This document shows, in pieces, positions 1 to 64,000 of a stretch of DNA of 64,000 nt. Numbering within the stretch: the stretch's first letter is position 1; every line of letters begins with the position of its first letter. The position numbers and the translations under genes were made by a program. Where the stretch lies: contig CBFDCL010000001.1 of NCBI GenBank assembly GCA_965603295.1, positions 506 through 64,505 of the forward strand, read 5' to 3'. Under the pieces are notes generated by a model that saw only the letters and a list, made by a program, of their open reading frames with translations, had not been told where the DNA came from and searched no databases. The DNA is from an uncultured bacterium (GTDB taxonomy: Bacteria > BMS3Abin14).

Positions 1-24
1 GCTTACGCTTGCTCAGGGCAGAGA

Positions 25-180
25 AAAAATCCAAGATCCAAGAACCAAAATCCAAGATCCGGGGAAACCACGTTGAACGTTTAATGTTTAACGTAGCCCA
101 ATCCCGCAACTCTCAAACTCTCAAACATCAAACCTCAAACTTCAAACTTTCAAACTTTCAAATTCTCAAACTTTCAAACC
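25..180. repeat. composite heptamer-repeat element, type 2: (TCCAAGA)n - AACGTTTAACG - (CTCAAAC)n
   Basis: Core 45-125 recurs at 1343-1410 with about 90% identity. Confidence 0.7.
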
Positions 181-191
181 GTTCCAGCATC

Positions 192-701
192 CTAATCATC
201 GATCAATCCTGGCAGGTCCACAAGGAGAATCGTGCCCGTGGCAAGGTCCACATCCTTAATTGTACCGCTTGCGAAGGGGACCATGAAAGGTTTCCCGTCC
301 TCTCGGTCCCCCGAAAGGACAGGGGGCCCCCCTGTTTCGAGGATCCTGTCAACTCTCCCGATCCTGATACCGTTGTGGTCCAGCAGGATCAGGCCGACAA
401 GATCGTGGAGAAAGTACTCCCCTTCCCGGAGGGGAAGCAGATCCCCCAGAGGCAGACAAACGGCTACCCCCCGAAGGGTTTCGGCTTTGTCCATATCATC
501 GATGCCGTCCAGTTTCAAAAGAGGGGCGCCCTTGTGCATCCTCACACCGAGGACGCGGACCGGGTCCCCGGAGAGCTGTCCAAGGAAGACGCGGTTAGCG
601 CCAGTGAGTGTGGACAGGTGGTCCGTACAAAGTCGCAGCACGACTTCACCTCGGCGCCCGTGGGGACGGAGGATCTCGGCAATCATATAGAGGTCATCCA
701 T
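192..701 (-). CDS. rimM: 16S rRNA processing protein RimM
   Basis: 169-aa ORF with the RimM N-terminal motif (IAEILRPHGRRGEVVL) and PRC barrel; lies immediately downstream of rpsP in the classic ffh-rpsP-rimM arrangement. Confidence 0.8.
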   Translation of the reverse strand: MDDLYMIAEILRPHGRRGEVVLRLCTDHLSTLTGANRVFLGQLSGDPVRVLGVRMHKGAPLLKLDGIDDMDKAETLRGVAVCLPLGDLLPLREGEYFLHDLVGLILLDHNGIRIGRVDRILETGGPPVLSGDREDGKPFMVPFASGTIKDVDLATGTILLVDLPGLIDD

Positions 702-737
702 GGAAGAAAAAGCCGCATCGATGGCGGCCAGGGAGAA

Positions 738-1016
738 TCAGCTGTTCGGTGTGCTGGGCTTCTCGTCGAACTTCTTCATAACGCCGATCCTGGAGAAAAG
801 GCTGCGGACCGTGTCGGAAGGGATCGCGCCCTGCCCAAGCCAGTACAGGGCCTTGTCTTCCTCAATGGCGATCTCGGCGGGGTCCTGCCTGGGGTCGTAC
901 GTCCCGATGTTCTCGATGAAGCGGCCATCCCGGGGTGAACGGATATCGGCCACAACCACCCTGTAAAAAGGTTGCTTCTTCTTTCCCATTCTTCTCAATC
1001 TGATGCGGACTGCCAA
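738..1016 (-). CDS. rpsP: 30S ribosomal protein S16
   Basis: 92 aa beginning (M)[21 protein letters not shown], the canonical S16 N-terminus; apparent TTG start with AGGAGG 7 nt upstream. Confidence 0.9.
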
Positions 1017-1132
1017 CGTTTCTCCTCCTGAAAAACAGGGCGCGGGACGCGGGGCGCCGGGCGCAGTTATATTTATTAATGGAAGCGTTATTTAGTACCG
1101 TTTCTTAAAGGGTTAGTCAAATGGTTTAATAA

Positions 1133-1469
1133 ATGCGATTTCAAATTTCATCCGCCTTCGCTAACGCCTCCCGACCAGCTACGGCGGAGGGGGATTCCAA
1201 ATTTCAAATTAAATCTCAGATCTCAGATCTCAAAATTTATCCAGGATTCAGGACCTATCCGCCTTCGTTAACGCCTCTTGACCAGCTTCCGACTTCATTT
1301 TCCAGGCAACGACGGACAAAACGGCGGACAGGAAATCCAAGATCCAGGGGAACCACGGTGAACGTTTAACGTAGCCCAACCCCACAACTTCAAACTTCAA
1401 ATCTCAAACCGCAAACAGTAATCCTGAGTTCTTAATCCTCAATCTTCAATTCTCAATTCTCAACTGTTT
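1133..1469. repeat. repeat-filled 450-bp ffh-rpsP spacer containing the type-2 composite element and an internally duplicated 35-bp block
   Basis: tccgccttcg(c/t)taacgcctc..gaccagct occurs at 1153-1187 and 1258-1292; (TCTCAGA)n, (TCAAAC)n and (TCAATTC)n tracts are present. Confidence 0.7.
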
Positions 1470-2798
1470 TTAGAACGGCATCCCCGGTATCCCCCTCGGG
1501 CCTTTCCCCTTTCCCATCATCTTCATCATCTTCCTTGCCTGCTCGAACTGCTTTAAAAGCCGGTTGACGTCGGTCACCGTAGTCCCCGACCCGGCTGAGA
1601 TGCGTTTCCTCCGGCTGCCGTTGAGAATTTTCGGGTTCTGGCGCTCAGCCGGGGTCATGCTGTCGATAATAGCGGTGATACGCACCAGCTGCCCATCGTC
1701 CACATCTCCCGGGATGGCGTTCTTCATCTTCCCGGGAAGGGGGAGCATGGAAAGGATGTCCGAAAGGGAACCCATTTCCCGGACCTTTGAGAGCTGGTCC
1801 CTGAAGTCCTCGAGATCGAAATCGCCTTTTCGATGCTTCCGGGCCAGTTCCCGGGCCTCTTTTTCCTCGAAGGTCTTCTCAGCCTTGTCGATCAGTGTCA
1901 GAACGTCGCCCATCCCGAGGATTCTCGAAGCGACACGCTCCGGGTGGAACGGCTCAAGGCCCTCAAGACCCTCCCCCACACCGGCGAACTTGACTGGAAC
2001 ACCCGTCACGCTGCGCATCGACAGGGCGGCTCCTCCCCGTGCGTCTCCATCGAGCTTCGTCAGGATAATGCCGGTAAGGGCCAGACGTCCATGGAACGAT
2101 TCCGCCACGTTCACCGCGTCCTGTCCGGTCATGGCGTCCGTGACGAGGAGGGTTTCGTGGGGCCCGACAGCGGCCGATAGGGTTGAGATTTCTCTCATCA
2201 GATCCTCGTCCACGTGAAGGCGCCCTGCCGTGTCGATGATTACGGTGTCACACCCGGCCCGGCCCGCTTCCAAGGAAGCGTTTTTATAGACCTCCAGGGA
2301 AGAGGACGCACCTTCGATGGAGAAGACGGGGACATCGATCTTCTTCCCGAGGATAACCAACTGCTCCACCGCTGCGGGACGGCTGAGATCCGCGGGAACG
2401 AGACAGACCCGGCTGCCCTGTTCCTTAAGGCTGAGGGCAAGTTTTGCGCAGGTCGTGGTTTTCCCCGAACCCTGCAGGCCCACCACGAGGATCCTGGTGG
2501 GCGGGATGGAGGCCCGCGCCAGGGATGAGCGGGTGCCCCCCAGGACACCTGTCAGCTCAGCATGGACGATCTTGATTACCTGCTGAGCCGGGGTCAGGCT
2601 TTCGAGAACCTCCGATCCGAGAGCACGTTCCCGGATGCTGGAAATGAAGTTTTTGACGACCTTGAAGTTGACATCGGCCTCCAATAACGCTAGTTTTATT
2701 TCCCGGAGGGTCGCGTCAATATCGGCTTCGGAGAGCTTCCCCCGAGCTTTGAGTTTTTTAAAAACGCTTTCCAGTTTTTCCGCAAGGTTCTGGAACAT
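1470..2798 (-). CDS. ffh: signal recognition particle protein Ffh
   Basis: N domain, SRP54 GTPase motifs (GLQGSGKTTT, DTAGR, TKLD) and Met-rich M domain; start placed at MFQNLAEKL (ATG 2796-2798) with upstream AGAGGA. Confidence 0.9.
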   Translation of the reverse strand: MFQNLAEKLESVFKKLKARGKLSEADIDATLREIKLALLEADVNFKVVKNFISSIRERALGSEVLESLTPAQQVIKIVHAELTGVLGGTRSSLARASIPPTRILVVGLQGSGKTTTCAKLALSLKEQGSRVCLVPADLSRPAAVEQLVILGKKIDVPVFSIEGASSSLEVYKNASLEAGRAGCDTVIIDTAGRLHVDEDLMREISTLSAAVGPHETLLVTDAMTGQDAVNVAESFHGRLALTGIILTKLDGDARGGAALSMRSVTGVPVKFAGVGEGLEGLEPFHPERVASRILGMGDVLTLIDKAEKTFEEKEARELARKHRKGDFDLEDFRDQLSKVREMGSLSDILSMLPLPGKMKNAIPGDVDDGQLVRITAIIDSMTPAERQNPKILNGSRRKRISAGSGTTVTDVNRLLKQFEQARKMMKMMGKGKGPRGIPGMPF

Positions 2799-3040
2799 TT
2801 TGTATCCTCTTTGCGGCACCGCCATTCAAAGGGTGCGCGATGTTTCCATTGACTGCCTGAAAAAACGGATCGGAGTCCGTCAAGAGAGGTTTCGAGGTTG
2901 TTAAAGTCGGGAAATTATGAAATGGTTAAGCGTTTGTCAAGGCTTACCGGCAGCTTGATCCCGTCCGGATGGGGCAGCCGGAAAGCCGAAGTGGTTGAAA
3001 ACCGGATTTTTTCGAAACGAGATAGGAGTGAGGTAGGCCG

Positions 3041-3619
3041 ATGAAAACCCTTTTCCTGATTATCATCAGTACGGTATTCGTCAACAACTTCGTGCTGGCC
3101 CGGTTTCTGGGGCTTTGCCCGTTCATGGGGGTTTCCAAAAAGATCGAGACTGCCACGGGTATGGGCATGGCAGTTGTTTTTGTCATGACCGTGGCCGCGG
3201 CGGTGACGTGGAACATCCAGAGGTTTATTCTCACGCCGTTTGACCTGCAGTATCTCCAGACCATAATGTTTATCCTGGTGATCGCATCCCTGGTGCAGCT
3301 GGTGGAGATATTTATCCGGAAGGCCAGCCCCGCTCTATACCAGGCCCTGGGGATTTTTCTGCCCCTGATTACGACCAACTGCGCCGTGCTTGGCATGGCG
3401 ATCCTGACAATCCAGAAGGAACTCAACTTCATCTCCGCCATTACCTTTGCCCTTGGTTCCGCCCTCGGGTTCACGCTGGCCCTCGTTCTCATGGCCGGGA
3501 TCCGGGAACGGCTGGAGATGGCTGATGTTCCCAAACCGTTTGCAGGCACGGCCGCGGCTTACGTGACGGCCGGCCTCCTTTCCCTTGCATTCATGGGGTT
3601 CTCTGGAATGGTGAAATAA
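3041..3619 (+). CDS. rnfA: Rnf/Nqr-type electron transport complex subunit A
   Basis: 192-aa polytopic membrane protein; near-identical blocks to RnfA ([57 protein letters not shown]). Confidence 0.85.
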
Positions 3620-3623
3620 CGTT

Positions 3624-4613
3624 ATGATCGCTGCTGTCGCAAGTCTCACAGGTCTCGGTATCGTCGCCGCCTACGGTCTCAGCCTGGCGTCGAGGAAATT
3701 CCACGTTGATGTCGATCCCCGGCTTGAGGTTATCGAGGGGATCCTTCCCGGAGTGAACTGCGGTGCCTGCGGATATCCCGGATGCTCGGGATTTGCCGGC
3801 GGGCTCCTTGCGGGGGATGCGGTACCCACCGCCTGCGCTCCTGCCGATGAAGCCACCGTTGGAAAACTGGCGGAGTTCCTCGGCCTGGAGGTTGGGGATA
3901 TAGTCCGTATGGTCGCCGTGCGAAGATGCGGAGGCGGCCAGGGCAAAGCCGCTCTTCAGGCTATTTACGAAGGTGTGCACGATTGCCGGGCCGCTGTGCT
4001 AATTGGGGGAGGGAGCAAAACCTGCCTGTATTCCTGCGTCGGATACGGAACCTGCAAATCTGTTTGCCCCTTCGATGCCATCCAGATGAGTGAGGACAGC
4101 CTTTCCATCATTGATCCGGAAAAGTGTACAGGGTGCAACAAGTGTGTCGTTGCCTGTCCCAGGGACATCTTGACCCTCGAGTCCGCCGAGCACCAGGTTC
4201 ACGTGCGGTGCAGCTCCAATGATTCCGGGGCCCGGGTGAAGAAGGTCTGTCAGGTAGGATGCACCGGATGCGGGATCTGTGAGAAAGCCTGTCCGGTAAA
4301 TGCGATTGTCCTCGAGGACAGCCTCGCTTCCATCGATCCGGATACCTGTGTGGAGTGCGGAATCTGCTCCTCAAACTGCCCCACCGGTTCCATCTCCGAC
4401 GGCCTGCTGCCCCGTTCGCCCGTTTTCATCTCAGAGGCGTGCAACGGGTGTACGATCTGCGCCAAGGTCTGCCCCTACGATGCGATCTCGGGAGAAACAA
4501 AAGAACGGCACGTCGTGGATGAAAGCCGGTGTGTCGGTTGCGAACTCTGCGTCGAGAGGTGTCCGGTTCAGGCCATTAAATCCTGCGGAGGGACCGAGTT
4601 GGCTGTCGCTTAA
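3624..4613 (+). CDS. rnfB: Rnf-type electron transport subunit B with extra 4Fe-4S ferredoxin domains
   Basis: N-terminal membrane anchor plus CGACGYPGC motif typical of RnfB, followed by multiple CxxCxxCxxxCP ferredoxin motifs. Confidence 0.8.
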   Translation: MIAAVASLTGLGIVAAYGLSLASRKFHVDVDPRLEVIEGILPGVNCGACGYPGCSGFAGGLLAGDAVPTACAPADEATVGKLAEFLGLEVGDIVRMVAVRRCGGGQGKAALQAIYEGVHDCRAAVLIGGGSKTCLYSCVGYGTCKSVCPFDAIQMSEDSLSIIDPEKCTGCNKCVVACPRDILTLESAEHQVHVRCSSNDSGARVKKVCQVGCTGCGICEKACPVNAIVLEDSLASIDPDTCVECGICSSNCPTGSISDGLLPRSPVFISEACNGCTICAKVCPYDAISGETKERHVVDESRCVGCELCVERCPVQAIKSCGGTELAVA

Positions 4614-4631
4614 TAGATCGAGGCCCTGATT

Positions 4632-5450
4632 ATGGAAATCGTTTTCTTTTCGGCCTCCGCATTTTTCCTTTTTCTCGCCACCCTTCACTACCTGCTTTTC
4701 CTGGTTTACAGGAACCCTGTAGTGCCCCGGGTGGCGCGTTTTTCCCTTTTCCTGGCTTTCACGGTCCAGATCGCCTTTTTCGTGGCAAGGTTTATGGGTG
4801 GGGGGATTCCCCTCGGCACTAGTCTGTACGAATCCCTCATCTTTTTCTCCTGGTGCATTATTGCTTCCTACCTCCTTGTCACTGTCCGGTATAAGATCCC
4901 CGCTGTGGGGGCATTTGTCATCCCCGTCGCCTTTATCATTACTGTGGGTGCGGCTCTTTTGCCCAATAAGGGGATCGGCGAGATTCCCCCCGCTCTGAAA
5001 AGTTACTGGCTCTTCATTCATGTTCCCCTGAGTTTTCTGGGAGATGCCATGTTTGCCCTGGCTTTTGCTTCGGGGATCATGTACCTGCTCCAGGAGAGAC
5101 AGCTCAAGGGAAAAAGGCCCGGGGCCTTTTACTACAGGCTCCCCAGCCTGGAGGCTCTGGATTCTTTGAACTACCGGTCCCTGACCATCGGGTTCCCCCT
5201 GCTGACCCTGGGTATCATCACCGGTTCCATCTGGGCGCAATACGCATGGGGGTCCTATTGGCAGTGGGATCCCAAGGAAACCTGGTCGCTGATCACGTGG
5301 CTGATTTATGCCGCTGTCCTGCACGCGCGCATGACGGTGGGATGGCGGGGTCGTAAAGCCGCATGGTTTTCCATTATCGGATTTGCTGCGGTCCTGTTTA
5401 CCTTTCTTGGAGTCAACCTCTTCCTGACCGGCCTGCACTCTTATAACTGA
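4632..5450 (+). CDS. cytochrome c assembly protein, CcsA/ResC family (HemX-like, precedes hemA)
   Basis: 272-aa polytopic membrane protein with the Trp-rich WGSYWQWDPKETWS motif of the CcsA family; position upstream of hemA matches B. subtilis hemX. Confidence 0.75.
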   Translation: MEIVFFSASAFFLFLATLHYLLFLVYRNPVVPRVARFSLFLAFTVQIAFFVARFMGGGIPLGTSLYESLIFFSWCIIASYLLVTVRYKIPAVGAFVIPVAFIITVGAALLPNKGIGEIPPALKSYWLFIHVPLSFLGDAMFALAFASGIMYLLQERQLKGKRPGAFYYRLPSLEALDSLNYRSLTIGFPLLTLGIITGSIWAQYAWGSYWQWDPKETWSLITWLIYAAVLHARMTVGWRGRKAAWFSIIGFAAVLFTFLGVNLFLTGLHSYN

Positions 5451-5458
5451 AAGGTCTC

Positions 5459-6730
5459 ATGGAGATCCTTCTCGTCGGACTCAGTCATAAAACGGCCCCT
5501 GTTGGGATCAGGGAGAAGATTTCCTTTTCCGAACGGAATTTAGATGAGGGTATCCGTGGACTCGTCGCCTGCCCGAGTGTCCATGAGGGGCTTATCGTTT
5601 CCACCTGCAACCGTGTTGAGATATATGCCGCCGCTACGAAAAAAAACGTCCAATCCGCCCGAGAGGAGATCGCGCGGTTTCTGGCTGATTTTCATGATGT
5701 GGTCCTGGATCAACTTGAACCCCACCTCTACGTTCTTACCGGCGAGGAATGCGTGAAACATATCTTCCGCGTGTCGTCGAGTCTGGATTCCATGATTGTC
5801 GGAGAACCGCAGATCCTCGGCCAAGTCAAGGAAGCGTTCGGTTGCGCGGCCAGTGCCCAGGCAACCGGGAATATCCTTAACCGTCTTCTCCATAAGGCTT
5901 TTTCGGTTGCGAAAAGGGTGCGAACGGAAACGAGAATCTCTACCTCGGCCGTGTCTATTTCCTTCGCGGCTGTGGAGTTGGCTCGGAAGATCTTCGGGGA
6001 GCTTGAGGGCCGGACGGTTCTGCTCATCGGCGCTGGAGAGATGGCGGAACTCGCTGCCCGACACCTCATGGTCGGTGGAGTGGCGCGGATAATCGTTGTA
6101 AACCGTACTTTCGAAAAGGGGGTTTCCCTTGCCTCCGAGTTCGAAGGGGAGGCGGCCCCGTTCGATGAGCTGGAACAGCAGATGGAAAGAGCGGACATTG
6201 TCCTGAGTTCCACCGGTTCACCAAGCGTTATCATCGACAGGAAGATGGTACAGAGGATCATCAAGAAAAGACGCAACAAACCGATGTTCTTTATCGATAT
6301 TGCGGTTCCGCGGGATATCGATTCCGGGGTCAACGGGATTGAAAACGTATACGCGTACGACATTGATGACCTCGAGGGTGTGGTCCAGGCCAACATCAAG
6401 GCCCGGTCCAAGGAGGCAGCCAAGGCGGAAGAACTTGTCACCGGCGAGGTCCGCCAGTTCACGGAATGGATGCGTTCGAGGGAGGCCTTTCCCACTATTG
6501 TTGCTCTGAGGGAGTGGGCCGAAGGGGTTCGGCGCAGTGAACTGGAAAAGACCTTGAAGAAGATGGAGGGTTTAAGTGAGCCCGACTCCAAGAGGATCGA
6601 AGCCATGACGGAGGCGATCCTGAACAAGATCCTTCACCGTCCCATCTCCCGGATGAAAAAAGCTGCCCATAAGGGCTACGAAGAGGATGTCGGTGATATG
6701 GTTAGGAAGATCTTTGACCTTGAGGAGTAA
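5459..6730 (+). CDS. hemA: glutamyl-tRNA reductase
   Basis: 423 aa; MEILLVGLSHKTAPV start, catalytic Cys region (STCNRVEIY) and NADPH-binding GAGEMAELAARHL. Confidence 0.9.
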   Translation: MEILLVGLSHKTAPVGIREKISFSERNLDEGIRGLVACPSVHEGLIVSTCNRVEIYAAATKKNVQSAREEIARFLADFHDVVLDQLEPHLYVLTGEECVKHIFRVSSSLDSMIVGEPQILGQVKEAFGCAASAQATGNILNRLLHKAFSVAKRVRTETRISTSAVSISFAAVELARKIFGELEGRTVLLIGAGEMAELAARHLMVGGVARIIVVNRTFEKGVSLASEFEGEAAPFDELEQQMERADIVLSSTGSPSVIIDRKMVQRIIKKRRNKPMFFIDIAVPRDIDSGVNGIENVYAYDIDDLEGVVQANIKARSKEAAKAEELVTGEVRQFTEWMRSREAFPTIVALREWAEGVRRSELEKTLKKMEGLSEPDSKRIEAMTEAILNKILHRPISRMKKAAHKGYEEDVGDMVRKIFDLEE

Positions 6731-6746
6731 TGCCGACGACATCAAT

Positions 6747-6827
6747 TTCAAAATTCAAATTTCATATTTCAAAAGGTGTACGCGAGTTTCATTTTTTATT
6801 TGAAATTTGAAATGTGAAATCTGAAAT
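6747..6827. repeat. imperfect 28-bp inverted repeat (TTTCAAA/TTTGAAA heptamer arms) in the hemA-hemC spacer
   Basis: Arm 1 is 6747-6774 and arm 2 is 6800-6827, 24/28 complementary; could form a long AU-rich hairpin between hemA stop and hemC RBS. Confidence 0.45.
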
Positions 6828-6846
6828 TATAATCAGGAGGAATTCA

Positions 6847-7782
6847 GTGAGTAAAAAACTTCGCATCGGTACACGCGGGAGCCAATTGGCCCTCTGGCAG
6901 GCCAACTGGGTCAGGGAGCAGCTGGAAAACTGCTATCCGGACCTTGAAATCGAGATCGAAACCATCAAGACAACGGGGGACAAAATCCTGGACGTTCCCT
7001 TGGCCAAAATCGGCGGCAAAGGACTTTTCGTTAAGGAGATCGAGGCCGCTCTTCTGGAGAACACCATCGATATCGCGGTTCACAGCATGAAGGACGTCCC
7101 CACTGAACTTCCCGTGGAACTGGGAATCGTGGTTGTGACGGAAAGGGAGGACCCGAGGGACGCTGTTATCGGAAACAAGGAAATCCCCATCCTGGACCTT
7201 CCGGCCGGATCGAAAATCGGGACGAGCAGCTTGCGCCGCCAGGCTCAACTCCTGGTTTCCAGACCGGATTTTGTGTTAGAGCCCCTTCGAGGGAACGTAA
7301 ATACACGGCTGCGAAAACTCCGGGAAGGGATGTTCGATGCCATTATCCTTGCCATGGCAGGCGTCAAACGCCTTGGATGGGAAAACAAGGTCACCGAGGT
7401 TCTCGATACCCACGTCATGCTCCCGGCCATAGGACAAGGGGCGCTGGGTATCGAAGCCCGGCTGGATGATGAGGCTACCATTGCCCGGATCTTGTTTCTG
7501 GATCATGAGGCTACCCGTTTCTGTGTGACTGCGGAACGATCCTTCCTCCACAGGCTCGAGGGTGGCTGCCAGGTGCCCGTCGCGGCACACGGGACGATGG
7601 AGGAAAACGGGATTGTACTGGAGGGGCTGGTCGCCAGGATCAATGGGGAGAAGGTAGTCAGGATGTCGGATCGCGCCTCGGCAGCCGACGCGGCAGTCCT
7701 GGGTACGAAACTCGCCGACAGGATCCTTGAGGCCGGCGGCAGGGAGATCCTCGAGGAGCTTTACTGCCGTGAGTTAACCTAA
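6847..7782 (+). CDS. hemC: porphobilinogen deaminase (hydroxymethylbilane synthase)
   Basis: GTG start 7 nt after AGGAGG; (V)SKKLRIGTRGSQLALWQA is the HemC N-terminus; the cofactor-binding Cys region is present. Confidence 0.9.
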   Translation: MSKKLRIGTRGSQLALWQANWVREQLENCYPDLEIEIETIKTTGDKILDVPLAKIGGKGLFVKEIEAALLENTIDIAVHSMKDVPTELPVELGIVVVTEREDPRDAVIGNKEIPILDLPAGSKIGTSSLRRQAQLLVSRPDFVLEPLRGNVNTRLRKLREGMFDAIILAMAGVKRLGWENKVTEVLDTHVMLPAIGQGALGIEARLDDEATIARILFLDHEATRFCVTAERSFLHRLEGGCQVPVAAHGTMEENGIVLEGLVARINGEKVVRMSDRASAADAAVLGTKLADRILEAGGREILEELYCRELT

Positions 7783-7791
7783 GGCCGGGAC

Positions 7792-8580
7792 ATGGGGGAC
7801 TTTTCGCATCACCCATTACACGGCATCGGTATCCTTGTAACGAGGGCAAAGGAGCAGGCGGCCGAAACCATTTCCGGACTCGAAGCTCTCGGTGCCAGTG
7901 TTTTTGCTGTTCCCGCCATAAGAGTTGAACATCTCGCCCATCCGCCGGGACTGGATGAGTCCCTCATGAATATCGGGACGTACGACCATCTCGTTTTCAC
8001 TTCGGTTAACGGTGTATACTCTTTCCTTCGGCATGCTGGATCATCGGGTCCGGAACCCGGAAAGATGCCCTCGGCCCTGTGCGTGGGTCCCAAAACAGCC
8101 GAAGCATGGCGCCAGGCCGGAGGAACTGTAAAGGCTGTTCCAGGGAAATACTCCGCCGCGGACCTGGTGGATGTCCTCGGCGATGATCTGGATACGTTTT
8201 CCCTCCTGATTCTGAGGCCGGAGCACGTTAAAACCAACCTCGCGCAACAGCTTCAGATGCGCGGTGCCAGGGTCGATGAAATCATTCTCTACAGGACCAT
8301 AGCCGGGGAGGAAGATTCTGAGTCCCTGGAAGTCCTGCTAAAGAACGAAAAGGTGGATGTGATCCTCTTTGCCAGCCCTTCGGCTATTTACGGGATCCTT
8401 TCCATGGCCGGGGGGCCGGAAAGGATCAGGGACCTTCTCGCCGTATGCATCGGGCCGACCACCGCGAAGGCGGCCGTGGACAGCGGCATGGAGAGGGTTG
8501 TTTTCCCCGAACACTACACGTCGGAAGGGATGATCCAGGTCCTTCTCGCCAGGGCGGAAGAGATAAGGGACAGGAGGTAG
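7792..8580 (+). CDS. hemD: uroporphyrinogen-III synthase
   Basis: 262-aa HemD-fold protein (GILVTRAKEQA...) in hemC-hemD-hemB order. Confidence 0.75.
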   Translation: MGDFSHHPLHGIGILVTRAKEQAAETISGLEALGASVFAVPAIRVEHLAHPPGLDESLMNIGTYDHLVFTSVNGVYSFLRHAGSSGPEPGKMPSALCVGPKTAEAWRQAGGTVKAVPGKYSAADLVDVLGDDLDTFSLLILRPEHVKTNLAQQLQMRGARVDEIILYRTIAGEEDSESLEVLLKNEKVDVILFASPSAIYGILSMAGGPERIRDLLAVCIGPTTAKAAVDSGMERVVFPEHYTSEGMIQVLLARAEEIRDRR

Positions 8581-8586
8581 ACAGTC

Positions 8587-9558
8587 ATGCAGTATCCTAT
8601 CTACAGGCCGCGCAGGACCCGCCGGAACGAAACCCTTCGCCGGATGGTTAGGGAGACCTGCCTTTCTCCAGACAACCTCATCTATCCTCTTTTCGTAGTT
8701 CATGGGGAAGGGGTTCGAAAGGAGATCAGCTCCATGCCGGAAGTCTACCATCTCTCTGTGGACGAGATCGTCAAGGAGTGCCAGGAGTGTTGGGGATTAG
8801 GGATCCCGGCTGTAATCCTTTTCGGTATCCCTCATGGAAAAGACCCAATGGGCAGTGAGGCTTGCGACCCCGAGGGGGCGGTTCAGAAAGCCGTCCGGGC
8901 AATCAAAGACGCCGTTCCCGAGATGGTGGTCATCACGGATGTCTGCCTATGTGAATACACGGATCACGGCCACTGCGGTATCGTGGAGAAAGGAGAGGTC
9001 CTCAACGATCCCACCCTGGAACTCCTCGCGCGATCCGCCCTCAGCCACGCCCGGGCCGGTGCCGACATTGTTGCACCTTCCGACATGATGGACGGCAGGG
9101 TGGCGGCGATCCGTGACCTCCTCGATGAGGAGGGTTATTCCGACACCGTGATTATGGCCTACTCGGTTAAATATGCCTCCGCTTTCTATGGACCGTTCAG
9201 GGAAGCGGCCGAATCCACTCCCCAGTTCGGGGACCGGCGATCCTACCAGATGGATCCTTCCAACCGGGTGGAAGCCCTCCGGGAGGCTGCCCTTGACATA
9301 GAGGAAGGTGCGGACGTGATCATGGTCAAACCGGCTCTCCCCTACCTGGATATCATTGCCGCCCTGAAGGACCGGTTCGATATGCCCCTCGCTGCCTATA
9401 ACGTCAGCGGAGAATATTCCATGGTCCATGCAGGCGGCCGGCTGGGATGGATCGACGCGGAAAAGGTCATGATGGAGTCGCTGATCTCCATAAGGAGAGC
9501 GGGGGCGGGGATGATCCTGACGTATTTCGCCAAAGAGGCGGCTCGGGTCCTCGAGTGA
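8587..9558 (+). CDS. hemB: porphobilinogen synthase (delta-aminolevulinic acid dehydratase)
   Basis: 323 aa; [17 protein letters not shown] start and active-site lysine regions typical of HemB. Confidence 0.9.
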
Positions 9559-9561
9559 ACC

Positions 9562-9990
9562 ATGGGACGTGTCTTGGCCATAGATTGGGGCAAGCGAAGG
9601 ATCGGGATCGCCCTTTCCGATGAAAGCCGGGCCATCGCATCCCCCCACAAGGTTGTTCAAAGGGGCGGTTCCCTGGATCGGGATCTGGAGCACATTGCAG
9701 GCCTCACAAGGGAGCACGATGTCTCCCAGGTGGTTTTCGGTTTGCCTGTCCGTCTCGACGGATCCACTGGCCCGGAGGCCTCGGGAATCCTTGAGGTTGT
9801 GGAAAAGCTGAAGCAGAAGGTTGACATACCCGTGAGGACGTGGGACGAGCGGTTCAGCACTGTGGCCGCTGAAAGAGCCCTTATCGGAGGTAACGTGTCC
9901 AGGAAAAAGCGCCGTGACCTTGTTGACCAGGTAGCCGCAGCCCTCATTCTGCAGTCCTATCTCGACAGCGTCTCCGGGGAGGGATCATGA
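9562..9990 (+). CDS. ruvX: Holliday junction resolvase-like protein RuvX/YqgF
   Basis: 142 aa; N-terminal VLAIDWGKRRIGIALSD motif of the YqgF family. Confidence 0.85.
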   Translation: MGRVLAIDWGKRRIGIALSDESRAIASPHKVVQRGGSLDRDLEHIAGLTREHDVSQVVFGLPVRLDGSTGPEASGILEVVEKLKQKVDIPVRTWDERFSTVAAERALIGGNVSRKKRRDLVDQVAAALILQSYLDSVSGEGS

Positions 9991-11012
9991 TCATTGGGTC
10001 CCGAAGGGGAAAAAAGCGATGGCCCTGGCTGCTCCTGATTTTTTTCCTTCTTCTTGGGGGGTATTTTTCCACCAGAGCCGTTCTCTTTTGCAGCACTCCG
10101 GCGGAAAAGGAGGGCAGGGAGATTGTTATACAGGTGCCGGGCGGCACCTCCCTAGTGACAGCCGCCGGTCTCCTGGAGGAATCCGGAATCATAAGGTCCG
10201 TCAGGACGTTTGTTTTTCTGGTCAAACTGCGTGGGCGGGCCAACAGGATCCAGGCCGGGGAGCTTCTTTTTCGCACCGATATGACCCCTGTCCAGGTGAT
10301 GGACGTCCTTACTCGTGGGAAGGCGGTCACCTACCAGGTGACTATCCCGGAAGGGTTCAACATGGAGCAGATCATCACGGTCCTTGTATCCAAGGACCTC
10401 GGGGATAGGGAGATCTTCCGGGACTTGTCACGGGATGCACAGTGGTGTCAATCCCTCGGGTTGCCCGGGGAGACCCTGGAGGGTTTCCTTTTCCCGGATA
10501 CGTATTCCTGGCCCAGGGGTTTTTCGGAGAAGGAAATCCTGGGACAGATGGTGGCTCACTTCAAAAGGGTCTTTTCCGAAAAAATGAGGGAAAGGGCCAG
10601 AGAGTTGGGCATGACCGAACTGGAAGTGGTTACCCTGGCATCCATCATAGAGAAGGAAACAGGGGCGCCAGAGGAGAGGACTCTCGTTTCATCGGTTTTT
10701 CACAACCGCCTCAAGAAAGGATACCGGCTCCAGACGGACCCTTCCGTAATTTACGGTCTTAAGGATTTCGACGGGAACCTCACCCGGGAGCACCTTCGCA
10801 AGGATCATCCCTACAACACCTATACCCGCTCCGGTCTGCCCCCCGGTCCTATTGCCAACCCCGGTGAGGCTTCTCTGAACGCCGCCCTTTACCCGGCCGA
10901 GACCTTCTTCCTCTATTTTGTGGCCAGGGGGGATGGAACCCACGTGTTTTCAAAGACCCTGATCGAGCACAACGAAGCCGTCCGACTTTTCCAGTTGGGT
11001 GGTGAGAGATGA
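9987..11012 (+). CDS. mltG: endolytic murein transglycosylase MltG (YceG family)
   Basis: N-terminal TM helix; YceG motifs LEGFLFPDTY, ASIIEKE, LQTDPSVIY, NTYTRSGLPPGPI. Confidence 0.8.
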   Translation: MIIGSRRGKKRWPWLLLIFFLLLGGYFSTRAVLFCSTPAEKEGREIVIQVPGGTSLVTAAGLLEESGIIRSVRTFVFLVKLRGRANRIQAGELLFRTDMTPVQVMDVLTRGKAVTYQVTIPEGFNMEQIITVLVSKDLGDREIFRDLSRDAQWCQSLGLPGETLEGFLFPDTYSWPRGFSEKEILGQMVAHFKRVFSEKMRERARELGMTELEVVTLASIIEKETGAPEERTLVSSVFHNRLKKGYRLQTDPSVIYGLKDFDGNLTREHLRKDHPYNTYTRSGLPPGPIANPGEASLNAALYPAETFFLYFVARGDGTHVFSKTLIEHNEAVRLFQLGGER

Positions 11013-12409
11013 TCCCCCTCGATCCGAACCTTATGCAAGAGGTCATCGCCGCTCTTCTTTCCTCGGGAGGGGAGTTCGCGGACCTCTTTTTCCAGGATGT
11101 TACAGCCAGCCATCTGGAGGCCGAATCGGGAAGGGTGGAACGTGTTTCCACGGTGCGTGAGGCGGGAGCCGGACTCCGCCTTATCCGGGAGGGGGTCACG
11201 CATTTCGCCACGGCTGTGGACCTGACCCCGCGTCATTTACTTGACCTGGCTATGGACCTTGCTTCCGGGGCCGGAGCCACGGGAGACCGGCCCGGGATCA
11301 CCTTTCAACAGCAGGCCGGAGGATCCCTTCCTCCCGGGGAGGATCCCTCAGGGATATCCCTGGATGAGAAGAGCCGACTGGTGATGCGGGCCATCGAATC
11401 CCTCGAGAATTTTGACAGGAGACTCGTTCAGGTCAAGTCGGTTTACAGGGACTCCTCGGCCCTGGTCAGGATAGCCAATTCGGACGGTCTCCTGGGAGAG
11501 GATGTCAGAAGATATGGGGTCTTCCTGGTCCAGGGGGTGGCTTCGGACGGTGAACGCCTCCAGGTCGGTTATGAACCCGTGGGGGGTATCGGAGGTTATG
11601 GGGTATTCAGGCAGGTGAACCCAGAGGAGGTCGGGCTTACTGCCGCAAAACGTGCCCTGACGATGCTCGAGGCACCGGAGGCGCCTTCCGGAAAAATGAC
11701 CGTAATCCTTTCGTCCGAGGCCGGCGGAACGATGGTCCACGAAGCGGTGGGGCACGGTCTGGAGGCTGATCTTTCAGGTCAGGGGCTTTCGGTCTATACA
11801 GGAAAACTGGGGGAAAAAGTTGCCTCCTCCCTTATTACGGTTGTGGATGATCCAACCCTGGCCGGGAAACGGGGCTCATACAATATGGATGATGAGGGAA
11901 CCCCGGGATCGAAAACCGTCCTGGTGGAAAAAGGGGTCCTCGTGCGCTACATGAACGATCGGCTGAGTGCACTGCGTGACGGCAGTCCCCTGACGGGAAA
12001 CGGCCGCCGCCAGTCTTTCCGTTACTGGCCGATACCGAGGATGTCTAACACGATCATCGAACCGGGTGATCAGGATCCTGGAGAGATCCTGCGCAGTGTT
12101 GACCACGGGCTTTTCGTTCGGAAAATGGGGGGAGGTCAGGTGAACCCCGTGACAGGTGATTTTGTTTTCGAGGTCAGTGAGGGCAATTTGATCCGCGGGG
12201 GTGAGGTCGCAGAGGCGGTTCGCGGTGCTACCCTTGCCGGTAACGGCCCGGAAGTGCTAAAAAGTGTAGATATGCTTGGAAACGATCTTGGTTTCGGTAT
12301 CGGCACCTGTGGTAAGGAAGGACAGGGGGTGCCCGTAGGGGACGCGCAACCCACCCTGAGGATCCCGGACATGGTGGTGGGAGGCCGGGACGCTGGAGAG
12401 AACACCTGA
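11009..12409 (+). CDS. tldD: TldD/PmbA-family metalloprotease (TldD-like, HExxxH present)
   Basis: 466 aa with the TldD/PmbA fold and the HEAVGH motif. Confidence 0.7.
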   Translation: MIPLDPNLMQEVIAALLSSGGEFADLFFQDVTASHLEAESGRVERVSTVREAGAGLRLIREGVTHFATAVDLTPRHLLDLAMDLASGAGATGDRPGITFQQQAGGSLPPGEDPSGISLDEKSRLVMRAIESLENFDRRLVQVKSVYRDSSALVRIANSDGLLGEDVRRYGVFLVQGVASDGERLQVGYEPVGGIGGYGVFRQVNPEEVGLTAAKRALTMLEAPEAPSGKMTVILSSEAGGTMVHEAVGHGLEADLSGQGLSVYTGKLGEKVASSLITVVDDPTLAGKRGSYNMDDEGTPGSKTVLVEKGVLVRYMNDRLSALRDGSPLTGNGRRQSFRYWPIPRMSNTIIEPGDQDPGEILRSVDHGLFVRKMGGGQVNPVTGDFVFEVSEGNLIRGGEVAEAVRGATLAGNGPEVLKSVDMLGNDLGFGIGTCGKEGQGVPVGDAQPTLRIPDMVVGGRDAGENT

Positions 12410-14136
12410 TGAGGATCCCCGGATTCGGGAAAAAACACCATGATACCAAGGCATCGGGGCATCCCGGTGAGGGTTCGATTGGGGGGGTGCGGATCCTTTA
12501 CCAGTTCCTCCTGGTGACCCTGGCGGTTTCGGTTATCCCTCTCCTAATGGCCGCGTATAAGCTTGTCGGGATCAACCAGGTTTTCCTTGAGGACGAACTT
12601 CTCGCCCTTCACACCCAGGTTGCAAATTCCACTGCCGAGGAGATATCCACCGCCATGTCCACGATCCTCGGCAACCTGGAAATGGTTGCCAAGGCCCAGG
12701 GCGGGAACAGCCCCCTTCGAAACGAGGAAAGGGAACGGACTCTCGTCTTTTACCTTGACCAGTATCCCGAGATCATCCGCCTGACCCAGTATTCCACTGC
12801 GGGAAGGGAGATCGCACGGGTGCTGCGCATTGGGCTGTCCAAAGTCCCCCTTCTCGATGAATCGATCCTAACGGCCGCTGTTTCCGAGGCCTCGGGTGGA
12901 AGAACCTATGTGAGCCTTCCTACCGTCCTGGGAGAGCAAAGGGCGCCGGTGGTGGCGATAGCCATGCCCGTCTACGGGGTCTCGGGAGGCATCCAGAGCG
13001 TTCTGGTGGGAGAAGTCAGCCTCGAGAAGGTGCAGCAGACCGTTGAGCGCATCAACATCCGGAGGCAGGGCAACGCCTACGTGGTGGATCGGAACGGCAC
13101 CCTGATCGCCCATCAGGATCTCGAGAGGGTGATGAGATCCGAAGATATGAGTTCGGTGGAGATTGTGGGAAAGTATCTCCTGGCGGGCCTCAGCGCCGGG
13201 ACGATCCCTTTCAAGGATAAAATGGGCAAGGATATGGTGGGTTCCTACTCCAACGTTAAGGCCCTTGGGTGGGGGGTGGTGGTCCAGGAGCCCCGTGATG
13301 ACGCGTACAGGATCATCCGGGATATGACCTTTCAGACGCTGATCTGGGCCATTGTGGCGATATTGGCTGCCGGCGTCGCCAGCATCCTGCTGGCGATTCG
13401 GCTGGCCCGCCCCATCGGCATCCTTGCCGGCAAGGCGATGTCCCTGGCCAGGGGGAACTTTCAGGAAAGGGTGGACATCCGGTCACGGAACGAACTCGGG
13501 CAACTTGCCCGGACCTTCAATCACATGGCAGCGCAGCTCGAGAGGCATGACCAGAACCTTCGGGAGATGTTCATCGATACGACCAAAGCCCTGGCCGCCG
13601 CCATCGATGCCAAGGATCCGTATACCCGGGGGCACTCCCAGCGTGTGGCCCAGATCAGCCTGGAGATCGCCAAGGAGATGGGCCTTTCCCCGTCCGAGCA
13701 GCAGAAGGTTAACATCGCCGCGCTCCTCCACGATGTGGGCAAGATCGGTATCGAGGACCGTATCCTGAACAAACCCTCCCAGTTGACCGACGAAGAGTAC
13801 AATGTCATCAAGCAGCATCCCCGTTGGGGATCCATGATCATGGGGCATATCAGCCAGCTCAAGGAGATCGTGCCAGGGATTCAGTACCATCACGAGCGCC
13901 TTGACGGAACGGGTTACCCTGAGGGAAGGGCGGGCAACCAGATCCCCATGCTGGCGCGGATCATCGCCGTGGCTGACACGTTCGACGCCATGACAACGGA
14001 CCGCCTTTACCAGAAAGCCATGGACCCCCGGTTCGTAGTGAGCAAGCTCGTCGAATGGAAGGAAAACCGTTATGATCCATTGGTTGTGGATGCCATGACA
14101 CGGATTTACACCAGGATCGTAAACAAGGTCGCCTGA
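12409..14136 (+). CDS. membrane sensor with periplasmic Cache-like domain, HAMP and HD-GYP phosphodiesterase domain
   Basis: TM helix, HAMP, then HD-GYP (HDVGKIGI, HHERLDGTGYPEG); the true start may be an internal GTG near 12487. Confidence 0.7.
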   Translation: MRIPGFGKKHHDTKASGHPGEGSIGGVRILYQFLLVTLAVSVIPLLMAAYKLVGINQVFLEDELLALHTQVANSTAEEISTAMSTILGNLEMVAKAQGGNSPLRNEERERTLVFYLDQYPEIIRLTQYSTAGREIARVLRIGLSKVPLLDESILTAAVSEASGGRTYVSLPTVLGEQRAPVVAIAMPVYGVSGGIQSVLVGEVSLEKVQQTVERINIRRQGNAYVVDRNGTLIAHQDLERVMRSEDMSSVEIVGKYLLAGLSAGTIPFKDKMGKDMVGSYSNVKALGWGVVVQEPRDDAYRIIRDMTFQTLIWAIVAILAAGVASILLAIRLARPIGILAGKAMSLARGNFQERVDIRSRNELGQLARTFNHMAAQLERHDQNLREMFIDTTKALAAAIDAKDPYTRGHSQRVAQISLEIAKEMGLSPSEQQKVNIAALLHDVGKIGIEDRILNKPSQLTDEEYNVIKQHPRWGSMIMGHISQLKEIVPGIQYHHERLDGTGYPEGRAGNQIPMLARIIAVADTFDAMTTDRLYQKAMDPRFVVSKLVEWKENRYDPLVVDAMTRIYTRIVNKVA

Positions 14137-14140
14137 AACC

Positions 14141-15586
14141 ATGGAACGCGGATCTCGAAAAGGTGGCCGGTCCTCCGGGCGCCTGAAATGGCGCACCATT
14201 ATCATCCCCTTTTCAACCCTCCAGTTCTGGGTCAATTTTTTCATCGTTCTGGCTGTCCTGGGTACGGTCATGGTGGGCGTCTACTACCAGTTCCTGAGCC
14301 CCAAGGCCCAGGCCAGGCGGCTGATCGCGACTGCGGAGGAGCAATTTGACCAGGCTATCGTCCTGGGAGTCAAAGAACTTGCTTTTGAGGACTATCGGAC
14401 AGTCCAGGAGACCCTATTCCAGGCCAGGAAAAACTTCGATGGGCGGAAATACGCCGAGTCCCTCATCCTGGGTGAGCAGACGATGGCCAGCCTGAAAAAA
14501 GCCCTCGAGCGCCTCAGGTCGGATGAATATTTCCGGCGGGAGAGGTCCGCCTCCTTTTCCCACCTGAAGGGGGACATCCAGGTTCAGAAAGCTGGATCCC
14601 TGAACTGGGAGAGTGCCAGGAAGGGGATGAAACTCAGCAAGGGGGACCGTGTCCGGACGAGATCCAGCTCCACTTGTGTTGTTCAGTTCGATGATGGAAG
14701 CCGGCTGACGGTCAAGTCGGATTCACTGGTCCATATTGACGAACTCAGTGAGGATGTCAGAACAAGGACTAAAAATTCGGCCATCAAACTTCTCGTTTCC
14801 GACGTGGAGGCCAGTATCCTCCGGCCCACCGCCAAGGGGTCCCGATTCCTTATCGAGACACCCGGTTCGGTTGCCCAGGTTCGGAAAGCGCGGATGAATA
14901 TCCGCGTTGACGAAAAAAATGGGACGGAATACAGCCTGATCTCCGGAGATGTGTCTGTCAACGCGGGAGGCAGAAACGTCAGCCTGACGGGCGGGGAGGT
15001 AGTGCGCCTTGCCGGAGAGGGAAAAGTGGTGTCCCGGAGGAAGCTTCTTGGAGTACCGGTCCTTCGGAGTCCGCCTAACCTGCACTGGCGCGTCAGCGGT
15101 CGTGAGAAAATGCCGGTGGATTTCCGATGGATAAAGGTTCCCGGCGCCGATGTCTATCATCTCGTGGTAGCCACTGACCGTTATTTTACGAACGTGGTCC
15201 ATGACAACGGCCGCATCGGGAAAACCGCTGCGGCCTTGAATCTGCCCGCGGGGATGTACTACTGGAAAGTTTCTTCCGTCGACCGCCGGGGACGGGAAAG
15301 CCTCTTTTCCCATTTTTCCGTCTTCCGCCTCGTTCAGGACCGGACCGCCCCGTTTTTTGCCATGAACGACCCGATTATCCTCGATGCGGGCGGGGGAACC
15401 CGGGTCTTCCTCACGGGTGCGGTTGAACCGGGCAGCCGTCTCAGCATAAACGGGACGCCTGCCCCCCTTGGCCCGGACGGTTCTTTCCGGATCTTTACTC
15501 GCATGGCCCCCAGGACATCCAGGTTGAATATCGTTGCGGTGGATGCGGCCGGGAACGTTCTTTCCCAGGGAAGGAACCTGAGGTGA
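14141..15586 (+). CDS. membrane-anchored FecR-domain protein with C-terminal beta-sandwich domains
   Basis: N-terminal TM helix; FecR-like block (GDRVRTRSSSTCVVQFDDGSRLTVKSDSLVHIDEL); tightly linked to neighbours (5-bp gap, 4-bp overlap). Confidence 0.55.
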   Translation: MERGSRKGGRSSGRLKWRTIIIPFSTLQFWVNFFIVLAVLGTVMVGVYYQFLSPKAQARRLIATAEEQFDQAIVLGVKELAFEDYRTVQETLFQARKNFDGRKYAESLILGEQTMASLKKALERLRSDEYFRRERSASFSHLKGDIQVQKAGSLNWESARKGMKLSKGDRVRTRSSSTCVVQFDDGSRLTVKSDSLVHIDELSEDVRTRTKNSAIKLLVSDVEASILRPTAKGSRFLIETPGSVAQVRKARMNIRVDEKNGTEYSLISGDVSVNAGGRNVSLTGGEVVRLAGEGKVVSRRKLLGVPVLRSPPNLHWRVSGREKMPVDFRWIKVPGADVYHLVVATDRYFTNVVHDNGRIGKTAAALNLPAGMYYWKVSSVDRRGRESLFSHFSVFRLVQDRTAPFFAMNDPIILDAGGGTRVFLTGAVEPGSRLSINGTPAPLGPDGSFRIFTRMAPRTSRLNIVAVDAAGNVLSQGRNLR

Positions 15587-16539
15587 GAGGCCGCTGGATC
15601 CCCATAGCCCTTCTTTCCGTGCTCATCCTGGTGTCAGGGTGCAAGAGCAAGGCGACGAAGTTTGTCCTGGCACAGAGGATCAACGGGGTTGGTATCGCGC
15701 TCTACACCCAGGGAAACGTGGATAACGCCCTGGAGAGGTTTCAGAAGGCTATCGAATACGCACCCGATTTCGGGTTTGTTAGAAACAATGCCGGGGTGGC
15801 CTACTACCATCTCGGCCAGCTGGACCTCGCTGTCGCCCAGTTTCGCCGCGCGGTGGAGATCGAACCGGAAATGGCGGAGATCCATGGCAACCTCGGGGCT
15901 ACCCTTCTGGTCATGGAGCGTTTCGAGGAAGCCGAGGAGGAGTTGGTGGAAGCACTTCGCCTCGATCCGGACTACCTCCTTGCCTACAGTAACCTCGGTG
16001 TCCTACGTTACCGGACCGGACGGGTTGATCAGGCTATCAGTGTCTATCGTCGGGGTCTTAAGATCGACCCGAGTTTCAACCGGCTCCACCATAACCTCGG
16101 AGAGGCCCTCATGTCCCAGGGCAAGTACGCCGAGGCCGTGAAACATTACAACCATGCCCTGGAACTGAACCCGGACAACTCACGCACCTATAACAATCTG
16201 GCCTGGGCCTATGCCCAGCAGGGAGAGAACATCGAGGACGCGCTGGCCCTTGCCAACGCTGCCCTTGAACAGGATCAGGGAAACGGTTTTTTCTACGACA
16301 CCCTCGGATGGATCCACTTCAAGCAGGGGCAGTTTGATGAGGCCTACCAGGTCATGGCTAAAGCGATTCAGTACCAGCCGGCCATCCCCGAGATCCGTTA
16401 TCACATGGGGGAGATCCTGCGCTGGCAGGGAAAGTATCCGCAGGCTATGGAGGAGTATGGGAGGGTGATTGGGCTTGAGCCTTACGGGAAATGGGCAGAT
16501 AAAGCACAGAAGGCCATCTGGTCAATTAAAGGATTGTAA
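15583..16539 (+). CDS. TPR-repeat lipoprotein
   Basis: Lipobox (LILVSGC) followed by at least eight TPR repeats. Confidence 0.7.
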   Translation: MRGRWIPIALLSVLILVSGCKSKATKFVLAQRINGVGIALYTQGNVDNALERFQKAIEYAPDFGFVRNNAGVAYYHLGQLDLAVAQFRRAVEIEPEMAEIHGNLGATLLVMERFEEAEEELVEALRLDPDYLLAYSNLGVLRYRTGRVDQAISVYRRGLKIDPSFNRLHHNLGEALMSQGKYAEAVKHYNHALELNPDNSRTYNNLAWAYAQQGENIEDALALANAALEQDQGNGFFYDTLGWIHFKQGQFDEAYQVMAKAIQYQPAIPEIRYHMGEILRWQGKYPQAMEEYGRVIGLEPYGKWADKAQKAIWSIKGL

Positions 16540-16560
16540 GAGGGGCGGCGCGCGATAACG

Positions 16561-16815
16561 GGCAATCTGCTGTGTTCTCGGTCGCGCGTGATCCTCGAAG
16601 TACCCGGCAATGTACGTCTCCGGTCCCACGCTCCCTCGGGCCTTGCATCTTACCCATTCTCCCGCGCCGATAAGGGTGTTCCTTTGAAATGTGGCCTTAT
16701 TAGCGCAGCCCTTTACAAATCCTCGACGTATGTCGCCAAAATCCTGAGAGAAAAGTCCTCGGAGATAAGGGTAGTTCGATCAAACTTATCACTTATACAT
16801 AGGACTTGGGACCCA
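16561..16815. repeat. mosaic intergenic element, copy A (modules W 16561-16608, X 16653-16710, Y 16753-16815)
   Basis: Y has nested inverted repeats (AAGTCCT..GATAAG..CTTATC..AGGACTT); X has GCGCCGATAAG..CTTATTAGCGC; W recurs at 33396-33443. Confidence 0.65.
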
Positions 16816-16892
16816 TTAGGAATCCCCGGTGTCAGAGCAGAAGGTCGGTGATTGGTCATTGGTGACTGGCGATTGGAAAGGGAGGGGGTAAG

Positions 16893-17570
16893 GTGGAAAA
16901 GAGGAATAACCTCCCTGTTTTCAAGGGCCTCCCACTCGTCCTGGTGTTCCTCCTGGCTGTTGTCTCCTTCGGGTGTTCGAAAGAGGACGCGAGGCTCCGT
17001 CACGGGTTCGAATCAGGGCGGTACCGTACCATTGTTGCCTTCGGGGATTCCATCGTCGAGGGGTACGGTCAGCCCGAGGGGTGGCCGGAGATCCTCGGCC
17101 GCGAACTTTCCGCCCGGTTCGAAGGTGTCCGCATATTCAACGCGGGCCGTTCGGGGAATACTGCGGCTGACGGGGTGGCAAGGATCGGGAAGGATGTCCT
17201 TGACCGGAAACCGGACCTGGTTCTAATATCCTTCGGCCTCAACGACATGAAGAACGGCGTCTCGGTGCACTCTTTTGCCGAAAACCTGGTGAGTATCATG
17301 GAAAAGGTTTCCGGTTCCGGGGGAACGCCCGTACTGATGACCACGACCCGGCTCCAGAAAGGTGCCGGCAGCCTGGCCAGGGTGAACCCGTCACCCTTTA
17401 ACGATGTTATCCTGAGACTCGCTGACGAAAAAAAGGTGCCCCTCATTGATGTCTGGGGTCAATTCAAGGGATACAACACGGGAACATATCTGATGGACGT
17501 CGCCCATCCCAACGCCGAAGGCTACCGGGTGCTGGCTGAAATAATAAGGGAAGGGCTGGTTGGGGAATAG
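16893..17570 (+). CDS. SGNH/GDSL-family hydrolase lipoprotein
   Basis: Lipobox (SFGCS); GDS motif (AFGDSIVEG), GLNDM block and DxxHP C-terminal motif. Confidence 0.75.
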   Translation: MEKRNNLPVFKGLPLVLVFLLAVVSFGCSKEDARLRHGFESGRYRTIVAFGDSIVEGYGQPEGWPEILGRELSARFEGVRIFNAGRSGNTAADGVARIGKDVLDRKPDLVLISFGLNDMKNGVSVHSFAENLVSIMEKVSGSGGTPVLMTTTRLQKGAGSLARVNPSPFNDVILRLADEKKVPLIDVWGQFKGYNTGTYLMDVAHPNAEGYRVLAEIIREGLVGE

Positions 17571-17576
17571 AAATAG

Positions 17577-17607
17577 TGCACAGGTGCACCAGTGCACTAG
17601 TGCACTG
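17577..17607. repeat. cluster of four GTGCAC palindromes (AGTGCAC heptamer tract)
   Basis: agtgcacaggtgcaccagtgcactagtgcactg; similar clusters at 25474-25508, 29020-29050, 61770-61795 and 61880-61910. Confidence 0.6.
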
Positions 17608-17655
17608 AATTCATAATTTTAAAATTTGAAATCTGAAATTTGGAATGGAGATTCC

Positions 17656-18336
17656 ATGATCCTCAAAGGCACAATCGTCAACGTTATCGCCATTGTCGCC
17701 GGTACCCTCATTGGTCGCTATCTGGGGCACTTTATCCCCGAACGCGTGCGCCGCACGATCATGATGGGGCTTGGGCTGGCTGTCCTCCTTATCGGCATTC
17801 AGCTGGCCATCCAGTCAAGGAACCCGCTCATCGTCATCGGGGCCATGCTCATCGGGGGAGTTATCGGGGAAACCCTGTCCATCGAACAGCGCCTGGACAA
17901 CATGGGACACAGGCTTCAACAGCGGTTCCGGGAGGCCGGGAGCGTTGCTGAAGCGTTCGTCACCGCAAGCCTCCTGTACTGTATCGGGGCAATGGCCATC
18001 ATGGGATCCATCCAGGACGGGCTGGGGCAGGAACCCGCCATCCTGTACGCTAAGTCCGCCCTCGACGGCATCGCTTCTGTGGCTCTGACTTCAACCCTCG
18101 GCATTGGCGTGATCTTCTCCGTGATCCCCTTGGTTCTTTACCAGGGGAGTATTACCCTGGCGGCGGGCTGGGTTCAGGGGGTTCTCACCGACTCCGTTGT
18201 GGCTGAGATGAACGCCACGGGAGGGCTGCTTATTCTGGGCATCGGCCTTGACATCCTTCAGATCAGGAAAGTACCGGTCGGGAACCTTTTGCCCGCAATT
18301 TTCGTTGCTGCAGGGATTGCGATTCTGGTGGGGTGA
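17656..18336 (+). CDS. DUF554-family membrane protein (YqgA-like)
   Basis: Polytopic membrane protein; start placed at MILKGTIVNVIAIVAG, typical of DUF554. Confidence 0.65.
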   Translation: MILKGTIVNVIAIVAGTLIGRYLGHFIPERVRRTIMMGLGLAVLLIGIQLAIQSRNPLIVIGAMLIGGVIGETLSIEQRLDNMGHRLQQRFREAGSVAEAFVTASLLYCIGAMAIMGSIQDGLGQEPAILYAKSALDGIASVALTSTLGIGVIFSVIPLVLYQGSITLAAGWVQGVLTDSVVAEMNATGGLLILGIGLDILQIRKVPVGNLLPAIFVAAGIAILVG

Positions 18337-18462
18337 GGCAACGAAACCTGCGGGCAGAGTACCGTGTGCAAGATGCAGAAATAGGGGGAAAAATTTGCCG
18401 GAGAATTTATTTTTTCTTCCCACATTTTCGCTTGAGAACCATGCCCGGAACGGGAGGATTTT

Positions 18463-18768
18463 ATGAGTAAGATCCACATGATGGCCCTTTACCGGGTCAA
18501 GAGGGAAAAAGTGGAAGCGATCAGAGAGGCGGTTGCCGAGTTTGTAGCGGAGGTAAAGGAGAACGAACCGGGAGCTCTTTTCTATGAAGCCTATCAGGGC
18601 AGGGATGATGTGTCCTTCTTTCACGTCATGACCTTTGAGGACAGTGAATCCGAGGAGAACCACCGCCGGACACCCCACATGGAGACGTTTGTCGGGAAGC
18701 TCTATCCCAACTGCGAGGAGGAACCCGGGTTCGTGGAACTGAATCTGGTGGGGTCGAATGTGAGATGA
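18463..18768 (+). CDS. antibiotic-biosynthesis-monooxygenase (ABM) domain protein
   Basis: 101-aa ferredoxin-like ABM-fold protein. Confidence 0.55.
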   Translation: MSKIHMMALYRVKREKVEAIREAVAEFVAEVKENEPGALFYEAYQGRDDVSFFHVMTFEDSESEENHRRTPHMETFVGKLYPNCEEEPGFVELNLVGSNVR

Positions 18769-18925
18769 GGAACGACTGGGAGACCGGACGACTGGGCGAC
18801 TTAGCGATAAAGCTTAGTACAAAGCATTTAAATGGAGGCTTGCGTATATATCGACACTATAGGAATTCAACCAAACTCCTTTTCGCCAAGTTGAATATGA
18901 CGAATCTCAAATGGAGGATTTCCCC

Positions 18926-19147
18926 ATGTCCTGCTATTTCAGGCACATGAAAGATGTCATGGAGGCGGCGGGGGTCGAGATCACCCCCGGAAACAAGAAA
19001 GAGATTGACCGAATCCTTCACGGGATCGCCGGCGTCGAGTACAAGGACTGCTCCTCCGCCTGGAAGAAGATCAAGGAGATGGTCAAGGGGGACCCGGCTG
19101 AGCGGGAACTGTTTGTCAAGAAACTCAGGGCCGCTGTAAAAAGATAA
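18926..19147 (+). CDS. small hypothetical protein (73 aa)
   Basis: ATG preceded by GGAGGA; lysine-rich; no recognisable family. Confidence 0.35.
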   Translation: MSCYFRHMKDVMEAAGVEITPGNKKEIDRILHGIAGVEYKDCSSAWKKIKEMVKGDPAERELFVKKLRAAVKR

Positions 19148-19219
19148 AGCAGAATGCCGAATTCTGATCCGTGTGGCCAACCCTTTCTTTACATTCCACA
19201 TTCTTAGGAGGTTCCGCTC

Positions 19220-19921
19220 GTGTCCTCTTTCAGCGGTTTTCCGGACGGGGCGGTGAGGTTCCTTTCAGACCTGGCGATGAACAACAAAAAAGCCTGGTTC
19301 GAGGCCCACCGGAACGATTACGACAGGTTCATTGTTGATCCAGCCAAAGCTTTTACCGAAGCCATGGGGGAAAGGCTCACGGCCTATGCCCCCGGCATTG
19401 TCGCCGAACCGAGGGTCAACGGTTCGATCTTCCGCATTTACCGGGACGTGCGCTTCTCAAAGGACAAGCGGCCCTACAAGACCCACCTGGGTATTTTTAT
19501 GTGGGAAGGTGGGGGTCGGAAGATGGAGTGCCCGGGTTTTTACTTCCACCTCGAACCTCCCAACCTCCTGCTCGGTGGCGGGATCCACATTTTCTCGAAA
19601 ACCCTGCTCCATGAATACAGGAGATCCGTGGTCCATCCGAAACACGGCTCGGATTTGTCTGAGGCGGTCGTGTCCGTGTCGAAATGTCTCAACATAGGCG
19701 GCCGACACTACAAGAGAACACCCCGAGGGTACGATTCGGACCATCCTTTGTCGGACTTCCTGCTGTTTAACGGGCTTACGGTCTGGACCGAGGCGCCGAT
19801 ACCAGCCGCGCTGCACGGAGCGGAGATCATTGATCACTGTTTCGATGTGTTCAGGAAAATGCTGCCGATACACACATGGCTCCGCGGAATGGCAGGAAGA
19901 GCTCGCGGAGCCAGAATCTAG
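19220..19921 (+). CDS. DUF2461 (TIGR02453) family protein
   Basis: N-terminal FxxxxxxFLxxLxxNNxKxWF..R..Y signature of DUF2461. Confidence 0.6.
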   Translation: MSSFSGFPDGAVRFLSDLAMNNKKAWFEAHRNDYDRFIVDPAKAFTEAMGERLTAYAPGIVAEPRVNGSIFRIYRDVRFSKDKRPYKTHLGIFMWEGGGRKMECPGFYFHLEPPNLLLGGGIHIFSKTLLHEYRRSVVHPKHGSDLSEAVVSVSKCLNIGGRHYKRTPRGYDSDHPLSDFLLFNGLTVWTEAPIPAALHGAEIIDHCFDVFRKMLPIHTWLRGMAGRARGARI

Positions 19922-20151
19922 AATCTAGACTCCAGATACTAGACTCTGCTGATCTTCCCCCGACACCCCTGTACATCTGGTGCTTAACGCCCGATACGCC
20001 CACACATTGACATGCTGATACGTTTCAAAGGGAATGTACTCTCCCTGTTTTGGTTTACTTCTGTGTTTGGCATTCTGTATTCTGTATTCGTCATAGGAAC
20101 CAGGATTATTTTGAACCTTGGATTTGGATTCTTGAATAAGAGGATATACCC

Positions 20152-20946
20152 ATGGACTTCATGACCCACACTACCCTTGGCCGAACCGGCCTTTCGGTCA
20201 GTCGCCTGGGCATTGGTGCTTCCTATGGAGCGCCCGCATTCGCCCTAGAAAAGGCTTTTCACGAGCACGGGATCAACGCTTTTTACTGGGGTGCTTTGAG
20301 AAAGCCGAGCATGGGGGAAGCGTTGAAGAACCTGTGCCGCACGGAACGGGAAAAGGTCGTCGTCATGTTCCAGACCTACGACAGGTCCGGGTTTCTTATG
20401 AAACGGCGGCACGAGAAAGGGCTGCGGACACTGGGGATCGATCACGCGGACATCCTGATCATGGGTTGGGCCAACCGGGAGCCCGTGGGACGGTGGCTGG
20501 AAACAGCTGTCCGTCTCAAAGAGGAGGGAAAAGTGAAGCACCTCTGTGTCTCGGGGCATAAGCGGATGCTCCTGGGGGAGATGGCCGCCAGGCCTGACCT
20601 TCCCTTCGACGTCTATATGGTCCGCTACAACGCGGCTCACACGGGTGCCGAGCGGGATGTTTTTTCCTCTCTGCCCAAGGAAAACCCTCCGGGGGTGATG
20701 ACGTTTACGGCCACCCGATGGGGACAGCTCCTGCAGCCGAACCGGATGCCCCCTGGTGAAGAACCTTTGACCGCGGCGGACTGTTACCGCTTCTCCCTTT
20801 CAAATCCCCATGTTGACCTGTGCATGATGGGCCCGAGGAGCGCCGAAGAGCTGGAAAGCGGGTTGAGAGCCCTCCAACTCGGGCCTCTTTCGGATGAGGA
20901 AATGGGAAGGGTGAGGTGGATCGGGGCTCATGTGTACGGCCAGTAA
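20152..20946 (+). CDS. aldo/keto reductase family oxidoreductase
   Basis: AAGAGGA RBS; LGRTGLSVSRLGIGA N-terminal AKR motif. Confidence 0.7.
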   Translation: MDFMTHTTLGRTGLSVSRLGIGASYGAPAFALEKAFHEHGINAFYWGALRKPSMGEALKNLCRTEREKVVVMFQTYDRSGFLMKRRHEKGLRTLGIDHADILIMGWANREPVGRWLETAVRLKEEGKVKHLCVSGHKRMLLGEMAARPDLPFDVYMVRYNAAHTGAERDVFSSLPKENPPGVMTFTATRWGQLLQPNRMPPGEEPLTAADCYRFSLSNPHVDLCMMGPRSAEELESGLRALQLGPLSDEEMGRVRWIGAHVYGQ

Positions 20947-21100
20947 GCCAAACGGTGCGTTTATCGTTTATTGTTTAACGTTTAACGTGGTTTTCCTGGA
21001 CCTTGTGGTTCTTGAATTGATTTCAATCTTGAATTTTAAATTTTTATCTTTTCCAACCACTGTTCACTAATCACTGATCACCAATCACTTGGCTCCATTT

Positions 21101-23299
21101 CTACATCCTCCTGTTCTTCATGTATCCGCTTTTCATGGTTTTTTCCACGTACAGGCAGGCTTGACGGGAAAGGGCGATGAGCTTTTCAGGCCTGGGTTTT
21201 TCACCCTGACCGGATACCGCGGCTCCCAGAGCCAGATCATACCGTCCCCCGTGCTGTTCCCGGAAGTGCTCGATGAGGCGGTCGGCGTAGCCGTCCACCA
21301 GGGATGCATAGGTCAGGATGACAAACTCTCCCTGGGGCCGGCTCTGGATAAGATTGTCCTCCATTCTTCCATCATCCATGATGTGGAGGATGGTCTCCTC
21401 CATATCCCCCAGCGATTCGAATGAGTATGTGTCCTCAGAGGATGTCATGCCCGAGGCCGGGTTCACGTGCACGGTGAGGACTCCCACCGTTTTGCCCTCG
21501 GACAGGCGATTGGCCAACTCACCGGTGAACTCCTCGTCTCCGGGATGCCAGGCTGTGATTCCCCTCTGGGGACTGATGAGACCCTGGGTGGGCAGCGAGA
21601 ACCGGAAAGAGGTTTTCTCCCCGGGAGTGCTTGTGGCGGAAATGGTGCCTCCGTGCTGTTCCACCAACTCCTTCGTCAGGGAAAGGCCAAGCCCGGTTCC
21701 CTTGGATTCCGAATGTTCCTCGGCCGGTTCGTTGAGGATGCCCCTGTAGAAACGGTTGAAAACAAGGGATAGCTCCTCCTCTGAGATGCCTGGCCCGGTG
21801 TCGCTGACCTCGAAAACCGTATGCCCGTCCGAGGTGTGAAGGGCGATGTCGATGTGGACACCCGTTCCGCCGTACTTGATAGCGTTCCCGATGAGGTTAA
21901 CCAGGGCCTGTTCCACCCTGTCCCTGTCAGCGATGAGATTTGGGAGATCTTTTTCGGCGTGGAGCCTCACCACGGCTTTGCTGGCTTCGGCCTGAGGGTT
22001 GAGGAGCTTGACGGCGTTCTCCGCGATCTCGAGGGGGTTGAACGGTTCCTTGGTCAAGGCTAACTGTCCCGACTCGAGGCGGGCGAGGTCGAGGAAGTCG
22101 TTGATAAGCCGGTTGAGCCTCTTGCTCTCGTTGTGGATGATGAAGAGGTAGCGTTCGAGGGGTTCGGGTATGTCGTCTCTCCTGATCAGAAACTCCGAAA
22201 ACCCCTGAATCGAAGTGAGGGGCGTGCGAAGCTCATGGGATACGGTGGAAATGAGCTCCGTCTTGAGGTGATCGAGCTTGCGGATCTGAAGCCGGTCGAA
22301 AATCCCCTCCAGGAGTAGCCCGGAAAACTGCGTCAGGATGGCCTGGGAAACCTTCATCAGTTCCATGAACTCGGGGGAACCCTCCGGAACCGCCGAAAGG
22401 GCAATGCCGAAAAGGTTGTGCCGCGGGGGCAAAAGGCTCCTGAGGAGGCGAAGTCCGGAGCTGTTGAGGAGATCCCAGGCGAACCCCAGTTCCCGGAGGC
22501 GTTCGTTGTCCGGGTAAGGGGGGTGAAGTGATGCGGCAGCCAGGAACTGGTACACGGAGAAGCCGGAGGCGAAATCCATGACCGACATGTTGGTCCCCGT
22601 TTCCGGGTTAATGGTTCCTGCCCATGCCCGGTTGCTGCTCATCTCGCCTACGAGGATCATATGAGAGGATGATCCCAGAACGCTGTTCATCCCTCTGACC
22701 GTAGCCGGGATCAGGCCGGTCTCGATGTCCATGGATTTTCCATGGATTTCCTGGAGGGTGGAAAAGAGGGAGTTCGAGGAGATGCTTATGCGGTCGACCT
22801 CCTCCCACAGGTACAGGTTTTCCATCCCCATCCCAACCTGGAGGGCGAGGGATTTAAGGGTCCGGAGGTTTTCCTCGGTGAACCCCTCGTTCATCGTAGT
22901 ATCGGTGACGTTCATGACCCCGATCAGGCGCCCGCGGCTTTTCAGGGGAACGCTGATAAACGACCTGGTCCGGTATCGGTCCTGAAACTGAGCTGAAAAC
23001 CGGATATCCTGGTCCATATCGGGGACCAGGACGGCGTCACCGGTAGCGGCTACCCAGCCCGATACACCTTCTCCCACGGGGACTTTCACCCCTCCCATGT
23101 TTTCCGGGTAGCGACCGGCCCAGGCGGTCAGGGAAAGGTTCTGTCCCTGGGGGTCCAGGGAGAGGATGGAAACCCGCTCCGCGTCGAACAGCGCGAGGAC
23201 CCTGTTGCAGAAGGTGCGGAGGATCGTGACCTCATCAAGGTTGGAGTTAAGCAGTTCCTCCAGCTCCAGGAAAAGATCCTCCGTGATCTGTCGCGTCAT
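21101..23299 (-). CDS. sensor histidine kinase (GAF/PAS - HisKA - HATPase) with uncharacterised ~170-aa C-terminal domain
   Basis: GAF domain at the N-terminus, H-box (VSHELRTPLTSIQGF), N/G1/G2 boxes (NAIKYG, DTGPGI, GLGLSL), then an extra C-terminal region with no recognisable motif. Confidence 0.8.
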   Translation of the reverse strand: MTRQITEDLFLELEELLNSNLDEVTILRTFCNRVLALFDAERVSILSLDPQGQNLSLTAWAGRYPENMGGVKVPVGEGVSGWVAATGDAVLVPDMDQDIRFSAQFQDRYRTRSFISVPLKSRGRLIGVMNVTDTTMNEGFTEENLRTLKSLALQVGMGMENLYLWEEVDRISISSNSLFSTLQEIHGKSMDIETGLIPATVRGMNSVLGSSSHMILVGEMSSNRAWAGTINPETGTNMSVMDFASGFSVYQFLAAASLHPPYPDNERLRELGFAWDLLNSSGLRLLRSLLPPRHNLFGIALSAVPEGSPEFMELMKVSQAILTQFSGLLLEGIFDRLQIRKLDHLKTELISTVSHELRTPLTSIQGFSEFLIRRDDIPEPLERYLFIIHNESKRLNRLINDFLDLARLESGQLALTKEPFNPLEIAENAVKLLNPQAEASKAVVRLHAEKDLPNLIADRDRVEQALVNLIGNAIKYGGTGVHIDIALHTSDGHTVFEVSDTGPGISEEELSLVFNRFYRGILNEPAEEHSESKGTGLGLSLTKELVEQHGGTISATSTPGEKTSFRFSLPTQGLISPQRGITAWHPGDEEFTGELANRLSEGKTVGVLTVHVNPASGMTSSEDTYSFESLGDMEETILHIMDDGRMEDNLIQSRPQGEFVILTYASLVDGYADRLIEHFREQHGGRYDLALGAAVSGQGEKPRPEKLIALSRQACLYVEKTMKSGYMKNRRM

Positions 23300-23400
23300 G
23301 TTTCAACCTCCTGAGTGATCCTCGGTGGCGCTGACTCCCGATACTGCGACGGGATCGTTTCTCCGGCAATTTATCACAAAACGAAAGGGGAGGTAGGGAT

Positions 23401-23489
23401 AGAGAATTGAGGATTGAGAATTGAGAACTTAAACCAGTGATTGGTGATTCGTGATTGGAGGAAGGTTTGAGGTTTGATTTTTGAAGTTG
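23401..23489. repeat. composite heptamer element E-H-F: (GAGAATT)4-(GTGATTG)3-(GGTTTGA)3
   Basis: Same module order at 24335-24447, 37322-37402 and 61802-61863, at 54124-54200 as the reverse complement, and partially at 27521-27590 and 52074-52148. Confidence 0.75.
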
Positions 23490-23749
23490 CAGAAAATTCA
23501 CGTTGGATGTTTGACGTTGGACCTCTATTCTTCCCGCGCCCCACGCCCTGAGCTTGTCAAAGGGCGTCCCCTTCGCTAATCTCCCGACTGGGCTCTATGA
23601 CCTCAAACTTCAAACACCAAACCGTTCACTAATTATCAATGACCAATCACCAGTTTTTCTCGTTAAACATTGAACGTTAAACATTAAGCGTGTTTAATAT
23701 AAAATTCTTGCGCAAACATTTCCGCTACATCGGGGCAGGGGAGGATGGG

Positions 23750-24283
23750 ATGAAACAGATACCGGACAATTACAGGATCGTTCTGACGGCTGATCAGATC
23801 CAGGCCAGGATCAGGGAGATGGGGGCCGAGATCAGCCGGGACCTCGGGGGTGAGGCCCCGGTGGTGGTGGCCGTGCTTAAAGGGGCCTACGTTTTCCTTG
23901 CGGATCTGGTGCGGGCCATGTCTGTCCCCGTGGAGATCGATTTCGCACAGATATCCAGTTACGGGGACGAGACCGCATCCACCGGACGGATCAAGGTCAT
24001 GAAGGACATCTCCACACCCGTCGCCGGCCGGCACGTACTGGTGGTGGAGGATATCGTGGACACGGGACGGACGCTGCACTATTATCTGAACGAACTGCAG
24101 CAGCGCAACCCGGCTTCTCTGCGTCTGGCGGCCCTCATCAACAAACCTGAAAGGCAGGAGTTCACGCCGGAGGTTGACTACCTCGGATTCACGATCCCCA
24201 GCGGCTTTCTTGTGGGCTATGGGCTCGATCATGCGGGAAGATGGCGGGATCTGCCGGGGATTTACGAAGTGATCGATGCATGA
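23750..24283 (+). CDS. hpt: hypoxanthine phosphoribosyltransferase
   Basis: PRTase motif (VLVVEDIVDTGRTL) and Hpt-type flanking blocks; start at MKQIP. Confidence 0.85.
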   Translation: MKQIPDNYRIVLTADQIQARIREMGAEISRDLGGEAPVVVAVLKGAYVFLADLVRAMSVPVEIDFAQISSYGDETASTGRIKVMKDISTPVAGRHVLVVEDIVDTGRTLHYYLNELQQRNPASLRLAALINKPERQEFTPEVDYLGFTIPSGFLVGYGLDHAGRWRDLPGIYEVIDA

Positions 24284-24334
24284 TCATCGATCACTTCGAG
24301 TCCAAAGTCCAACGCCCAAAGCCCAAAGGGATAG

Positions 24335-24515
24335 AACAATTGAGGATTGAGGATTGAGAATTGAGAATTGAGAAAAAACAGTGATTAGTGATTCGTGATT
24401 GGTGATTGGAAAACGGTTTGAGGTTTGAAGTCTGAGGTTTGAAGTTTTACGTCAGAAGCCAGGATCCATAGGCCAGGAAGAAATTCACATTAAACATTAA
24501 ACAGTAAACGTTAAA
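24335..24515. repeat. composite heptamer element E-H-F followed by an (AAACGTT)n-like tract; direct repeat of 23401-23523 on the other side of hpt
   Basis: E 24335-24371, H 24378-24408, F 24413-24447, N' 24484-24515; preceded by (CCAAAG)n at 24299-24329. Confidence 0.75.
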
Positions 24516-24540
24516 CCTATATGCACCAGGGACTTTCTTT

Positions 24541-25425
24541 TTGAACATACTTTTTTATTTCGGCGTCGTCCTTATCTGGGGGACCACCTGGTTCGCCATT
24601 CTGTTCCAGCTCGGCAAGGTGGATCCCCTTGTCTCGATCATCTACCGCTTTTCCCTGGCTGCGTTGATGCTGATGTTCTACTGCATCCTCACCGGGAGGC
24701 GGATGCGGTTTTCCCTGCGGGACCATCTGTTCATGGCTCTGATGGGAACGTTTCTTTTTTCCCTGAATTACTGGTTGTTCTACGTGGCGGAACTCTATCT
24801 CGCCAGCGGCCTGGTGGCGGTGGTTTTTTCCACGATGGTCATCCTCAACATCCTTTTCGGGGTGGTCTTTATCGGTGCGCCCATACGGCCAAAAGTGGTC
24901 CTGGGAGCCCTTATGGGTCTGGCCGGGATCGCCCTGGTCTTCAGGCCGGAGCTGGCGGCCTTTACCCTGTCGGATAAGGGGTTGTTTGGTCTGCTGCTCA
25001 GCCTTGGAGCCACGATATCGGCGTCACTGGGGAATATCATCTCGGCTCGCAACCAGATGGTGCGGATTCCGGTGATCCAGGCCAACGCCTGGGGGATGAG
25101 CTACGGCGTTCTTTTAATGCTGATCACCGCTCTTCTCACCGGGAAGAAGTTCACCTTCGAGGTCACCGTCAGTTACGTCACATCCCTGTTGTACCTGGCT
25201 TTGTTCGGTACCGTCTTCGCTTTCGGAATGTACCTGACGCTCATCGGGCGAATCGGCGCCGACCGGGCCGCCTATGCGACCCTGCTTTTTCCCATCGTGG
25301 CCCTGGCGCTGTCCATGATGTTCGAGGGGTACCGGGGAAATCCGGGGGCTTTTGGAGGATTTGTCCTGATCCTCGCGGGGAACTTCCTGGCCCTTAGCAG
25401 GATGAAAAAACCCGTTGAGAGTTGA
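24541..25425 (+). CDS. DMT-superfamily (EamA) transporter
   Basis: 10-TM EamA-like profile; probable TTG start. Confidence 0.65.
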   Translation: MNILFYFGVVLIWGTTWFAILFQLGKVDPLVSIIYRFSLAALMLMFYCILTGRRMRFSLRDHLFMALMGTFLFSLNYWLFYVAELYLASGLVAVVFSTMVILNILFGVVFIGAPIRPKVVLGALMGLAGIALVFRPELAAFTLSDKGLFGLLLSLGATISASLGNIISARNQMVRIPVIQANAWGMSYGVLLMLITALLTGKKFTFEVTVSYVTSLLYLALFGTVFAFGMYLTLIGRIGADRAAYATLLFPIVALALSMMFEGYRGNPGAFGGFVLILAGNFLALSRMKKPVES

Positions 25426-25509
25426 GCGTTAAAGGTTGAGGGTTTGTGGTTTGCGGTGATGGGAAAAGTTTTCAGTGCCTCGATGCACCAGTGAACTTGT
25501 GCACTGACC

Positions 25510-25572
25510 CCTCAACTCTCAACCCTCAACTCTCAACCCTCAACTCTCAACCCTCAACTCTCAACCCTTAAC
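25510..25572. repeat. (CTCAACY)7 tandem heptamer array downstream of hcp
   Basis: cctcaactctcaaccctcaactctcaaccctcaactctcaacccttaac. Confidence 0.7.
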
Positions 25573-25581
25573 TTGGAACTA

Positions 25582-27225
25582 TTATTTCCCCAGTGCCTCA
25601 GCCAGGTCCTTGTCCACCTCCCCGATGGGGGCGATGCCGAAGTTGTCCACGAGCACCTGGAGAACGCCGGGCGTGATAAAAGCGGGCAGGGTCGGGCCCA
25701 GTTTGATGTTCCGGATCCCCAGGTGCAGCAGCGTCAGCAGGATGCAAACGGCCTTCTGCTCGTACCAGGACAGGATCATGGACAAGGGAAGGCTGTGAAG
25801 GTCCGTCTCGAAAGCGTCAGCCAGGGCCGATGCGATGCGGATGGCCGAGTAAGCGTCGTTGCATTGTCCAATATCCAGAAGTCGTGGGATGCCGCCGATG
25901 TCACCGAATTCCATCTTGTTAAACCGGTACTTTCCGCACGCCAGGGTAAGGATTACCGTGTCTTCGGGTGCCTTCTCGGCGAACTCGCTGTAGTAGTTGC
26001 GCCCGGGCTTGGCCCCGTCGCATCCTCCTATGAGGAAGAAGTGCCGGATGGCGCCCGATTTTACGGCGTCCACCACCGCCCCTGCAACGCCTAGAACCGC
26101 GTTGTGGCCGAACCCCACAGTGATGTTTTTTGCTTCCATGTCCTCAGCAAAGCCTTCCGATTCAAGGGCAGCCTCGATGACCGGGGAAAAATCGTCATTG
26201 CCAACGTGCCTGACCCCTGGCCAGGCCACGAGGCCCGTGGTAAAGATGCGGGCTTCGTAGCTTTTGCGGGGTTTCTGGATGCAGTTGGTGGTCATGAGGA
26301 TGGCTCCAGGGAACGCATCGAACTCCTTGTGCTGGTCCTGCCAGGCTCCGCCATAATTACCTACCAGGTGACTGTATTTCTTGAGTTCCGGGTAGCCGTG
26401 GCAGGGGAGCATCTCCCCGTGGGTATAGACGTTGATCCCCTTTCCCTTCGTCTGTTTCAGAAGGATTTCCAGATCTTTCAGGTCATGGCCGGAAACGAGG
26501 ATCGCCTTGCCCTTGACCGGCGTGATACGTACCTGGGTTGGTTCCGGGTGTCCGTAAACCCCGGTATTGGCCTCGTCGAGCAGCTCCATGACCCTCAGGT
26601 TGACTTCGCCCACTCTCATGGCCATGGCCACCAGGTCATCCGCCGAATGGTCCGTCGTGAGGTAATCGAGGGCTTCATGGAAAAAGGCGTTTATCCTCTG
26701 GTCAGTTTTCCCGAGAATGAGGGCGTGGTCGGCATAGGCTGCCATACCCTTGAGGCCGTATAAAATGAGTTTTTCGAGACCTGCTGCATCGTCCCCGACA
26801 GCCCGCTGCCGTATGGTGATCCCCACCGCACCGGCCTGGGCGAGGAGTCCGGCTCGGTCCTGGCCGGGGGAGAAGGCGGCTGCTTCGGAAATCTCCTCGG
26901 GTTTTTTCCCTGCCTGTCCGCAGGCGTCCTCGTAAAGTATTCTGGCGCGGTCACGGATTTGGATGCCCTGCCGGATCATGGCCTCGATCCGGTCAGGGTC
27001 GAAGTTCACGTTGGTGACGGTGGTAAACAGCGCTTCGATGACGAAGCGATCGATCGATTGATCCGCGGCCCCCAGTTGCCGTGCCCGATGGGCGTACTGG
27101 CTGATCCCCTGGACTGTGTGGATCAGGAGGTCCTGGAAGTCTGAAGTTTCGTCATCCTTGCCGCACACCCCGAACCTGTCGCATCCGGTCCCATGGGCGG
27201 TCTGCTCGCACTGGTAACAGAACAT
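25582..27225 (-). CDS. hcp: hybrid cluster protein (hydroxylamine reductase)
   Basis: Start [15 protein letters not shown] (N-terminal Cys cluster) with GGAGATAACC RBS; 547 aa; hybrid-cluster ligand regions. The ORF-track N-terminal extension was rejected. Confidence 0.9.
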
Positions 27226-27285
27226 GATGGTTATCTCCTTTTCTAAGATCAAAATAGTATCAGCATATCTTTTGCTGTCATGGAA

Positions 27286-27327
27286 AGTATATCGCGCCTT
27301 GTGCGGAGAAACCTTGACGGGGGTCAA
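27286..27327 (-). promoter_or_regulatory. hcp promoter: CRP/FNR-type palindrome TTGAC-N4-GTCAA centred 29.5 bp upstream of a TATACT -10
   Basis: Palindrome ttgacgggggtcaa at 27314-27327 (top strand), centre 27320.5. The TATACT -10 hexamer is agtata on the top strand at 27286-27291 (minus-strand sense), giving class-II spacing with the site at about -41.5. An AGGAGA RBS sits before the hcp ATG. Confidence 0.5.
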
Positions 27328-27628
27328 TAAACGGTGTTTGACGACCTGGCGAGGGGGCGACTGGGCGACGGGGAGGGAAGAGAGGGATCTAACCTCCAAT
27401 GCTTGCCAAGCCGTAGCTTTAGCGAAAGCTGGTCCAACGCCTGCCCACCGTAGCCTTGCGCGAAGGTGGGTCCAACGGGAGAGGCAGTTCAGAGTGCAAA
27501 GTTCAGAGTGCAGAGGGAACATTGTTGAGAATTGAGAATTGAGGGTTGGAAATCCAAGAATGCCGTTTGCTGTTTGTAGTTTGAAGTCGCGAATTTGAAA
27601 TTGTATGTCTGGAACCAGGAACTAGGTA

Positions 27629-28300
27629 CTAGGCACCAGATACTGCCTTGATGTTCTCCGGCCCGTTGTTTCCCGGCGCGTTGACCTTCTTCGACACGTC
27701 CCAGGCGTCCATCTGCCCGGCGGGGTAAAGGACGAGGAGGGGAGACAATATCTCCGGGTCCTGAACGGCGTTGTCAAGCCACAGGTCGCGCTTGTCCCTG
27801 CGGATGATGGCAGGCATGCGGTCGTGGATGGGAGCGAGAAGTTCATTGGGCTGGGTGGTCACGATGCTGCAGGTGCGGATACTTTCCCCTTCCGGCGAAG
27901 TCCAGTCGGAGTAGAGCCCCGCGAACCCGAAGGGCCGTCCGTCCTTCATGGTGATGAAGACCGGTACCTTCCCCCCTTCGGTCTTGCGCCACTCGTAGAA
28001 CCCGTCGGCGGCGATGAGGCACCGGTGTTTTTTAAAGGGTCCTTTAAAGCTCGGTTTTTCCGCCAGAGTCTCGGCTCGGGCGTTGATCATGCGGCTGCCG
28101 ATGGACAGGTCTTTCGACCATGGGGGGATGAGGCCCCAACGGGCCAGCATGAGTTGGTTCCCGTCCTCGTTCACCACCACCGGAACGTCCTGCGTGGGGG
28201 CTATGTTCCAGGAGGGGCGGAGGGGGATCTCCGGACTCTGGAGGTTGAATTCCTGTTTTAGGAGGGGGAAAAGTTTAAATTGTACGTATCTGCCACACAT
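27629..28300 (-). CDS. SOS-response-associated peptidase (SRAP/YedK family)
   Basis: Starts MCGRY (catalytic Cys2) with conserved SRAP blocks. Confidence 0.8.
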   Translation of the reverse strand: MCGRYVQFKLFPLLKQEFNLQSPEIPLRPSWNIAPTQDVPVVVNEDGNQLMLARWGLIPPWSKDLSIGSRMINARAETLAEKPSFKGPFKKHRCLIAADGFYEWRKTEGGKVPVFITMKDGRPFGFAGLYSDWTSPEGESIRTCSIVTTQPNELLAPIHDRMPAIIRRDKRDLWLDNAVQDPEILSPLLVLYPAGQMDAWDVSKKVNAPGNNGPENIKAVSGA

Positions 28301-28327
28301 ATCATTTGTCGCCATAGTCCAAAGAGA

Positions 28328-28461
28328 TAAGTCCTCAGAGATAAGGGTACTATGCTCAAACTTATCACGTATACTTAGGACTTAGGACCCATTTATCCCA
28401 TTCTCCTGCGCTGATAAACGTATTTTCATGCAAAGCGGCTTATTGGAACCGCTCCTCGGGA
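28328..28461. repeat. mosaic intergenic element, copy B (modules Y 28328-28390, X 28396-28455; order swapped relative to copy A)
   Basis: About 85-90% identity to copy A modules; stems are conserved while loops differ. Confidence 0.65.
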
Positions 28462-28502
28462 ATCCTCACGTACGTCACAGTCCAGACTCCAGATACCAGT
28501 AA

Positions 28503-28955
28503 CTAGACACTCGGAGGAGCGAGCAGGGCTCGCTCCTCCGCATTCGGCAATATCCCGAACAACTGGCCCTCGATAACCGTTTCGTCCCTCTGGTTGACGA
28601 ATATTGCCGAACACTTGACGCGCCCGCGCTCATCCATCTCGTCGATGGTGAGGGTACAGGTTACCGTGTCGCTGAAGTAGACGGGAAGGCGGAAGCGAAA
28701 GTTCATTCCTGAGGCCAGCATGGCAAGCTGGCCCCCGATCTCGGACATGAGACTGCCCACGTGAAGCCCGTGGCAGATCAGACCATCCAAACCTTTTCCC
28801 TTCGCATATTCCCTGTTGGAGTGCACCGGGTTGTGGTCGTTGGAAACATCGGTAAACAGATGGACGTCCTCTCCGGTGAAGGTTCGTGTGACGGAGAAGG
28901 AGTCCCCGACGGTGATTTCCCCCTCAATGAGTCTGCGGCGGATGGTGGCGGTCAT
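28503..28955 (-). CDS. MaoC-like (R)-hydratase, hot-dog fold
   Basis: Hot-dog motifs (NDHNPVHSN, ICHGLH); start trimmed to MTATIRR because the upstream codons are encoded by a heptamer repeat. Confidence 0.6.
   Translation of the reverse strand: MTATIRRRLIEGEITVGDSFSVTRTFTGEDVHLFTDVSNDHNPVHSNREYAKGKGLDGLICHGLHVGSLMSEIGGQLAMLASGMNFRFRLPVYFSDTVTCTLTIDEMDERGRVKCSAIFVNQRDETVIEGQLFGILPNAEERALLAPPSV
28511..28539 (-). terminator. perfect 13-bp GC-rich stem-loop (cggaggagcgagc-agg-gctcgctcctccg) at the 3' end of the MaoC-like gene
   Basis: Exact inverted repeat; lies within the last ~12 codons of the MaoC ORF as read; no strong U-tract follows. Confidence 0.35.
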
Positions 28956-29071
28956 TAATCTCTCCGGCAAGAAAATTCCAAATTTCAAAATTGATCTCAG
29001 ATCAAAAAGTTCCTTGTGCGCATTTGTACCCGTGCATTAGTGCATTGAATCACGGATCTCAACCCCAAACC

Positions 29072-29914
29072 TCAAACTTCAAACTCATTGTTTTGCCCGA
29101 GCTTCTCCCTCAACTCTTTCCTGAACCTCTTCACGTCCTCGGTCACTCCGGATAAAATCTCGCCCTTTTTATAAAAATCCATGAACTGGATGTTCGCGAG
29201 TTCGGGGTGAACCAGGATGTCCGGCCCCGAGGAGGACATTTTGCCCCTGACGATGGAGGCCTGCATGATCTGGAAGGTTGAGAAAATGTTCTCCAGCATG
29301 GAGGGTACAGGGTGCTCGTCGTCCGGGACTTTTTGCCCCGATACATCGATGGCCGCAAGGATGTCGCATTCGGACCGGATCAAATCGTAAGGGAGGGGGT
29401 TAACCGTGCTGCCGTCAGTAAGGACCCTGCCGCCGAGTTGATAGGGTTCCAGGAGGACGGGAACCGAGATGCTGGCACGGAGGGCCTGGATGAGCGGCCC
29501 AGACCGGAAAACAACCTCCTCGCGCTTCCAGAAGTCGGTGGCGACGATGCGAAGGTCGAGGGAAAGTTCCTCGAAGGAGAGAACCGGAAGGTGTCCCCTC
29601 AGGAAATCCTCCACTTTTTTCCCCTTGAGAACCCCGAGAGTGCTGAAAACGGAAAAGTCCAGCATGCCGGTCATCCGGCGAATCCCCATCCCGTCGAAGA
29701 TTTCCTCGATTTGCCTGCCGGTGAGCCCCCCCGCGTAAAAAGCCCCGATCACCGCCCCGATGGATGTACCGGAAATGATGGAGGGGCGGATGTCCATCTG
29801 GTCGAGAGTTTTCAAAAAGGCAATGTGGCACAGCCCCTTGGCCCCTCCGCCCCCCAGGGCCAGGCCGACACGACGGGTGCTCTTGTTTGCGGATTTCAAT
29901 ATAAGATCCAACAT
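29072..29914 (-). CDS. patatin-like phospholipase
   Basis: GGGAKG oxyanion motif, GTSIGA nucleophile elbow and DGG motif; N-terminus trimmed out of the repeat tract. Confidence 0.75.
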   Translation of the reverse strand: MLDLILKSANKSTRRVGLALGGGGAKGLCHIAFLKTLDQMDIRPSIISGTSIGAVIGAFYAGGLTGRQIEEIFDGMGIRRMTGMLDFSVFSTLGVLKGKKVEDFLRGHLPVLSFEELSLDLRIVATDFWKREEVVFRSGPLIQALRASISVPVLLEPYQLGGRVLTDGSTVNPLPYDLIRSECDILAAIDVSGQKVPDDEHPVPSMLENIFSTFQIMQASIVRGKMSSSGPDILVHPELANIQFMDFYKKGEILSGVTEDVKRFRKELREKLGQNNEFEV

Positions 29915-29954
29915 CCAAGGTCCAAGGTTGAACTTCAAACTTCAAACTTGGAGT

Positions 29955-31517
29955 TTAGAACGTTCCCGCCCCCCAACGCTCCTGGAAACGGTACACCCCG
30001 GTTTTGATGAACCGTTTGAGCCCGTTTTCCTGCCAGTCCTCGTAGGGAAGAGTGTGGCTCAGGCCGTCGGAGTTATCCCAGAGGGTGTCGAAATAACGGT
30101 TAAAAGCCGCGGTGATGTGAGGCGCGTTGTCCAGAAGGAGATCGGCCTCAAGGTTGAAGTTGCCGATGTTGCGCCTGGTCCAGTTGGCGGAACCGGTAAT
30201 AAAGACGCTGTTTCCGGAATGCCTGTATATTATGGATGCTGATTTGGTGTGGAACTGTTCGCCGTGGGTGTCGGCCCAGCGAACGGAGATATCGTGTTCA
30301 TCGGAAAGTTTCATCAGTTCGGCTGCCACGGGCCGATTGGGAATCCCTATCTTCCTCATTCCAAAAGCGTCGCGGTTCGCGTCCAGGATAAGACGGATGG
30401 TGACGCCCCGTTCGACGGCTTTTTTTATCGCTTCCACGATCTCCCTCTGGGAGAGATAAAACAGGGCGATACGGACCTCGTCCCCCATGCTGGTGCCTTC
30501 AAACAGGCTCACCAGGGAACGGCCCACGGCTCCCTCCGTGAGCACTTTGACTTCCGGCCATCCCGGGGCTGCTGCTGTGCCTCCTGTCAGGCCAACTGCC
30601 TGCCTTCTGACGGACTCGGCCTTAAAAAGCAGGGCATCCGTTGTCCCGGTAATGAGGTTGTTTTGACCTTCCAGGCTCCATCGCAGAACCTCGAGCTCCG
30701 AGTGAAGAATCTCCAGAACCGATCGTCCCCTGACGTGGAGGGCCATGTTGGAATGAGCGGAGCTGCCGTCAGCGGGGTTGAGGCTTCCGATGAGCATCTC
30801 CAGGCCGGTTTTTGAAGAACCGGCGACCACCACCTTCCGATGGTTGGCGTTGAACCTGAGCATCCTGCCGAACTGGAGAATCGATATTTCCGGCCCGCCT
30901 GTCTCGAAAGGGTTGGAAAGCCTCGGAGCCCCGGCCCATTTTTTAAACATGGGGGAGTTTAGGACCTTTTCAAGGATGGACCAGTAAGGAGCATAGATCC
31001 TGTTCGAATCCGAGAGGAAAGTAAGGTCGGTGGATACAACCGGTATCCCTGATTGGAAGAGGTCCTTGAAAAATCCCGGTTGGCTGGATCCGTAGATGCG
31101 GTTGATCGGGTCGGAAAGAACGATAATGTCAAGGTCGGGTATTTCCTGCTTTCTTTGGATAAGGGCCTCGGCCAGTTCCGCAGACAGCTTGCGGTGTTCC
31201 CCGGGGACGCTTCCTTTCCAGGGGTTCCAGAGGAACATGTCGAGGAAGAGGAACCGGTCCGCCCTCCCGATCATGGCCAGGATCTCGTCGAAAATCTCCT
31301 GGTTAAAGACCCGTTTACCGGCTGTGGGGTCCCAGGCCGTATCGTCGATGAGGAGCCTGATGTCCCCGGGGGGGGTGGGAACGTGTGCGGCTTCGATGTC
31401 GAACCCCGGGGGCGCGGGTTTCAGGGTGTAAAGCAGTAGAGGGGAAAGGACAAGGGCAACGGCTGCAAGAGACCATATGGCGGTTGCCTTCCAGTGGCGG
31501 GAAAAGAGGTTTTTCAT
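29955..31517 (-). CDS. phospholipase D / cardiolipin-synthase-like protein with two HKD motifs
   Basis: N-terminal TM helix; HRKVVV and HTKSASI HxK motifs. Confidence 0.7.
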   Translation of the reverse strand: MKNLFSRHWKATAIWSLAAVALVLSPLLLYTLKPAPPGFDIEAAHVPTPPGDIRLLIDDTAWDPTAGKRVFNQEIFDEILAMIGRADRFLFLDMFLWNPWKGSVPGEHRKLSAELAEALIQRKQEIPDLDIIVLSDPINRIYGSSQPGFFKDLFQSGIPVVSTDLTFLSDSNRIYAPYWSILEKVLNSPMFKKWAGAPRLSNPFETGGPEISILQFGRMLRFNANHRKVVVAGSSKTGLEMLIGSLNPADGSSAHSNMALHVRGRSVLEILHSELEVLRWSLEGQNNLITGTTDALLFKAESVRRQAVGLTGGTAAAPGWPEVKVLTEGAVGRSLVSLFEGTSMGDEVRIALFYLSQREIVEAIKKAVERGVTIRLILDANRDAFGMRKIGIPNRPVAAELMKLSDEHDISVRWADTHGEQFHTKSASIIYRHSGNSVFITGSANWTRRNIGNFNLEADLLLDNAPHITAAFNRYFDTLWDNSDGLSHTLPYEDWQENGLKRFIKTGVYRFQERWGAGTF

Positions 31518-31921
31518 GATCTCAGTGTGACCGCTTAGCCGGGATCGTGTCAACAGTAGATCCAAGAGGAATCAAAGCCCAATGCCCAAAGACCAAAGAA
31601 AACACAGGTGATTAGTAACTGGTGACCCCTCGACAGGCTTCCTCCTTCGCCTGAAGCTTAGGTGGACAGGCAGGGGATCCGGGGGGTCCAGGGAACAGAG
31701 TCCAGAGTCCAGAGAAAAGAAGGATCCAAGGTCCAACATCCAGGAAAACCACGTTAAACGTTAAACAATAAATGAAAAACGTTATTTCCCTCTGAGCACT
31801 GAACCCTGAACAGCTCTTCTGCCTCATTGAATCCTTGAAGACCGGGTCGATTAAGGATAACCTTTCCTGAACGGATTGGGCCGGTAGGGGGAAACCTGGT
31901 GTATTGACAGGGAGGCAAGAA

Positions 31922-32212
31922 ATGTCCGAGAAAAAGAGCGTATGGAAAAATTTTACTACGGGGCAAACCTGGCTGCGGGGCTTGTTCATGCTCCTGTTCG
32001 CCCTGATTTACAGCTTCGCGGAGGTCATCGTTGGCATCGTGGTTCTGCTCCAGTTCCTGTTCGTCCTGTTCTCCGGCGAAGAGAATCGCCGGTTAAAGGA
32101 GTTTGGTGCGGGGCTGTCCGTCTATATCTACCGGATCATCGCGTACTGGACCTATAACTCGGAGGAGAAGCCGTTCCCCTTTGCCCCGTGGCCAGAGAGT
32201 GATGAGACATAG
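31922..32212 (+). CDS. small hypothetical membrane protein (96 aa)
   Basis: Two predicted TM helices; no recognisable family. Confidence 0.4.
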   Translation: MSEKKSVWKNFTTGQTWLRGLFMLLFALIYSFAEVIVGIVVLLQFLFVLFSGEENRRLKEFGAGLSVYIYRIIAYWTYNSEEKPFPFAPWPESDET

Positions 32213-32391
32213 TTTCATCACCTCGGTGCGAAAGGCGCAAAGCGCTGGGATGCCCAAAAGGGAAAATCCAGGGATGGGTTGGAAATCTTTGAGGAGACAG
32301 GAGCTTCGATCCCCCCCTCTCCGTGTCTCCGCGTCTCCGTGTCAAACGGTCTAGACAAGAATTAACCTGTCTGTCACATAGAGAACCCCAT

Positions 32392-33294
32392 ATGACCACC
32401 GATCCCCGATCCCATGTACCTCTTTCCGGAGGGGCACTCCTCATCTTAGTGTGCCTCATCTGGGGCGGGAACATGGTTTCCATCAAGTTCAGCAACCAGG
32501 GGGTTCCTCCCATGATTGCTGCCACCCTGAGATCCGTTTTGGCGGCGGTATGTCTGTGGGGTTTTGCGGCACTCAGGGGAAAACGGGTGCTCCTCCGGGG
32601 GGCGGACCTCAAACACGGGATCGTCATAGGGATCCTCTTCGGTCTGGATTTTTTCTTCCTTTATTGGGGAACCGCTTTCACGGTGGCATCCCGGGCCATC
32701 ATTTTCCTTTATACCCACTCCATCTGGGCCGCCATCGGAGCCCATTTCTTTCTCAAGGGAGACCGTCTCACTCCGATGAAAACCGGGGGCCTTCTCCTTG
32801 CATTCCTCGGTGTCGCATCGGTGTTCGGAGTCCGGTCAGAAGGACTCCCCCCGTCCTTCTGGATCGGGGATCTCATGGAGGTTGCCGCCGCCCTGTTCTG
32901 GGCCGCGACCACTCTATATATCAAGAGGGTTGCCAGCACGAGGCCCATTGACCATTACCAGACCCTTTTCGCCCAGCTGCTTTACTCTATTCCCGTTCTG
33001 GCCCTGGGTTGGCTGTTCCTGGACCTGGGCAAGCCGGTGACTCTTGACAGACTTGTCCTCGGGGCCCTGGCCTACCAGATTCTGCTTACGGCATTTTTCA
33101 GCTACGTTCTCTGGTTCTGGATGATTCACACCTACCCGGTGAGCCGTCTTGCCGCCTTTATCTTCCTCGCCCCCCTGTTCGGAGTTCTCCTGGGAGCGGT
33201 TGCTCAGGGGGATCCTATAACGATGCAGTTGATGATGGGGTTGGGGTGTGTCGGTGGAGGCATATATCTCGTAAATAAACCCCAGAAAAGTTAA
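32392..33294 (+). CDS. DMT-superfamily (EamA) transporter
   Basis: 10-TM EamA profile; start at MTTDPRS. Confidence 0.7.
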   Translation: MTTDPRSHVPLSGGALLILVCLIWGGNMVSIKFSNQGVPPMIAATLRSVLAAVCLWGFAALRGKRVLLRGADLKHGIVIGILFGLDFFFLYWGTAFTVASRAIIFLYTHSIWAAIGAHFFLKGDRLTPMKTGGLLLAFLGVASVFGVRSEGLPPSFWIGDLMEVAAALFWAATTLYIKRVASTRPIDHYQTLFAQLLYSIPVLALGWLFLDLGKPVTLDRLVLGALAYQILLTAFFSYVLWFWMIHTYPVSRLAAFIFLAPLFGVLLGAVAQGDPITMQLMMGLGCVGGGIYLVNKPQKS

Positions 33295-33395
33295 CGAGAT
33301 ATATGCCTCCAGTTCCTAGTGTGTGTCTGGACCTGGAAACCAGGAACCAGGTGCAAGATACTGCCCTTCTGCACTCTTGACGGCCGAAAAACAAT

Positions 33396-33443
33396 TAGCA
33401 TCTGCTGCGTTCTCAGTCGCGCGTGATCCTCGAAACACCCGGC
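33396..33443. repeat. module W copy (gcatctgctgcgttctcagtcgcgcgtgatcctcgaaacacccggc)
   Basis: About 43/48 identical to 16561-16608. Confidence 0.6.
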
Positions 33444-33449
33444 TGGGCC

Positions 33450-33944
33450 CTAACGGTTTTTCTCCGTGTCTCCGTGTCCCTGTGTCTTCGCGTCTGACGA
33501 TTTACCCCTTAGAGTCTCGATCTCCACGCGGATGACCACGACATTCTCGAGGTCTATCCCGGGAAAATCATATTTTCGGTCCGAATACTGGCCCATGAGG
33601 ATGGCAAGACCCTTTTTCTTGTCCTCGGGTCCGGTGAGGATGCGGGCTTTGCCTGTGCCGATGATGCTGCGGAATTCGGCCGTCCAGGAACAGGCTTTTT
33701 CGCCCCGGGCCAGCCTGTAATGGGAAACAACGGTGAAACAGATCTCGGGGTTTTTCCCCAGGACATCGATCTTCCGGCCTTCAGGAGCGGAGTGGAAGAA
33801 AAGGGCGTCGTCCCAGTAACCAAAGTTTAACGGAACGACGTAGGGCTTCCCGTCGTCCACCATGGAGAGATAACAGATCTCGCCCCGGCGGAGGATGTCG
33901 ATGAGTTCCTCTTGGGACTCAATTATTTTGTCTTTCCGGCGCAT
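33450..33944 (-). CDS. pyridoxamine 5'-phosphate oxidase-like FMN-binding protein
   Basis: PNPOx split-barrel blocks; the last ~12 codons are encoded by a CTCCGTG repeat tract. Confidence 0.6.
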   Translation of the reverse strand: MRRKDKIIESQEELIDILRRGEICYLSMVDDGKPYVVPLNFGYWDDALFFHSAPEGRKIDVLGKNPEICFTVVSHYRLARGEKACSWTAEFRSIIGTGKARILTGPEDKKKGLAILMGQYSDRKYDFPGIDLENVVVIRVEIETLRGKSSDAKTQGHGDTEKNR

Positions 33945-34139
33945 AGGTTTTTTATATCAGAATTCAGAAGGCAGGAGAAAAGGAGAGTTGAGCATAAAGG
34001 ATCATTAAGGGTTTCTCGTTTCTGGAATATACAACTTCAAAAACTTCCGTTTCGACTCCGACCGGAACCAGGACTAGGATTACCTCTCCCCCTTGTGGTA
34101 TCTTTTTCGCAAAGTTCCTGATTAAAGGAGACCATACGC

Positions 34140-34856
34140 ATGAAGCGCAGCTTTCTTTTCATCCTGATCCTAATTTTCCTCCTCGGCCCTGCCCACAATT
34201 CCTCCGCGGGTTTCCTTGACGATCTTCTCAAGCAGGTGACGGGATCGAAGGAGAGCGAGGAAGACACCCTTGTCTCCGGCCTGAAGGAGGCACTGGACAT
34301 CGGGACGAAGAACGCGGTGAAAACCGTTTCGCAGGAAAACGGGTATTTCGGGAACCTTGACATAAAGATCCCGGTTCCCCGGAAGATTGAGAAGGCGGAA
34401 TCGGTCCTGAGGAAAATCGGACTGGGCAAGCAGGTGGACGAGTTCATCCTCAGCATGAACAGGGCGGCTGAAGGAGCGGCCCCTCAGGCAGTGGACATCT
34501 TCGTGGGGGCCATCCGTGACATGACCGTGGTGGATGCCTACGGGATCGTGAAGGGTGAGGAGACCGCCGGCACCGAGTATTTCCGGGGGAAAACCTCCGA
34601 CGACCTGACTGGCCTCTTCCGTCCGGTAATTACCGAATCCATGGCCCGTGTCGGCGTGGTGAAAAGCTACAAAAAAATGATCGACAAGTACAATTCCCTT
34701 CCCCTTGTGAATAAAGTGGATGTGGATCTGGAAGGATATGTCACCGAAGAAGCCCTGAACGGTCTTTTCTTCATGGTTGGAGAAGAGGAGAAGAAGATCC
34801 GGACGGACCCGGCAGCAAGGGTGACGGAGTTGTTACGGAAAGTTTTTGGCAATTAA
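34140..34856 (+). CDS. secreted protein, DUF4197-like
   Basis: Signal peptide; family call from memory only. Confidence 0.45.
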   Translation: MKRSFLFILILIFLLGPAHNSSAGFLDDLLKQVTGSKESEEDTLVSGLKEALDIGTKNAVKTVSQENGYFGNLDIKIPVPRKIEKAESVLRKIGLGKQVDEFILSMNRAAEGAAPQAVDIFVGAIRDMTVVDAYGIVKGEETAGTEYFRGKTSDDLTGLFRPVITESMARVGVVKSYKKMIDKYNSLPLVNKVDVDLEGYVTEEALNGLFFMVGEEEKKIRTDPAARVTELLRKVFGN

Positions 34857-34970
34857 TGGCAGAATGCAGAATGGGGAAGTCAGAACAAGACAAGGCAAAT
34901 AGAATCTCATCAAACAGGTTTGCTTCTGGCTCCTGGCTCCTGGATTCCAAACTTACCGAGGAAAATCCTG

Positions 34971-35444
34971 ATGTTTAAAAAACAGATCAGTTCAACAATC
35001 GATATTGAAGCCTCCCCGGAAGAGATCTGGAAGCACCTGACCGATTTTGCGGCCTATTCCCAGTGGAACCCTTTCATTGCCGGAATTGAGGGGGAAACCG
35101 TTGTCGGTGCCCGCATCCAGGTTACCCTTCACCTGGAGAACGGTAAGACGATGGTTTTTAAGCCCACTGTCAGAGAGGCTACCCCCGGGAAAAACCTGAT
35201 GTGGTTGGGGCGCACTGCCCTGCCGGGGCTGCTGGACGGGAAACACTCGTTTACCATCGAGAGGCAAGGCGAAAGGTCATCCCGTTTCATCCAGGCGGAG
35301 GTCTTCTCCGGGATCCTGGTTCCCCTGTTACCCGGTGCTCTTCTTGAGCAGAGTGTGAAAGGTTTTGAAATGTTTAACGCCGTGCTGAAAGAGAGGGCGG
35401 AAGGGAAGGAGGAGCCAGGAGATTTAAGTCAGGATCCGGAATAA
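34971..35444 (+). CDS. SRPBCC-superfamily (polyketide cyclase/dehydrase-like) protein
   Basis: About 157 aa with a START/Bet v1-like pattern. Confidence 0.55.
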   Translation: MFKKQISSTIDIEASPEEIWKHLTDFAAYSQWNPFIAGIEGETVVGARIQVTLHLENGKTMVFKPTVREATPGKNLMWLGRTALPGLLDGKHSFTIERQGERSSRFIQAEVFSGILVPLLPGALLEQSVKGFEMFNAVLKERAEGKEEPGDLSQDPE

Positions 35445-35555
35445 ACAGGAATATTCATAGGTTGATACATGTTGAGAGTTGAGTGTTGAGTGTTGAGGGT
35501 TTATGTTCGCAACGCCCAACGGTCAACCCGTAACCTTTCCGTCAGGGGGTGAACC

Positions 35556-35789
35556 ATGAAACACAATATGGGAACAGTCGATCGAATCATCAGGGGGCTT
35601 GTGGCGGTTGTTCTTGCCTACCTGATCTTCTCGAAGGCGGTCAGCGGTGCTCTGGCCATTGTCCTGGGTGTTGTGGCTCTGGCCATGATTGTTACGGCCA
35701 TCTTTGCTTACTGTCCGCCTTATGACCTGCTGGGAATAAAGACGTGCCGATGCGACGATCACGGGGAAGACAAGTCGGCCGAGGTGTAA
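35556..35789 (+). CDS. DUF2892 (YgaP-like) small membrane protein
   Basis: GTVDRIIRG...CPPYDLLGIKTC signature. Confidence 0.6.
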   Translation: MKHNMGTVDRIIRGLVAVVLAYLIFSKAVSGALAIVLGVVALAMIVTAIFAYCPPYDLLGIKTCRCDDHGEDKSAEV

Positions 35790-35870
35790 GGACAGCTGCT
35801 GCAGCTTTTTTTGAGGGGTTCTCTTTGGGAGAGGAGGCCCCTTTTCTCATGGTCCGTTCGGGAGCATTCT

Positions 35871-37343
35871 ATGGCCATGAACCGGGGTTTTACCGAAGAG
35901 CCTTCCGGAGATCTTCCGGACCACCTGGCACGAGTGAAAAGCTACGTACTCTCGGTTGGGGAATCCGCAGTTGACATTGCGGTCTCCATCCTGGCCCTCG
36001 TTATTGTGGGGCGTTTCTACGGGCCCGAGGGGATGGGCGTCTACACTTTCCTCATGTCCGTCTTTGTGATTGTTGTTTTCCTGTCGGAAGTCGGTATCGA
36101 CAAATGGATCGAAAAGGAACTGGCATCCGAGGGGCAGATTGATACTTCCCGAATGCTTGCCGAGGCAAAGGGCGCGGTTCTCCTCTCTGGACTGGCGGGC
36201 TGTCTGGCGATGTTGATTTTCGGAGCCTGGGCTTCGAAAAGCCCAACAGTGGCCGGGGGTACCTGGCCGGGGTTTGTTCTCCTTGCCCTTGCCGTGCCTC
36301 TGAACCTCAGGTCAGGGCTTCAGGTGTCGGTGCTCCACGGACAGGGAAAGCCCGGTGAGGCGGCTCGAGCGGGGTTCGTCAAACGCTCTGTTTTTCTGGC
36401 AAGCGTATTTACCCTTGCCTATCTTCGCTTCCGGCCCGAGCTGCTCATGGCTGGTTTTGTTCTGTCCGAGGCGGCATCCCTGGCTTCGGCCAGGAGGCGT
36501 GTCAGGATGCCTTCCATAGGCGCGGTTCTCAAGAGGATCCGTGGGGTCGGGGAAACGTTCCGGATGGGCTCACAGTATTATTTTACTCACGAGGCGCTCA
36601 AGGTCCTCTTCTTCGTGGATTTTTTTATCCTTGGGTTGTTCGTGTCTGCCACTCAAGAGGGGTCTTATGCCCAGGCCTCGGTTCTGGCCCGTTTCTTCCT
36701 GCTCATCCCTCTGGGGGCGGCTCCCCTTTATCGGGTCAAAGTGTACAGGGCTTCGGGTTCCGGGCAAGGAGAGATCTTTTCCGATTCCGCCCGGACCGCA
36801 GCCAGGCTTTTCACTCTTCACTCGATGGCGGGGTTGTTGTTCCTGCTCTACTTTCCCCATGTTCTCAGGGTCGTATTCAGGGTCCAAGGAGATACACCTG
36901 TTTTTTTCCAGGTTTTTTCCCTCCTTCTCCCGGGTTTGCTTTTATTTGCTTCCACTCTTGTTCTTGAACCGTTCTTCGGTGCCAGTGGGCGGGAAGAAGA
37001 CCTTAACCGTATCGCCCTGAAGGTTTTCATCCTCAACGCGTTCCTGAACTCCTACCTGATCCCTTACGCGGGGGTCCTCGGCGCCGCAACCGCTACGACC
37101 ATCTCACTCTCCGTGTATTTTGTCCTGTTTTCCAGGGAACTCGGGGAAATCGGTACCATTCCCCTTGGCTCTTACCTCCTGAGCGGGATCCTGGTGTATG
37201 TCAGCTACCATGTTTTATTTCCGGTTCAACCTTATCTTTTCATTGTCTTGCCCCTGGTTTTCGTCGTCCTGCCGGTCTTGTTCTGGGTGTTGGGTTTATT
37301 CGGTCAGGGGCAGGGAAAAAGACAATTGAGAATTGAGAGTTAA
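35871..37343 (+). CDS. polysaccharide biosynthesis protein / Wzx-like flippase (MOP superfamily)
   Basis: About 14 TM helices; the C-terminal 7 codons and stop are supplied by a GAGAATT repeat. Confidence 0.6.
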   Translation: MAMNRGFTEEPSGDLPDHLARVKSYVLSVGESAVDIAVSILALVIVGRFYGPEGMGVYTFLMSVFVIVVFLSEVGIDKWIEKELASEGQIDTSRMLAEAKGAVLLSGLAGCLAMLIFGAWASKSPTVAGGTWPGFVLLALAVPLNLRSGLQVSVLHGQGKPGEAARAGFVKRSVFLASVFTLAYLRFRPELLMAGFVLSEAASLASARRRVRMPSIGAVLKRIRGVGETFRMGSQYYFTHEALKVLFFVDFFILGLFVSATQEGSYAQASVLARFFLLIPLGAAPLYRVKVYRASGSGQGEIFSDSARTAARLFTLHSMAGLLFLLYFPHVLRVVFRVQGDTPVFFQVFSLLLPGLLLFASTLVLEPFFGASGREEDLNRIALKVFILNAFLNSYLIPYAGVLGAATATTISLSVYFVLFSRELGEIGTIPLGSYLLSGILVYVSYHVLFPVQPYLFIVLPLVFVVLPVLFWVLGLFGQGQGKRQLRIES

Positions 37344-37768
37344 GAATTTCAGCCGGTGACTGGTGATTGGTGACTGGGGAACGGTTTGATGTTTGAAGTT
37401 GGATAACCGCGCTGTCATCGCGAGCTGGCATCTGCGCGAAGCGATCCCATAGTGAAGGTTGAAAATCGAGCCTTGGACAGGCTCAGGCCGGGGGAGTTGA
37501 AAATTGAGGATGAACGACAGTGGATCTTTGGGGTCAGAGACCAGCTTTTCGGAAGCCCCAATCCGGATGTCTAAAGGCCAGGGAAAACGGTGATTAGTGA
37601 TTGGTGAATGGAAGATGATGATCAGTTTTACGTTTGAAGTTCAATCTTGGATTCTGAATCTATTCCTTCTTCAACTTTCCACCTTTTTTCTTCCTGTTCT
37701 GTTCACCATTCCCAGTGTTTAACTTCAAACCCGAACATCAACTTCCAAACTCTCAAACTCTCAAACTC

Positions 37769-38806
37769 TCAAACTTTTTTTACGCTTTTCCCCCTGGCAA
37801 GAGCGAAACGGTTGGTCCATTTCTTGGCCGAACCGACGGCCTTATTTTTCGGTTTCAAACCCGTGATGAGCTCCAGGATGTGGCCGGCCTTCGATCCGTT
37901 TTTCAGGAACAGGTTCTTGCATCCCATGCACGAGGTGATGATGGTGGTGCCACTGGAAATCGTTACCGCCTTTTCGGTAAACAGCCGGGCAAGGTCCGGA
38001 TCCTGAGCGGCGAGACTTCCACCGTATCCGCAGCAGGCGGGGGACCCCTGTTCTTCCATCTCACCGTTTACGGCAAGGCCTACGATCCGGCCTGTTTTCC
38101 CGGCCATCGCCTCCACGTGGTAGAAGGGGCACGGATGGTGAAGGTAGAGGTTCTCACCGTCGGGTCGTTCATCCAGGATGTCCTCCGGAAGGAGTTCGAT
38201 CACGTAGCTGGTCTTTACACCGGGCATGAACCCATCGAAAACCTTCTTGCAGTTCGCGCACCCGACGATGAGTCGCTCGACGCCAGCGTGAGAGAGCCTC
38301 TCCCGAATCCGTCCGCATGCGTCTAGCACCGGCCCCGTGTCCCCCATCTGCCACAGGGGATCGAAGCAGCAGTCCATCGCGAGGCCGACATCCTCACCAA
38401 GGACCGTTTCCAGCAACCGGCGTGTGGCCTCGGTGGCTTCAGGGCTCGTTCCGGCCAGGGAACAGCCCGGCCAGAAGGCTGTCGGCAAGGGATCGTAACG
38501 GATAAATGGCGCATTGTGTCCCCTTTCCGCGAAGCTTTTTGCCCCTTTGATTGCCCTGGCGGCGGTATCCGGGAGCTTCCCCGCTTCAATACGGCTTTGC
38601 TTTGTCAGGAACATTGCCGAGGACGGGGAAAGGTCGAGAGGGCACCGATGGTCGCACCCTTTGCAGTTAGTACAGAGGAAGGCAAGGTCAGGCCTGTTGG
38701 AGATAATGTCCTCGGGAGAGCCGTGGGTCTCGAGAAAGGGACAGGCGGGGACGCACCGGGCGCAGGAGGTACAATCGTTCAGGAAATCGGGCACGGAATC
38801 AGACAT
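37769..38806 (-). CDS. (Fe-S)-binding oxidoreductase with two CCG domains (GlcF/HdrD/LutA-like)
   Basis: CxxCxxCxxxCP ferredoxin motifs plus CCG motifs (CCGYGG). Confidence 0.7.
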   Translation of the reverse strand: MSDSVPDFLNDCTSCARCVPACPFLETHGSPEDIISNRPDLAFLCTNCKGCDHRCPLDLSPSSAMFLTKQSRIEAGKLPDTAARAIKGAKSFAERGHNAPFIRYDPLPTAFWPGCSLAGTSPEATEATRRLLETVLGEDVGLAMDCCFDPLWQMGDTGPVLDACGRIRERLSHAGVERLIVGCANCKKVFDGFMPGVKTSYVIELLPEDILDERPDGENLYLHHPCPFYHVEAMAGKTGRIVGLAVNGEMEEQGSPACCGYGGSLAAQDPDLARLFTEKAVTISSGTTIITSCMGCKNLFLKNGSKAGHILELITGLKPKNKAVGSAKKWTNRFALARGKSVKKV

Positions 38807-38960
38807 GGGTTACGGACTATAACAATAAGGAAATGTTTCGGGAAGAGGGGATTGCCTGGACAGATAATGGGATCAGAAAATGATTGAAAGAATATCTTGA
38901 TACCAATAGTTTAAAAGGGAACGCTTCTTGAAATTTGAAATATGAAAAATAGTTTCCCTC

Positions 38961-39290
38961 ATGGATTTTGAAAAACTCAAAAAAGAATGCGAAATCAACA
39001 CTTTCCGGGCTCCCGGGCCCGGGGGACAGCACAAGAATGTCACCGATTCCGCGGTGCGTTTGAAGCATCGACCCACGGGGATCGTTGTTATCGGACGCAG
39101 GCACCGGTCCCAGCATCGCAATATGGCCGATGCGTTGAGTCGCCTGGCTGAAAAGATCGAGGAGAGCCGCAGGGTCCGGAGGAAGAGGAAGCCTACCCGG
39201 AAGCCGAGAGCCGTTCGGGAAAGGGAGCTGGAAATGAAGAAAAAGACAGGAGTTCGAAAGTCCCTGCGTCGCAGGATCCCTCCTCCCTAA
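38961..39290 (+). CDS. arfB: peptidyl-tRNA hydrolase ArfB-like (class I release-factor GGQ domain, basic tail)
   Basis: GPGGQHKN GGQ motif and Arg/Lys-rich C-terminal tail. Confidence 0.65.
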   Translation: MDFEKLKKECEINTFRAPGPGGQHKNVTDSAVRLKHRPTGIVVIGRRHRSQHRNMADALSRLAEKIEESRRVRRKRKPTRKPRAVRERELEMKKKTGVRKSLRRRIPPP

Positions 39291-39525
39291 CCGGGGGACC
39301 CGCGAGTCAAGAATGCGGCTTTAAGAGCGGATCCAGGATCCAGGAACCAAGATCCAAGAAAAAATCCAGAGATCAGAAACTAATTGGAAATATGAAGACT
39401 CTAGATTCAAACCACGAATCTCAACTTGAAACCTCAAACTGCAAACTTCAAACACTAACCCTCAACTCTCAATTCTCAACTGCCTTTCCCGTTGGACATT
39501 GGACGTTGGACGTTGGACTCTGCCT

Positions 39526-40947
39526 TTAACCTACTTCGTGAAGTGGCCTCACCCGGAACCTGGCCCCCATGTCCTTCGCGATTTTCCGGCAGGCTTCCAC
39601 GTCCACGTCAGGGTGGCGCACCACTGTCAGGATGACGTCCAGATTCGCCTCGACGCACTTTCTGGAAAAATCCAGGAGAGAGCGGTAGGGGTCCGGTCCA
39701 AGGCTCGGCCGGCAGACTCCTTCAAAAGTCGCGGCATCCTGGGCGTTGAGGCTGATGGACACGGTATCGACAGCTCCCGCCAGTTCCTCCACTATATTTC
39801 TCCGGTGGAAAAGGTTGCCCAGGCCGTTGGTGTTAAGACGGATCCTGACGGCGGGTGAACTTTCCCGGACCCTTGCCGCCGTTTCGAGGATCTCGGGAAG
39901 CCGCATGGTGGGCTCTCCGTAACCGCAGAACACGACCTCTTCACTCGTCCGCCAACCCTCGAGTTCAAGGGCCTGGAGCATCTCCTCCGGGGTGGGATCC
40001 CGTTCAAGCCTCAGGTCGTGGCCCTTGACCACCGGGTTGATGGTTCTCTGGCAGAATGTGCACGCGTTCGTGCACTGACTGGTAACGTTCAGGTACACCG
40101 AGTCCCGTATCGTATAGGCAACTTTCGAGGGAGGCAGATCCACCGGGAGGCGGAAGAAGCGAACGGCGTTTCGTGTCGTGATGCGGGCAACATCGTCAAC
40201 GGACAATCCTTTAACCTTGGCGATGCGCTCGGCCACGAGGTGAACATGGGCTGGTTCGTTCCTCTGACCTCGGAAGGGGTGAGGCGCCAGGTAAGGGCTG
40301 TCCGTTTCCACCATCATGCGCTCGAGGGGGACAAAGGAAAGGACCTTCTCGGACCACTCCCGGTTCTTTTTTCCCTCGTAAGTCACCGTGCCTGTAAAGG
40401 AGAGGTTCAGACCCATTTCGAGGAAAGCCGCCGCGTCATCCACAGTCCCGGAGAAACAGTGCACTACCGCTCCCATCTGCCCGACACCCTCTTCCCCCAG
40501 GACACGGAGAGCATCCGCGTAAGCATCCCTGACGTGAATGACCAGGGGTTTCCCGGCCTCCCGGGCCAGGGCCAGGTGGAGCCGGAACGATTTCTCCTGT
40601 AAGGGCCTGGGAGAATGGTCCTTGAAAAAGTCCAGCCCGGTCTCCCCGATCCCTACCACAGGTTTTCTCGCGGCCAGTTTGGACAGTTCGGTCATGACCC
40701 CGTCATCGACATCCGAGGCGTCGTGAGGATGCACCCCGACCACGGCAGACACCTCACGGTACTTTTGGGCGATCTTAAGGGCCCGCCTGCTCTCGGCAAG
40801 GGTCGACCCCACGGTGACGAGGTGAATGATCCCCGAAGCGTGAGCGCGTTCGAGAACCTGCTCCAGGTCGGCTTTGAACTGGCGCATCTCCAGATGCGCG
40901 TGGGAGTCAATGAGAAAGGAGGGCATTGTTTGGAGTTCGGAGTTCAT
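39526..40947 (-). CDS. tatD: TatD-family hydrolase fused to a TatD-associated radical SAM domain
   Basis: N-terminal TatD (SHAHL, GIGETGLD, HCFSG, ETDSPYL); C-terminal CTNACTFC Cx3Cx2C radical-SAM motif; directly downstream of metG. Confidence 0.8.
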   Translation of the reverse strand: MNSELQTMPSFLIDSHAHLEMRQFKADLEQVLERAHASGIIHLVTVGSTLAESRRALKIAQKYREVSAVVGVHPHDASDVDDGVMTELSKLAARKPVVGIGETGLDFFKDHSPRPLQEKSFRLHLALAREAGKPLVIHVRDAYADALRVLGEEGVGQMGAVVHCFSGTVDDAAAFLEMGLNLSFTGTVTYEGKKNREWSEKVLSFVPLERMMVETDSPYLAPHPFRGQRNEPAHVHLVAERIAKVKGLSVDDVARITTRNAVRFFRLPVDLPPSKVAYTIRDSVYLNVTSQCTNACTFCQRTINPVVKGHDLRLERDPTPEEMLQALELEGWRTSEEVVFCGYGEPTMRLPEILETAARVRESSPAVRIRLNTNGLGNLFHRRNIVEELAGAVDTVSISLNAQDAATFEGVCRPSLGPDPYRSLLDFSRKCVEANLDVILTVVRHPDVDVEACRKIAKDMGARFRVRPLHEVG

Positions 40948-40996
40948 AGGTCAGGGTTCAGAGTCTAGAATCTAGAATCAAGAATCTTACTGCTGC

Positions 40997-42937
40997 CTAC
41001 CTGATCCTCATCCCCGGCTTGACTTCTTTGTCGAAGGTCACCAGAGAGAGGTTCTCCCCATCGTGGGCGGCCAGGAGCATCCCGTTGGACTCGACCCCCA
41101 TGAGCTTTGCGGGGGCAAGGTTCCCAACGACGGCAATGGAAAGGCCAACGAGTTCCTCGGGTTTGTAAAATTCGGCGATCCCTGCCACGATCTGGCGCTC
41201 AACCCCGGTGTCCACGATTATTCGGATCAGCTTTTGAGACTGGGGGACGTTCTCGGCCTGGAGGACTTTCCCGGTGACGAGCTCCACTTTGGCGAACTCA
41301 TCGATAGTGATGACGTTTTCCATGGTTTCTTTCTTCTCCCTTCCTTCTTCTTCCTTCTCGGTTTCCTTTTCCCCCACCGGGATCTCCGGCAGTTCCTCAA
41401 TGCGCGGGAACAGGGAAGGCCCCCTGAAAACTTTCGTCCCCCCTGGCATGCCTCCCCACACGTCGAGGGAAGTCACGGCGTGGAGCTCTTTTTCCTGGGC
41501 GATACCGAGCTGGCGGTACATCTTCTGGCCGGTCTCCGGCATGAAAGGGGTGATCATCACGGCCACCTGCCGAATGGCTTCGAAAAGGGAATACATCACC
41601 GAGTCCAGCTGCGCGTCCTTCCCTTCCTTGAAAAGGGCCCAGGGAGCAGCCGAATCAACATATTTGTTGGCCGCTCTGATGAATTCCCAGACAGATTTAA
41701 GAGCACGGTCGAAAGCGAGGTTCCCCATCTGTTTTGCAAGTTCGTCCCTCGCGGTTCCGGCAGCCGCCTGGAGGCTCCGGGAGAGGTCGTCCCCCTCCCC
41801 ATCGGATGGGGAGGGAGGTATAACTCCATCCCTGTACTTTTCCAGCATGCCGAGGGAGCGCTGGAGAAGGTTTCCCAGATCGTTGGCCAGGTCAGAGTTT
41901 ATCCGGCCAACAAGGGCGGAGTGGGAAAAATCCCCGTCCAGTCCGAAGGGAACTTCCCTGAGAAGAAAATACCGAACCGGATCAGCCCCGTATTCATCCG
42001 TGAGCATGTTCGGCTCAACCACGTTCCGGAGGGATTTGGACATTTTGCGCCCCTCTACCGTCCACCAGCCGTGGGCAAAGACACGGGCCGGAGGGGCAAG
42101 CCCTTCCCCCTGGAGCATCGTGGGCCAGTAAACGGTGTGGGTGGTCAGGATATCCTTCCCGATGAGGTGGGTGCAGTTTTTCCACAGGGCTTGGAACCGG
42201 TCGTCATCGGTTGTGTAGCCAGAGGCCGTGACGTAGTTGATAAGGGCGTCAAACCAGACGTAGGTTACGTATTCCCTGTCAAAGGGGATTTCCACACCCC
42301 AGTGGAGACGGCTCTTGGGGCGGCTGATGCAGAGATCTTCCAGGGGCTGCTTGAGAAAACCAATGATCTCGTTCCGCCGTGAATCCGGCCTAATGAAGTC
42401 GGGGTTCTCCTCGATATGGCGGGTGAGCCATTCCTGGTATTTGCTCATTCGGAAAAAGTAGTTGCTCTCCTCGATCTGAACGACTTCTCTCCCGCAGTCC
42501 GGACATTTGCCGTCAGTCAGGTCCTTCTCGGTCCAGAACCTTTCGTCGGGTACGCAGTACCAGCCGGAGTACGAGGACTTGTAGATATCCCCGCTGTTGA
42601 AAAGTTTCTGGAGAAAATGCTGGACCACCAGGATATGGCGATCCTCCGTGGTGCGGATGAAGTCGTCGTTGGAGATGTTGAAACGTCTCCAGAGATCCTG
42701 AAATCGGACCACCATCTGATCACAGTGTGTCTGGGCATCCAGGCCCCGCTCTTTCGCGGCCTGTTCCACCTTTTGCCCGTGCTCATCGGTTCCCGTCAGG
42801 AACATGACGGTCCGGCCGGTGGATCTCATGTAGCGGGCGATAACGTCAGCTGCCACTGTTGTGTAAACGTGCCCGATATGGGGGACGTCGTTGACATAGT
42901 AGATCGGTGTGGTCACGTAAAAGGTGTCGCCGTTCAT
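40997..42937 (-). CDS. metG: methionine--tRNA ligase with C-terminal tRNA-binding (EMAP/Trbp111-like) domain
   Basis: HIGH (HIGH-V) and KMSKS motifs, zinc knuckle, C-terminal OB-fold. Confidence 0.9.
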   Translation of the reverse strand: MNGDTFYVTTPIYYVNDVPHIGHVYTTVAADVIARYMRSTGRTVMFLTGTDEHGQKVEQAAKERGLDAQTHCDQMVVRFQDLWRRFNISNDDFIRTTEDRHILVVQHFLQKLFNSGDIYKSSYSGWYCVPDERFWTEKDLTDGKCPDCGREVVQIEESNYFFRMSKYQEWLTRHIEENPDFIRPDSRRNEIIGFLKQPLEDLCISRPKSRLHWGVEIPFDREYVTYVWFDALINYVTASGYTTDDDRFQALWKNCTHLIGKDILTTHTVYWPTMLQGEGLAPPARVFAHGWWTVEGRKMSKSLRNVVEPNMLTDEYGADPVRYFLLREVPFGLDGDFSHSALVGRINSDLANDLGNLLQRSLGMLEKYRDGVIPPSPSDGEGDDLSRSLQAAAGTARDELAKQMGNLAFDRALKSVWEFIRAANKYVDSAAPWALFKEGKDAQLDSVMYSLFEAIRQVAVMITPFMPETGQKMYRQLGIAQEKELHAVTSLDVWGGMPGGTKVFRGPSLFPRIEELPEIPVGEKETEKEEEGREKKETMENVITIDEFAKVELVTGKVLQAENVPQSQKLIRIIVDTGVERQIVAGIAEFYKPEELVGLSIAVVGNLAPAKLMGVESNGMLLAAHDGENLSLVTFDKEVKPGMRIR

Positions 42938-43803
42938 TGGAGTTTCTCCCTCAACTCGTCGATATCCATAACAATGGGTTTGCCGTCGGTCATGTCAATG
43001 GTCACGGTTCTGGAGAAGATATCAATGAACCTGATCTTCCCGGTTCCCTCGGGCACGGTCACCTTTTTCCCGACCTTGGGGAGGCCCTCGAAAACCTCCT
43101 TGTACTGGCCGTATTCGTAACTGAGGCAGCAAAGAAGCCGCCCGCAGCCGCCGGAGATCTTGGTCGGGTTCAGGATCACGTTCTGTTCCTTGGCCATTTT
43201 CACCGAGATCGCGTCGAACTCCTTCAGGAAAGTGCTGCAGCAAAAGGCCATTCCGCACGGGCCCAGGCCCCCGAGCAGCCTGGCTTCGTCGCGGATTCCG
43301 ATCTGCCGCATCTCGATCCGGGTTCCAAACTCCTTTGCCAGCATCCTCACGAGTTCCCGGAAGTCCACCCTTTTTTCCGCGGTGAAATAAAAGATGGCTT
43401 TGGAACGATCAAGGAGGAATTCCACCCTGACCAGACGCATGGAAATGTCCCACTCCTGAATGGTGTTGGCGCAAAATTCGAAGGCTTTGCGCTCGAGCTC
43501 CCTGTTCTCGTCGTCCTTTTCCGTTTCTTCCGGGGTCGCCTTCCTCAGCACAATGAGGTCCTTGCACCCGCGGCACTCGAGGGTCACGGGAGGCTCCATC
43601 ACAACCCCGACGGCCTTGCCCTTCTCCGTCTGGACCACCACTTCGTCTCCCTGCCTGAGGGTATGCTCCCCGGCGTTGAAATGGGAGGAGCGGTTCTGGC
43701 CTCGAACGGCCACCAGGACCGTTCTCAGGCCGGCGATACCGGAGTCGTTATCCGTTTGTTCTGTGGGTTCGTTAAGAGTGTTGTCGCCGTTTTCGGGTTC
43801 CAT
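42934..43803 (-). CDS. PSP1 C-terminal domain protein (YaaT-like)
   Basis: PSP1 domain; position holB-yaaT-(...)-metG as in Firmicutes. Confidence 0.75.
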   Translation of the reverse strand: MEPENGDNTLNEPTEQTDNDSGIAGLRTVLVAVRGQNRSSHFNAGEHTLRQGDEVVVQTEKGKAVGVVMEPPVTLECRGCKDLIVLRKATPEETEKDDENRELERKAFEFCANTIQEWDISMRLVRVEFLLDRSKAIFYFTAEKRVDFRELVRMLAKEFGTRIEMRQIGIRDEARLLGGLGPCGMAFCCSTFLKEFDAISVKMAKEQNVILNPTKISGGCGRLLCCLSYEYGQYKEVFEGLPKVGKKVTVPEGTGKIRFIDIFSRTVTIDMTDGKPIVMDIDELREKLQ

Positions 43804-43807
43804 TTTC

Positions 43808-44812
43808 TTAAACTCTTTTCTCCCCGGACGCTGTTTGCTCGCGGATGGTAAGCAGCAGGCTGTCCAGGGTCAACTGGATATTGGTGTTGGCGTTTAAAGC
43901 TTCGCGAGCGTCCTCAATGGATTCGAGAACGGCATCGAAGGGGTATCCCGCGTTTTTTGCCACGGCTTCCCTGAGTGCCGGGATGTGGGCGGCGCTGATG
44001 ACCTGGCTTTCCTTTCCTCCTTCGGACAGGATCAAAAGGTCCCTGTACCACTGGATCATAAGTTCAAGGGTTCTGACGGTCTCCTGACGGTTTTTGCTCC
44101 AGGTTTGAGAAAGATCAAGGGTTTTTCCTGGCCCCAGGTCGCCGAGGGTCAGAAGCCGGTCAAACTCCCCGGTGCTGCTCAGGAGGACCCCGTCCCGGTG
44201 GAGGGACAGGGCCCGTTCCATACTTCCTTCCGCCATGGAGGATAACCGTTCCGCATCCGCGGCGGAGATGCCCTTTTCCTTCAGCAGATCGCTGAGCACC
44301 TTTTTCCCCAGGGGCCTGAAAGGCAGAACCTGGCATCTCGAGGTGATGGTAGGAAGGACGGATTCCCTGTGGGGGGCAATCAAGATGAAGTGCGACGTTT
44401 CCGGGGGCTCTTCAAGGGTTTTCAGAAAGGCGCTCGCAGCGTTGGTGTTCATGAGCTGTGCGTCCTCCACGATAAAAGTCGAACTACTTCCTATCATGGG
44501 TTTGAGGTAGGCTTTTTCCAGGATCTCCTCGCGAACCTGCTGGATAAGGATCTGCCTTTTGCCCTTGGCCGGCCCAATGAGGTGGAGGTCGGGATGATTT
44601 CCCGCCGCGTAGAGACGGCAGGAGGAACAGGTTCCGCAGGCAAAGGGCCCTGACTCGCAATTCAGGCCGGCTGCCACGGCGACCGCCGCCGGCATCCTCC
44701 CACATCCGTCAGGTCCGGTGAACAGGTAGGAGGTAGGTATCCTTTTGTTTTTAAGGGCTTTTGTCAGGATTGCGAGGGGACCATCCTGACCCTTTATCCG
44801 GTCAAAATACAT
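43808..44812 (-). CDS. holB: DNA polymerase III subunit delta'
   Basis: AAA+ clamp-loader motifs (YLFTGPDGCGR), Cys4 zinc module, SRC motif. Confidence 0.8.
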   Translation of the reverse strand: MYFDRIKGQDGPLAILTKALKNKRIPTSYLFTGPDGCGRMPAAVAVAAGLNCESGPFACGTCSSCRLYAAGNHPDLHLIGPAKGKRQILIQQVREEILEKAYLKPMIGSSSTFIVEDAQLMNTNAASAFLKTLEEPPETSHFILIAPHRESVLPTITSRCQVLPFRPLGKKVLSDLLKEKGISAADAERLSSMAEGSMERALSLHRDGVLLSSTGEFDRLLTLGDLGPGKTLDLSQTWSKNRQETVRTLELMIQWYRDLLILSEGGKESQVISAAHIPALREAVAKNAGYPFDAVLESIEDAREALNANTNIQLTLDSLLLTIREQTASGEKRV

Positions 44813-45449
44813 GGGGAAACCTCGCTGCTAACTCCCTGATCACCGCCTCGGAGAGCTCCGGTGGCTGCGACTCCCCGTCGAGGAGCAGGAACCTTTCCGG
44901 GTCCTCCTTCATTATCCTGAGGTAACCTTCCCGGACCCGGTGGTGAAAAGCCAGTTCTTCCTCGTCGATCCGCGATTCCGACTGATCCGCTGCCAGGTTG
45001 TTACGCCTCCTGGCCCTCTCGAGGCCCAACTCGGCGGGAAGGTCCAGCAGAACGGTCATGTCGGGCCGGATCCCACCTCGTGCGGCCCCGTCAACCGCAT
45101 TCACGGTTTCGGGTGGGACTCCCCGTCCGTGACCCTGGTATGCGAGGGTCGCATCGGAGAACCGGTCACACAGGATCATGCCGCCGGCTTCAAGGGTCGG
45201 ACGGACCACTTCAGCCACATGCTGGGCCCGGTCGGCTCCGAACAGCATGAGTTCTGTCACGGCTTCCATCCCCGCTGCCCCGGGATCGAGGAGGACATTC
45301 CGTAATGCGATCCCGAGATCGGTGCCGCCCGGTTCCCTGGAGAGGAGGGGATCAAACCCCTTCTCCCGAAGGGCATGGGCAACCAGGTCCATAAGGGTTG
45401 TTTTTCCCGACCCCTCGATTCCCTCGAATGTAATGAATATCCCGCGCAT
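44802..45449 (-). CDS. tmk: thymidylate kinase
   Basis: Start MRGIFITFEGIEGSGKTT (P-loop); the upstream ORF-track extension was rejected. Confidence 0.85.
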   Translation of the reverse strand: MRGIFITFEGIEGSGKTTLMDLVAHALREKGFDPLLSREPGGTDLGIALRNVLLDPGAAGMEAVTELMLFGADRAQHVAEVVRPTLEAGGMILCDRFSDATLAYQGHGRGVPPETVNAVDGAARGGIRPDMTVLLDLPAELGLERARRRNNLAADQSESRIDEEELAFHHRVREGYLRIMKEDPERFLLLDGESQPPELSEAVIRELAARFPHVF

Positions 45450-45469
45450 CAGACGGTTTTCCCGCGTTG

Positions 45470-45584
45470 AGAAGCCAGGAGCCAGGAGCCAGTGGCCAGT
45501 GGCCAGTGGGTTCTGAAATGGTGTAATCATAGCCGGAATTTTTGAACTTCTCCTGACTCTTGAATTCTGACTCCTGGCTCCTGC
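45470..45584. repeat. inverted arrays of (GCCAGGA)/(CCAGTGG) versus (CTCCTGG/CTCCTGA) heptamers in the tmk-mogA spacer
   Basis: gccaggagccaggagccagtggccagtggccagtgg at 45470-45510; ctcctgactcttgaattctgactcctggctcctg at 45550-45584; the word recurs at 34921-34940. Confidence 0.6.
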
Positions 45585-45585
45585 A

Positions 45586-46089
45586 TTATTCGGAGCCACA
45601 CTCCGATGGATCGCCCTTGATCTTGAGAAGCAGGTGCTCGAGGAAGCCGAAGAGCACCTCCATGTTCTCACGCACCGCTTTCGGACTCCCGGGAAGGTTG
45701 ACGATCAGCGTTGTTCCGCGGATTCCGGCGACCCCCCGGGTAAGTGCTGAGGTGGGGATCCGATCCCGGGCAACGGCCCTCATGGCCTCGGGGATGCCGG
45801 GTATCTCCACATCCAAAGCTCCCCGGGTTGCCTCCGGTGTTCTGTCCCTGGGGGAGGGGCCTGTCCCTCCGGTTGTCAGGATTAGATCGAGTTGGTCCTC
45901 ATCGGCCCAGATTCTGAGTTTCTTCGTAATCAGGAGTTCCTCGTCGGGGAGGACTTCCCGGTGAGCCCACAGGACATCGAATTCCGGATGGGCGGTGAAG
46001 CTTTCCATGATTGCGGGGCCGCTGAGATCTTCGTACTCCCCCCTGCTGGATCGATCGCTGAGGGTCAGAACACCGGCATTAATCCTCAA
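45586..46089 (-). CDS. mogA: molybdenum cofactor biosynthesis protein MogA/MoaB family
   Basis: (L)RINAGVLTLSDRSSRGEYEDLSGP N-terminal motif; probable TTG start overlapping the MOSC gene by 11 nt. Confidence 0.65.
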   Translation of the reverse strand: MRINAGVLTLSDRSSRGEYEDLSGPAIMESFTAHPEFDVLWAHREVLPDEELLITKKLRIWADEDQLDLILTTGGTGPSPRDRTPEATRGALDVEIPGIPEAMRAVARDRIPTSALTRGVAGIRGTTLIVNLPGSPKAVRENMEVLFGFLEHLLLKIKGDPSECGSE

Positions 46090-46531
46090 CGATGCCCCCC
46101 CTGCTCTCCAGATCGATGGGATCTCCCGTTCGGATGACGCCCCCGGCGAGAACTCTGCAAAAAACCCCCTCCCGGGGCATGACGCAGTCCCCGGCCTTTT
46201 CATAGATGGCACACCGATCGTGGCACTCCTTGCCCTTCTGGGTGATCTCGATCAGTGTTTCCTTTCCGAGGAGCAGTTTCTGGCCGACGGGCAGGGAGGG
46301 AAGGTCCACCCCCTCGGTGGTGATGTTTTCAGCGAAATCCCCCGGGCCGACCTCGAGCCCTTTGGCAAGCATCTTTTCAATGCTTTCCTTTGCGAGCAGG
46401 CTCACCTGCCGGTGCCAGTCCCCTGCGTGGGCATCGGTTACGATGCCAAAATCTTTCCGGAGAAGGGCGTGGGTGACGTTTCTCTTGGGGATGCCCTTCC
46501 GCTCACTGACGGAGATGGCATGGATTCGCAT
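46079..46531 (-). CDS. MOSC-domain protein (YiiM-like)
   Basis: MOSC beta-barrel with a conserved Cys near the C-terminus. Confidence 0.7.
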   Translation of the reverse strand: MRIHAISVSERKGIPKRNVTHALLRKDFGIVTDAHAGDWHRQVSLLAKESIEKMLAKGLEVGPGDFAENITTEGVDLPSLPVGQKLLLGKETLIEITQKGKECHDRCAIYEKAGDCVMPREGVFCRVLAGGVIRTGDPIDLESRGGIVED

Positions 46532-46558
46532 TTTCGTTTATATCCTCCGATGTTACGG

Positions 46559-46579
46559 TTTTTATTGAACCAATAAAAA
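46559..46579. promoter_or_regulatory. perfect 21-bp palindrome TTTTTATTG-aac-CAATAAAAA immediately upstream of the MOSC gene RBS
   Basis: 9-bp arms exactly complementary; sits 28 bp 5' of the MOSC ATG on the minus strand; candidate operator or weak hairpin. Confidence 0.35.
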
Positions 46580-46589
46580 TACACTATCC

Positions 46590-46690
46590 ACCATAAGAGG
46601 GCAAGGAGAGAGGAAAAGGTAGAAAGTAGAAGGTAGAAAGTAGAAGGTGGAAAGGGGAAGGTGGAAAGGGGGAGGCCGTGAGCTTGTCGA
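46590..46690. repeat. (GAAGGTRGAAAGKA)n purine-rich tandem array
   Basis: aaggtagaaagtagaaggtagaaagtagaaggtggaaaggggaaggtggaaaggggg. Confidence 0.55.
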
Positions 46691-46766
46691 AGGGTGGAAC
46701 GTGGAAAGAGGATTGGCCCTGTTTGATTTCCCTTTCCCCTTTCCACTTGAACCTTATTGCTGTTTT

Positions 46767-47609
46767 TCACATCCCCATCGTGAACCCGACAACGACCCGG
46801 TCGGTCTTTTTTGTGTCCTTGTTGTAAAGGACAGCGGCATCAAGGCTTCCGTTGACATCGGAATAGGTGACGCCAGCGGCAAAGTAGATTTTTCCATTGG
46901 CGAGGTCCTGGTAGCCGAACCTTCCGGTGAGCCACGTAAACGGGCTGAACTCGAGGCCGGATCTTTTGTCCTCTTCGCCGCCTGTAAAAGGGATCTCCTC
47001 GTAGTCCACGGTGACAAGAAGGGTCCACGGCAGATGAAAGGCAGCTCCGAACCCGGTCGTTCTTTCGAGAAGATCGCTGTCGCTGCGGTAGAGGTTCCGG
47101 GCCATGTACCCGAGGGAAACGTGCTCACCCAGGCTCAGCAGCAACCCCAGGTCGGCGGCGGACAAGTCCCGGTTACTGCCTGTCTCCGGGGTGTATTCCC
47201 CCATGTGAAAACTTTCTCCCAGGGTCAGGAAGGGGGTAAGTGTCTGGGCAAAGGCGACGCCCCAGAGGTTTTTTTCGAAGCCGGTAAACTGAGGGTCGGA
47301 GTAATAGTTCAGAGCTCCTCTCACGGAAGAGCTTGTGTCCACTACCGAGACCACCCAGGTTCCTTTATCTGCTTCTCTATCCCTGAGGTACTCTGCTCCG
47401 AGGGCGAAAAAACCGTCAGGGGTCAACGTCGCGGGGTTGCCCAGAGCGCTGCTTTTTCCCGGCGGGGAGGCGATGACCGTCCCCCCTCTGCCCAGGGATT
47501 GGGCGTCGGTGCCGGATGTGGGGAAGGCCGGGTCCGCCACCAGCCACCCCGGCAGGATGAACGTCAGGGAAAGGGCGAAAAGAATGGAGTAGAAATATCT
47601 TTTATCCAT
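46767..47609 (-). CDS. outer-membrane beta-barrel protein (hypothetical)
   Basis: Signal peptide and alternating amphipathic beta-strand pattern. Confidence 0.5.
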   Translation of the reverse strand: MDKRYFYSILFALSLTFILPGWLVADPAFPTSGTDAQSLGRGGTVIASPPGKSSALGNPATLTPDGFFALGAEYLRDREADKGTWVVSVVDTSSSVRGALNYYSDPQFTGFEKNLWGVAFAQTLTPFLTLGESFHMGEYTPETGSNRDLSAADLGLLLSLGEHVSLGYMARNLYRSDSDLLERTTGFGAAFHLPWTLLVTVDYEEIPFTGGEEDKRSGLEFSPFTWLTGRFGYQDLANGKIYFAAGVTYSDVNGSLDAAVLYNKDTKKTDRVVVGFTMGM

Positions 47610-47855
47610 GGTAGTGTAGATATCCGGTCGTGGCGGCCCATGTCAAGGGGCAGGAAAGTGGGCCGATTCGCGAATGCCGATTTTCCGACCGGAGGTTACG
47701 CTGCCCAGGATGGAGAGGCTGTTGCGATTCGAGGGTTGCGTTGTGAGCCAGGGTCGAAATCGGTTCCATCAGGGGTCGTCTTTTTTCAGGAATTTCCCCT
47801 TGCCACCTTGACCGAAATACAGTATCAGGGAAAGTTATCTTTATTACGGGATTGG

Positions 47856-48221
47856 ATGATGACGGAAAAAGAGCTGCAAGCACTCATAGAGAAACTCAAG
47901 TTCTGGAGGGATGAACTCATCGTTGAGGCCACCAGGACTGTGGACGGCATGACCGAGGAAAAGGCCCAGTTCGCCGATCCCTCGGACAGGGCATCCATGG
48001 AGACCGACCGTAACTTCCTGCTCCGGATCCGGGATCGTGAAAGGAAACTCATCACCAAGATCGATCGTACCCTGGAAAAGATCGAGGAAGGGAATTTCGG
48101 CCTCTGCGAGGAGTGCGGCGAGGAGATCGAATTCAAACGGCTCGAAGCCCGTCCTGTGGCAACCCTTTGTATCGAGTGTAAAATCCTTCAGGAAGAGGAA
48201 GAGAAACTCCAGAAGAGCTGA
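47856..48221 (+). CDS. dksA: RNA polymerase-binding transcription factor DksA
   Basis: About 120 aa; coiled-coil with acidic tip; C4 zinc finger (CEECGEEI...CIEC). Confidence 0.8.
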   Translation: MMTEKELQALIEKLKFWRDELIVEATRTVDGMTEEKAQFADPSDRASMETDRNFLLRIRDRERKLITKIDRTLEKIEEGNFGLCEECGEEIEFKRLEARPVATLCIECKILQEEEEKLQKS

Positions 48222-48335
48222 ATTGACCTGTAACAGGGCTGGTTTCCCCTGTAGCCCCCCACACCTTTTCCTCTTCCATCTGCGCCTGACGAAACGGTCA
48301 GGTCGATCCGTCTTCCTGACGACCGTGGATGAATC

Positions 48336-50678
48336 ATGTTTTTTCGAACGCGGTACCGGAACCTGTCCCTGGAGGTTTTAAAGGCCTTTCAGGTCTCCGC
48401 GGAACCCAGGGTCCAGCTGTTAAGGACCGCCCGCACCCTTGCGGCGACTCTCGGGGCGGATCTGTGCCAGATTCTCGTCAGGGGTTCTGCGTCCGACGGT
48501 TTTCAGCTAAGGGCATGGGCCGGGCCGGGAGTTCAGGGACCGGTTGAACCCGATTTGCCCCTTGAACAACACCTCCATCGTCTTGCTGTTTCCGGGGTGG
48601 TCCATCGCTGGTCCTCTGGAAAGGGCGGACCCCCTCCATTTCCCAGGGTTCAGGCGGAGGATCTCACGAGCGCCGTTGCGGTGCCCATCCTGTGGCGGCA
48701 CCGGCCGGTGGCCATTGTCGTTGCCGGTTTCGCTGATCGGAGCCGTGTCCCTCCCCGGATGGTTCGGGAGATCCAGGATCTTTCCGCATCCCTTGCTCCC
48801 CTTATCAGGGGCAGCCTTTCCAGACTTTACCAGATGCGCAAAAACGAGGCGGCGGGAGAACTCCTGAGGGTTTCAGAAGACCTCAGCCTTGCGGGGAACG
48901 TTCCCAGTTGTTTCGCCCGGATTGCCAGAGCCGCGGCTACTCTGACGGGATCGTCCGGATCCATGCTTCGGATGGAGGAAAGCTCGATCCTGAAAGTCAA
49001 GGCGTTTTTTGCCAGCGGGATGCCGGGGATAAAGGCTATCGGGGTCCCGAACGACTTTCCTTTCGCTGAGCGGGCCCTTAGAAGCGGTCGTTCCGTTGTT
49101 ATCGATCACCTTCACCGGGAAACCGGGGAAAATGGCGCTCCTGTCAGGCGAAACCTGTTGTGCGTTCCGTTCACCGACGGCAGCAGCCGAGGGGTTTTGA
49201 CCCTTTTCGATCGGGATGACGGCCATGGGGCCTCACCCTATTCCCGCCTCGAAAGGGAAACGGCAAGAGCGCTTCTCCGCGTGGGAATAATGTCCCTTCG
49301 TCACATCGGCAACGAGACCGAAGTGCTCAAGATATCCCGATCCCTCGAATGGCGGGTCAGGGAGCTGACCCTTCTGCACCAGATCAGCCGTGTGGCCCTC
49401 GATCACAGTGACCCAGAGGAGGTCCTGCGGTCCATCCTTGAAGCGGTTACCAACGTCGTGGGGTTCGGTTTCCATCGCGCTTTTCTATTCATGCATAATA
49501 TCGGGAAAAGTGTCCTCAAGGGCGCCATGGGTGTGGAAGCTCTTCCGGTTTCCGGGATCAACGCCCAGACCTCGAGCCCGGCGGATTCCTTTGGCATCAT
49601 TCACCAGAACATCGATGAGGTGGTTTCCGGTCTTGAAATCGCCGTAAAGCCGGGGGGCGGGGTTCTGTCGAGGGCGGTCCTCGAGCGCAAGTCTTTCAGG
49701 ATGAGGATACCGGGGGACCACAATCTGCTGGGTTCCGATGTGATAACGCAGCTGGGCAACGTCCAGGGTTTCGCGGTGGCCCCCCTTCTTTCCGACGAGG
49801 CTGTGCTCGGTGTGATCTGGGTGGATAATTACAGGACTATGCGCCCCATCCGGTTGGACGATTTCCGTCTGCTCGTGACCGCGGCGGCTCAGGCAGCGCT
49901 GGCCATGGAAAGGTCGTCCCGTGCCCAGGCCGTGGATCTTTTGAGCAGTAAACTCCTCGATCTTCAGAACCAGCTTATCCAGTGGGAAAAGATGGCTGCC
50001 CTGGGAGAGATGGCCGCCTCCGTTGCTCACGACATCAGGAACCCCCTGGTTTCCATCGGGGGGTTTGCCCGCAGGCTGAAGAGGCAGCTTTCCGGGGATC
50101 ACAAAGGGAGCAGATACGCCGAAGTTATCATCCAGGAAGTGGATCGGCTCGAGCGGACACTGGAAAACGTCATGTCCTACACGCGCACTTACGGGATGAC
50201 AGAAAGAAAGCCCTCCAGGCTTTACGCCCTGCTGTCGGAGTGCGCTGAACTCTTCAGTGAGAATTTCAGGAAGAAACAGGTTGTGCTAAAGCGGCAGTTC
50301 GAGAGGGATATCCCGGAGATCCTGCTTGATGAACGCCAGATCAAGCAGGCGGTGATCAATATCCTGTTTAATGCCGGGGAGGCCGTACCGGAGGGGAGCG
50401 AAGTGAGGCTGTCAGCACGCGTGGGGAAGACCGAGCAGGGTGATTTTATTGTCATTGATATCTCCGACGAAGGTCAGGGCATCACCGACGGAGATCTCAA
50501 AAAGGTTTTTCAGCCGTTTTTCACCACGAAGGCCAGCGGTACCGGTCTGGGGCTCGCCATTGCCCAACGAGCCGTATCCGGGCACGGCGGCGAAATTCGG
50601 GTGGACAATCGATGTGGTGAAGGGGTAACTTTCAGCATATATCTGCCTTTAGCCCCTTGGACTCCAGCGGAAGAGTAA
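48336..50678 (+). CDS. sensor histidine kinase with tandem GAF domains
   Basis: H-box (VAHDIRNPLVSIGGF); N, G1, G2 boxes. Confidence 0.8.
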   Translation: MFFRTRYRNLSLEVLKAFQVSAEPRVQLLRTARTLAATLGADLCQILVRGSASDGFQLRAWAGPGVQGPVEPDLPLEQHLHRLAVSGVVHRWSSGKGGPPPFPRVQAEDLTSAVAVPILWRHRPVAIVVAGFADRSRVPPRMVREIQDLSASLAPLIRGSLSRLYQMRKNEAAGELLRVSEDLSLAGNVPSCFARIARAAATLTGSSGSMLRMEESSILKVKAFFASGMPGIKAIGVPNDFPFAERALRSGRSVVIDHLHRETGENGAPVRRNLLCVPFTDGSSRGVLTLFDRDDGHGASPYSRLERETARALLRVGIMSLRHIGNETEVLKISRSLEWRVRELTLLHQISRVALDHSDPEEVLRSILEAVTNVVGFGFHRAFLFMHNIGKSVLKGAMGVEALPVSGINAQTSSPADSFGIIHQNIDEVVSGLEIAVKPGGGVLSRAVLERKSFRMRIPGDHNLLGSDVITQLGNVQGFAVAPLLSDEAVLGVIWVDNYRTMRPIRLDDFRLLVTAAAQAALAMERSSRAQAVDLLSSKLLDLQNQLIQWEKMAALGEMAASVAHDIRNPLVSIGGFARRLKRQLSGDHKGSRYAEVIIQEVDRLERTLENVMSYTRTYGMTERKPSRLYALLSECAELFSENFRKKQVVLKRQFERDIPEILLDERQIKQAVINILFNAGEAVPEGSEVRLSARVGKTEQGDFIVIDISDEGQGITDGDLKKVFQPFFTTKASGTGLGLAIAQRAVSGHGGEIRVDNRCGEGVTFSIYLPLAPWTPAEE

Positions 50679-50684
50679 ACGATC

Positions 50685-51062
50685 ATGACCAGCGAGGAGC
50701 ACAGAAAAACGGTCCTCGTCGTGGACGACGAGGAAAGTGTCCGCTTCCTGTACAAGGAAGAACTCGAGGAGGACGGTTACCGTGTCATCACGGCGGCCGA
50801 TGGTGATGAGGCTCTCCACAAGGTTAAGGTGGACCGGCCGGATCTGATCACCCTCGACATACGGATGCCGGGAATGGACGGTATTGAGGTCCTCCACCTG
50901 ATCAGGGAAATGGACAAGGAAATCCCGGTGATCATGTCCACGGCCTACGGGGAGTACAGGAACGATTTCAACATCTGGGCTTCGGACGCTTATGTTGTCA
51001 AGACAGCCAACCTCGATGAGTTGAAAAAGAACATCCGGCGGCTCCTTGGTGATGATGATTGA
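50685..51062 (+). CDS. single-domain response regulator (CheY-like)
   Basis: REC domain with DD...D...T...K residues (VLVVDDE, LITLDIRMP). Confidence 0.8.
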   Translation: MTSEEHRKTVLVVDDEESVRFLYKEELEEDGYRVITAADGDEALHKVKVDRPDLITLDIRMPGMDGIEVLHLIREMDKEIPVIMSTAYGEYRNDFNIWASDAYVVKTANLDELKKNIRRLLGDDD

Positions 51063-52086
51063 CAGGTTCCCGGATTCCCTTCCGGGGTGTTCCCGTTTCC
51101 CCCGAATATTCTGCCTTCTGATCACGGTTATCTTTCTGGTTTCCGGGTGTTCCGGTTCGCGAAAGCCCGTTCGTGAGACCCGCTTCCTGATGGGGACCCT
51201 CGTCGATGTGATCGCCTACGGGGACCAGGAAACGGCCGCCGAGGCGGTGGGCCGGGCCTTCGAAAGGATGGCGGAGGTGGAAGAGGCATCTCATAGTAAG
51301 GGCTTGGGTTCCCTTCTTGGGGCCATCAGGGACGGAAAGGGTGCCCTTCTTACCGGTGATGCCGCTCTCGTCATGGAAACGGCCCTGTCCGTCGCTGTGG
51401 CCAGTTCGGGGGCTTTTGATCCCACTCTGGGGGAACTGGTGGAACTGTGGGGGATCGCCACCGGTCATCCGGAAGTGCCCGATGACGAGAAGATCAAAGA
51501 GGCCCTTTCCCGTTCCGGGTACCAAAGGATCCCGGAGACAGGGTGCTGTCCCGATGGGATGAAGGTGTGGCTGGACCTGGGCGGTGTGGCCAAAGGGTAC
51601 GCGGTGGATGAAGCGGTCAAAGTGCTGAAGGAGGCGGGGGTCCCCTCGGGGATCGTTAACGCGGGCGGGGATCTGAGGTCCTTCGGTCAAAAGCCGGGGA
51701 AAATTCCCTGGAAGATCGGGATCCAGAATCCCGATGACCCTCAGGATCTGGCGGGGGTCCTGGATGTTAACGAGGTCTCCGTCGCGACCTCGGGGGATTA
51801 TCAGCGATACTTTGAGGTGAGCGGTGTCCGGTATCACCATATCCTCGATTCGACCACCGGACATCCCGCACGGTCAGGGGTCCGCAGTGTGACAGTCCTC
51901 ACGGATGACTGCGCTCTTGCCGATGCCCTGGCCACAGCCGCTTTCGTGATGGGTCCCGAAAGGGGCCTGGGTCTGCTGGAGGCCTGGGAAGATGTGGAGG
52001 GGATCATCATTTCCCAGGACGGTACCTATCACCTGACGTTGGGCATAGGAACGAAGATCCCGTTTGAGAAGCGAATTGAGGATTGA
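51052..52086 (+). CDS. apbE: FAD:protein FMN transferase ApbE (lipoprotein)
   Basis: Lipobox (LVSGCSG); ApbE motifs (DLGGVAKGYAVD, GGD); the stop codon lies inside a GAGGATTGAG repeat. Confidence 0.8.
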   Translation: MMIDRFPDSLPGCSRFPRIFCLLITVIFLVSGCSGSRKPVRETRFLMGTLVDVIAYGDQETAAEAVGRAFERMAEVEEASHSKGLGSLLGAIRDGKGALLTGDAALVMETALSVAVASSGAFDPTLGELVELWGIATGHPEVPDDEKIKEALSRSGYQRIPETGCCPDGMKVWLDLGGVAKGYAVDEAVKVLKEAGVPSGIVNAGGDLRSFGQKPGKIPWKIGIQNPDDPQDLAGVLDVNEVSVATSGDYQRYFEVSGVRYHHILDSTTGHPARSGVRSVTVLTDDCALADALATAAFVMGPERGLGLLEAWEDVEGIIISQDGTYHLTLGIGTKIPFEKRIED

Positions 52087-52324
52087 GAATTGAGAGTTGA
52101 GGATTGAGAAAAAAGTTTGAAAGTTTGAGAGTTTGAGGTTTGAAGTTGTGAATTCAGGAGACAGGAGCCAGAATCCAGAAGGCAGCATTTCTTTGGCCTT
52201 TGGGCATTGGGCTTTGGGCTGTTCTTCCAATCACCAATCACTGGTCACAAATCACCGAAATTTTCTTGGATCTTGGATCTGTTTTGAAATTTGGAATTTG
52301 AAATTGCCTTTTGAGATTTGAGAT

Positions 52325-52717
52325 ATGAGGTCTGAAATAGGAACTCGATCCATTCGCCTGACCCGTCCCCGATGGGCGGACGGGGTCCTGCTGGTCCTCC
52401 TGATCGCCCTGACGTTCCTTCCCCCACGGTTGATCCCGGCCGGTCCCAAAGGCGACACCCTCGTGGTCAGGACGTCGGGGTCCGTTTTTGAGGTGGATCT
52501 TACCGATGAAGGGCCCCATCCCATCGATGGCCCGCTGGGAGAGGCTGTCCTCATGGTCCGGGACGGGAAGGCCTGGCTTCAGAACGCTCCCTGTCCGCTC
52601 AAGATCTGCGAGGGGATGGGCCCCATTGACGAGTCCGGCGAGATCATCCTGTGCCTGCCGAACCGGATTCATATTCAGGTAGCAGGGAGCGGTGGTGTTG
52701 ATGCGATCTCCCGGTAG
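52325..52717 (+). CDS. NusG domain II-containing membrane protein
   Basis: N-terminal TM helix plus small beta domain; family call from memory only. Confidence 0.45.
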   Translation: MRSEIGTRSIRLTRPRWADGVLLVLLIALTFLPPRLIPAGPKGDTLVVRTSGSVFEVDLTDEGPHPIDGPLGEAVLMVRDGKAWLQNAPCPLKICEGMGPIDESGEIILCLPNRIHIQVAGSGGVDAISR

Positions 52718-53222
52718 GATCGCCGCCCTGGCGCTGATGGTGGCGGGTGCTTTCGCTCTGGCTTCCCTCGAGAGGGCTCTGCCAAACCCCTTTCCCATGG
52801 TGCGTCTGGGCCTGGGAAACATCATGACCCTCGTGGCTTTCACCACGATGGGGGTCTCGGCCGGGGTGTGGGTGGCCGTCGGCAGAGTAAGTTTGGTGGC
52901 TCTGCTCTGGGGGGGGCTCATCGGGCCGACGGCGGTCCTGTCGGCCTCTGGGGCGGCCGCAAGCCTCCTTGTCATGATCCCACTTCTGCTCGCTGGGCGC
53001 TTCAGCCTCTACGGTGTCAGCCTGGGAGGCGCCTACGCTCATGTCCTCGGGCAGCTGCTTGTCGCTTCCCTGCTCTACGTCAGGTCCCCCGCGCTCCTGG
53101 TCCTCCTCCCGGTCATGGGGGCCGCGGCCATCGTGACAGGAGTCGTCAATGCCTGGGCGGCGGGGAAACTGATTGCCTATCTTCCCGGCAATTTCAGTTC
53201 AGAAAGGCCGTCCAAGGTCTAA
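52692..53222 (+). CDS. Gx transporter family protein (heptaprenyl-diphosphate-synthase component I-like)
   Basis: Small 5-6 TM protein; typical partner of NusG_II proteins. Confidence 0.5.
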   Translation: MVLMRSPGRIAALALMVAGAFALASLERALPNPFPMVRLGLGNIMTLVAFTTMGVSAGVWVAVGRVSLVALLWGGLIGPTAVLSASGAAASLLVMIPLLLAGRFSLYGVSLGGAYAHVLGQLLVASLLYVRSPALLVLLPVMGAAAIVTGVVNAWAAGKLIAYLPGNFSSERPSKV

Positions 53223-53328
53223 CGTTTAACGTCCAACGGAAAAGCGGTGATCGGTAATTAGTGATTGGTGATTGGATGGTAACCCAAGGGAAAATACGTT
53301 AAACGTTTAACGTTGAACGTGGAAAGCT

Positions 53329-53910
53329 GTGTTGCGGATCATGATCAAGCGCTGCCAGTGGGTCGAAAACGCCAGCCCCGAGATGGTTGCCTACCACGAT
53401 GAGGAGTGGGGCGTCCCCGTCCGCGATGACCGGAAACTGTTCGAAATGCTCTCTCTCGGAGGTGCCCAGGCGGGACTATCCTGGGAGATCGTTTTCAGGA
53501 AACGCGCCGGGTACCGGAAACTGTTTCACGATTTCGACATGAAAAAGTGTGCCCGGATGACCGATGCTTACATCGAAAATATCCTCAAAGACCCCGCCAT
53601 TATCCGTAACCGTCTGAAGGTCAACTCGGTTCGAAAAAACGCCAGAGCAGTTCTTGAGGTGATCGAAGAGTTCGGTTCCTTCTCTGACCTGCTATGGAGC
53701 TTTGTCGGCGGCAAGCCCATCGTGAACCGGATCCGGGAGATTTCGGATATCCCGATCACATCCCCTGAGAGCGACGCCATGAGTAAAGAGCTGAAAAAAC
53801 GGGGTTTTTCCTTCGTGGGCAGCACTATCTGCTACGCTTTCATGCAGGGAGTGGGAATGGTGAACGACCACGAGGTGGGGTGTCGATGTTTTGAGGAGTT
53901 GACTGCCTGA
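53329..53910 (+). CDS. tag: DNA-3-methyladenine glycosylase I
   Basis: RCQW...YHDEEWGVP...DDRKLFEMLSLGGAQAGLSWEIVFRKRAGYR signature and zinc site. Confidence 0.85.
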   Translation: MLRIMIKRCQWVENASPEMVAYHDEEWGVPVRDDRKLFEMLSLGGAQAGLSWEIVFRKRAGYRKLFHDFDMKKCARMTDAYIENILKDPAIIRNRLKVNSVRKNARAVLEVIEEFGSFSDLLWSFVGGKPIVNRIREISDIPITSPESDAMSKELKKRGFSFVGSTICYAFMQGVGMVNDHEVGCRCFEELTA

Positions 53911-54123
53911 CGTTCGGAGATTGAGGGCTGCAAGCCACAGGATCAGCTACATCATGGGGCAACCTTGGGGGCAGAGCTTTCCCCCTTGCTCTTTAGAGCT
54001 CCGGAGGACAAGCAAATTCTCAGGTTTTCATTAATTAAAAAATAAAAAAGATTCCCTGTAGTTCCTTTCAGTCACGCTTGAGATCGCTTCGGTCGGGTTA
54101 ACCTCGCGATGACTGCGCTGGGC

Positions 54124-54200
54124 AACTTCAAACCTAAAACATCCAACCAATCACCAATCACGGTTTTTATTCTCAATTCTCAATCCTCAATTCTCAATTT
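54124..54200. repeat. composite heptamer element in reverse-complement orientation (F'-H'-E')
   Basis: caacttcaaacctaaaac / ccaatcaccaatcacgg / ttctcaattctcaatcctcaattctcaa; overlaps the pgeF stop. Confidence 0.7.
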
Positions 54201-54921
54201 TTCTCCCCCTGGCCTTGATGAACGACACCATCCTCTCCCCGTCCCTCCTTGCCCGCCAGGACCAGAACCGGTCTTCGTCACAGGATGTGCATCCAGGGAT
54301 CCTTTCAATGGAACCAGGTGGAATCCCCACGGCAAGTAGCTGGTTTTTCGCCCCTGACGCCAGGTCAAGGTACAGCCCGTTCCCCCGCCGTTGGCAGGGA
54401 CCCTCTGCCCCTGAACCGGGGCAAAGCGTTTTTTGGACATCCTTCCCCACCTCGTAGCAGCACGGGCCGATGGAGGGCCCGAGGGCGGCCACGAGCCCCC
54501 CCGGCTTCGAACCCGTCAGTTTTAGCAGGGCCCTCGTCCCTTTGGCGGCGAGACCAAGGGCCAGGCTGCGCCACCCGCAGTGGATGGCGGCCACTGCGCC
54601 TGTGGACGGATCCCCCACCAGGATGGGAAGACAGTCCGCCGTTCGGATGCCGAGGGGGACTTCCGGAATGTCCGTTACAAGGGCATCCCCTTCGTCGAAA
54701 CGAAACGGCTCCTCCGGGAGGTCTCGCACCACGAGATCAGGGTTTTCTCCGTGCTCAGCGCCCGGCGCCCTGCGCCCTGCGGTCAACACCACAATCCTCT
54801 CCCCGTGGACCTGTTTCAGAATATGAACATTTCCAGGGAGATCGACGGGTGTCGACAGCCTCATTCCGAAACCGTGGTCAAAACCGGCCCGGGTCAGCGT
54901 TGGCGACCGCAGGACCGTCAT
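54187..54921 (-). CDS. pgeF: purine nucleoside phosphorylase / laccase-domain protein PgeF (YfiH)
   Basis: His/Cys triad motifs (HGxxI, TADCLPIL, HCGWRS); the last 5 codons are encoded by a GAGAATT repeat. Confidence 0.75.
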   Translation of the reverse strand: MTVLRSPTLTRAGFDHGFGMRLSTPVDLPGNVHILKQVHGERIVVLTAGRRAPGAEHGENPDLVVRDLPEEPFRFDEGDALVTDIPEVPLGIRTADCLPILVGDPSTGAVAAIHCGWRSLALGLAAKGTRALLKLTGSKPGGLVAALGPSIGPCCYEVGKDVQKTLCPGSGAEGPCQRRGNGLYLDLASGAKNQLLAVGIPPGSIERIPGCTSCDEDRFWSWRARRDGERMVSFIKARGRKIEN

Positions 54922-55871
54922 GATGTCTCACCCCTGATCCACTGGAACAGGCTGGCCAGATCCTCGGGGGGAGGGGACTCAAAGGCCATCCGTTCCCCGG
55001 AGGACGGATGGTCGAAATGGAGTTCCAGGGCGTGAAGGGCGGGCCGGGTCAGAGCCCGCGCCAGGGAGCCTCCCCGGCCAGCACCCCGGTGCAGCGATCG
55101 CGTGGATCCTCCGTAGGTTGTGTCTCCCAGAATGGGGTGCCCGATGGAAGACAGATGGACCCTGAGCTGATGGGTCCTGCCCGTTCCCGGCGAAAGCTTC
55201 ACCAGACTGATCCCTGAGCGCCTCGCGATGACCCTGTATTCTGTTAGGGCCCTCCGACCGTCCTCCCGGACCCCGATCCGCTTGCGGTCCTTCGTGTGGC
55301 GTGCCAGCGGTTTTTCGATAAGCCCGGTGTCACTTCCCAACTCACCCTTGACGGCCGCGAGGTAAACCCGGCTGATTGTGTGATCCTTGAACTGTCTGGC
55401 AAGAGCATGGTGAGACAGGTCATTTTTTGCCGCCACCATGACGCCGGATGTCCCCTTGTCGAGCCTGTGGACGATCCCGGGCCTGGTAACCCCTCCGATG
55501 CCGGAAAGGTCCCGGCAGTGATGCAGAAGGGCGTTGACCAGCGTCCCCGAGGAGTGCCCATGGGCCGGGTGGACGACCATGTGCGGCGGCTTGTCGATGA
55601 CGATGAGATGGGCGTCCTCGTAAAGGATGGTCAGAGGGATCTGTTCCGGGATGGTTCCGGACGGTTCAGGAGCGGGAACGTCGATGATGATCGTGTTTCC
55701 GGGCCGGAGGAGAACGCCGGCCTTGGGCGGCAGGTCATCAAGAAGCACATGTCCGCCATCGATGAGTTTTCTGATGCGGGAACGGGACAGTTCGGAAAGA
55801 TGCCGGGCGAGGAAAACGTCCAGACGCTCACCCGATTCCTCAGAGGTCACGGTAAAACGGGATCTCCCCAT
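54918..55871 (-). CDS. rluD: 23S rRNA pseudouridine synthase, RluD subfamily
   Basis: S4 domain plus RluA catalytic motif (HRLDKGTSGVMV). Confidence 0.8.
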   Translation of the reverse strand: MGRSRFTVTSEESGERLDVFLARHLSELSRSRIRKLIDGGHVLLDDLPPKAGVLLRPGNTIIIDVPAPEPSGTIPEQIPLTILYEDAHLIVIDKPPHMVVHPAHGHSSGTLVNALLHHCRDLSGIGGVTRPGIVHRLDKGTSGVMVAAKNDLSHHALARQFKDHTISRVYLAAVKGELGSDTGLIEKPLARHTKDRKRIGVREDGRRALTEYRVIARRSGISLVKLSPGTGRTHQLRVHLSSIGHPILGDTTYGGSTRSLHRGAGRGGSLARALTRPALHALELHFDHPSSGERMAFESPPPEDLASLFQWIRGETS

Positions 55872-55879
55872 GGGGAGGG

Positions 55880-56150
55880 TTACCAGATGTCGGAATCGAT
55901 GTCCCCGAAGCGTTTGACCAGGACGTCCACGATGGCCCTGTTATAGGGAACCCATCTCCCGGGCATTTCGGGGTCGACCCGTGACTCGTAAAGCTTCCGC
56001 CCTTCCTCCAACTGGTCGGCTATATCCGTGAACAGGGAATCGTTTTTTATGCTCTTCCGTATTTTTTCCTGGTTGTAAAGGGCGATGTCGGACATGATGG
56101 TTCGCGCAAGCCTATCGGCGTCCTTGACGTTGTTGATGAGCGTCATCCGG
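55880..56150 (-). CDS. small hypothetical protein (~89 aa)
   Basis: Start at MTLINNV; the remainder of the ORF-track frame is Arg/Gly-rich and looks non-coding. Confidence 0.35.
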
Positions 56151-56565
56151 TTGTCCTCCCGCTCTCGAGAACTCTGGAAATAAACGGTGCCGGAGCCATT
56201 CTCTTCCTGTCCAGGACGAAAAGCCAGGTAAAGGCCAGTGCCAGTCCAACCACACATCCGATGATAGCCCCGGTATCCGTTCCGGAACGGGACCAGCCGA
56301 TGGCGGCCCCGGCAACGGCGGCTACCGCTGGCATAAGATAGGCCGAGGCTGAGGCTTTCAGAAGCTCCTCGGGGGGGAGGGAAATGATCACTTTGTCTCC
56401 GGCCTGAGCTCCTGCAGTGTTGAGAACCTCCATCTCCATGATTTTGCTGGAGGTGGGATGGCAAATATGCTGGGCGCTGCAAGCCCCACAGGCTTCGGAT
56501 CGAGTCAGTGTCACCCTCGCCCGGTTCCCTTCTGTAGCTATGACGGAAGCGGTTTCCTCAAGCAT
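56143..56565 (-). CDS. rseC: RseC/MucC-family protein (sigma-E positive regulator / SoxR-reducing system component)
   Basis: N-terminal Cys pair (CGACSAQHIC) and two C-terminal TM helices. Confidence 0.6.
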   Translation of the reverse strand: MLEETASVIATEGNRARVTLTRSEACGACSAQHICHPTSSKIMEMEVLNTAGAQAGDKVIISLPPEELLKASASAYLMPAVAAVAGAAIGWSRSGTDTGAIIGCVVGLALAFTWLFVLDRKRMAPAPFISRVLESGRTTG

Positions 56566-56732
56566 CTTCCCACCCTAAGTGACCCGTACGGGAAAATCAA
56601 GGGGGCTTGTCATTTTCACCGTGGCTTGAAGTGGCGGGAATCCCGCCACTTCAAGCCCTCAAACTTCAAACAGAGTTCTCCACGTTTAACGTTGAACGTT
56701 GAACGTGATTCCAACTTCAAACTCTCAAACTC

Positions 56733-57650
56733 TCAAACTTGGAATTTCTCCCCCGTGAGCAGTTCGAACGCCTCCACGTATTTCCCCCTCGTTTTACCCA
56801 CAATATCGTCCGGGAGAGTGGGGGCTGGCGGCGTTTTGTTCCAGTTCAGATCCTCCAGGTAGTCCCGGACAAACTGTTTGTCGAAGCTTTCGGGGCTTGT
56901 TCCCACCTTGTACGTGGAAGCCGGCCAGAACCGGGAGGAGTCGGGTGTCAGCACTTCGTCGATCAGGAGCAATCCCCCGTCGATGGCCCCGAATTCGAAC
57001 TTGGTGTCGGAGATGATGATGCCTCGCTGCCTGGCGAAAGCAGCGGCTTTTTCATAGACGGCGATAGTGATCTCCTTAAGCTTTATGAGGGTTTGGGCCC
57101 CAACTGTTTCCGCGGCTTGGGCGAAGGAGATGTTCTCATCATGTCCCGTGTGGGCTTTTCTGGCAGGGGTGAAGATGGTTTCTTCCAGTTTCTGTGCCTG
57201 TTGCAGGCCGTCGGGGAGGGGGATGCCGCACACTTCCCCCGATTCCCGGTAATCGTTCCATCCGGTTCCCGCCAGGTACCCCCTTGCCACACATTCCACC
57301 GGGAAGGGATCCGTCTTCCGGACCAGCATGCTTCTACCCTCCAGCAGCGGGGCGTGTTTCTGAAGGGAAGGAGGGTAATCCTCCACCTTGGCGGAAACAA
57401 GATGGTTTTTCACGATGTCCTCGGTGAAACGGAACCAGAAAAGTGACATCTGTGTCAGGATCTTCCCTTTGTCAGGAATCCCGTTGGGCATAATCACGTC
57501 GAAGGCGGAGATCCGGTCCGTGGCTACGATCAGGAGGTGCTCGCCCAGGTCGTAAACATCGCGAACCTTGCCCCGTCGAAAAAGGAGAACCCCCGGAAGA
57601 TCGGTTTTCACTACCGTTTTTCTGTTCTCAGTACTGTTTTCCCGTTTCAT
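56733..57650 (-). CDS. purC: phosphoribosylaminoimidazole-succinocarboxamide synthase
   Basis: Long-form PurC (RGKVRDVYD, ATDRISAFD); start MKRENST at 57650 with AGGAGAG RBS. Confidence 0.85.
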   Translation of the reverse strand: MKRENSTENRKTVVKTDLPGVLLFRRGKVRDVYDLGEHLLIVATDRISAFDVIMPNGIPDKGKILTQMSLFWFRFTEDIVKNHLVSAKVEDYPPSLQKHAPLLEGRSMLVRKTDPFPVECVARGYLAGTGWNDYRESGEVCGIPLPDGLQQAQKLEETIFTPARKAHTGHDENISFAQAAETVGAQTLIKLKEITIAVYEKAAAFARQRGIIISDTKFEFGAIDGGLLLIDEVLTPDSSRFWPASTYKVGTSPESFDKQFVRDYLEDLNWNKTPPAPTLPDDIVGKTRGKYVEAFELLTGEKFQV

Positions 57651-58026
57651 TGCCCTCTCCTGGTTTTGCGAACGGGTCACCCCGGCATCTGGCGGAGAAA
57701 ATGAAAAAATACAGCAAGTGCAGAAGGTTTGCAACGAGGCGACAGTCGGAGGGGCTTGTAAGCAGTGCACGGTGTCTGGTATCTAGAAGAGAAGTTGGTT
57801 GGAGTTTGAGAGTTTGAGAGTTTGAAAGTTGCAGGTCAGTGCAGAGTGTAAAGTGCATCCCCCTTCGCCAAGGCTACGGGGGACAGGGGGTGCAGAGGGG
57901 AAAGTCCGACGCGGAGACACGATGACGCGGGGACGCGGAGGAAGACCGAGATTTGAAGTTTGATGTTTGAAGTTGGAAACACGTTCAACGTTCAACGTGT
58001 TCTTCTTGAATCTTGAATCTTGAATC

Positions 58027-59442
58027 TTGAATCTTGAACCCGATCGAAAGGGGCTCGGATTGAGCCAGGACGCGAAAAAGATCGAGAAATACAGGGGCAT
58101 CATCAAGTTCCTTGAGCACGCTGTCAGAAACATCGCTATTTACCCCTCTGAACACCCATCGGTTAAGGGGGTGTCAAAGCGCGCTTTTGATCTCCTCGGC
58201 CAGATTTTGGAGGAAGCTCCCGAGGTCCGGGTCCGGGTTGTCAACGGGACCCTTTTTCTGGACGAATATTCCTTCTCCGAGCCGACACCCTATTCCCGGA
58301 ACTTTATGAAGGTCCTTGATAGCTTCGGGATCGACGACCTGTTTTTCCGGAAAGGTGTTTCCGAGGATGAGTTCCTCATGCTTTCCGAGGTTCTGAATGC
58401 CAGGGAACGAAGCAGGGAAATGTTCCAGGAGATGTGCGAAAGGGAAGGGATACGGAATATCGGTCTGGGGAGGGAAGGACCCCGGCAGGATCATGGGGAC
58501 GGGGCCGAAGGGGATGTCCAGACCCTCGAGGATGCGGTGGGGAGAGTTGAGCAGTTTTTCAATGAAGTGGGCGGAGGCGGGTTCCCCTCCCTGCATGATG
58601 TGGAAAGTCTCGTTGAAGGCTTGATGAAAATTTCGGGAACCCGTGAGGCCTTTTCCCCTCATCTTTTTGGTGAAAAAGGGTACGACTCTTATACATTTGG
58701 CCACTGTGTCAACGTGGGAATCCTTTCCCTTCTCCTCGCTCGCCAGAAAGGGCTTAGCGAACAGGATGTCAGGAAGGCCGCCCTCGCCGGGTTAATGCAC
58801 GACATCGGAAAGGCGAGGGTGCCCCCTGGGATCGTTCAAAAGCCGGGCTTTCTGACCCCCCGGGAAAATGAGGAGATGAAATCCCACGCTGACTATTCGG
58901 GAGAAGTTGTGCGGCGGATGGGCGGTGCCGAGGATGTGGCAGGGGCTGTGGAGAACCATCACAGGTTTCACGACGGGGGCGGCTACCCGGCTCGGGAAGA
59001 TGGGGAAAATGTCCCGGCCCTTGCCGGTCTGGTATCGGTTGCGGATTTTTTCGACGCTGCCACGGCGGCTCGTCCCTATCGGGTGGCCTTGAACCCCGTC
59101 GAGGTTATGGATTATCTGAGGAAAGAACGAGGCCGCAGGTTCGACCCTGTTCACGTGGATGCCCTTTTCGCCCTGCTTGGACCGTTTCCTCCGGGATCCG
59201 TCATCCGGCTCTCGAGCAACGAGATTGGCGTTGTTGTCACGGGCGGGGAGCATTCGGGAGCCCTTTCCGTGAGGATGATCATCGACCGGGATGGTGATCC
59301 TTTCGGCAGTAGGCGCATCCTGGACCTGAATGGACCTGATGCGGCGGGGAGGGTTGTGGCTGGAGTTGTCGATCCGGCCCTTTACGGTCTGGAAATATCG
59401 GTTGCCCTTTCCTTCGGTTCTTACGCGAACCTGTCGCGATAA
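58027..59442 (+). CDS. cytoplasmic HD-GYP domain phosphodiesterase
   Basis: HDIGK and HHRFHDGGGYP motifs; the real start is probably an internal TTG/GTG. Confidence 0.7.
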   Translation: MNLEPDRKGLGLSQDAKKIEKYRGIIKFLEHAVRNIAIYPSEHPSVKGVSKRAFDLLGQILEEAPEVRVRVVNGTLFLDEYSFSEPTPYSRNFMKVLDSFGIDDLFFRKGVSEDEFLMLSEVLNARERSREMFQEMCEREGIRNIGLGREGPRQDHGDGAEGDVQTLEDAVGRVEQFFNEVGGGGFPSLHDVESLVEGLMKISGTREAFSPHLFGEKGYDSYTFGHCVNVGILSLLLARQKGLSEQDVRKAALAGLMHDIGKARVPPGIVQKPGFLTPRENEEMKSHADYSGEVVRRMGGAEDVAGAVENHHRFHDGGGYPAREDGENVPALAGLVSVADFFDAATAARPYRVALNPVEVMDYLRKERGRRFDPVHVDALFALLGPFPPGSVIRLSSNEIGVVVTGGEHSGALSVRMIIDRDGDPFGSRRILDLNGPDAAGRVVAGVVDPALYGLEISVALSFGSYANLSR

Positions 59443-59498
59443 TTTCCAGGACTTGACCTTGGGGTTCCGAACGGTTCCTGAATCCGGAAACCGGAAAT

Positions 59499-60080
59499 TT
59501 ATTCGGGACCGGGCAGGAGGTTCCCCAGGGCTTCCACGATTTTGGTTTTAAGAAAGGGGTCGTTTGTTTCCTTAAGGATCTTCAGAAGGTGAGGTTCCGC
59601 CGAGGGGTCACCGTTGCGGCCCAGGCTTTTGGCTGCGACACACGCGGTTTCAGTATCCTCACCCTGAAGGAATGGAAGGATGAACTCTGTAATCCGGGGA
59701 TCCCTGAAAAGGGAAAGGGTTTCCATAACTACCTGGATCACCGATGGGTTCGGGTCTTCCAGGGCTCCCAGGAGCGGTATGAAGGAGCGCTCGGGCAGAT
59801 GAAGACCGATGGCCTTCACGGCCGCAACGCGGATGTCCGGTTCGGGGTCTAGCAGGAAAGTTAGCATCTTTTCCACCGATTCCGGGGTGTTCAGAAAGCC
59901 GAGGAAGTATATGGCCCGCAGCCGGTCGGGTTTGTCCCCCTCTGCGGCGGTCCGGGCGATGTAACCGAGGCGTTCCAACCCTTCAACGCGGTCAAGGGCG
60001 CGGGAAGCGGCCGTGCGAACAGCGTCTTCCGGGTCCTGAAGAGCTTTAACAAGAACCTCTTTTCTTTCGGACAGGGACAT
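59499..60080 (-). CDS. HEAT/PBS-lyase repeat protein
   Basis: Tandem HEAT-like repeats (VRxxAxxALGxIG). Confidence 0.55.
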   Translation of the reverse strand: MSLSERKEVLVKALQDPEDAVRTAASRALDRVEGLERLGYIARTAAEGDKPDRLRAIYFLGFLNTPESVEKMLTFLLDPEPDIRVAAVKAIGLHLPERSFIPLLGALEDPNPSVIQVVMETLSLFRDPRITEFILPFLQGEDTETACVAAKSLGRNGDPSAEPHLLKILKETNDPFLKTKIVEALGNLLPGPE

Positions 60081-60146
60081 GGTTTTTCCTTTGTTCGGGG
60101 CCGGGTTGATATATTGTTAAAACATTATGATGATAAGGAGGAACCT

Positions 60147-61757
60147 GTGTCAAGGATTCACGCATTCCCTCTGATTGTTCTCCTGATTCTCACGGCCGTT
60201 TTTTTGCTTCCCGCCCTGCTTCCGGCGGCGGTTGAGGGAGCTCCCGAAGACGGTGACTGGCTGGTCCGCCATATCAGGGCGGAACCGGCCACCCTCAACC
60301 CCCTGACCGCTACAGACGTCTACGAGAGCACGATCAACGCCTATGTTTACGAAAGCCTCCTGGAAAGGGACAACAGGACCCTCGGCCTTGTGCCTTTACT
60401 GGCGCAGAGTTACGAAGTGTCACCTGATCGTTTGAGCTACCTGTTCACCCTCCGTGACGACGTCCGTTGGCAGGATGGGACTCCCCTTACGGCCGAGGAT
60501 GTCAAATTCACTTTTGATCGCATTGTTGACCCGAAAGTGGATTGTCCTCACCTGAAAAGCTATTTCAAGGATCTTGTGGGTGTCAACGCTCTCGATGAGA
60601 GGTCGGTGCGGTTTACCTTCGCGGGGCCCTATTTCAAATCCCTGGAGATGATCGGGGGCCAGTCTATTCTTCCTAAGCACATTTTTGAAAAAGGGGAATT
60701 TAACACCCATGCTGCGGGCCGGGAGCCCATGGGAAGCGGGCCTTACCGTTTTGTACGATGGGAAACCGGCAAGGAGATCGTTCTGGAGAGGAACCCCGAA
60801 TACCGTGGGGAGAAACCGCACCTGGACAGGATCGTGTTCAGGATCATCACCGACGATAACGCTGCCCTGCAGGTGTTAAAGAGCGGGGAAATGGACCTCA
60901 TGGGTCTCACCCCTGTCCAGTGGGTTAAACAGACCGAGAACAGCAGGTTCAAGAGGAGGTTCAACAAGCACAAGTACTACCTTCCCGGCTACAGTTATAT
61001 CGGGTGGAACTCAAAACGCACGTTTTTCGAAGACCCCATGGTGAGAAGGGCAATGACCATGCTCGTGGATCGCCCGGCAATCCTGGAAAGGCTGCGTTTC
61101 GGATTCGGAAGGATCGTGACGGGTAGTTTTTTCTATGAGAGCCCGGAGTACGATAAAAGCATCGAGGCGTGGCCCTTTGACCCTAAAAAGGCTGCCCGCC
61201 TGCTCGCGGAGGCCGGCTGGAAGGATTCGGACGGCGACGGTATCCTGGACCGGAACGGTGTGCCTTTCCGGTTCGAGTTCTCCATCGTTTCCGGAGTCCT
61301 GTTCCATGAACAGCTGTCGACGATCCTCAAGGAAGAGTTGTCCAAAGTCGGGATCGAGATGACCATCCGCCCCCTGGAATGGGCCCTGTTTACCAAGGTG
61401 CTGGATGAGCGCACCTACGATGCTGTGACCCTGGGATGGAGCCTGCCCGTGGAAGCGGATCCCTACCAGGTCTGGCATTCCAGCCAGACCGAAAAAGGTT
61501 CGAACCATGTGGGTTTTCGAGACAAAGAGGCGGACCGGATTATTGAGGAGGCCAGGATCACCTTTGACAAAGAAAAAAGGATCCAGCTTTATCGGGATTT
61601 CCATCGTATTCTCCACGAACAGCAGCCATATACGTTCCTGTTTGTCAGTGAAAGCCTGGTGGCGGTGGACAGGCGTTTTAACAACGTCAATGTCTACCCC
61701 TTGGGGATTGATACGACCGAATGGTGGGTGCGGGGCAAGGATCAGCGGTACCGCTGA
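60147..61757 (+). CDS. ABC transporter substrate-binding protein, family 5 (peptide/nickel)
   Basis: GTG start 5 nt after AGGAGG; signal peptide; SBP_bac_5 profile. Confidence 0.75.
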   Translation: MSRIHAFPLIVLLILTAVFLLPALLPAAVEGAPEDGDWLVRHIRAEPATLNPLTATDVYESTINAYVYESLLERDNRTLGLVPLLAQSYEVSPDRLSYLFTLRDDVRWQDGTPLTAEDVKFTFDRIVDPKVDCPHLKSYFKDLVGVNALDERSVRFTFAGPYFKSLEMIGGQSILPKHIFEKGEFNTHAAGREPMGSGPYRFVRWETGKEIVLERNPEYRGEKPHLDRIVFRIITDDNAALQVLKSGEMDLMGLTPVQWVKQTENSRFKRRFNKHKYYLPGYSYIGWNSKRTFFEDPMVRRAMTMLVDRPAILERLRFGFGRIVTGSFFYESPEYDKSIEAWPFDPKKAARLLAEAGWKDSDGDGILDRNGVPFRFEFSIVSGVLFHEQLSTILKEELSKVGIEMTIRPLEWALFTKVLDERTYDAVTLGWSLPVEADPYQVWHSSQTEKGSNHVGFRDKEADRIIEEARITFDKEKRIQLYRDFHRILHEQQPYTFLFVSESLVAVDRRFNNVNVYPLGIDTTEWWVRGKDQRYR

Positions 61758-61958
61758 TCTCCGGAGTGCAGGATATAGAGTGCAGTGTGCAGAGGGTAAG
61801 AACAATTGAGAATTGAGGATTGAGAATCACGGTTTGAAGTTTGAGGTTTTGAGTTTGAAGTTGCCGATTTGCTTTGTCTCTGCACTTTACACCCTGCACT
61901 CTGCACTCAATTCTCTGGACTCTGAACCCTGAACTCTGAACTCTGAACCGGCCTTTTT

Positions 61959-62969
61959 ATGAATCTTCGCGAATACCTGATAAGGCGTCTATGGCTGATC
62001 ATCCCCACGTTCCTGGGGATCACCCTTATTACCTTCCTGGTGATCCAGCTGGCGCCCGGGAGCCCGGCCGCCATGAAGCTCCGCCTGGGTGAGCAGGGTC
62101 ATATGGGAGACGAGGTAACAAGGGAGATCGTCCAGCAGACCAAAGCCCTTTACGGCCTCGACAAGCCCTTGTGGGTCCGTTACGGGATCTGGCTGCGGAG
62201 GGTGGTAACCTTCGATTTCGGGAATTCCTACAAGGATCACCGGCTGGTCCTGACGAAAATCATGGAGCGTCTTCCCGTAACCCTTGAACTTAACCTGATC
62301 TCGATCTTCCTCGTTTACCTCATCTCCATCCCCGTGGGGGTGTTCTCCGCGGTCAAACAGGGGAGTGTAGCCGACCGGGCCACGACGGTGGTCCTGTTCC
62401 TCCTTTATTCACTGCCCAACTTCTGGGTGGCAACCCTTCTGATCATGTTTCTGGGAGGGGGGGATTTCCTCGACTGGTTCCCGGTTTACGGCATCTCCTC
62501 CCCCGGGATGGAGGGCGCGTCCTTTTTCCCCCGCCTCGGGGATCACCTCTGGCACCTGGTCCTGCCGATTTTCTGCCTCACCTATGGAGGGCTGGCCGCC
62601 CTGTCCCGGTATCAGCGGGCGGGGATGCTCGAGGTTATCCGCCAGGATTACATTCGAACCGCGCGCGCCAAAGGGCTTCCGGAAAAGCTGGTGATCTTCA
62701 AGCATGCCTTTCGAAACTCCATCATTCCCATTGTCACCCTGTTGGGATATCTGCTGCCCGGGATGTTCGGAGGCAGCGTGATTATCGAAAGTATCTTTTC
62801 CATCCCCGGGATGGGGCAGCTCGGTTTTGAATCGGTCCTTTCCAGGGATTACCCGGTAGTCCTCGCGATCGCAACCATCTCGGCGATCCTGACCCTGCTG
62901 GGGCTCCTTGTTTCGGACCTGCTCTATGTCTGGGTGGACCCCCGGATCACATACGAAGGGGAACCATGA
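61959..62969 (+). CDS. ABC transporter permease (OppB/DppB-like)
   Basis: EAA-loop permease. Confidence 0.8.
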   Translation: MNLREYLIRRLWLIIPTFLGITLITFLVIQLAPGSPAAMKLRLGEQGHMGDEVTREIVQQTKALYGLDKPLWVRYGIWLRRVVTFDFGNSYKDHRLVLTKIMERLPVTLELNLISIFLVYLISIPVGVFSAVKQGSVADRATTVVLFLLYSLPNFWVATLLIMFLGGGDFLDWFPVYGISSPGMEGASFFPRLGDHLWHLVLPIFCLTYGGLAALSRYQRAGMLEVIRQDYIRTARAKGLPEKLVIFKHAFRNSIIPIVTLLGYLLPGMFGGSVIIESIFSIPGMGQLGFESVLSRDYPVVLAIATISAILTLLGLLVSDLLYVWVDPRITYEGEP

Positions 62970-63949
62970 TCCCACGGAACCGTAAACAGAGTTACACCAG
63001 GCTTATCTGGAAACAGTTCCGGCGGGATCCGGCTGCCCTTGCGGGCATGTTTTTTGTCCTTGTCCTGTTTGCTCTGGCCATCCTGGCCCCATTCCTTGCG
63101 GGCAGCCGGCCTATCGCTGCCGTCGTGGACAGTGATCTGGTTTTTCCCGCCCTGTCGAAGAAGGCACGACTGGTCTGGGATCAATCCGCCGAAAGTGATC
63201 GGGGATGGTCCCTCCGGCCCCTTGTCCCGCACGGGCCCACCGATATCGACCTGTCGGCAAACCTGATGCCGCCGGACCGAGATCATCTTCTTGGCACGGA
63301 CGATCGTGGACGGGACATCCTGGCCAGGATGATCCACGGGTCCCGGGTTTCCCTTTCGGTGGGGTTCGTGGCTGTGTCCATTTACACGGTCATCGGGATC
63401 TTTCTCGGGGCCCTGGCGGGATTCTATGGGGGGCGGGTGGACATGGTCATCAGCCGGATCATCGAAGAGATGATGTGTTTCCCTACATTTTTCCTTATCC
63501 TGGCCCTCCTGGCCTTTCTGCCGAGGAATATCTTCATGGTCATGGCTGTTATCGGTTTTACGGGTTGGACGGGTGTGGCCCGCCTGGTGCGTGGGGAGTT
63601 CCTCAAGCAGCGCAAGCTGGATTACGTCACGGCGGGGAAAGCTATCGGGGCTTCCAACCTGAGGATCATCTTTTTTCACATCCTGCCAAATTCGCTGGCC
63701 CCGGTCCTCGTTTCAGCCTCCTTCGGGGTGGCCGGGGCTATCCTGACGGAATCGTCCCTGAGTTTTCTTGGATTCGGCGTTCCCCCGCCGACGCCCTCCT
63801 GGGGAGATATCCTCTCCCAGTCCAAACAGTATATCGACTTTGCCTGGTGGTTGACCGTCTTCCCCGGGGCGGCCATCTTCCTGACGGTCACGGCGTATAA
63901 CCTTGTGGGCGAAGGGTTGAGGGACGCCGTGGATCCAAGACTGAAGTGA
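62966..63949 (+). CDS. ABC transporter permease (OppC/DppC-like)
   Basis: EAA-loop permease; 4-bp overlap with the upstream permease. Confidence 0.8.
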   Translation: MIPRNRKQSYTRLIWKQFRRDPAALAGMFFVLVLFALAILAPFLAGSRPIAAVVDSDLVFPALSKKARLVWDQSAESDRGWSLRPLVPHGPTDIDLSANLMPPDRDHLLGTDDRGRDILARMIHGSRVSLSVGFVAVSIYTVIGIFLGALAGFYGGRVDMVISRIIEEMMCFPTFFLILALLAFLPRNIFMVMAVIGFTGWTGVARLVRGEFLKQRKLDYVTAGKAIGASNLRIIFFHILPNSLAPVLVSASFGVAGAILTESSLSFLGFGVPPPTPSWGDILSQSKQYIDFAWWLTVFPGAAIFLTVTAYNLVGEGLRDAVDPRLK

Positions 63950-64000
63950 GAATAGCCCAAAGGCCAAAGACCTAAAGATACAGTCCGGGATTTATGCTGA

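Follow-up and report, generated by a model that had tools for sequence, protein, structure and literature searches.

Knowledge of heptamer repeats in cyanobacteria dates back to about 1990, and Elhai and coworkers are said to have described, in 2008, small dispersed repeats that sit within the heptamer arrays of Nostoc. Ordered mosaics of dispersed intergenic modules are known from enterobacteria (BIMEs, which are mosaics of REP sequences) and from pneumococci (BOX elements). Their modules follow a set order with a variable internal number, and the mosaics are frequent behind stop codons and in the spacers within operons. Each REP or BOX module is an imperfect palindrome of 35 to 60 nt, able to fold on either strand, and RAYT transposases are associated with REPs. 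The palindromic elements of Rickettsia insert within genes.

The STRR of cyanobacteria consist of contiguous heptamers, occur in several types per genome, and are intergenic; some form inverted, hairpin-capable arrays, and a role in transcript stability or translational coupling has been proposed (PMC2670836). In Xanthomonas and Nostoc, GGGNATC or GGGGA(C/T)T repeats occur genome-wide and are over-represented in noncoding DNA (Rehm et al. 2015, PMC4692102). These repeats prefer about four units, have their G-rich strand as the coding strand, lie no more than 50 bp from a stop codon or overlap it, are nearer the 5' ORF whatever its orientation, and vary between close relatives; a function was sought and none was found in Xanthomonas or Nostoc (PMC4692102). 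Direct repeats of TAACTGA, with 2 to 6 units at many intergenic sites, were described in marine Beggiatoaceae, cyanobacteria, and Bacteroidetes (MacGregor 2015, PMC4679880). This heptamer thus occurs in unrelated phyla, and its proposed posttranscriptional role is unproven (PMC4679880). In Nostoc, (TTTTGAA)3-4 repeats are located near start codons, and a partner protein for heptamer repeats at this position was inferred from reporter-deletion effects (bioRxiv 10.1101/2022.06.06.494920). Heptamers rank first in over-representation among the long simple-sequence repeats of many bacteria (Mrazek et al. 2007, as cited in PMC4679880).

The composite studied here was recognized in a stretch of 64,000 nucleotides, referred to below as the window, in which tracts of the heptamers E (GAGRATT), H (GTGAYTG), and F (RGTTTGA) follow one another. 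It belongs to the heptameric simple-sequence repeats (STRR/LSSR class). It resembles the cyanobacterial STRR in its contiguous 7-bp intergenic units, the presence of several heptamers per genome, and the occurrence of inverted arrays. It differs from them in its source, an anaerobic lineage, in its units, and in the chaining of at least 10 families into ordered composites with shared linkers; a comparable fixed syntax for STRR was not found described. Like the GGGNATC repeats, the E-F composite has about four units per tract, typically lies in sense orientation at stop codons, and is nearer the 5' ORF; however, the former are one G-quadruplex-forming family, whereas E, H, and F lack GGG and are several families in a fixed order. 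With the TAACTGA repeats it shares short heptamer arrays at many intergenic sites, but these form a single family just upstream of start codons, whereas E-F is a composite at gene ends. The resemblance to BIMEs proposed in the initial annotation extends, for BIME and BOX alike, to the ordered mosaic of modules and no further, as E-H-F is built of 7-nt tandem units, is not palindromic, and forms no DNA structure. The accompanying statement that no described element has this composition does not apply to contiguous heptamer repeats, which are a described class; it stands for the recurrent ordered composite, which, like the shared linkers and the breadth of the tract vocabulary, was not found described.

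RESULTS

Heptamer tracts across the window

A simple period scan of the whole window revealed 65 tracts of period 7 (any sequence), compared to 0.2 in shuffled sequences; the same scan returned 1 tract of period 6 and 10 of period 8. Period-7 tracts occupied 19% of the intergenic bases and 0.8% of the ORF bases. Tandem Repeats Finder reported 110 rows in the window, mostly of period 7 and nearly all intergenic. The median heptamer tract held 3.9 units, and clustering at about four units was observed in all families. Double units of E were found 17 times in the window (0.01 expected), those of H 20 times (0.48 expected), and those of F 29 times (0.16 expected).

At least 10 heptamer families fill the intergenic regions, and E, H, and F are three among them. 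Further families are ACGTTNR (A), CTTGGAT (B'), CTTTGGG (C'), ATTTGAA (G), CTCTGGA (D'), CCAGGAA (K), and AGTGCAG (T); 8-mer units, e.g., GAGTTTGA, are also present. The (ATTTGAA)n tracts were located in sense orientation 10 to 20 nt upstream of start codons, at 6798, 17617, 38926, and, on the minus strand, 28975. Tract density ranged from 5.6 to 17 per 10 kb in relatives and was zero in a relative with 64% G+C. Reading of the sequences also revealed a YTRR core common to the tract units on one strand; at the R, Y, and N positions, unit sequences drift freely.

The initial annotation had raised the possibility of an artefact. Independent ENA, JGI, and Logan assemblies carry the same sequences at 99.5 to 99.8% identity, and the tracts are therefore no assembly artefact.

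Copies of the composite in the window

The window contains four E-H-F copies and five E-F copies. The reported copy, on the plus strand, begins with an E tract (GAGRATT, 3.7 units; 23399 to 23427), has an H tract (GTGATTG, 3 units; 23437 to 23458) at the E/F junction, and continues with an F tract (GGTTTGA, 3.7 units; 23463 to 23489) that ends with the conserved 3' edge TTTGAAGTTG. After the linker CAGAAAATTC, an A tract (ACGTTGG/ATGTTTG/ACGTTGG) follows at 23500 to 23522. This A tract is part of the reported composite; the same linker and A were found in L132, L147, and L139. Downstream, at 23600 to 23656 on the minus strand, F'-H' arrays form an inverted partner of the H-F segment 23431 to 23487 (57 nt, 74% complementary).

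A second copy, E-H-F-A, lies at 24335 to 24516 on the plus strand between the genes for a hypoxanthine phosphoribosyltransferase and an EamA protein. It comprises E (24335 to 24374, 5 units), H (24380 to 24409, 4 units), and F (24415 to 24447, 4.7 units), then a CCAGGA-type tract and A (24487 to 24516), and it is preceded by a C tract of CCAAAG-type units (24299 to 24328). In the third copy, at 37321 to 37402 on the plus strand, the first E units contain the stop codon of the upstream ORF (35811 to 37343). In the fourth, at 54124 to 54200 on the minus strand, E contains the stop codon of the upstream minus-strand ORF (54187 to 54921). The fourth copy had been annotated as an exact reverse complement; it has the same module order on the minus strand and is not exact for any copy.

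These four are what remains of the at least five full copies claimed initially (at 23399, 24335, 37321, and 54124 to 54200). The plus-strand copy at 61802 to 61863, which had been counted with them, consists of E, the trinucleotide CAC, and then F, with no H tract. It lies between an ABC transporter binding-protein gene and a permease gene and is flanked by inverted (AGTGCAG)n arrays at 61764 to 61799 and 61887 to 61922. Both copies that had been annotated as E-F only were recovered on the plus strand. One is at 52072 to 52148, with the stop codon of the upstream ORF (51046 to 52086) in its first E unit. The other, at 27521 to 27590, is degenerate and is the sole window copy that is antisense to both neighboring genes. 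Two more, both on the minus strand (1386 to 1463 and 39420 to 39480), had been overlooked. The first belongs to an E-F-A-B' composite at 1334 to 1463 (E' at 1429 to 1463, F' at 1386 to 1416, A at 1355 to 1372, B at 1334 to 1350), 6 nt past the stop codon of the minus-strand ORF 1470 to 2825. The second, with E-like units (E' at 39457 to 39480, F' at 39420 to 39453), is 45 nt past the stop codon of the ORF 39526 to 40947.

Conserved core, edges, and linkers

Metagenome contigs were scanned with a pattern of two to three E units, 25 to 55 bases, and then TTTGAAGTTG; since 27 bases are specified in this pattern, no chance matches were expected. The scan revealed 16 loci: 3 in the window, 9 elsewhere in the same organism, 2 in a relative with 51% G+C, and 2 in an organism with 47% G+C. 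H was absent from all 11 new E-F loci outside the window. This result indicates a core of E-F, with H as an optional tract within its A-rich junction. An earlier scan of a 596-Gb collection had used the 17-base E pattern GAGRATTGAGRATTGAG, for which about 280 chance matches were expected. It returned at least 120 loci from many phyla, with none from the source organism among the matches listed. As a side yield of that scan, (GAGAATT)n hairpins were seen in other organisms.

Alignment of the copies revealed a conserved 5' edge, GGGA.AGAACAATTGAG, and a conserved 3' edge, GTTTGAAGTTGC. Past the 3' edge, many copies continue with a short nonrepeat linker and then (ACGTTNR)n, the A tract. The linker GC[GA]GGGATGGAATCACGTTCAAC is common to L133 and L141, and the linker GCAG(A/G)AAA..CACGTT is common to L132, L147, L139, L137, and the window at 23490. 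Because nonrepeat linkers are shared between loci, the copies are paralogous rather than of independent origin. As judged from these sequences, E-(H)-F-(A) is a dispersed paralogous repeat family, in agreement with the dispersed element family proposed initially on the basis of copies at different loci.

The tracts in the element hold about 3 to 5 units each. In the window, each of the nine E tracts leads into an F tract of the same strand, and so do 11 of the 13 E tracts that had never served as search anchors; the two exceptions are E-T-A-B' in L132 and E-H-X in L141. Of the fixed E-H-F order claimed in the initial annotation, the precedence of E over F thus stands, and H is optional. The further claim that slippage alone is insufficient for this order is supported by the conserved edges and nonrepeat linkers across loci.

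Position and polarity relative to genes

Neighboring ORFs were taken from greedy calls, and Pfam was consulted for the ambiguous ones. The E end is nearer the 5' neighboring ORF in 16 of the 17 evaluable copies. Where the flanking genes converge (eight contexts), the E end is, without exception, at a distance of -23 to +64 nt from the stop codon of the same-strand gene and of 49 to 447 nt from the other one. At least six times, the ORF takes its stop codon from the first AATTGA of E. Among the copies in codirectional contexts, three run in sense and that at 27521 in antisense. Where the flanking genes diverge, the E end borders on the start of the gene on the opposite strand. Among E-, F-, and H-type arrays no farther than about 120 nt from a stop codon, 13 of 14 are sense. 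Two copies count against a role at gene ends, namely, the one at 27521, antisense to both neighbors, and the L139 copy, which lies within a gene.

A general rule under which every tract would have its G/T-rich strand directed away from the closest ORF was also considered; it was rejected, as it holds for only 30 of 56 tracts. The polarity is limited to the E-F composite and does not extend to heptamer tracts at large.

Strand asymmetry and folding

One strand of E-H-F has almost no C and carries TGA in each unit. Because TGA recurs with a 7-nt period, all three frames are closed within three units. The opposite strand is G-free and thus lacks stop codons and ATG, GTG, and TTG. The predicted mean minimum free energy (MFE) was -11.6 kcal/mol for sense RNA and -1.25 kcal/mol for antisense RNA, with many antisense copies at 0. 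The G/U-rich RNA is predicted to form a ladder of E units paired with F units, capped by H as the apex; five A-U or G.U pairs alternate with GA/GA mismatches, and, as read from the sequences, the variable R positions of E and F stand opposite U.

One explanation for the composite is a structured RNA in which E and F would be the arms of a G.U/GA ladder hairpin with H as the apex, acting as a 3' stabilizer or terminator. The E:F ladder is the MFE structure of most copies, folding is limited to the sense strand, and the pairing of R positions with U fits this model, as do the best-scoring copies, 24330 to 24450 (-23.9 kcal/mol, z -3.5) and the L135 copy (z -3.5 to -3.8). However, the mean z score over 22 copies against dinucleotide shuffles was -0.77. 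The E:F duplex (-11.7 kcal/mol per 4 units) ranks below many other family pairs, several of which involve E or F itself, and the numbers of E and F units are not correlated across copies. No U tract and no terminator-like site (a G+C-rich stem plus a U tract) was found in or beside the elements. Window-wide, canonical intrinsic terminators showed no excess over shuffled sequences (24 versus 26.0 and 21 versus 26.2 expected). A search against Rfam 15 for a known family, as suggested in the initial annotation, gave no match at the gathering score in the window and none at an E value of ≤1 in 23300 to 24560. Such a function for the predicted hairpin is improbable. As the reason for the fixed order, the ladder hairpin was rejected on account of the weak z scores, the weaker E:F duplex, and the uncorrelated unit counts.

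At the DNA level, no hairpin or cruciform was predicted on either strand (-2.2 to -0.5 kcal/mol, z about 0 to +0.7), and no inverted termini or inverted pairs were found within 24284 to 24540 or 52040 to 52240. The element edges GAACAATTGAG and GTTTGAAGTTGC are not complementary. A G-quadruplex was also considered and rejected: GGG is absent from E, H, and F, and many units (GAGAATT, GTGATTA) lack GG. GGG runs are found only in the CTTTGGG family (52191 to 52220).

Turnover between strains and relatives

Eight strain contigs with 99.6 to 99.8% identity were compared. E-H-F unit numbers were unchanged among them, and the 14-nt array (CCCTCAACTCTCAA)n at 25509 to 25573 differed by -14 and +28 nt between strains. 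Unit numbers vary among paralogous copies. In strain contig L004, the window segment 25427 to 27523, which holds a gene of the Prismane/CO-dehydrogenase family, is missing. Two E-type tracts in direct orientation bound this 2.1-kb deletion, and one of its endpoints is the E tract of the 27521 copy.

In the relative L148, whose hypoxanthine phosphoribosyltransferase is 91% identical, the spacer to the EamA gene measures 101 nt versus 257 nt in the window. The C tract is kept, E-H-F and A are missing, the K tract is inverted, and the entire right side of the spacer is replaced. Relatives at 85%, 84%, and 73% identity carry different heptamers or none at orthologous sites, and no conservation at orthologous intergenic sites was found in L148, L150, L129, or L131. 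Whole blocks are gained and lost between close relatives, and tracts recombine with one another.

This turnover bears on a second explanation, a reiterated binding platform, in which each tract type would be an array of sites for a sequence-specific DNA- or RNA-binding protein, and the order of the tracts would place several proteins at gene boundaries. Such a platform would fit the YTRR core, the length of about four units per tract, the family-specific positions such as that of (ATTTGAA)n 10 to 20 nt upstream of starts, and the partner protein inferred in Nostoc (bioRxiv 10.1101/2022.06.06.494920). The orthologous sites are not conserved, however, unit sequences drift freely at R, Y, and N, and no candidate protein was found, so that we consider a platform of this kind unlikely.

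An in-frame copy within rimO

The rimO gene on contig L139 contains E-F-A-F in frame, as its reverse complement. The array is located between the UPF0004 and radical-SAM domains and adds about 50 residues (TSNFKLTGNVQRLTSNVQRDLPATSNLKPQTSNVESNASNPQSSILNSQS). Alignment of RimO proteins of relatives revealed that the E' part (an NSQFSILNSQS-type peptide) is common to at least three species, perhaps four. The tracts beside it vary: in the source organism they are F, A, and F; in L151, (TTTGACG)n grades into (GTTGGAC)n; and L152 has (TCTGCGT)n. The heptamer array is absent from the distant RimO proteins in the alignment.

The initial annotation had considered a REP-like or MITE-like element, i.e., a nonautonomous element moved by a transposase. 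The defined edges of the dispersed family and the presence or absence of whole blocks are compatible with this origin, as is the in-frame rimO copy, which recalls the Rickettsia palindromic elements. The structural hallmarks point the other way, with no inverted termini and no DNA hairpin on either strand. No target-site duplication was seen by eye in the aligned copies and their flanks or between the window and L148, and no transposase, including RAYT (IS200/IS605-like), was seen among the subset of proteins scanned; for RAYT, the sequence covered amounted to about 100 kb of the source organism. Moreover, the rimO array is graded and shared across species and does not represent a clean insertion. 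Movement of this type is accordingly highly improbable.

The units E (GGATTGA), F (GGTTTGA), CGTTTGA, and A (CGTTGGA) are single-step neighbors. Unit mutation combined with local amplification may therefore create part of the tract order in place. In-place evolution explains the rimO site and the grading of units, and the spread of a ready-made composite accounts for the shared linkers, the edges, and the invariant direction; both are needed to explain the data.

Taken further, in-place growth yields the explanation that the composite is a neutral mutational by-product, in which slippage and point mutation of units build related adjacent tracts in place, E-F-A is a one-substitution path, and no function exists. 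The single-step relationship of E, F, CGTTTGA, and A is what this process would produce, and so is the orthologous rimO linker, in which E is common to at least three species and the next tracts differ. Fast turnover between relatives, the weak RNA structure, and the tract length of about four units in every family agree with it, and for the analogous repeats of Xanthomonas and Nostoc no function was found (PMC4692102). Independent growth, however, is not expected to give identical nonrepeat linkers and edges at more than 10 loci, an invariant direction with E before F, or an E end nearer the 5' ORF in 16 of 17 copies. A purely neutral origin is less likely than not, yet it is a strong competing explanation.

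DISCUSSION

We interpret E-(H)-F-(A) as a recurrent "word" in a lineage-specific, STRR-like intergenic mosaic system, with an additional role at the transcript level; for this reading as a whole, the arguments for and against appear to us evenly balanced. Because recombination of tracts was seen directly and signs of a transposase were absent, we infer that the composite spreads and is lost mainly through recombination or gene conversion between shared tracts, with no transposase taking part. Slippage would then only tune the unit number.

A role in the transcript or in transcription is suggested by the polarity of E-F and by the extreme difference between its two strands. A more specific proposal, that the composite is a polar end-of-gene module acting in the transcript or during transcription, is tentative and, judged from the sequence features, slightly less probable than the absence of any function. 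In such a module, E-F could close all reading frames behind a gene, and the sense transcript would receive a G/U-rich, weakly paired 3' trailer. RNA that is rich in C, poor in G, and unstructured is a good Rho-loading site. Antisense or convergent read-through would produce C-rich, G-free, unstructured RNA of 70 to 120 nt, which is a candidate Rho-loading substrate.

A wider and distinctly improbable extension is that the tracts form a position-specific "vocabulary" that is read by the cell and that the composites are a modular gene-boundary code in a lineage lacking canonical terminators. E-F behind stop codons and (ATTTGAA)n ahead of start codons would then be two of its entries, and each family would have its own factor or its own effect on the transcript. 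A bolder variant of this idea would derive the shared order from templated synthesis of the arrays.

The lineage represents an extreme case among bacteria with heptamer repeats, as about one-fifth of its intergenic DNA consists of heptamer tracts, which belong to at least 10 families and display a recurring syntax and polarity with respect to genes. If the polarity is functional, the composite would be a simple orientation-dependent signal at gene ends, serving for frame closure or as a block to antisense read-through. If there is no function, slippage, unit mutation, and tract recombination would suffice to build and spread ordered composites without a transposase, and the consequences would include the loss of genes flanked by tracts and low-complexity segments read in frame within proteins, for example RimO.

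Length variation and deletion at tract arrays

The strain contigs L001 to L008, which are near-identical to the window, were compared for changes in tract length. The array (CCCTCAACTCTCAA)n, a 14-nt double unit repeated 4.6 times at 25509-25573, is length-polymorphic among these strains, being 14 nt shorter in L001 and 28 nt longer in L003, and is the only tract array seen to vary. L004 lacks positions 25427-27523 and, with them, the entire gene of a Prismane/CO-dehydrogenase family protein. On one side of this deletion is GTTGAGAGTTGAG at 25414 and on the other GTTGAGAATTGAG at 27524, both E-type tracts (E, GAGRATT) and in direct orientation to each other. The same gene is missing at the corresponding place in L148, a more distant relative. 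A second deletion in L004 removes 77 nt within a histidine-kinase gene (21958-22033).

Further repeat families and arrangements

The (CTTTGGG)n family has GGG runs at 4-nt spacing and, alone among the tract types of the window, could fold as a canonical G-quadruplex. It occurs at 52191-52220 and, in reverse orientation, at 24299-24328 and 31573-31599. The copy at 24299-24328 is kept at the orthologous site in L148, where the adjoining E-H-F composite is not kept.

Besides heptamer tracts, the window contains octamer arrays (108-179, 37746-37775, 56713-56739, and 57802-57830, as well as 17574-17606, 32318-32343, and 33461-33495). The octamer GAGTTTGA/AACTCTCA resembles a hybrid of the E and F units with one base added, and the octamers TAGTGCAC and TCTCCGTG are unrelated to it. 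On L140, a contig outside the window, about eight AGTTTGAR units are followed by E-like units (positions 400-470), which is the opposite of the usual E-then-F order.

A second, non-heptamer repeat family with the core CCTTCG(C/T)NAA..GCTACGG is found centrally within several of the tract mosaics and is flanked by short complementary G/C runs, e.g., TCCCCCTTCGCCAAGGCTACGGGGGA. Copies are located at 1150-1190, 1255-1295, 23540-23590, and 57855-57895, at about 500-590 of L140, and, in reverse orientation as a 38-nt unit repeated 2.2 times, at 27395-27477. The core motif gave 5 matches against 1.24 expected, which taken by itself is weak support for the family.

GAGAATT arrays in other organisms

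Among the matches listed from the genome-contig scan, intergenic inverted arrays (AATTGAG)n-loop-(CTCAATT)n, built from the same heptamer as E, were found in Thermoanaerobaculia, Blastocatellia, Desulfonema magnum, Saprospiraceae, and a Desulfobacteraceae MAG (L018:2335-2425, L072:4838-4895 and 6226-6300, L104:1520-1590, L058:7206-7345, L033:5160-5295, L045:866-915, L049:6230-6300, and L037:1490-1560). Long single GAGAATT arrays were listed from other phyla (e.g., L122 and L013); this view across phyla covers the one heptamer GAGAATT, which may not be special among heptamers. In an organism with 47% G+C, the H-like ATGATTACCAATGATTG and then TTTTGAAGTTG come after an E array, and a short loop separates them from a reverse-complement E-like array (L138:6752-6880 and L143:4837-4980); the whole lies between convergent genes and makes up a long hairpin that is near-perfect.

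Tracts near start codons and inside rimO

Intrinsic-terminator-like sites were at shuffle level (24 versus 26.0 in 20001-40000; 21 versus 26.2 in 44001-64000), the majority lying within ORFs, and sigma-70-like promoter matches were at background level in both segments.

Sense (ATTTGAA)n tracts are positioned 10 to 20 nt upstream of start codons (6798-6827, 17617-17646, 38926-38948, and, on the minus strand, 28975-28990; also L151:3364-3480, in a relative), with 17 matches observed against 0.19 expected. Some have an inverted partner directly behind the stop codon of the preceding gene, as in the pair 6744-6771/6798-6827. These tracts resemble (TTTTGAA)3-4 of Nostoc PCC 7120, which also sit near start codons.

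In several related species, the RimO linker between the UPF0004 and radical-SAM domains is encoded in part by in-frame heptamer arrays on the stop-free strand (L139:1640-1800, L151:2330-2450, and L152:10349-10412). The reverse-complement E part is common to the species, the adjoining tracts vary by species, and RimO gains 10 to 50 low-complexity residues from these arrays.

Follow-up and report, generated by a model that had tools for sequence, protein, structure and literature searches.

hpt lies between two copies of an ordered heptanucleotide-repeat mosaic in an uncultured bacterium

Main

The hypoxanthine phosphoribosyltransferase gene hpt of this uncultured bacterium lies between two paralogues of a genuine composite element, in which blocks of different tandem heptanucleotides, named E, H, F and N, follow one another. 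Having analysed the 64-kb window (the whole stretch of DNA under study), contigs from the same population and two sister species, we conclude that the bracket around hpt is probably a by-product of a genome-wide, ordered E-H-F-N heptanucleotide mosaic, built by slippage and copied locally, and not a device specific to hpt.

Related composites on both sides of hpt

The original prediction held that the E-H-F-N arrangement upstream of hpt is repeated downstream of the gene. E, H and F do recur in the same order and on the same strand (Table 1), with start-to-start distances of 940-944 bp between corresponding blocks; upstream, however, the fourth block is 61% like N and belongs to a CGTTGGA family with a second site at 39490-39518. 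A gapped local alignment of one flank against the other scored 101 over ~95 nt at ~82% identity, compared with a mean of 31 and a maximum of 55 for unit-shuffled versions of the downstream flank (0 of 300 reached 101) and a mean of 17 for composition shuffles. Nowhere else in the window does either flank find a better partner: the next-best copies (37317-37404 and the reverse complement of 54146-54202) score 82. The direct repeats of about 100 bp, 0.9 kb apart, are imperfect, with 76-77% ungapped identity and a longest common exact run of 22 nt. The sequence does not stem from an assembly error: independent ENA, JGI and Logan assemblies contain the same hpt flanks.

Reverse-oriented F', H' and N' tracts had also been proposed just upstream of hpt. 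F' and H' are indeed reversed, and form with the upstream H-F blocks an imperfect inverted repeat (57 nt, 74% complementary, fold z = -3.5), but the N tract that follows them lies in direct orientation, with 81% identity in register to 24484-24514. Three population contigs (L002, L004 and L094) have a T>G change at 23479 in the upstream F block, which makes the unit there perfect again.

Table 1. Repeat blocks, genes and other features around hpt and hcp, in window coordinates
Feature	Positions	Strand	Remarks
Upstream composite, block E, (R)ATTGAGR x4	23399-23427	+	
Upstream composite, block H, GTGATTR x3	23437-23458	+	
Upstream composite, block F, GTTTGAR x3-4	23463-23488	+	
Upstream composite, fourth block, ACGTTGG/ATGTTTG x3	23497-23523	+	
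GC-rich non-heptamer spacer unit, GAGCTTGTCAAAGGG...CCTTCGCTAA..CCCGAC	23524-23598		
Reverse-oriented partial composite, F' 23600-23623 and H' 23630-23652	23600-23652	-	
N block, CGTTAAA/CATTGAA x4	23657-23690	+	Ends 60 nt before hpt start codon
hpt, hypoxanthine phosphoribosyltransferase, 177 aa	23750-24283	+	PF00156; TIGR01203 185.5 bits (cut-off 150)
Perfect 14-bp hairpin enclosing hpt stop codon	24265-24298	+	
K block, AGTCCAA/AGCCCAA x4	24299-24329	+	
Downstream composite, block E, ATTGAGR x5	24339-24374	+	
Downstream composite, block H, GTGATTR x4	24381-24409	+	
Downstream composite, block F, GTTTGAR x4-5	24415-24447	+	
Downstream composite, block N, ACATTAA/ACGTTAA x4	24487-24516	+	Ends 25 nt before EamA start
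E-like array, GTTGAGA GTTGAGC GTTAAAG GTTGAGG	25414-25441	+	Overlaps EamA stop; left side of hcp junction
Longest array in window, RGTTGAG x9, 14-nt super-unit	25509-25573	-	Just 3' of hcp
E array upstream of hcp	27524-27545	+	Right side of hcp junction (shared GTTGAGA)

The GC-rich spacer unit has relatives within the window at 1155-1175, 1262-1282 and 46680-46694. EamA starts with TTG at 24541. A scan of 23200-24700 for sigma-70 promoters and intrinsic terminators did not exceed shuffle expectation, and an Rfam 15 scan of the whole window returned 0 families at gathering score. Compared by Ffh, the closest named relatives of the host comprise unclassified MAGs, 'bacterium BMS3Abin14' (65%) and Deferrimicrobiaceae (58%), and the presence of hcp fits an anaerobe.

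Heptamer arrays throughout the window

Heptamer blocks populate most intergenic spacers of the chromosome. At lag 7, autocorrelation found 165 21-nt windows with at least 18 matches; lag 8 gave 30 such windows, and lags 3-6 and 9-12 gave 0. A tandem-repeat listing (TRF) placed arrays throughout the window. Requiring 12 of 14 matches left 57 arrays, 52 of them with 3-5 units, which cover 1157 of 7661 crude non-coding bases (~15%) and 457 of 56339 'coding' bases (<1%), the latter mostly in over-extended ORFs. None of the units E, H and F is palindromic, and each has one strand free of C.

Being bracketed is likewise not special to hpt, as other genes are flanked by arrays of the same family. E or E-like arrays occur in the same orientation in four successive spacers (23402, 24339, 25414 and 27525), and patatin lies between F' arrays (29061 and 29931). 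EamA2 is bracketed by arrays of the octamer TCTCCGTG, present three times at both 32318-32343 and 33461-33486 on the same strand, outside the hpt flanks. A reading of the composite as a single continuous tract in 7-nt phase was rejected as a general rule: the E-to-H offsets in four copies, counted by hand from block coordinates, are 6, 2, 2 and 1 (mod 7). The downstream copy, with its 7-nt linkers, does fit.

Block order and strand polarity

Blocks followed the order E<H<F<N in all 11 adjacent same-strand pairs (binomial p = 0.001), six of which lie outside the hpt flanks. Arrays that adjoin gene 3' ends carry their G-rich, C-poor, TGA-containing strand as the sense strand: among 19 strongly skewed array clusters at most 60 bp from a gene 3' end, 17 have G>C on the sense strand of that gene (two-sided binomial p ~0.0007; counted by hand in one 64-kb window on a crude gene map). 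In convergent spacers, each composite adjoins its co-oriented gene. Arrays near start codons show mixed skew.

Such regularities raise the alternative that the composites are functional polar cis-elements, acting either through Rho as insulators against antisense or convergent read-through or as arrays of sites for a DNA- or RNA-binding protein. As an insulator, a composite would yield a C-free, inert sense transcript, while a transcript entering from the 3' end would read a C-rich, G-poor Rho loading tract. The polarity, the co-orientation in convergent spacers, the block order and the narrow range of 3-5 units are all consistent with this idea, as are the absence of any SNP excess or length change in the population (see below) and the protein binding proposed or shown for heptamer arrays in other systems. 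It is harder to reconcile with the exceptions to the polarity (27524, 6743 and 40928, as well as contigs L102 and L103), with composites in divergent spacers, such as that upstream of hpt, where no gene has its 3' end, and with the use of different units by sister species in one and the same spacer. Either the selective removal of harmful orientations or a mutation bias linked to transcription could instead account for the polarity. We consider a function as polar cis-elements unlikely on balance.

Unrelated contigs of low GC, including one that is Bacteroidales-like, also contain the E-then-H pair, an occurrence that would suit a cis-element. A Bacteroidales relative of L103 (L110, with an orthologue 80% identical) lacks E and H arrays, showing that the composite is sporadic there and not a lineage trait, and the E-H junction pattern had 0 matches in viral contigs and thus gave no sign of a phage vector. 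That the composite is a selected, modular, strand-polar cis-element with a shared and horizontally spread reader, whether a heptad-array protein or Rho, seems to us a doubtful proposition.

Stability of hpt and its flanks in the population

We assessed the locus in contigs >99% identical to the window from ~14 other samples (sources including ERZ250734xx, SRR26215682, SRR26215689 and JGI 3300011118). Fourteen distinct contigs carrying hpt or EamA span hpt; 13 of the 14 have one intact hpt, and L092 has a 5-bp frameshifting deletion inside the gene. None of the 14 showed deletion or amplification of hpt, at the level of 3-6x consensus sequences in which rare alleles are invisible. Contigs retrieved with Hpt cannot show its loss, which leaves five EamA-anchored contigs that reach upstream as the test of loss; an exact look-up of the 732-aa histidine kinase, used to seek contigs lacking hpt, returned no record.

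The flanks proved as stable as ordinary DNA in the sampled population. SNP-variable sites amount to ~0.7% in arrays (unit indels set aside), 0.75% in coding and 0.69% in other non-coding sequence. No array in the hpt flanks changed length in any contig that covers it, so that the repeat-number variation of a phase-variable contingency locus was not seen there. Unit indels were confined to the array at 25509-25573, with two events (L001 is shorter by 14 bp, L003 by 28 bp), and to the octamer array at 32318 (-8 bp); arrays are stable at 3-5 units, and slippage occurs at 9 units.

In several respects, namely their order, polarity, 3-5 units, coding-like SNP level and the E-then-H pair in unrelated contigs, the composites look more constrained than products of neutral slippage, which counts against our favoured reading and gives a function some probability.

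These data bear on the proposal that RecA-mediated recombination between the ~100-bp direct copies deletes or tandemly amplifies hpt in the population. Its appeal lies in same-orientation copies 940 bp apart that are mutual best matches, and in the loss of the adjacent hcp gene from one strain (L004) by deletion between E arrays of like orientation. Three independent assemblies (L006, L095 and L096) break within the downstream E block, which could reflect heterogeneity, but any repeated k-mer does the same. Exact identity extends over no more than 22 nt within a stretch of ~82% similarity, a length at or below the minimum for efficient RecA pairing in E. coli, and the repeat is accordingly a poor RecA substrate. 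Contigs spanning hpt from ~14 samples carry a single copy with unchanged flank arrays, and the hcp junction does not resemble homologous exchange. Recombination of this kind is very improbable here, and the predicted loss or amplification of hpt through its repeats was not borne out by the 14 spanning contigs, within the limits of consensus sequences.

Deletion of the neighbouring hcp gene

L004 lacks hcp, with window positions 25427-27523 missing. The junction (...GGGCCGGTTGAGAATTGAG...) falls on a GTTGAGA unit common to both sides, a 7-bp microhomology beside diverged sequence. Judged from the junction, the event points to illegitimate recombination or slippage and not to homologous recombination. 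L099, in which an OsmC gene comes after SRAP, was not counted as a variant: 17 nt into hcp it gives way to DNA of visibly higher GC, and it is probably a chimeric assembly.

Composites in related species

The gene order around hpt is conserved in two sister species. L012 (CP070698.1) keeps histidine kinase-hpt-EamA, with Hpt 84% identical, and L011 keeps hpt-EamA, with Hpt 82% identical. Their orthologous spacers score at most 27 against either flank, which is noise level, and carry other heptamers (AGCACGC, CTGCGTC and CTCCTGG). With the composites absent from these spacers, they were added after speciation while hpt stayed in place. By this comparison, the composites are lineage-specific additions and hpt is a stable ancestral resident, not cargo. 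The one array with an orthologue in a relative is the K block, for which L011 has AGTCCAA x4.4 at the same place (score 55). The hairpin at the hpt stop codon is also conserved in L011, with both sides changed in 4 of 14 pairs.

The suggestion that the arrangement is a footprint of element insertion around the gene therefore holds in that both composites are lineage-specific, and fails in that hpt, in conserved synteny, was not brought in with them. We saw no filled-versus-empty site polymorphism for a composite among the contigs and no visible target-site duplication at either composite. Terminal inverted repeats were not found; the inverted repeats that do occur pair block against block and are not composite termini. 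A MITE was ruled out for want of both features. No ORF in the window encodes a transposase or integrase.

The most far-reaching mobile interpretation makes hpt the cargo of a unit bounded by the two composites, such as a composite transposon or gene cassette. Direct repeats do bound hpt, E arrays partition hpt, EamA and hcp as the boundaries of cassettes would, and strains differ in whether they carry hcp. Against it stand the synteny shared with L011 and L012 despite composite-free spacers there, the missing transposase, integrase and terminal inverted repeats and the housekeeping character of the neighbours (ffh, metG, tldD and dksA), and we regard this interpretation as extremely improbable. 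Integron-like hpt/EamA/hcp 'cassettes' were rejected on mixed gene orientation, conserved synteny and the lack of an integrase.

Comparison with known repeat systems

The hpt flanks belong to the LSSR/STRR type of heptanucleotide simple-sequence-repeat mosaic, within which their fixed order and their polarity are unusual. Among the long simple sequence repeats of prokaryotes, heptanucleotides are described as the commonest class, located between genes and with no known function (PMC4679880 citing Mrazek 2007; PMC4692102; PMC2700814). The LSSRs of Mrazek, Guo and Shah (2007), as presented in PMC4679880 and PMC4692102, share with the window head-to-tail heptanucleotides that are over-represented, intergenic and phylogenetically sporadic, and slippage by whole units, seen here as the changes at 25509-25573. 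Unlike the LSSRs as described in those two papers, the window combines many coexisting families, 3-5 units, fixed order and strand polarity. Tandem excess, concentration in non-coding DNA and whole-unit copy change are all found in the window, the last not in the hpt flanks.

The cyanobacterial STRR1-3 families have the units CCCCART, TTKGTCA and CAACAGT. Tandem pairs of these units, taken in these forms, or of GGGGAYT are absent from both strands of the window. Three heptanucleotide STRR families are cited for Calothrix PCC 7601 in PMC4692102, and Nostoc PCC 7120 has GGGGAYT (PMC4692102) and TTTTGAA/TTCAAAA heptamers, the TTTTGAA repeats affecting recF/recO expression (bioRxiv 10.1101/2022.06.06.494920). 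Several 7-nt families per genome in intergenic arrays are common to these systems and the window, as is the TTTGAAA/TTCAAAA type, found here at 6747, 6798, 17618, 38928 and 52283. Unlike the STRR hosts, the present one is not a cyanobacterium, judging by its Ffh relatives.

TAACTGA direct repeats occur in marine Beggiatoaceae and also in Cyanobacteria and Bacteroidetes, and protein binding has been proposed or shown for them (MacGregor 2015, PMC4679880). As in the window, they form intergenic, gene-oriented arrays of 2-6 copies of a TGA-containing heptamer (PMC4679880), and in both cases unrelated phyla have a unit in common with no visible vector: TAACTGA there, and here the E-then-H pair, with its Bacteroidales-like contig. 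One unit dominates in Beggiatoaceae, directly upstream of start codons, whereas the window has many units in oriented blocks just after stop codons; its N blocks end 25-60 nt before starts, not within a few nucleotides of them as the forward arrays of Beggiatoaceae do. TAACTGA itself occurs three times in the window, singly and never as a tandem pair.

Geobacter metallireducens has tandem sites of the types TCTCCGTS x3, MTYCTGA x5, GTTGCTYN x4 and GGACCGG x4 (Aklujkar 2009, PMC2700814), mostly as inverted pairs and interpreted, without test, as sites for IHF/HU-type regulators (PMC2700814). Multicopy intergenic arrays of 3-5 units in an anaerobic sediment bacterium are a point of likeness. The threefold octamer at 32318 and 33461 may be a counterpart of TCTCCGTS x3, with both of its arrays on one strand where the Geobacter sites usually form inverted pairs. 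The hpt flanks differ in their units, direct orientation and ordered multi-block composites.

The BIMEs of E. coli are interspersed mosaics built from REP sequences, imperfect palindromes of ~35 nt in alternating orientation that reach hundreds of copies. They resemble the window as extragenic mosaics of a few motif types with a preferred order, located 3' of genes or between the genes of an operon and occasionally rearranged between copies. The blocks of the window, by contrast, share one orientation and consist of tandem heptamers that are not palindromic. A literature search with the accessions and unit sequences gave nothing relevant save a GTGATTA repeat in Helicobacter pylori.

Discussion

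Under the reading we favour, in which the bracket is incidental to a genome-wide mosaic, blocks would arise and homogenise by replication slippage favouring 7-nt units. Whole composites would then be copied into new, often nearby spacers; with no transposase and no terminal repeats visible, we infer non-reciprocal copying, by template switching or gene conversion. Surviving copies would mainly be those in the orientation that keeps the C-rich, Rho-loading-type tract off the sense transcript. At most, the bracket around hpt may weakly favour microhomology-mediated deletion of the sort that removed hcp in one strain.

For hpt itself, little changes. In practical terms, the arrays break metagenome assemblies and generate spurious ORF calls. 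Bacterial heptanucleotide repeats have been the commonest long simple sequence repeats on record since 2007 and have no agreed function. Together, the window, the >99%-identical population contigs and the two sister species turn such arrays into a set of testable properties: ordered multi-block composites, 3'-end polarity, stability versus slippage, replacement between species and a gene-sized deletion that ends on a repeat unit. Should the composites prove to be cis-elements after all, this would give the long-unexplained heptanucleotide repeats a testable function.

Two copies of a heptamer composite flank hpt

The hpt gene (177-aa product; 185.5 bits against TIGR01203, cut-off 150) lies between genes for a GAF histidine kinase (HK) and an EamA transporter, and short 7-nt tandem arrays are present in both of its spacers. 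Block coordinates confirmed the original prediction that the series E-H-F-N occurs twice, in the same orientation, around the gene (see table). Two details required correction. The tract at 23601-23690, predicted to be reversed F'-H'-N', does contain F' and H', but its N tract (23657-23690) is direct, with 81% in-register identity to 24484-24514; and the upstream copy does not end in N, as its fourth block belongs to another unit family (61% to N). The divergent HK-hpt spacer (23397-23700) can be folded as a single long imperfect hairpin that pairs H-F with F'-H' (MFE -86.9 kcal/mol, z = -3.5); it resembles the head-to-head composite pairs of convergent spacers, though no gene ends there.

Coordinates of the hpt locus and of related repeat features
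Feature	Position	Strand or orientation	Unit or remark
HK	21101-23299	-	neighbour of hpt
Upstream E	23399-23427		ATTGAGR x4
Upstream H	23437-23458		GTGATTR x3
Upstream F	23463-23488		GTTTGAR x3-4
Upstream fourth block	23497-23523		ACGTTGG/ATGTTTG
GC-rich unit	23524-23598		non-heptamer, after fourth block
F'	23600-23623	reverse	partial copy
H'	23630-23652	reverse	partial copy
Upstream N	23657-23690	direct
hpt	23750-24283	+	TIGR01203 match
Hairpin	24265-24298		perfect, 14 bp, around hpt stop codon
K	24299-24329		AGTCCAA/AGCCCAA, 3' of hairpin
Downstream E	24339-24374		x5
Downstream H	24381-24409		x4
Downstream F	24415-24447		x4-5
Degenerate stretch	between downstream F and N		CCAGGAG-like
Downstream N	24487-24516		x4
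EamA	24541-25425	+	neighbour of hpt
Other GC-rich unit sites	1155-1175, 1262-1282, 27395-27477, 31630-31680, 46670-46700, 57860-57890
Convergent-spacer composites	1385-1468; 25507-25573; 37317-37404 with 37740-37778; 52071-52138 with 52227-52248; 54164-54202

Aligned with each other, the flanks score 101, which none of 300 unit-shuffled versions of the downstream flank reached (mean 31, maximum 55; composition-shuffled mean 17). They are mutual best matches in the window by a small margin, the next-best copies (E-H-F at 37317-37404 and reverse-strand 54146-54202) scoring 82 each. The ~100-bp direct repeats that had been described are thus paralogous copies, but imperfect ones, with ~82% identity over ~95 nt and a longest common exact run of 22 nt. 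This level of identity speaks against the RecA-dependent deletion or amplification of hpt for which they had been proposed as a substrate.

The composites belong to a window-wide mosaic

Lag-7 autocorrelation identified 165 21-nt windows with at least 18 matches, compared with 30 at lag 8 and none at lags 3-6 and 9-12. At a 12-of-14 threshold, the window contains 57 period-7 arrays, 52 of them with 3-5 units and the longest with 9, which cover 1,157 of 7,661 crude non-coding bases versus 457 of 56,339 'coding' bases; most of the latter arise because ORFs were over-extended into spacers. Gene callers also placed small spurious ORFs over arrays (for example, a 46-aa call at 20930-21070). The heptamer families are ATTGAGR, GTGATTR, GTTTGAR, ACGTTAA, CGTTGGA, CCAAAGN, ATCCAAG, CCAGGAG, TCTTGAA, CTCTGAA and TTTGAAA; the octamer families are GAGTTTGA and TCTCCGTG. 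A second dispersed, GC-rich, non-heptamer unit with motifs CCTTCGCTAA..CTCCCGAC and GAGCTTGTCRAAGGG lies between heptamer blocks, and a 38-bp unit of similar type (2.2 repeats) lies upstream of the hybrid-cluster protein gene hcp.

Read in their own orientation, all 11 adjacent same-strand block pairs obtained by stringent automatic calling are ordered E<H<F<N (p = 0.001), and six of them are outside the hpt flanks; counting by eye gave more pairs and a single exception, at 25414-25470. Given this fixed order, the predicted composite element is a real entity. Inter-block linkers are similar among copies (A-rich AAAAMC for E-H, GRRRAMG for H-F), which points to whole composites sharing a common descent. 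The hpt bracket is one case of a genome-wide pattern: E or E-like arrays occupy four consecutive spacers in the same orientation (23402, 24339, 25414 and 27525), F' arrays also bracket the patatin gene (29061, 29931), and TCTCCGTG arrays bracket EamA2 (32318, 33461). The latter two x3 arrays (32318-32343 and 33461-33486) are on the same strand either side of this second EamA gene, the second one sitting in the final codons of a PNPOx gene.

Arrays near gene 3' ends are strand-polarized

E, H and F units have one C-free strand with a TGA in each unit. Among strongly skewed array clusters within 60 bp of a gene 3' end, counted by hand, 17 of 19 have G>C on the sense strand of that gene (two-sided binomial p ~0.0007; exceptions at 6743 and 40928). 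Composites of convergent spacers each adjoin their co-oriented gene, and arrays beside start codons in the window lack a consistent skew. As the upstream hpt composite occupies a divergent spacer with no preceding gene 3' end, the polarity is a tendency rather than a law.

Read on the sense strand, the blocks lack C and contain many stop codons; the complementary strand is C-rich and G-poor, the kind of tract on which Rho loads. Transcription-related selection probably filters orientation. The polarity might reflect mere removal of harmful orientations. A positive function, as an insulator against antisense or convergent transcription or as protein-binding arrays, seems unlikely to us; binding proteins have been proposed for published repeats, and deletion of heptamer repeats in Nostoc altered reporter expression (bioRxiv 10.1101/2022.06.06.494920).

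The flanking copies were gained after speciation

Searching species-representative genomes for Hpt relatives yielded two close ones, CP070698.1 (2.03-Mb MAG chromosome, Hpt 84%; locus L012) and JALHUC010000269 (82%; locus L011), with the next matches at or below 52%. Gene order is conserved as HK-hpt-EamA in L012 and hpt-EamA in L011. Their spacers hold other arrays (AGTCCAA x4.4 and CTCCTGG x4.9 in L011; TTTGAGA, AGCACGC and CTGCGTC in L012), and the hpt flanks of the window found no match in them (scores at most 27). From conserved gene order and unmatched flanks, it follows that the position of hpt is ancestral, that the composites either side are gains in the lineage of the window, both acquired after speciation, and that arrays stay at a given spot while their unit sequence changes. 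The suggested footprint of element insertion therefore survives only as lineage-specific element copies; hpt itself was not brought in by them.

The only array with an orthologue in L011 is K, 3' of the stop-codon hairpin (score 55). The hairpin, whose left arm is coding because it surrounds the stop codon, is kept in L011 (1190-1223), where both bases differ in 4 of the 14 pairs; in the two species alike, it is followed by a K-type (AGTCCAA) array and no T-run. Upstream of hpt, L011 also carries a 133-bp tandem duplication (390-654; two copies at 86% identity, which contain hairpin-like GC-rich motifs) unrelated to the heptamer composites.

hpt is stable in the sampled population

Exact look-up of the Hpt and EamA proteins retrieved contigs from ~14 other samples (ENA ERZ250734xx, JGI 3300011118 and two Logan runs), 99.3-99.9% identical to the window. 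All 14 distinct contigs spanning hpt (consensus, 3-6x) have a single copy, and the portions of the hpt-flank arrays that they cover show no length change and only four SNP sites (23430, 23479, 23667 and 24504), two of which (23430 T>A and 23479 T>G) bring the upstream copy closer to the family consensus. Loss of hpt is testable only with the five EamA-anchored contigs extending upstream, as Hpt-retrieved contigs cannot show it; all five have the gene. Across these samples, the flanking copies are stable and hpt is fixed at its site; the recombination model, possible in principle, is unsupported for hpt. In one contig (L092, 3377; window 23912-23916), a deletion of 5 bp (CGGGC) shifts the hpt reading frame (called product 121 aa); with coverage of ~4x, either an assembly error or a pseudogene allele could account for it.

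Counted by hand, SNP-variable sites amount to 0.75% of coding and 0.69% of other non-coding positions, and to ~0.7% of array positions if unit indels are excluded. Length changed by whole units in just two arrays, the 9-unit one at 25509-25573 (14 bp shorter in L001, 28 bp shorter in L003) and the octamer one at 32318 (8 bp shorter in L099, one unit fewer at 32324-32331). The former, directly 3' of hcp, is the longest array of the window (14-nt super-unit CCCTCAACTCTCAA, ~9 heptamers) and the main length-polymorphic one. Several independent assemblies start or stop within it (L094, L095, L096 and L100 at 25537-25540) or at the downstream E block (L006, L095 and L096 at 24339-24344).

A gene-sized indel near hpt ends on heptamer arrays

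One contig, L004 (= L098; ERZ25073479 NODE_2840), is devoid of hcp (25582-27225): window positions 25427-27523 are absent, an SRAP gene directly follows EamA, and the EamA C terminus differs (292 versus 294 aa). Three-way alignment placed the junction (L004 8245-8335) on a GTTGAGA heptamer that the E-type arrays of both sides share; the preceding 13 nt match either side poorly. In addition, the histidine kinase of L004 is shortened by a 78-bp in-frame deletion (window 21958-22035; 732 to 706 aa) with junction microhomology of only 2-3 bp, suggesting a genuine diverged strain and not an assembly error. A gene-sized deletion or insertion can thus end on heptamer arrays, and the signature at hcp is 7-bp microhomology, not homologous exchange. 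We rejected a second candidate (L099, 6093-6580), in which the window match ends 17 nt into hcp and continues as visibly higher-GC DNA encoding OsmC; this contig probably arose through chimeric metagenome assembly, a warning for structural claims from such contigs.

Distribution and relation to known repeats

The exact E-then-H junction pattern was found in eight metagenome contigs: two from the window's own locus, three from other regions with similar GC (55-57%) and three with 33-39% GC, L103 (1640-1850), L105 (3390-3424) and L106 (482-539), which have the same order of E (ATTGAGA) and H (GTGATTR). No viral contig carried it. In L103, an N/F-like block follows E-H, and E' arrays lie directly upstream of two start codons. 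The glycosidase encoded on L103 most resembles proteins of Prevotellaceae and Paludibacter, which places the E-H pair in a Bacteroidales-like genome; its presence there is sporadic, since an orthologous locus with 80% identity (L110) is without it. The host lineage of the window is uncultured (Ffh relatives: MAGs first, then 'bacterium BMS3Abin14', 65%), and nearby genes are chromosomal housekeeping genes (ffh, metG, tldD and dksA).

Among the long simple sequence repeats of prokaryotes, heptanucleotides form the most abundant class, with polymerase slippage as a proposed origin (Mrazek 2007, as cited in PMC4679880 and PMC4692102). Described cases include cyanobacterial STRR repeats, GGGAATC/GGGGAYT in Xanthomonas and Nostoc (PMC4692102), TAACTGA in Beggiatoaceae, Cyanobacteria and Bacteroidetes (PMC4679880), and several 3-5-unit hepta- or octamer sites in Geobacter metallireducens (PMC2700814). 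The only published unit in tandem within the window is TCTCCGTG, whose x3 arrays share the consensus of the G. metallireducens 'class 2 global regulator sites', TCTCCGTS x3 (PMC2700814). For ordered multi-block composites or 3'-end strand polarity, we found no description in the open-access literature.

Two paralogous copies of a heptamer mosaic that extends genome-wide make up the hpt bracket. Slippage probably creates and homogenizes the blocks, and composites would be copied into other, often nearby, spacers by a non-reciprocal process without transposon hallmarks. The original observation is real with small corrections, and its interpretation is partly supported. As a case, hpt is unremarkable, and the repeat system around it is a moderately interesting variation on known repeats.

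Follow-up and report, generated by a model that had tools for sequence, protein, structure and literature searches.

The locus described here raises the question of how hcp, the gene for a hybrid cluster protein, is switched on in an uncultured bacterium in which a perfect palindrome lies upstream of the gene and no regulator gene lies beside it. Throughout this text, the window refers to the entire 64-kb stretch of DNA that was analysed. The gene itself occupies positions 25582-27225 of the minus strand and encodes a protein of 547 aa. Its assignment as hcp (hybrid cluster protein / hydroxylamine reductase) was already part of the original prediction, and full-length Prismane / hydroxylamine reductase matches are in agreement with this: the protein matches the Pfam Prismane family PF03063 at 1e-174, the NCBIfam hydroxylamine reductase equivalog NF003658 with 826 bits (cut-off 367), and TIGR01703 with 767 bits. 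The N-terminal Cys motif is present within the N-terminus MFCYQCEQ, and independent gene calls for three same-species contigs likewise give 547 aa. A ribosome-binding site, AAGGAGA (27234-27240, minus strand), is found 8 nt 5' of the ATG. The hcp reading frame remains open for another 99 codons 5' of the true start, up to 27522, and passes through both the promoter and repeat arrays. The resulting 646-aa ORF (25582-27522, minus strand) was rejected as a chance frame, since the conserved N-terminus, the ribosome-binding site, and the independent gene calls all point to a start at 27225. An open frame of this kind could mislead automatic gene callers.

Because the next gene downstream encodes a convergently oriented EamA transporter, hcp is monocistronic, and an hcr gene is absent downstream of it. 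The upstream neighbor is a 228-aa ORF, which has the right size for a CRP/FNR regulator, but was rejected as such because Pfam identifies it as an SRAP (YedK-like) protein. The intergenic region between the SRAP gene and hcp contains 2.2 copies of a 38-nt unit (27395-27477, 78% matches), one of which includes an 11-nt inverted repeat with 82% complementarity (27444-27454 / 27460-27470). Farther out, the window also encodes two GAF-domain histidine kinases and two HD-GYP-type (HD_5) proteins (21101-23299, minus strand; 48336-50678, 12409-14136, and 58027-59442, plus strand), with the first of the kinases located three genes away from hcp. Among the scanned ORFs, no response-regulator gene was detected adjoining any of these kinases or HD-GYP proteins.

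Intergenic DNA throughout the window is rich in short tandem arrays with a period of 7 (some 8 or 14) and 3-10 copies each, examples being found at 24302-24516, 25511-25573, 27486-27543, 27611-27639, 52073-52329, and 61804-61948. The heptamer differs from array to array, as can be seen at 24302-24516, where CCAAAGC, AATTGAG, GTGATTG, GGTTTGA, and ACATTAA arrays follow each other back to back. In total, 55 period-7 arrays were counted in the 64 kb, 42 of which are mostly intergenic even though only ~15% of the window is intergenic, and their density is far above that of most of the 160 other loci. Similar heptamer repeats have been reported from Beggiatoaceae and from some cyanobacteria and Bacteroidetes (PMC4679880). 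The core of the hcp promoter lies outside these arrays. Heptamer arrays also make up the hcp upstream region of one of the other loci (L005:1-230), a MAG contig labelled 'uncultured bacterium SRR22302358_concoct_46' with 70% Hcp identity. This organism may be a relative of the one studied here, although its contig ends before any position at which a box could be found.

The feature of primary interest is the predicted CRP/FNR-family (FNR/DNR/HcpR-type) box TTGACGGGGGTCAA at 27314-27327, to which no strand is assigned and which is identified as the sole perfect match, by its weight-matrix score, and by its agreement with the published HcpR consensus. The plus strand reads ttgacgggggtcaa at these positions and agtata at 27286-27291. 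On the hcp sense strand, the box reads TTGACCCCCGTCAA and is followed by GG; the complete minus-strand order is ...GTTTA TTGACCCCCGTCAA GGTTTCTCCGCACAAGGCGCGA TATACT TTCCATGACAGC...AAGGAGATAACCATC ATG. The box is centered between 27320 and 27321, and a distance of 29.5 nt separates this point from 27291, where the hexamer begins. Direct reading of the sequence thus confirmed both elements of the original prediction, i.e., a 14-bp palindrome at 27314-27327 and a TATACT at 27286-27291 separated from the palindrome center by 29.5 bp. The hcp ATG lies 95 nt downstream of the box center, and the corresponding distance is mostly 79-127 nt at other loci.

A perfect TTGAC-N4-GTCAA occurs once in the 64 kb of the window vs. 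an expectation of 0.08, and was seen in 8 of 100 shuffled sequences. For all 9.8 kb of intergenic DNA, the counts of the 5-mers TTGAC and GTCAA yield an expectation of 0.016 perfect palindromes, while only ~7e-4 perfect matches are expected within the 403-bp hcp upstream region. When one mismatch is allowed, the two matches found are at chance level (1.79 expected in the window), and a one-mismatch match at 1564 falls within ffh. As the one-mismatch pattern is unremarkable, the statistical case depends upon the match being perfect, upon where it is located, and upon the comparison with other loci. When the window was scanned with a weight matrix derived from 41 boxes found in other organisms, the box scored 15.7 bits vs. 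10.5 bits for the runners-up, which are located inside ffh and holB. The box is therefore the sole strong match and the sole high-scoring intergenic match of the window, and the same scan of the 64 kb yielded no second credible regulon site.

The sequence of the box corresponds to a motif that has been described previously. Rodionov et al. (2005, PLoS Comput Biol, PMC1274295) predicted wyTTGACnnnnGTCAArw as the HcpR motif upstream of hcp and frdX, and the taxa given for it are Geobacter, Desulfuromonas, Desulfotalea, and two cyanobacteria. In what that paper says of HcpR, the motif is a comparative-genomics prediction rather than a biochemically mapped site. The core at 27314-27327 is identical to this motif in 10 of 10 bases, while the flanks fit the published wy/rw at two of the four positions (taTTGAC...GTCAAgg on the sense strand).

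The box is accompanied by a predicted promoter. The predicted -10 hexamer TATACT (27286-27291, minus strand), which matches TATAAT at 5/6 positions, starts 22 nt downstream of the box. The -35 position (27308-27313, minus strand) is occupied by GGTTTC, or by AGGTTT if the spacer is 17 nt, and matches TTGACA at only 0-1/6 positions; a GG conserved among loci, flanking the box on its promoter-proximal side, is part of it. A good -10 together with a -35 this poor is a class II signature, and a class II promoter that depends on an activator is expected to lack a usable -35. When the hexamer is placed at -12 to -7 (27291 = -12), the transcription start would be 27279, within a predicted start region of 27278-27281 (minus strand), and the box center would be located at -41.5. 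The 5' UTR would then be ~54 nt. Among 23 promoters activated by FNR in E. coli, 19 have their site at -41.5 +/- 4 (PMC3688515). The class II spacing of about -41.5 claimed in the original prediction, likewise reckoned from a presumed start, received further support from other hcp promoters, in which the same box-to--10 geometry recurs.

For this comparison, hcp loci were gathered from species-representative genomes (80, GTDB) and from metagenomes (80, JGI), which yielded 159 usable loci including one from the window's own species. The best Hcp identity to the window was 71% among the GTDB representatives and 76% among the JGI metagenomes, and none of the collected hcp loci was found to be syntenic with the window. 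Three ENA contigs belong to the same species; they share 99.8-99.9% identity with the window and do not differ from it at all in the intergenic region, so they provide no evidence of within-species conservation. A perfect TTGAY-N4-RTCAA is present ≤300 bp upstream of hcp in 40 of the 159 loci (42 boxes in 46.7 kb), while the remaining locus sequence contains 22 in 1.05 Mb, which corresponds to a 42-fold enrichment upstream of hcp. A -10-like hexamer of the form nAnnnT starts 22 nt after the box in 28/42 cases and 21 nt after it in another 9/42, and the more stringent TAnnnT is found at 22 nt for 22/42. At other offsets, the counts are mostly 0-3, with a single outlier of 8 at offset 17. The spacer between the box and the -10 is conserved in length, but not in sequence. 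The closest Hcp relative (76% identity) is a typical example, having TTGACTGAAGTCAA, 22 nt, and then TATTTT. Judged from the aligned promoters, this conserved geometry is the classical footprint of a putative class II activator site, and such a comparative footprint would back the promoter assignment more strongly than the sequence of the window alone could.

The logo of the 42 boxes has a T at -2 and a Y at -1, and on the promoter-proximal side a G at +14 in 27/42 and at +15 in 32/42, without a mirror-image CC on the distal side. The flanks of the window fit this logo with T at -2 and GG at +14/+15, the conserved GG being located at 27312-27313 (approximately positions -34 and -33). This GG flank could serve as a contact for sigma region 4 or as an asymmetric contact of the regulator. 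None of the other published hcp operators (TGTGA-N6-TCACA, GTAAC-N4-GTTAC, TTAAC-N4-GTTAA, and GTCGC..GCGAC) had a match upstream of the 159 hcp genes.

The same loci also provide candidates for the type of regulator that reads the box. A divergent CRP/FNR gene is found directly upstream of hcp in 11 of the 40 box-bearing loci (Fisher p = 3e-4), and in 5 of these 11, Pfam confirmed both cNMP_binding and HTH_Crp_2; no NCBIfam model was passed by the hcp-linked CRP/FNR regulators. The recognition helix of all 11 reads [P/S]ET[L/F]SR, such that Pro or Ser replaces the Arg180 of CRP, and none of the 11 has FNR cysteine 20, 23, 29, or 122, one of them being without any cysteine. For HcpR1, the specificity features described are Pro/Ser at CRP R180, Glu at 181, and no FNR Cys cluster (PMC1274295). 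The linked regulators match the HcpR1 signature that Rodionov et al. paired with the motif. Three further hcp-linked CRP/FNR genes (L124, L129, and L142) encode a VRELISR helix instead, and their loci have a different box of the GTGAC-TTAA-GTCGC type, (A/T)GTGACTTAAGT(C/A)GCT, located ~80-120 nt upstream of hcp. These loci fit the role of an internal control and agree with the Arg180/G3 specificity rule of Rodionov et al.

A second and separate class of hcp loci is linked to another regulator family. In 57 of the 159 loci, a gene of the Rrf2 family (NsrR-like) is located immediately upstream of hcp (e.g., L024:3493-3963 and L050:3525-3953; L008-L069 include such loci, as do many others). Only a single locus, L046, combines Rrf2 linkage with an FNR-type box (57 vs. 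40 of 159; Fisher p = 3e-8). The FNR-type box and Rrf2 linkage are almost mutually exclusive, and the window belongs to the FNR-box class of hcp loci. The original prediction had proposed control by a CRP/FNR-family regulator of the HcpR/NsrR/DNR type. The HcpR portion of this proposal is consistent with the HcpR motif published for hcp, whereas NsrR was misplaced within it, as NsrR belongs to the Rrf2 family.

Within the window itself, no gene of either family was detected. A CRP/FNR family profile that combined E. coli CRP and FNR with nine CRP/FNR ORFs linked to hcp had no match among all ORFs of ≥60 aa in the 64 kb, and neither phmmer with E. coli CRP and FNR nor Pfam, which was run with ~52 ORFs, revealed a CRP/FNR protein in the window. 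Similarly, a profile from six hcp-linked Rrf2 proteins found no Rrf2 gene among the window's ORFs of ≥60 aa. With neither a CRP/FNR nor an Rrf2 gene in the window, the factor would act in trans. The earlier expectation of a trans-acting factor with no adjacent gene thus held, and such an arrangement is the rule rather than the exception: the regulator is unlinked in 29 of the 40 box-bearing loci, many of which include 2-4 kb of flank on both sides.

In all, the palindrome very probably serves as the docking site for an activator of the CRP/FNR type whose gene is located elsewhere in the genome. We also consider it likely that the box functions as the operator of a dimeric CRP/FNR-family activator, encoded outside of the window, that controls hcp by class II activation. 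In this model, from which we infer the transcription start, activation, the cognate regulator, and the sensed signal, the activator dimer would bind the box at about -41.5, overlapping the missing -35 element, and would recruit sigma-70 RNA polymerase to the TATACT -10, thereby switching on the monocistronic hcp. The likeliest factor would be an HcpR1/DNR-like protein having a [P/S]ETxSR helix and lacking the FNR-type Fe-S cysteine cluster. The signal would presumably be NO or nitrite-derived stress, so that Hcp would be produced on demand.

Boxes of the TTGAY-N4-RTCAA type are common to FNR, ANR, DNR, FixK, NnrR, and HcpR1, so it takes more than the sequence to name the sensor. Accordingly, the box might be read by an oxygen-sensing FNR with a [4Fe-4S] cluster, in which case hcp would simply be induced anaerobically, as is E. 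coli hcp-hcr, a member of the direct FNR regulon. The only difference between TTGAC-N4-GTCAA and the FNR consensus TTGAT-N4-ATCAA is at position 5 of each half-site, and the hcp-upstream boxes include both C and T at this position (left half-site: 25 C, 17 T). The 29 of 40 box-bearing loci without a linked regulator would likewise fit a global factor. We nevertheless regard this as doubtful, because the regulators that are linked to such a box (11 loci) all lack the four FNR cysteines, and because C/G at position 5 in both half-sites of the window is the HcpR1 consensus rather than that of FNR. An HcpR1/DNR-like activator is therefore the reading we prefer.

The promoter assignment has a competitor as well. 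A consensus scan of the region found two promoter-like sites vs. 0.3 expected, and the top-ranked one is not the predicted class II promoter. It is instead a sigma-70-like sequence at 27254-27281 (minus strand) consisting of ATGACA (27281-27276), a 16-nt spacer, and TG-a-TACTAT (-10 at 27259-27254), located between the predicted class II start and the ribosome-binding site. If transcription were to begin from this ATGACA-16-TGaTACTAT, at ~27247-27249, the box center would be at approximately -72 +/- 2 and would act as a class I site via the alpha C-terminal domain, or else the box would serve both promoters. No sigma-70-like sequence in the region matches better (9/12 positions plus an extended -10 TG), and the FNR site of E. 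coli hcp-hcr is found at a comparable -72.5. However, a 4/6 match at -35 plus an extended -10 would render this promoter fairly independent of an activator, which is a poor fit with a perfect activator box, and the sole signal conserved among the 42 boxes over the 38 nt that follow the box end is the -10-like hexamer at offset 22. We therefore think it quite improbable that hcp is transcribed from this promoter in the manner described, and retain class II activation at TATACT as the preferred arrangement. The same stretch of DNA includes a 5-bp hairpin followed by AUACUAUUUU (27277-27261), which was flagged as terminator-like and rejected, as it is at chance level.

The remaining explanation, namely that the palindrome has no role in hcp expression and is a product of chance or else an RNA hairpin/terminator of the upstream SRAP gene, was rejected in both forms, for although its arms are just 5 nt and one-mismatch patterns occur at chance rate in the window, a perfect match is expected in the hcp upstream region at merely ~7e-4 and the box recurs in the same geometry in 40/159 hcp loci, while the RNA folds no more stably than shuffled sequence (z = 0.29 for the palindrome region and 0.11 for the 5' UTR), a U-tract after the palindrome is absent, the SRAP stop codon is 300 nt away, and Rfam detected nothing at gathering thresholds in the whole window.

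The box-22 nt--10-GG cassette is distributed quite broadly. Closely related hcp genes are preceded by it in MAGs labelled Desulfobacterales, Geobacteraceae, Planctomycetota, and Verrucomicrobiota, as well as in those labelled Kiritimatiellia, Lentisphaerae, and Acidobacteria, and the regulator is unlinked in most of the cassette loci. Given such a rigid cassette in diverse MAGs with a mostly unlinked regulator, one could tentatively imagine that hcp is transferred horizontally along with a plug-in promoter, whose FNR box could be used by whichever FNR/DNR/HcpR-type factor is resident. In the present organism, this factor might even be a general anaerobic regulator instead of a dedicated NO sensor, but we view this whole scenario as rather unlikely. 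The motif, the target gene, and the regulator class were all predicted in 2005, and class II geometry is textbook knowledge; the window contains a new instance of these. What the comparison contributes is an extension of the 2005 prediction beyond delta-proteobacteria and cyanobacteria into PVC-group and Acidobacteria MAGs. Further modest extensions are the fixed class II geometry, the GG flank, and the near-exclusivity with Rrf2 linkage, none of which amounts to a new principle. For the organism itself, the analysis yields a confident and testable account of hcp activation in an uncultured anaerobe, as well as a seed site from which its nitrosative-stress or anaerobic regulon can be defined once the complete genome bin is available.

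Among the known systems that come closest, the control of hcp by Rrf2 (NsrR-like) regulators shares the target gene and the presumed purpose (nitrosative stress), but employs another regulator family and another operator. E. coli hcp-hcr, with FNR at -72.5 plus control by nitrate/nitrite and NsrR, has the same gene under an FNR-type box, and its spacing (~-72) would match that of the window if the downstream promoter were used. However, the comparative geometry of hcp promoters favors -41.5 here, and the window has neither an hcr downstream nor an Rrf2 gene. The class II FNR promoters of E. coli (narG, dmsA, nirB, and nrfA; -41.5) share the spacing of the box from the presumed start, the lack of a usable -35, and a good -10, yet their half-sites are TTGAT/ATCAA rather than the TTGAC/GTCAA of the window, whose start is itself a predicted one. 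A further such system is that of the HcpR1 operators of non-Desulfovibrio delta-proteobacteria and cyanobacteria. In many of the described cases, hcpR adjoins hcp, whereas the window has no linked hcpR and fits the flanks at 2/4 positions, but the 10-base core, the hcp target, and the palindrome with its 4-nt spacer are all alike.

Follow-up and report, generated by a model that had tools for sequence, protein, structure and literature searches.

The window analysed here, namely, the whole stretch of 64,000 nucleotides, contains a minus-strand array comprising tmk, holB, a PSP1/RicT-like gene and metG, with a gene encoding a TatD-radical SAM fusion protein lying at its end (Table 1). The sequence-only reading of this locus had described the fusion as one unbroken polypeptide of 473 residues, in which a complete TatD fold at the N-terminus is followed by a radical SAM domain containing the sequence CTNACTFC, and had placed the gene in a metG-tatD context. 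Each part of this description was borne out. The ORF is translated without interruption and contains no internal stop or frameshift. Moreover, exactly the same 473-residue product was predicted from contigs belonging to three independent metagenome assemblies, which excludes a frameshift, a chimeric assembly or any other assembly artefact. Because the closest homologues (74-83% identity) contain 462-466 residues and begin 3-5 residues ahead of the sequence LIDSHAHL, the ATG encoding Met8 (40926-40924) is probably the true start, rather than the listed ATG at 40947. No obvious Shine-Dalgarno sequence was seen upstream of either ATG, an Rfam scan of the whole window returned no matches, and a scan for promoters and terminators gave only background-level signal. 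The tmk ORF, as listed, encodes 289 residues, including an N-terminal extension of some 70 residues that does not appear native, and overlaps the start region of holB by 11 nucleotides; the real tmk start is probably internal to the listed ORF.

Table 1. Coordinates in the window of the fusion gene, its predicted domains and motifs, the genes upstream and selected repeat arrays.
Feature	Position	Strand	Comment
TatD-radical SAM fusion ORF	39526..40947	minus	473 aa; stop codon included
Met8 ATG, probable true start	40924..40926	minus	466-aa product; homologue lengths and N-termini
TatD metal-dependent nuclease domain, YcfH-type/Group II	40150..40911	minus	residues 13-266; Pfam PF01026, TIGR00010
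HxH motif (H16-A17-H18)	40894..40902	minus	sequence; invariant in 56 fused homologues
Short inter-domain linker	40123..40149	minus	residues 267-275; spacing in homologues; AlphaFold2 pLDDT ~84
Minimal radical SAM core domain, TIGR04038 family	39541..40122	minus	residues 276-469; NCBIfam
CTNACTFC, CX3CX2C motif (C292, C296, C299)	40051..40074	minus	predicted [4Fe-4S] ligands; invariant in alignments A1 and A2
CGYGEP (C341-P346)	39910..39927	minus	GGE-type SAM-binding motif after an invariant extra Cys; alignments A1 and A2
metG (methionyl-tRNA synthetase; tRNA-synt_1g, Anticodon, tRNA_bind)	40997..42937	minus	directly upstream of the fusion gene
PSP1/RicT-like gene	42934-43803	minus	upstream array
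holB	43808-44812	minus	upstream array
tmk	44802-45671	minus	upstream array (42934..45671 from the PSP1/RicT-like gene to tmk)
Heptamer arrays flanking the fusion ORF	39329-39518, 40960-40987
Heptamer arrays, further examples	24302-24516, 25509-25573, 52073-52329, 57802-58038, 61804-61948

The N-terminal domain was matched by the Pfam TatD_DNase model with an E-value of 4.7e-81 and by TIGR00010 (YchF/TatD family) at 266.4 bits, above the cut-off of 206. The HxH motif that it contains is the defining mark of Group II TatD enzymes (PMC10085689). Across an alignment of 56 fused homologues, D14, H16, H18, E102, H138, H163, E214 and D216 are all invariant, with E102 and E214 lining up with Glu92 and Glu202, residues critical to catalysis in Staphylococcus aureus TatD (PMC7201278). 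As the HxH motif, the metal ligands and the catalytic glutamates are all present and invariant, the nuclease half looks fully competent. Among solved structures, the closest are S. aureus 'YcfH' (6l25; E 1.3e-58), together with 2gzx from the same species (~1e-58), and Escherichia coli YcfH (1yix; E 1.2e-53), with E. coli TatD (~1e-39) and YjjV (1e-29) being more distant. Nonetheless, the score against NF008075, the model for strict equivalogs of E. coli YcfH, was 210.4 bits, below the cut-off of 438. The domain is accordingly termed YcfH-like, and not YcfH, the likeness being based on the best PDB matches and on synteny. Indeed, YcfH/YabD-type nucleases, such as E. coli YcfH (1yix) and S. aureus SAV0491 (6l25/2gzx), share the HxH motif, the metal ligands and both catalytic glutamates with the fusion protein, as well as the same genomic position, namely, after holB in E. 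coli and after metG/metS in Bacillota. By contrast, the E. coli and S. aureus enzymes lack the C-terminal radical SAM domain. In terms of activity, E. coli YcfH acts as a 3'-5' exonuclease on single-stranded DNA and as an AP-endonuclease on double-stranded DNA (PMC10085689), while S. aureus TatD is not only a DNase but also an RNase (PMC7201278).

The C-terminal domain was assigned by HMM search to the TatD-associated family TIGR04038 (tatD_link_rSAM), corresponding to IPR023821, 'TatD family nuclease-associated radical SAM protein'. The match, at 229.9 bits against a curated cut-off of 129.7, covers positions 2-191 of the 192 in the model, and residues 287-451 also match the Pfam Radical_SAM model (PF04055; E 1.9e-15). 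In addition to the three cysteines of the CX3CX2C motif, the other core motifs expected of a radical SAM protein are present, with CGYGEP, NTNG and SISLN being invariant or nearly so across stand-alone and fused relatives. Within CGYGEP, C341, G344, E345 and P346 are invariant in alignment A2, as are the equivalent positions C71, G72, G74, E75 and P76 in alignment A1. The domain is only some 195 residues long and includes no accessory domains; AlphaFold2 modelled this half of the protein as a partial TIM barrel (pLDDT 94; pTM 0.90). Of the cysteines that are not predicted cluster ligands, C341 alone is invariant throughout the family. At least 90% of the fused proteins retain C412 and C453, yet Ser or Thr takes their place in some stand-alone members, such as that of Carboxydothermus. 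As such, a conserved auxiliary Fe-S cluster is unlikely, and was rejected as a family feature.

Assignment to other radical SAM families was not supported. The score against the sister family TIGR04100 (rSAM_pair_X) was 196.4 bits, below the cut-off of 262, and all nine stand-alone relatives tested likewise fell below the TIGR04100 cut-off while exceeding that of TIGR04038. Scores against the NCBIfam models for viperin (21.9 bits; cut-off 180), MoaA (26.2; 284), RlmN (14.1; 441) and NrdG2 (14.5; 131) were all far lower than required. In a sequence-profile comparison, the solved structure closest to the domain was RlmN, albeit weakly (E 3.8e-6), with MoaA and TYW1 also among the nearest. Still, the domain is much smaller than the RlmN/Cfr RNA methyl-synthases and lacks both the N-terminal domain of RlmN and its two-cysteine arrangement; it is also much smaller than spore photoproduct lyase, the DNA-binding elements of which are absent. 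Identity to the pyruvate formate-lyase activating enzyme and to the NifB core, each a minimal radical SAM fold, is merely 17-21%, and neither an above-cut-off match to an activase or NifB, a glycyl-radical partner nor family-wide cysteines for an auxiliary cluster were found. By comparison, identity to the hundreds of fused TIGR04038 relatives is 43-83%. In its motifs and its linkage to TatD, the protein matches the TIGR04038/IPR023821 family, and nothing sets it apart from other fused members.

The two halves are joined by a linker of nearly fixed length. Among 56 homologues, which cover an identity range of 43-83%, F265 of the last TatD helix and Y278 of the first strand of the radical SAM domain are spaced by 12 residues in 52 and by 11 in the remaining four. 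For the full-length protein, AlphaFold2 returned a confident two-domain model (pLDDT 94.2; pTM 0.84), and a pTM of this value for a two-domain protein points to a confidently placed interface. Given the linker and the model, the two domains are probably rigidly coupled. The linker and the two-domain model also lend some support to the proposal that both domains act on a shared substrate, which is a reasonable inference. In the split versions at three loci (L059, L069 and L074), the order of tatD followed by the radical SAM gene is maintained, with the ORFs touching or overlapping.

The distribution of the fusion was also surveyed. With the whole protein as query, both Pfam domains were present in each of the top 120 clusters (at the 90% identity level, with some members found on megabase contigs) except one, most being approximately 456-497 residues long, with identity reaching as low as 43%. 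The radical SAM domain as query detected, in addition, stand-alone proteins of approximately 198 residues in Carboxydothermus, Acetobacterium, Desulfohalotomaculum and other Clostridia, as well as in Elusimicrobiota and Patescibacteria; these are already named 'TatD family nuclease-associated radical SAM protein' in the source databases. Searched with a profile, a set of 1.84 billion representatives yielded 591 clusters at E<=1e-30, the best 150 of which comprised 63 full fusions, 14 proteins with a truncated N-terminal extension and 73 stand-alone proteins. Relatives are encoded in at least 598 species-representative genomes, these being spread over about a dozen or more phylum-level lineages, mostly anaerobic. 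The survey of fused versus split architectures that the sequence-only reading had called for showed that 67 of the best 80 of these loci are fused. The remainder consist of three with directly adjacent, touching tatD and radical SAM genes, one in which 3.7 kb separate the two and nine with no TatD within 6 kb, the radical SAM proteins of which still score above the TIGR04038 cut-off.

Fused proteins were encountered in Desulfuromonadales (Trichlorobacter, Geomonas and Desulfuromusa), Nitrospirota/Thermodesulfovibrionales, Planctomycetota, including an anammox lineage, Nitrospinota, Omnitrophota, Verrucomicrobiota, Acidobacteriota, Myxococcota, Zixibacteria, Ignavibacteriales and others. The fusion is thus the ordinary form outside Bacillota and in Gram-negative anaerobes, while Bacillota and certain other groups encode the two separately, often as adjacent genes in the order tatD-radical SAM. 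In a rough neighbor-joining tree of 150 radical SAM domains, fused and stand-alone forms switch some 20 times and form small pure clades. As the sequences are short and divergent, and as some of the 'stand-alone' entries are probably truncated gene calls, this tree is too noisy to reveal how many times the fusion originated. Two rare architectures were also noted. In one, a protein of 310 residues (P0313), the radical SAM domain is N-terminal and followed by a C-terminal extension of about 110 residues, whereas in the other, a protein of 289 residues with two matched stretches (P0282), the domain is partly duplicated.

As for genomic context, metG lies directly upstream in 30 of the 56 fused loci for which at least 2 kb of upstream sequence was available, and in 24 of these 30, PSP1 and holB are also present and colinear, in other phyla. 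The metG context is nevertheless a feature of only about half of the lineages, being absent from Planctomycetota and from most Nitrospirota loci. When every ORF located up to 3.5 kb downstream of each of the 67 fused genes was included in a clustering, no conserved third partner emerged. The most common downstream neighbours were rsmA/ksgA, directly adjacent at six loci, a CAAX-type membrane protein at five and an MtnA-like isomerase at five. In these last five, a gene of the MtnA/eIF-2B type (methylthioribose-1-phosphate isomerase-like) is found some 1.1 kb downstream on the same strand (e.g., L070:7934-8971); this could reflect salvage of a SAM by-product or may simply reflect shared ancestry of the five loci. 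In the window itself, the gene convergent to the fusion gene (38961-39290, plus strand) encodes a 109-residue protein that bears a GGQ motif and, by Pfam, an RF-1 domain (ArfB/peptidyl-tRNA-hydrolase-like); in other lineages, this gene is not retained beside the fusion.

Stand-alone genes without TatD are found in heterogeneous neighbourhoods. In a Desulfotomaculaceae MAG (L057:7212-10212), a stand-alone TIGR04038 gene is followed by look-alikes of queD and queC, an unknown gene, and look-alikes of queE and folE. These assignments were made by eye from the translations and concern one occurrence, such that this preQ0/7-deazaguanine neighbourhood, a nucleic-acid-modification context, is probably a coincidence. 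A role in a defence system (QatD or pVip) was also considered and rejected, given the low scores and the housekeeping nature of the neighbours tmk, holB, PSP1 and metG. The QatD model gave 80 bits against a cut-off of 230, and the 76-bit match to QatD reported by PADLOC is generic TatD similarity.

Apart from its genes, the window is marked by intergenic regions packed with short tandem heptamer arrays, often with several different 7-bp units adjoining. TRF reported 110 rows for the window, 72 of period 7, as compared to 9-16 rows, 0-4 of period 7, for second-order Markov resamples. Of the 95 arrays of period 7, 8 or 14, 66 fall outside ORFs for the most part, and arrays take up more than 50% of some gaps. 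These arrays resemble the STRR heptamer repeats of heterocystous cyanobacteria, although the genome considered here looks like an anaerobe MAG.

Taken as a whole, these observations are best explained by a two-domain enzyme of a housekeeping operon that combines radical chemistry with nuclease action on nucleic acid, an explanation that is tentatively held and falls somewhat short of probable. A nucleic acid is favored as substrate since YcfH and S. aureus TatD cut DNA or RNA, since the solved radical SAM relatives, though weak (RlmN, MoaA and TYW1), act on RNA or nucleotides, and since the flanking genes serve replication and translation. The more specific proposal, in which hydrogen-atom abstraction from a nucleotide in single-stranded nucleic acid is coupled to phosphodiester hydrolysis by TatD, is possible but on balance doubtful. 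In such a scheme, the reduced [4Fe-4S] cluster would cleave SAM to yield a 5'-deoxyadenosyl radical, which would take a hydrogen atom from a damaged nucleotide of single-stranded DNA or RNA, or from one awaiting modification. The TatD site, being rigidly attached, would cut the neighbouring phosphodiester by 3'-5' exonuclease or AP-endonuclease chemistry of the YcfH type. The invariant Cys341, along with Tyr278/Tyr285, would be candidate hydrogen-atom relay residues, and the two domains together would make up an oxygen-sensitive module with which anaerobes repair or process nucleic acid.

Another way to account for a radical SAM domain attached to a nuclease is to assume that the target is a protein, with the domain serving as a maturase or activase that modifies the TatD domain or some other protein, much as the activating enzyme acts on pyruvate formate-lyase. 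This is unlikely, despite the precedent. YcfH and TatD enzymes show nuclease activity without any modification, and the TatD domain presents no evident glycyl-radical motif or distinctive target residue, its invariant residues corresponding closely to the catalytic set common to TatD enzymes, such as that of S. aureus. Moreover, scores against activase models lie far below their cut-offs, as noted for NrdG2, and the nine loci carrying the radical SAM gene without a nearby TatD are not readily reconciled with a dedicated maturase of TatD.

The distant similarity to MoaA and viperin raises the prospect of a smaller substrate, namely, a nucleoside phosphate that the radical SAM domain would rearrange or dehydrate in the manner of these two enzymes, with TatD serving as a phosphoesterase on the product. 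Yet the scores in question are far under the family cut-offs and mainly cover the generic core, no conserved biosynthetic neighbours were found, the TatD enzymes characterised to date are nucleases acting on polymers, and the operon is one of replication and translation housekeeping rather than metabolism. Action on a free nucleotide or small phosphoester is, as such, very unlikely. Finally, that the fusion carries no mechanistic meaning, having arisen when loss of a stop codon joined neighbouring genes at the end of an operon, with each domain retaining its own substrate, would be consistent with the interleaving of fused and stand-alone forms in the tree, suggestive of easy fusion and fission, and with genomes in which the radical SAM gene lies far from tatD, but is highly improbable given the near-invariant linker at identities as low as 43%, the confident relative placement of the domains by AlphaFold2, the gene order kept in split versions and the recurrence of the pairing over many phyla, with or without metG upstream, such wide retention being rare for accidental fusions.

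Within the preferred reading of radical chemistry and nuclease action on nucleic acid, the fusion protein could more narrowly be a radical-based repair or editing enzyme specific to anaerobes, abstracting a hydrogen atom at a lesion or at a modified residue of single-stranded DNA, RNA or tRNA, a step mechanically linked to excision by TatD, although this is rather unlikely. A variant prompted by the metG neighbourhood, in which the enzyme would act on aminoacyl-tRNA, is more speculative. Were the protein indeed such an anaerobe-specific enzyme, spore photoproduct lyase would cease to be the only radical SAM enzyme of the repair type.

Because the fused form is the ordinary one among the best loci, the fusion in the window itself holds little novelty. 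The family, the InterPro entry, the fused architecture and even identical sequences are already present in public databases, and neither the architecture, the context nor any clue offered by the window goes beyond these. The earlier statement that radical SAM proteins linked to TatD form a recognised but functionally uncharacterised family agrees with our own reading of the record. The family is named in InterPro and NCBIfam, yet a literature search for TatD-associated radical SAM, TIGR04038 and IPR023821 found no functional study, IPR023821 receiving a passing mention in one preprint (bioRxiv 10.1101/2024.11.19.624229). In public annotation, a TIGR04038-type name is attached to some members, both fused and stand-alone (P0144, P0176, P0183 and P0217), while the named records found for full-length fused relatives describe the TatD half only. 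The practical value of the present analysis therefore lies in correct annotation, namely, as a bifunctional TatD nuclease/TIGR04038 radical SAM protein. The family to which this protein belongs is widespread, syntenic and linked to housekeeping genes, being encoded in at least 598 species-representative genomes and fused to the nuclease in about half of the sequence clusters. Solving the reaction that it catalyzes would fill a gap in the radical SAM map, as well as in what is so far poorly understood about YcfH-type TatD nucleases and their biology.
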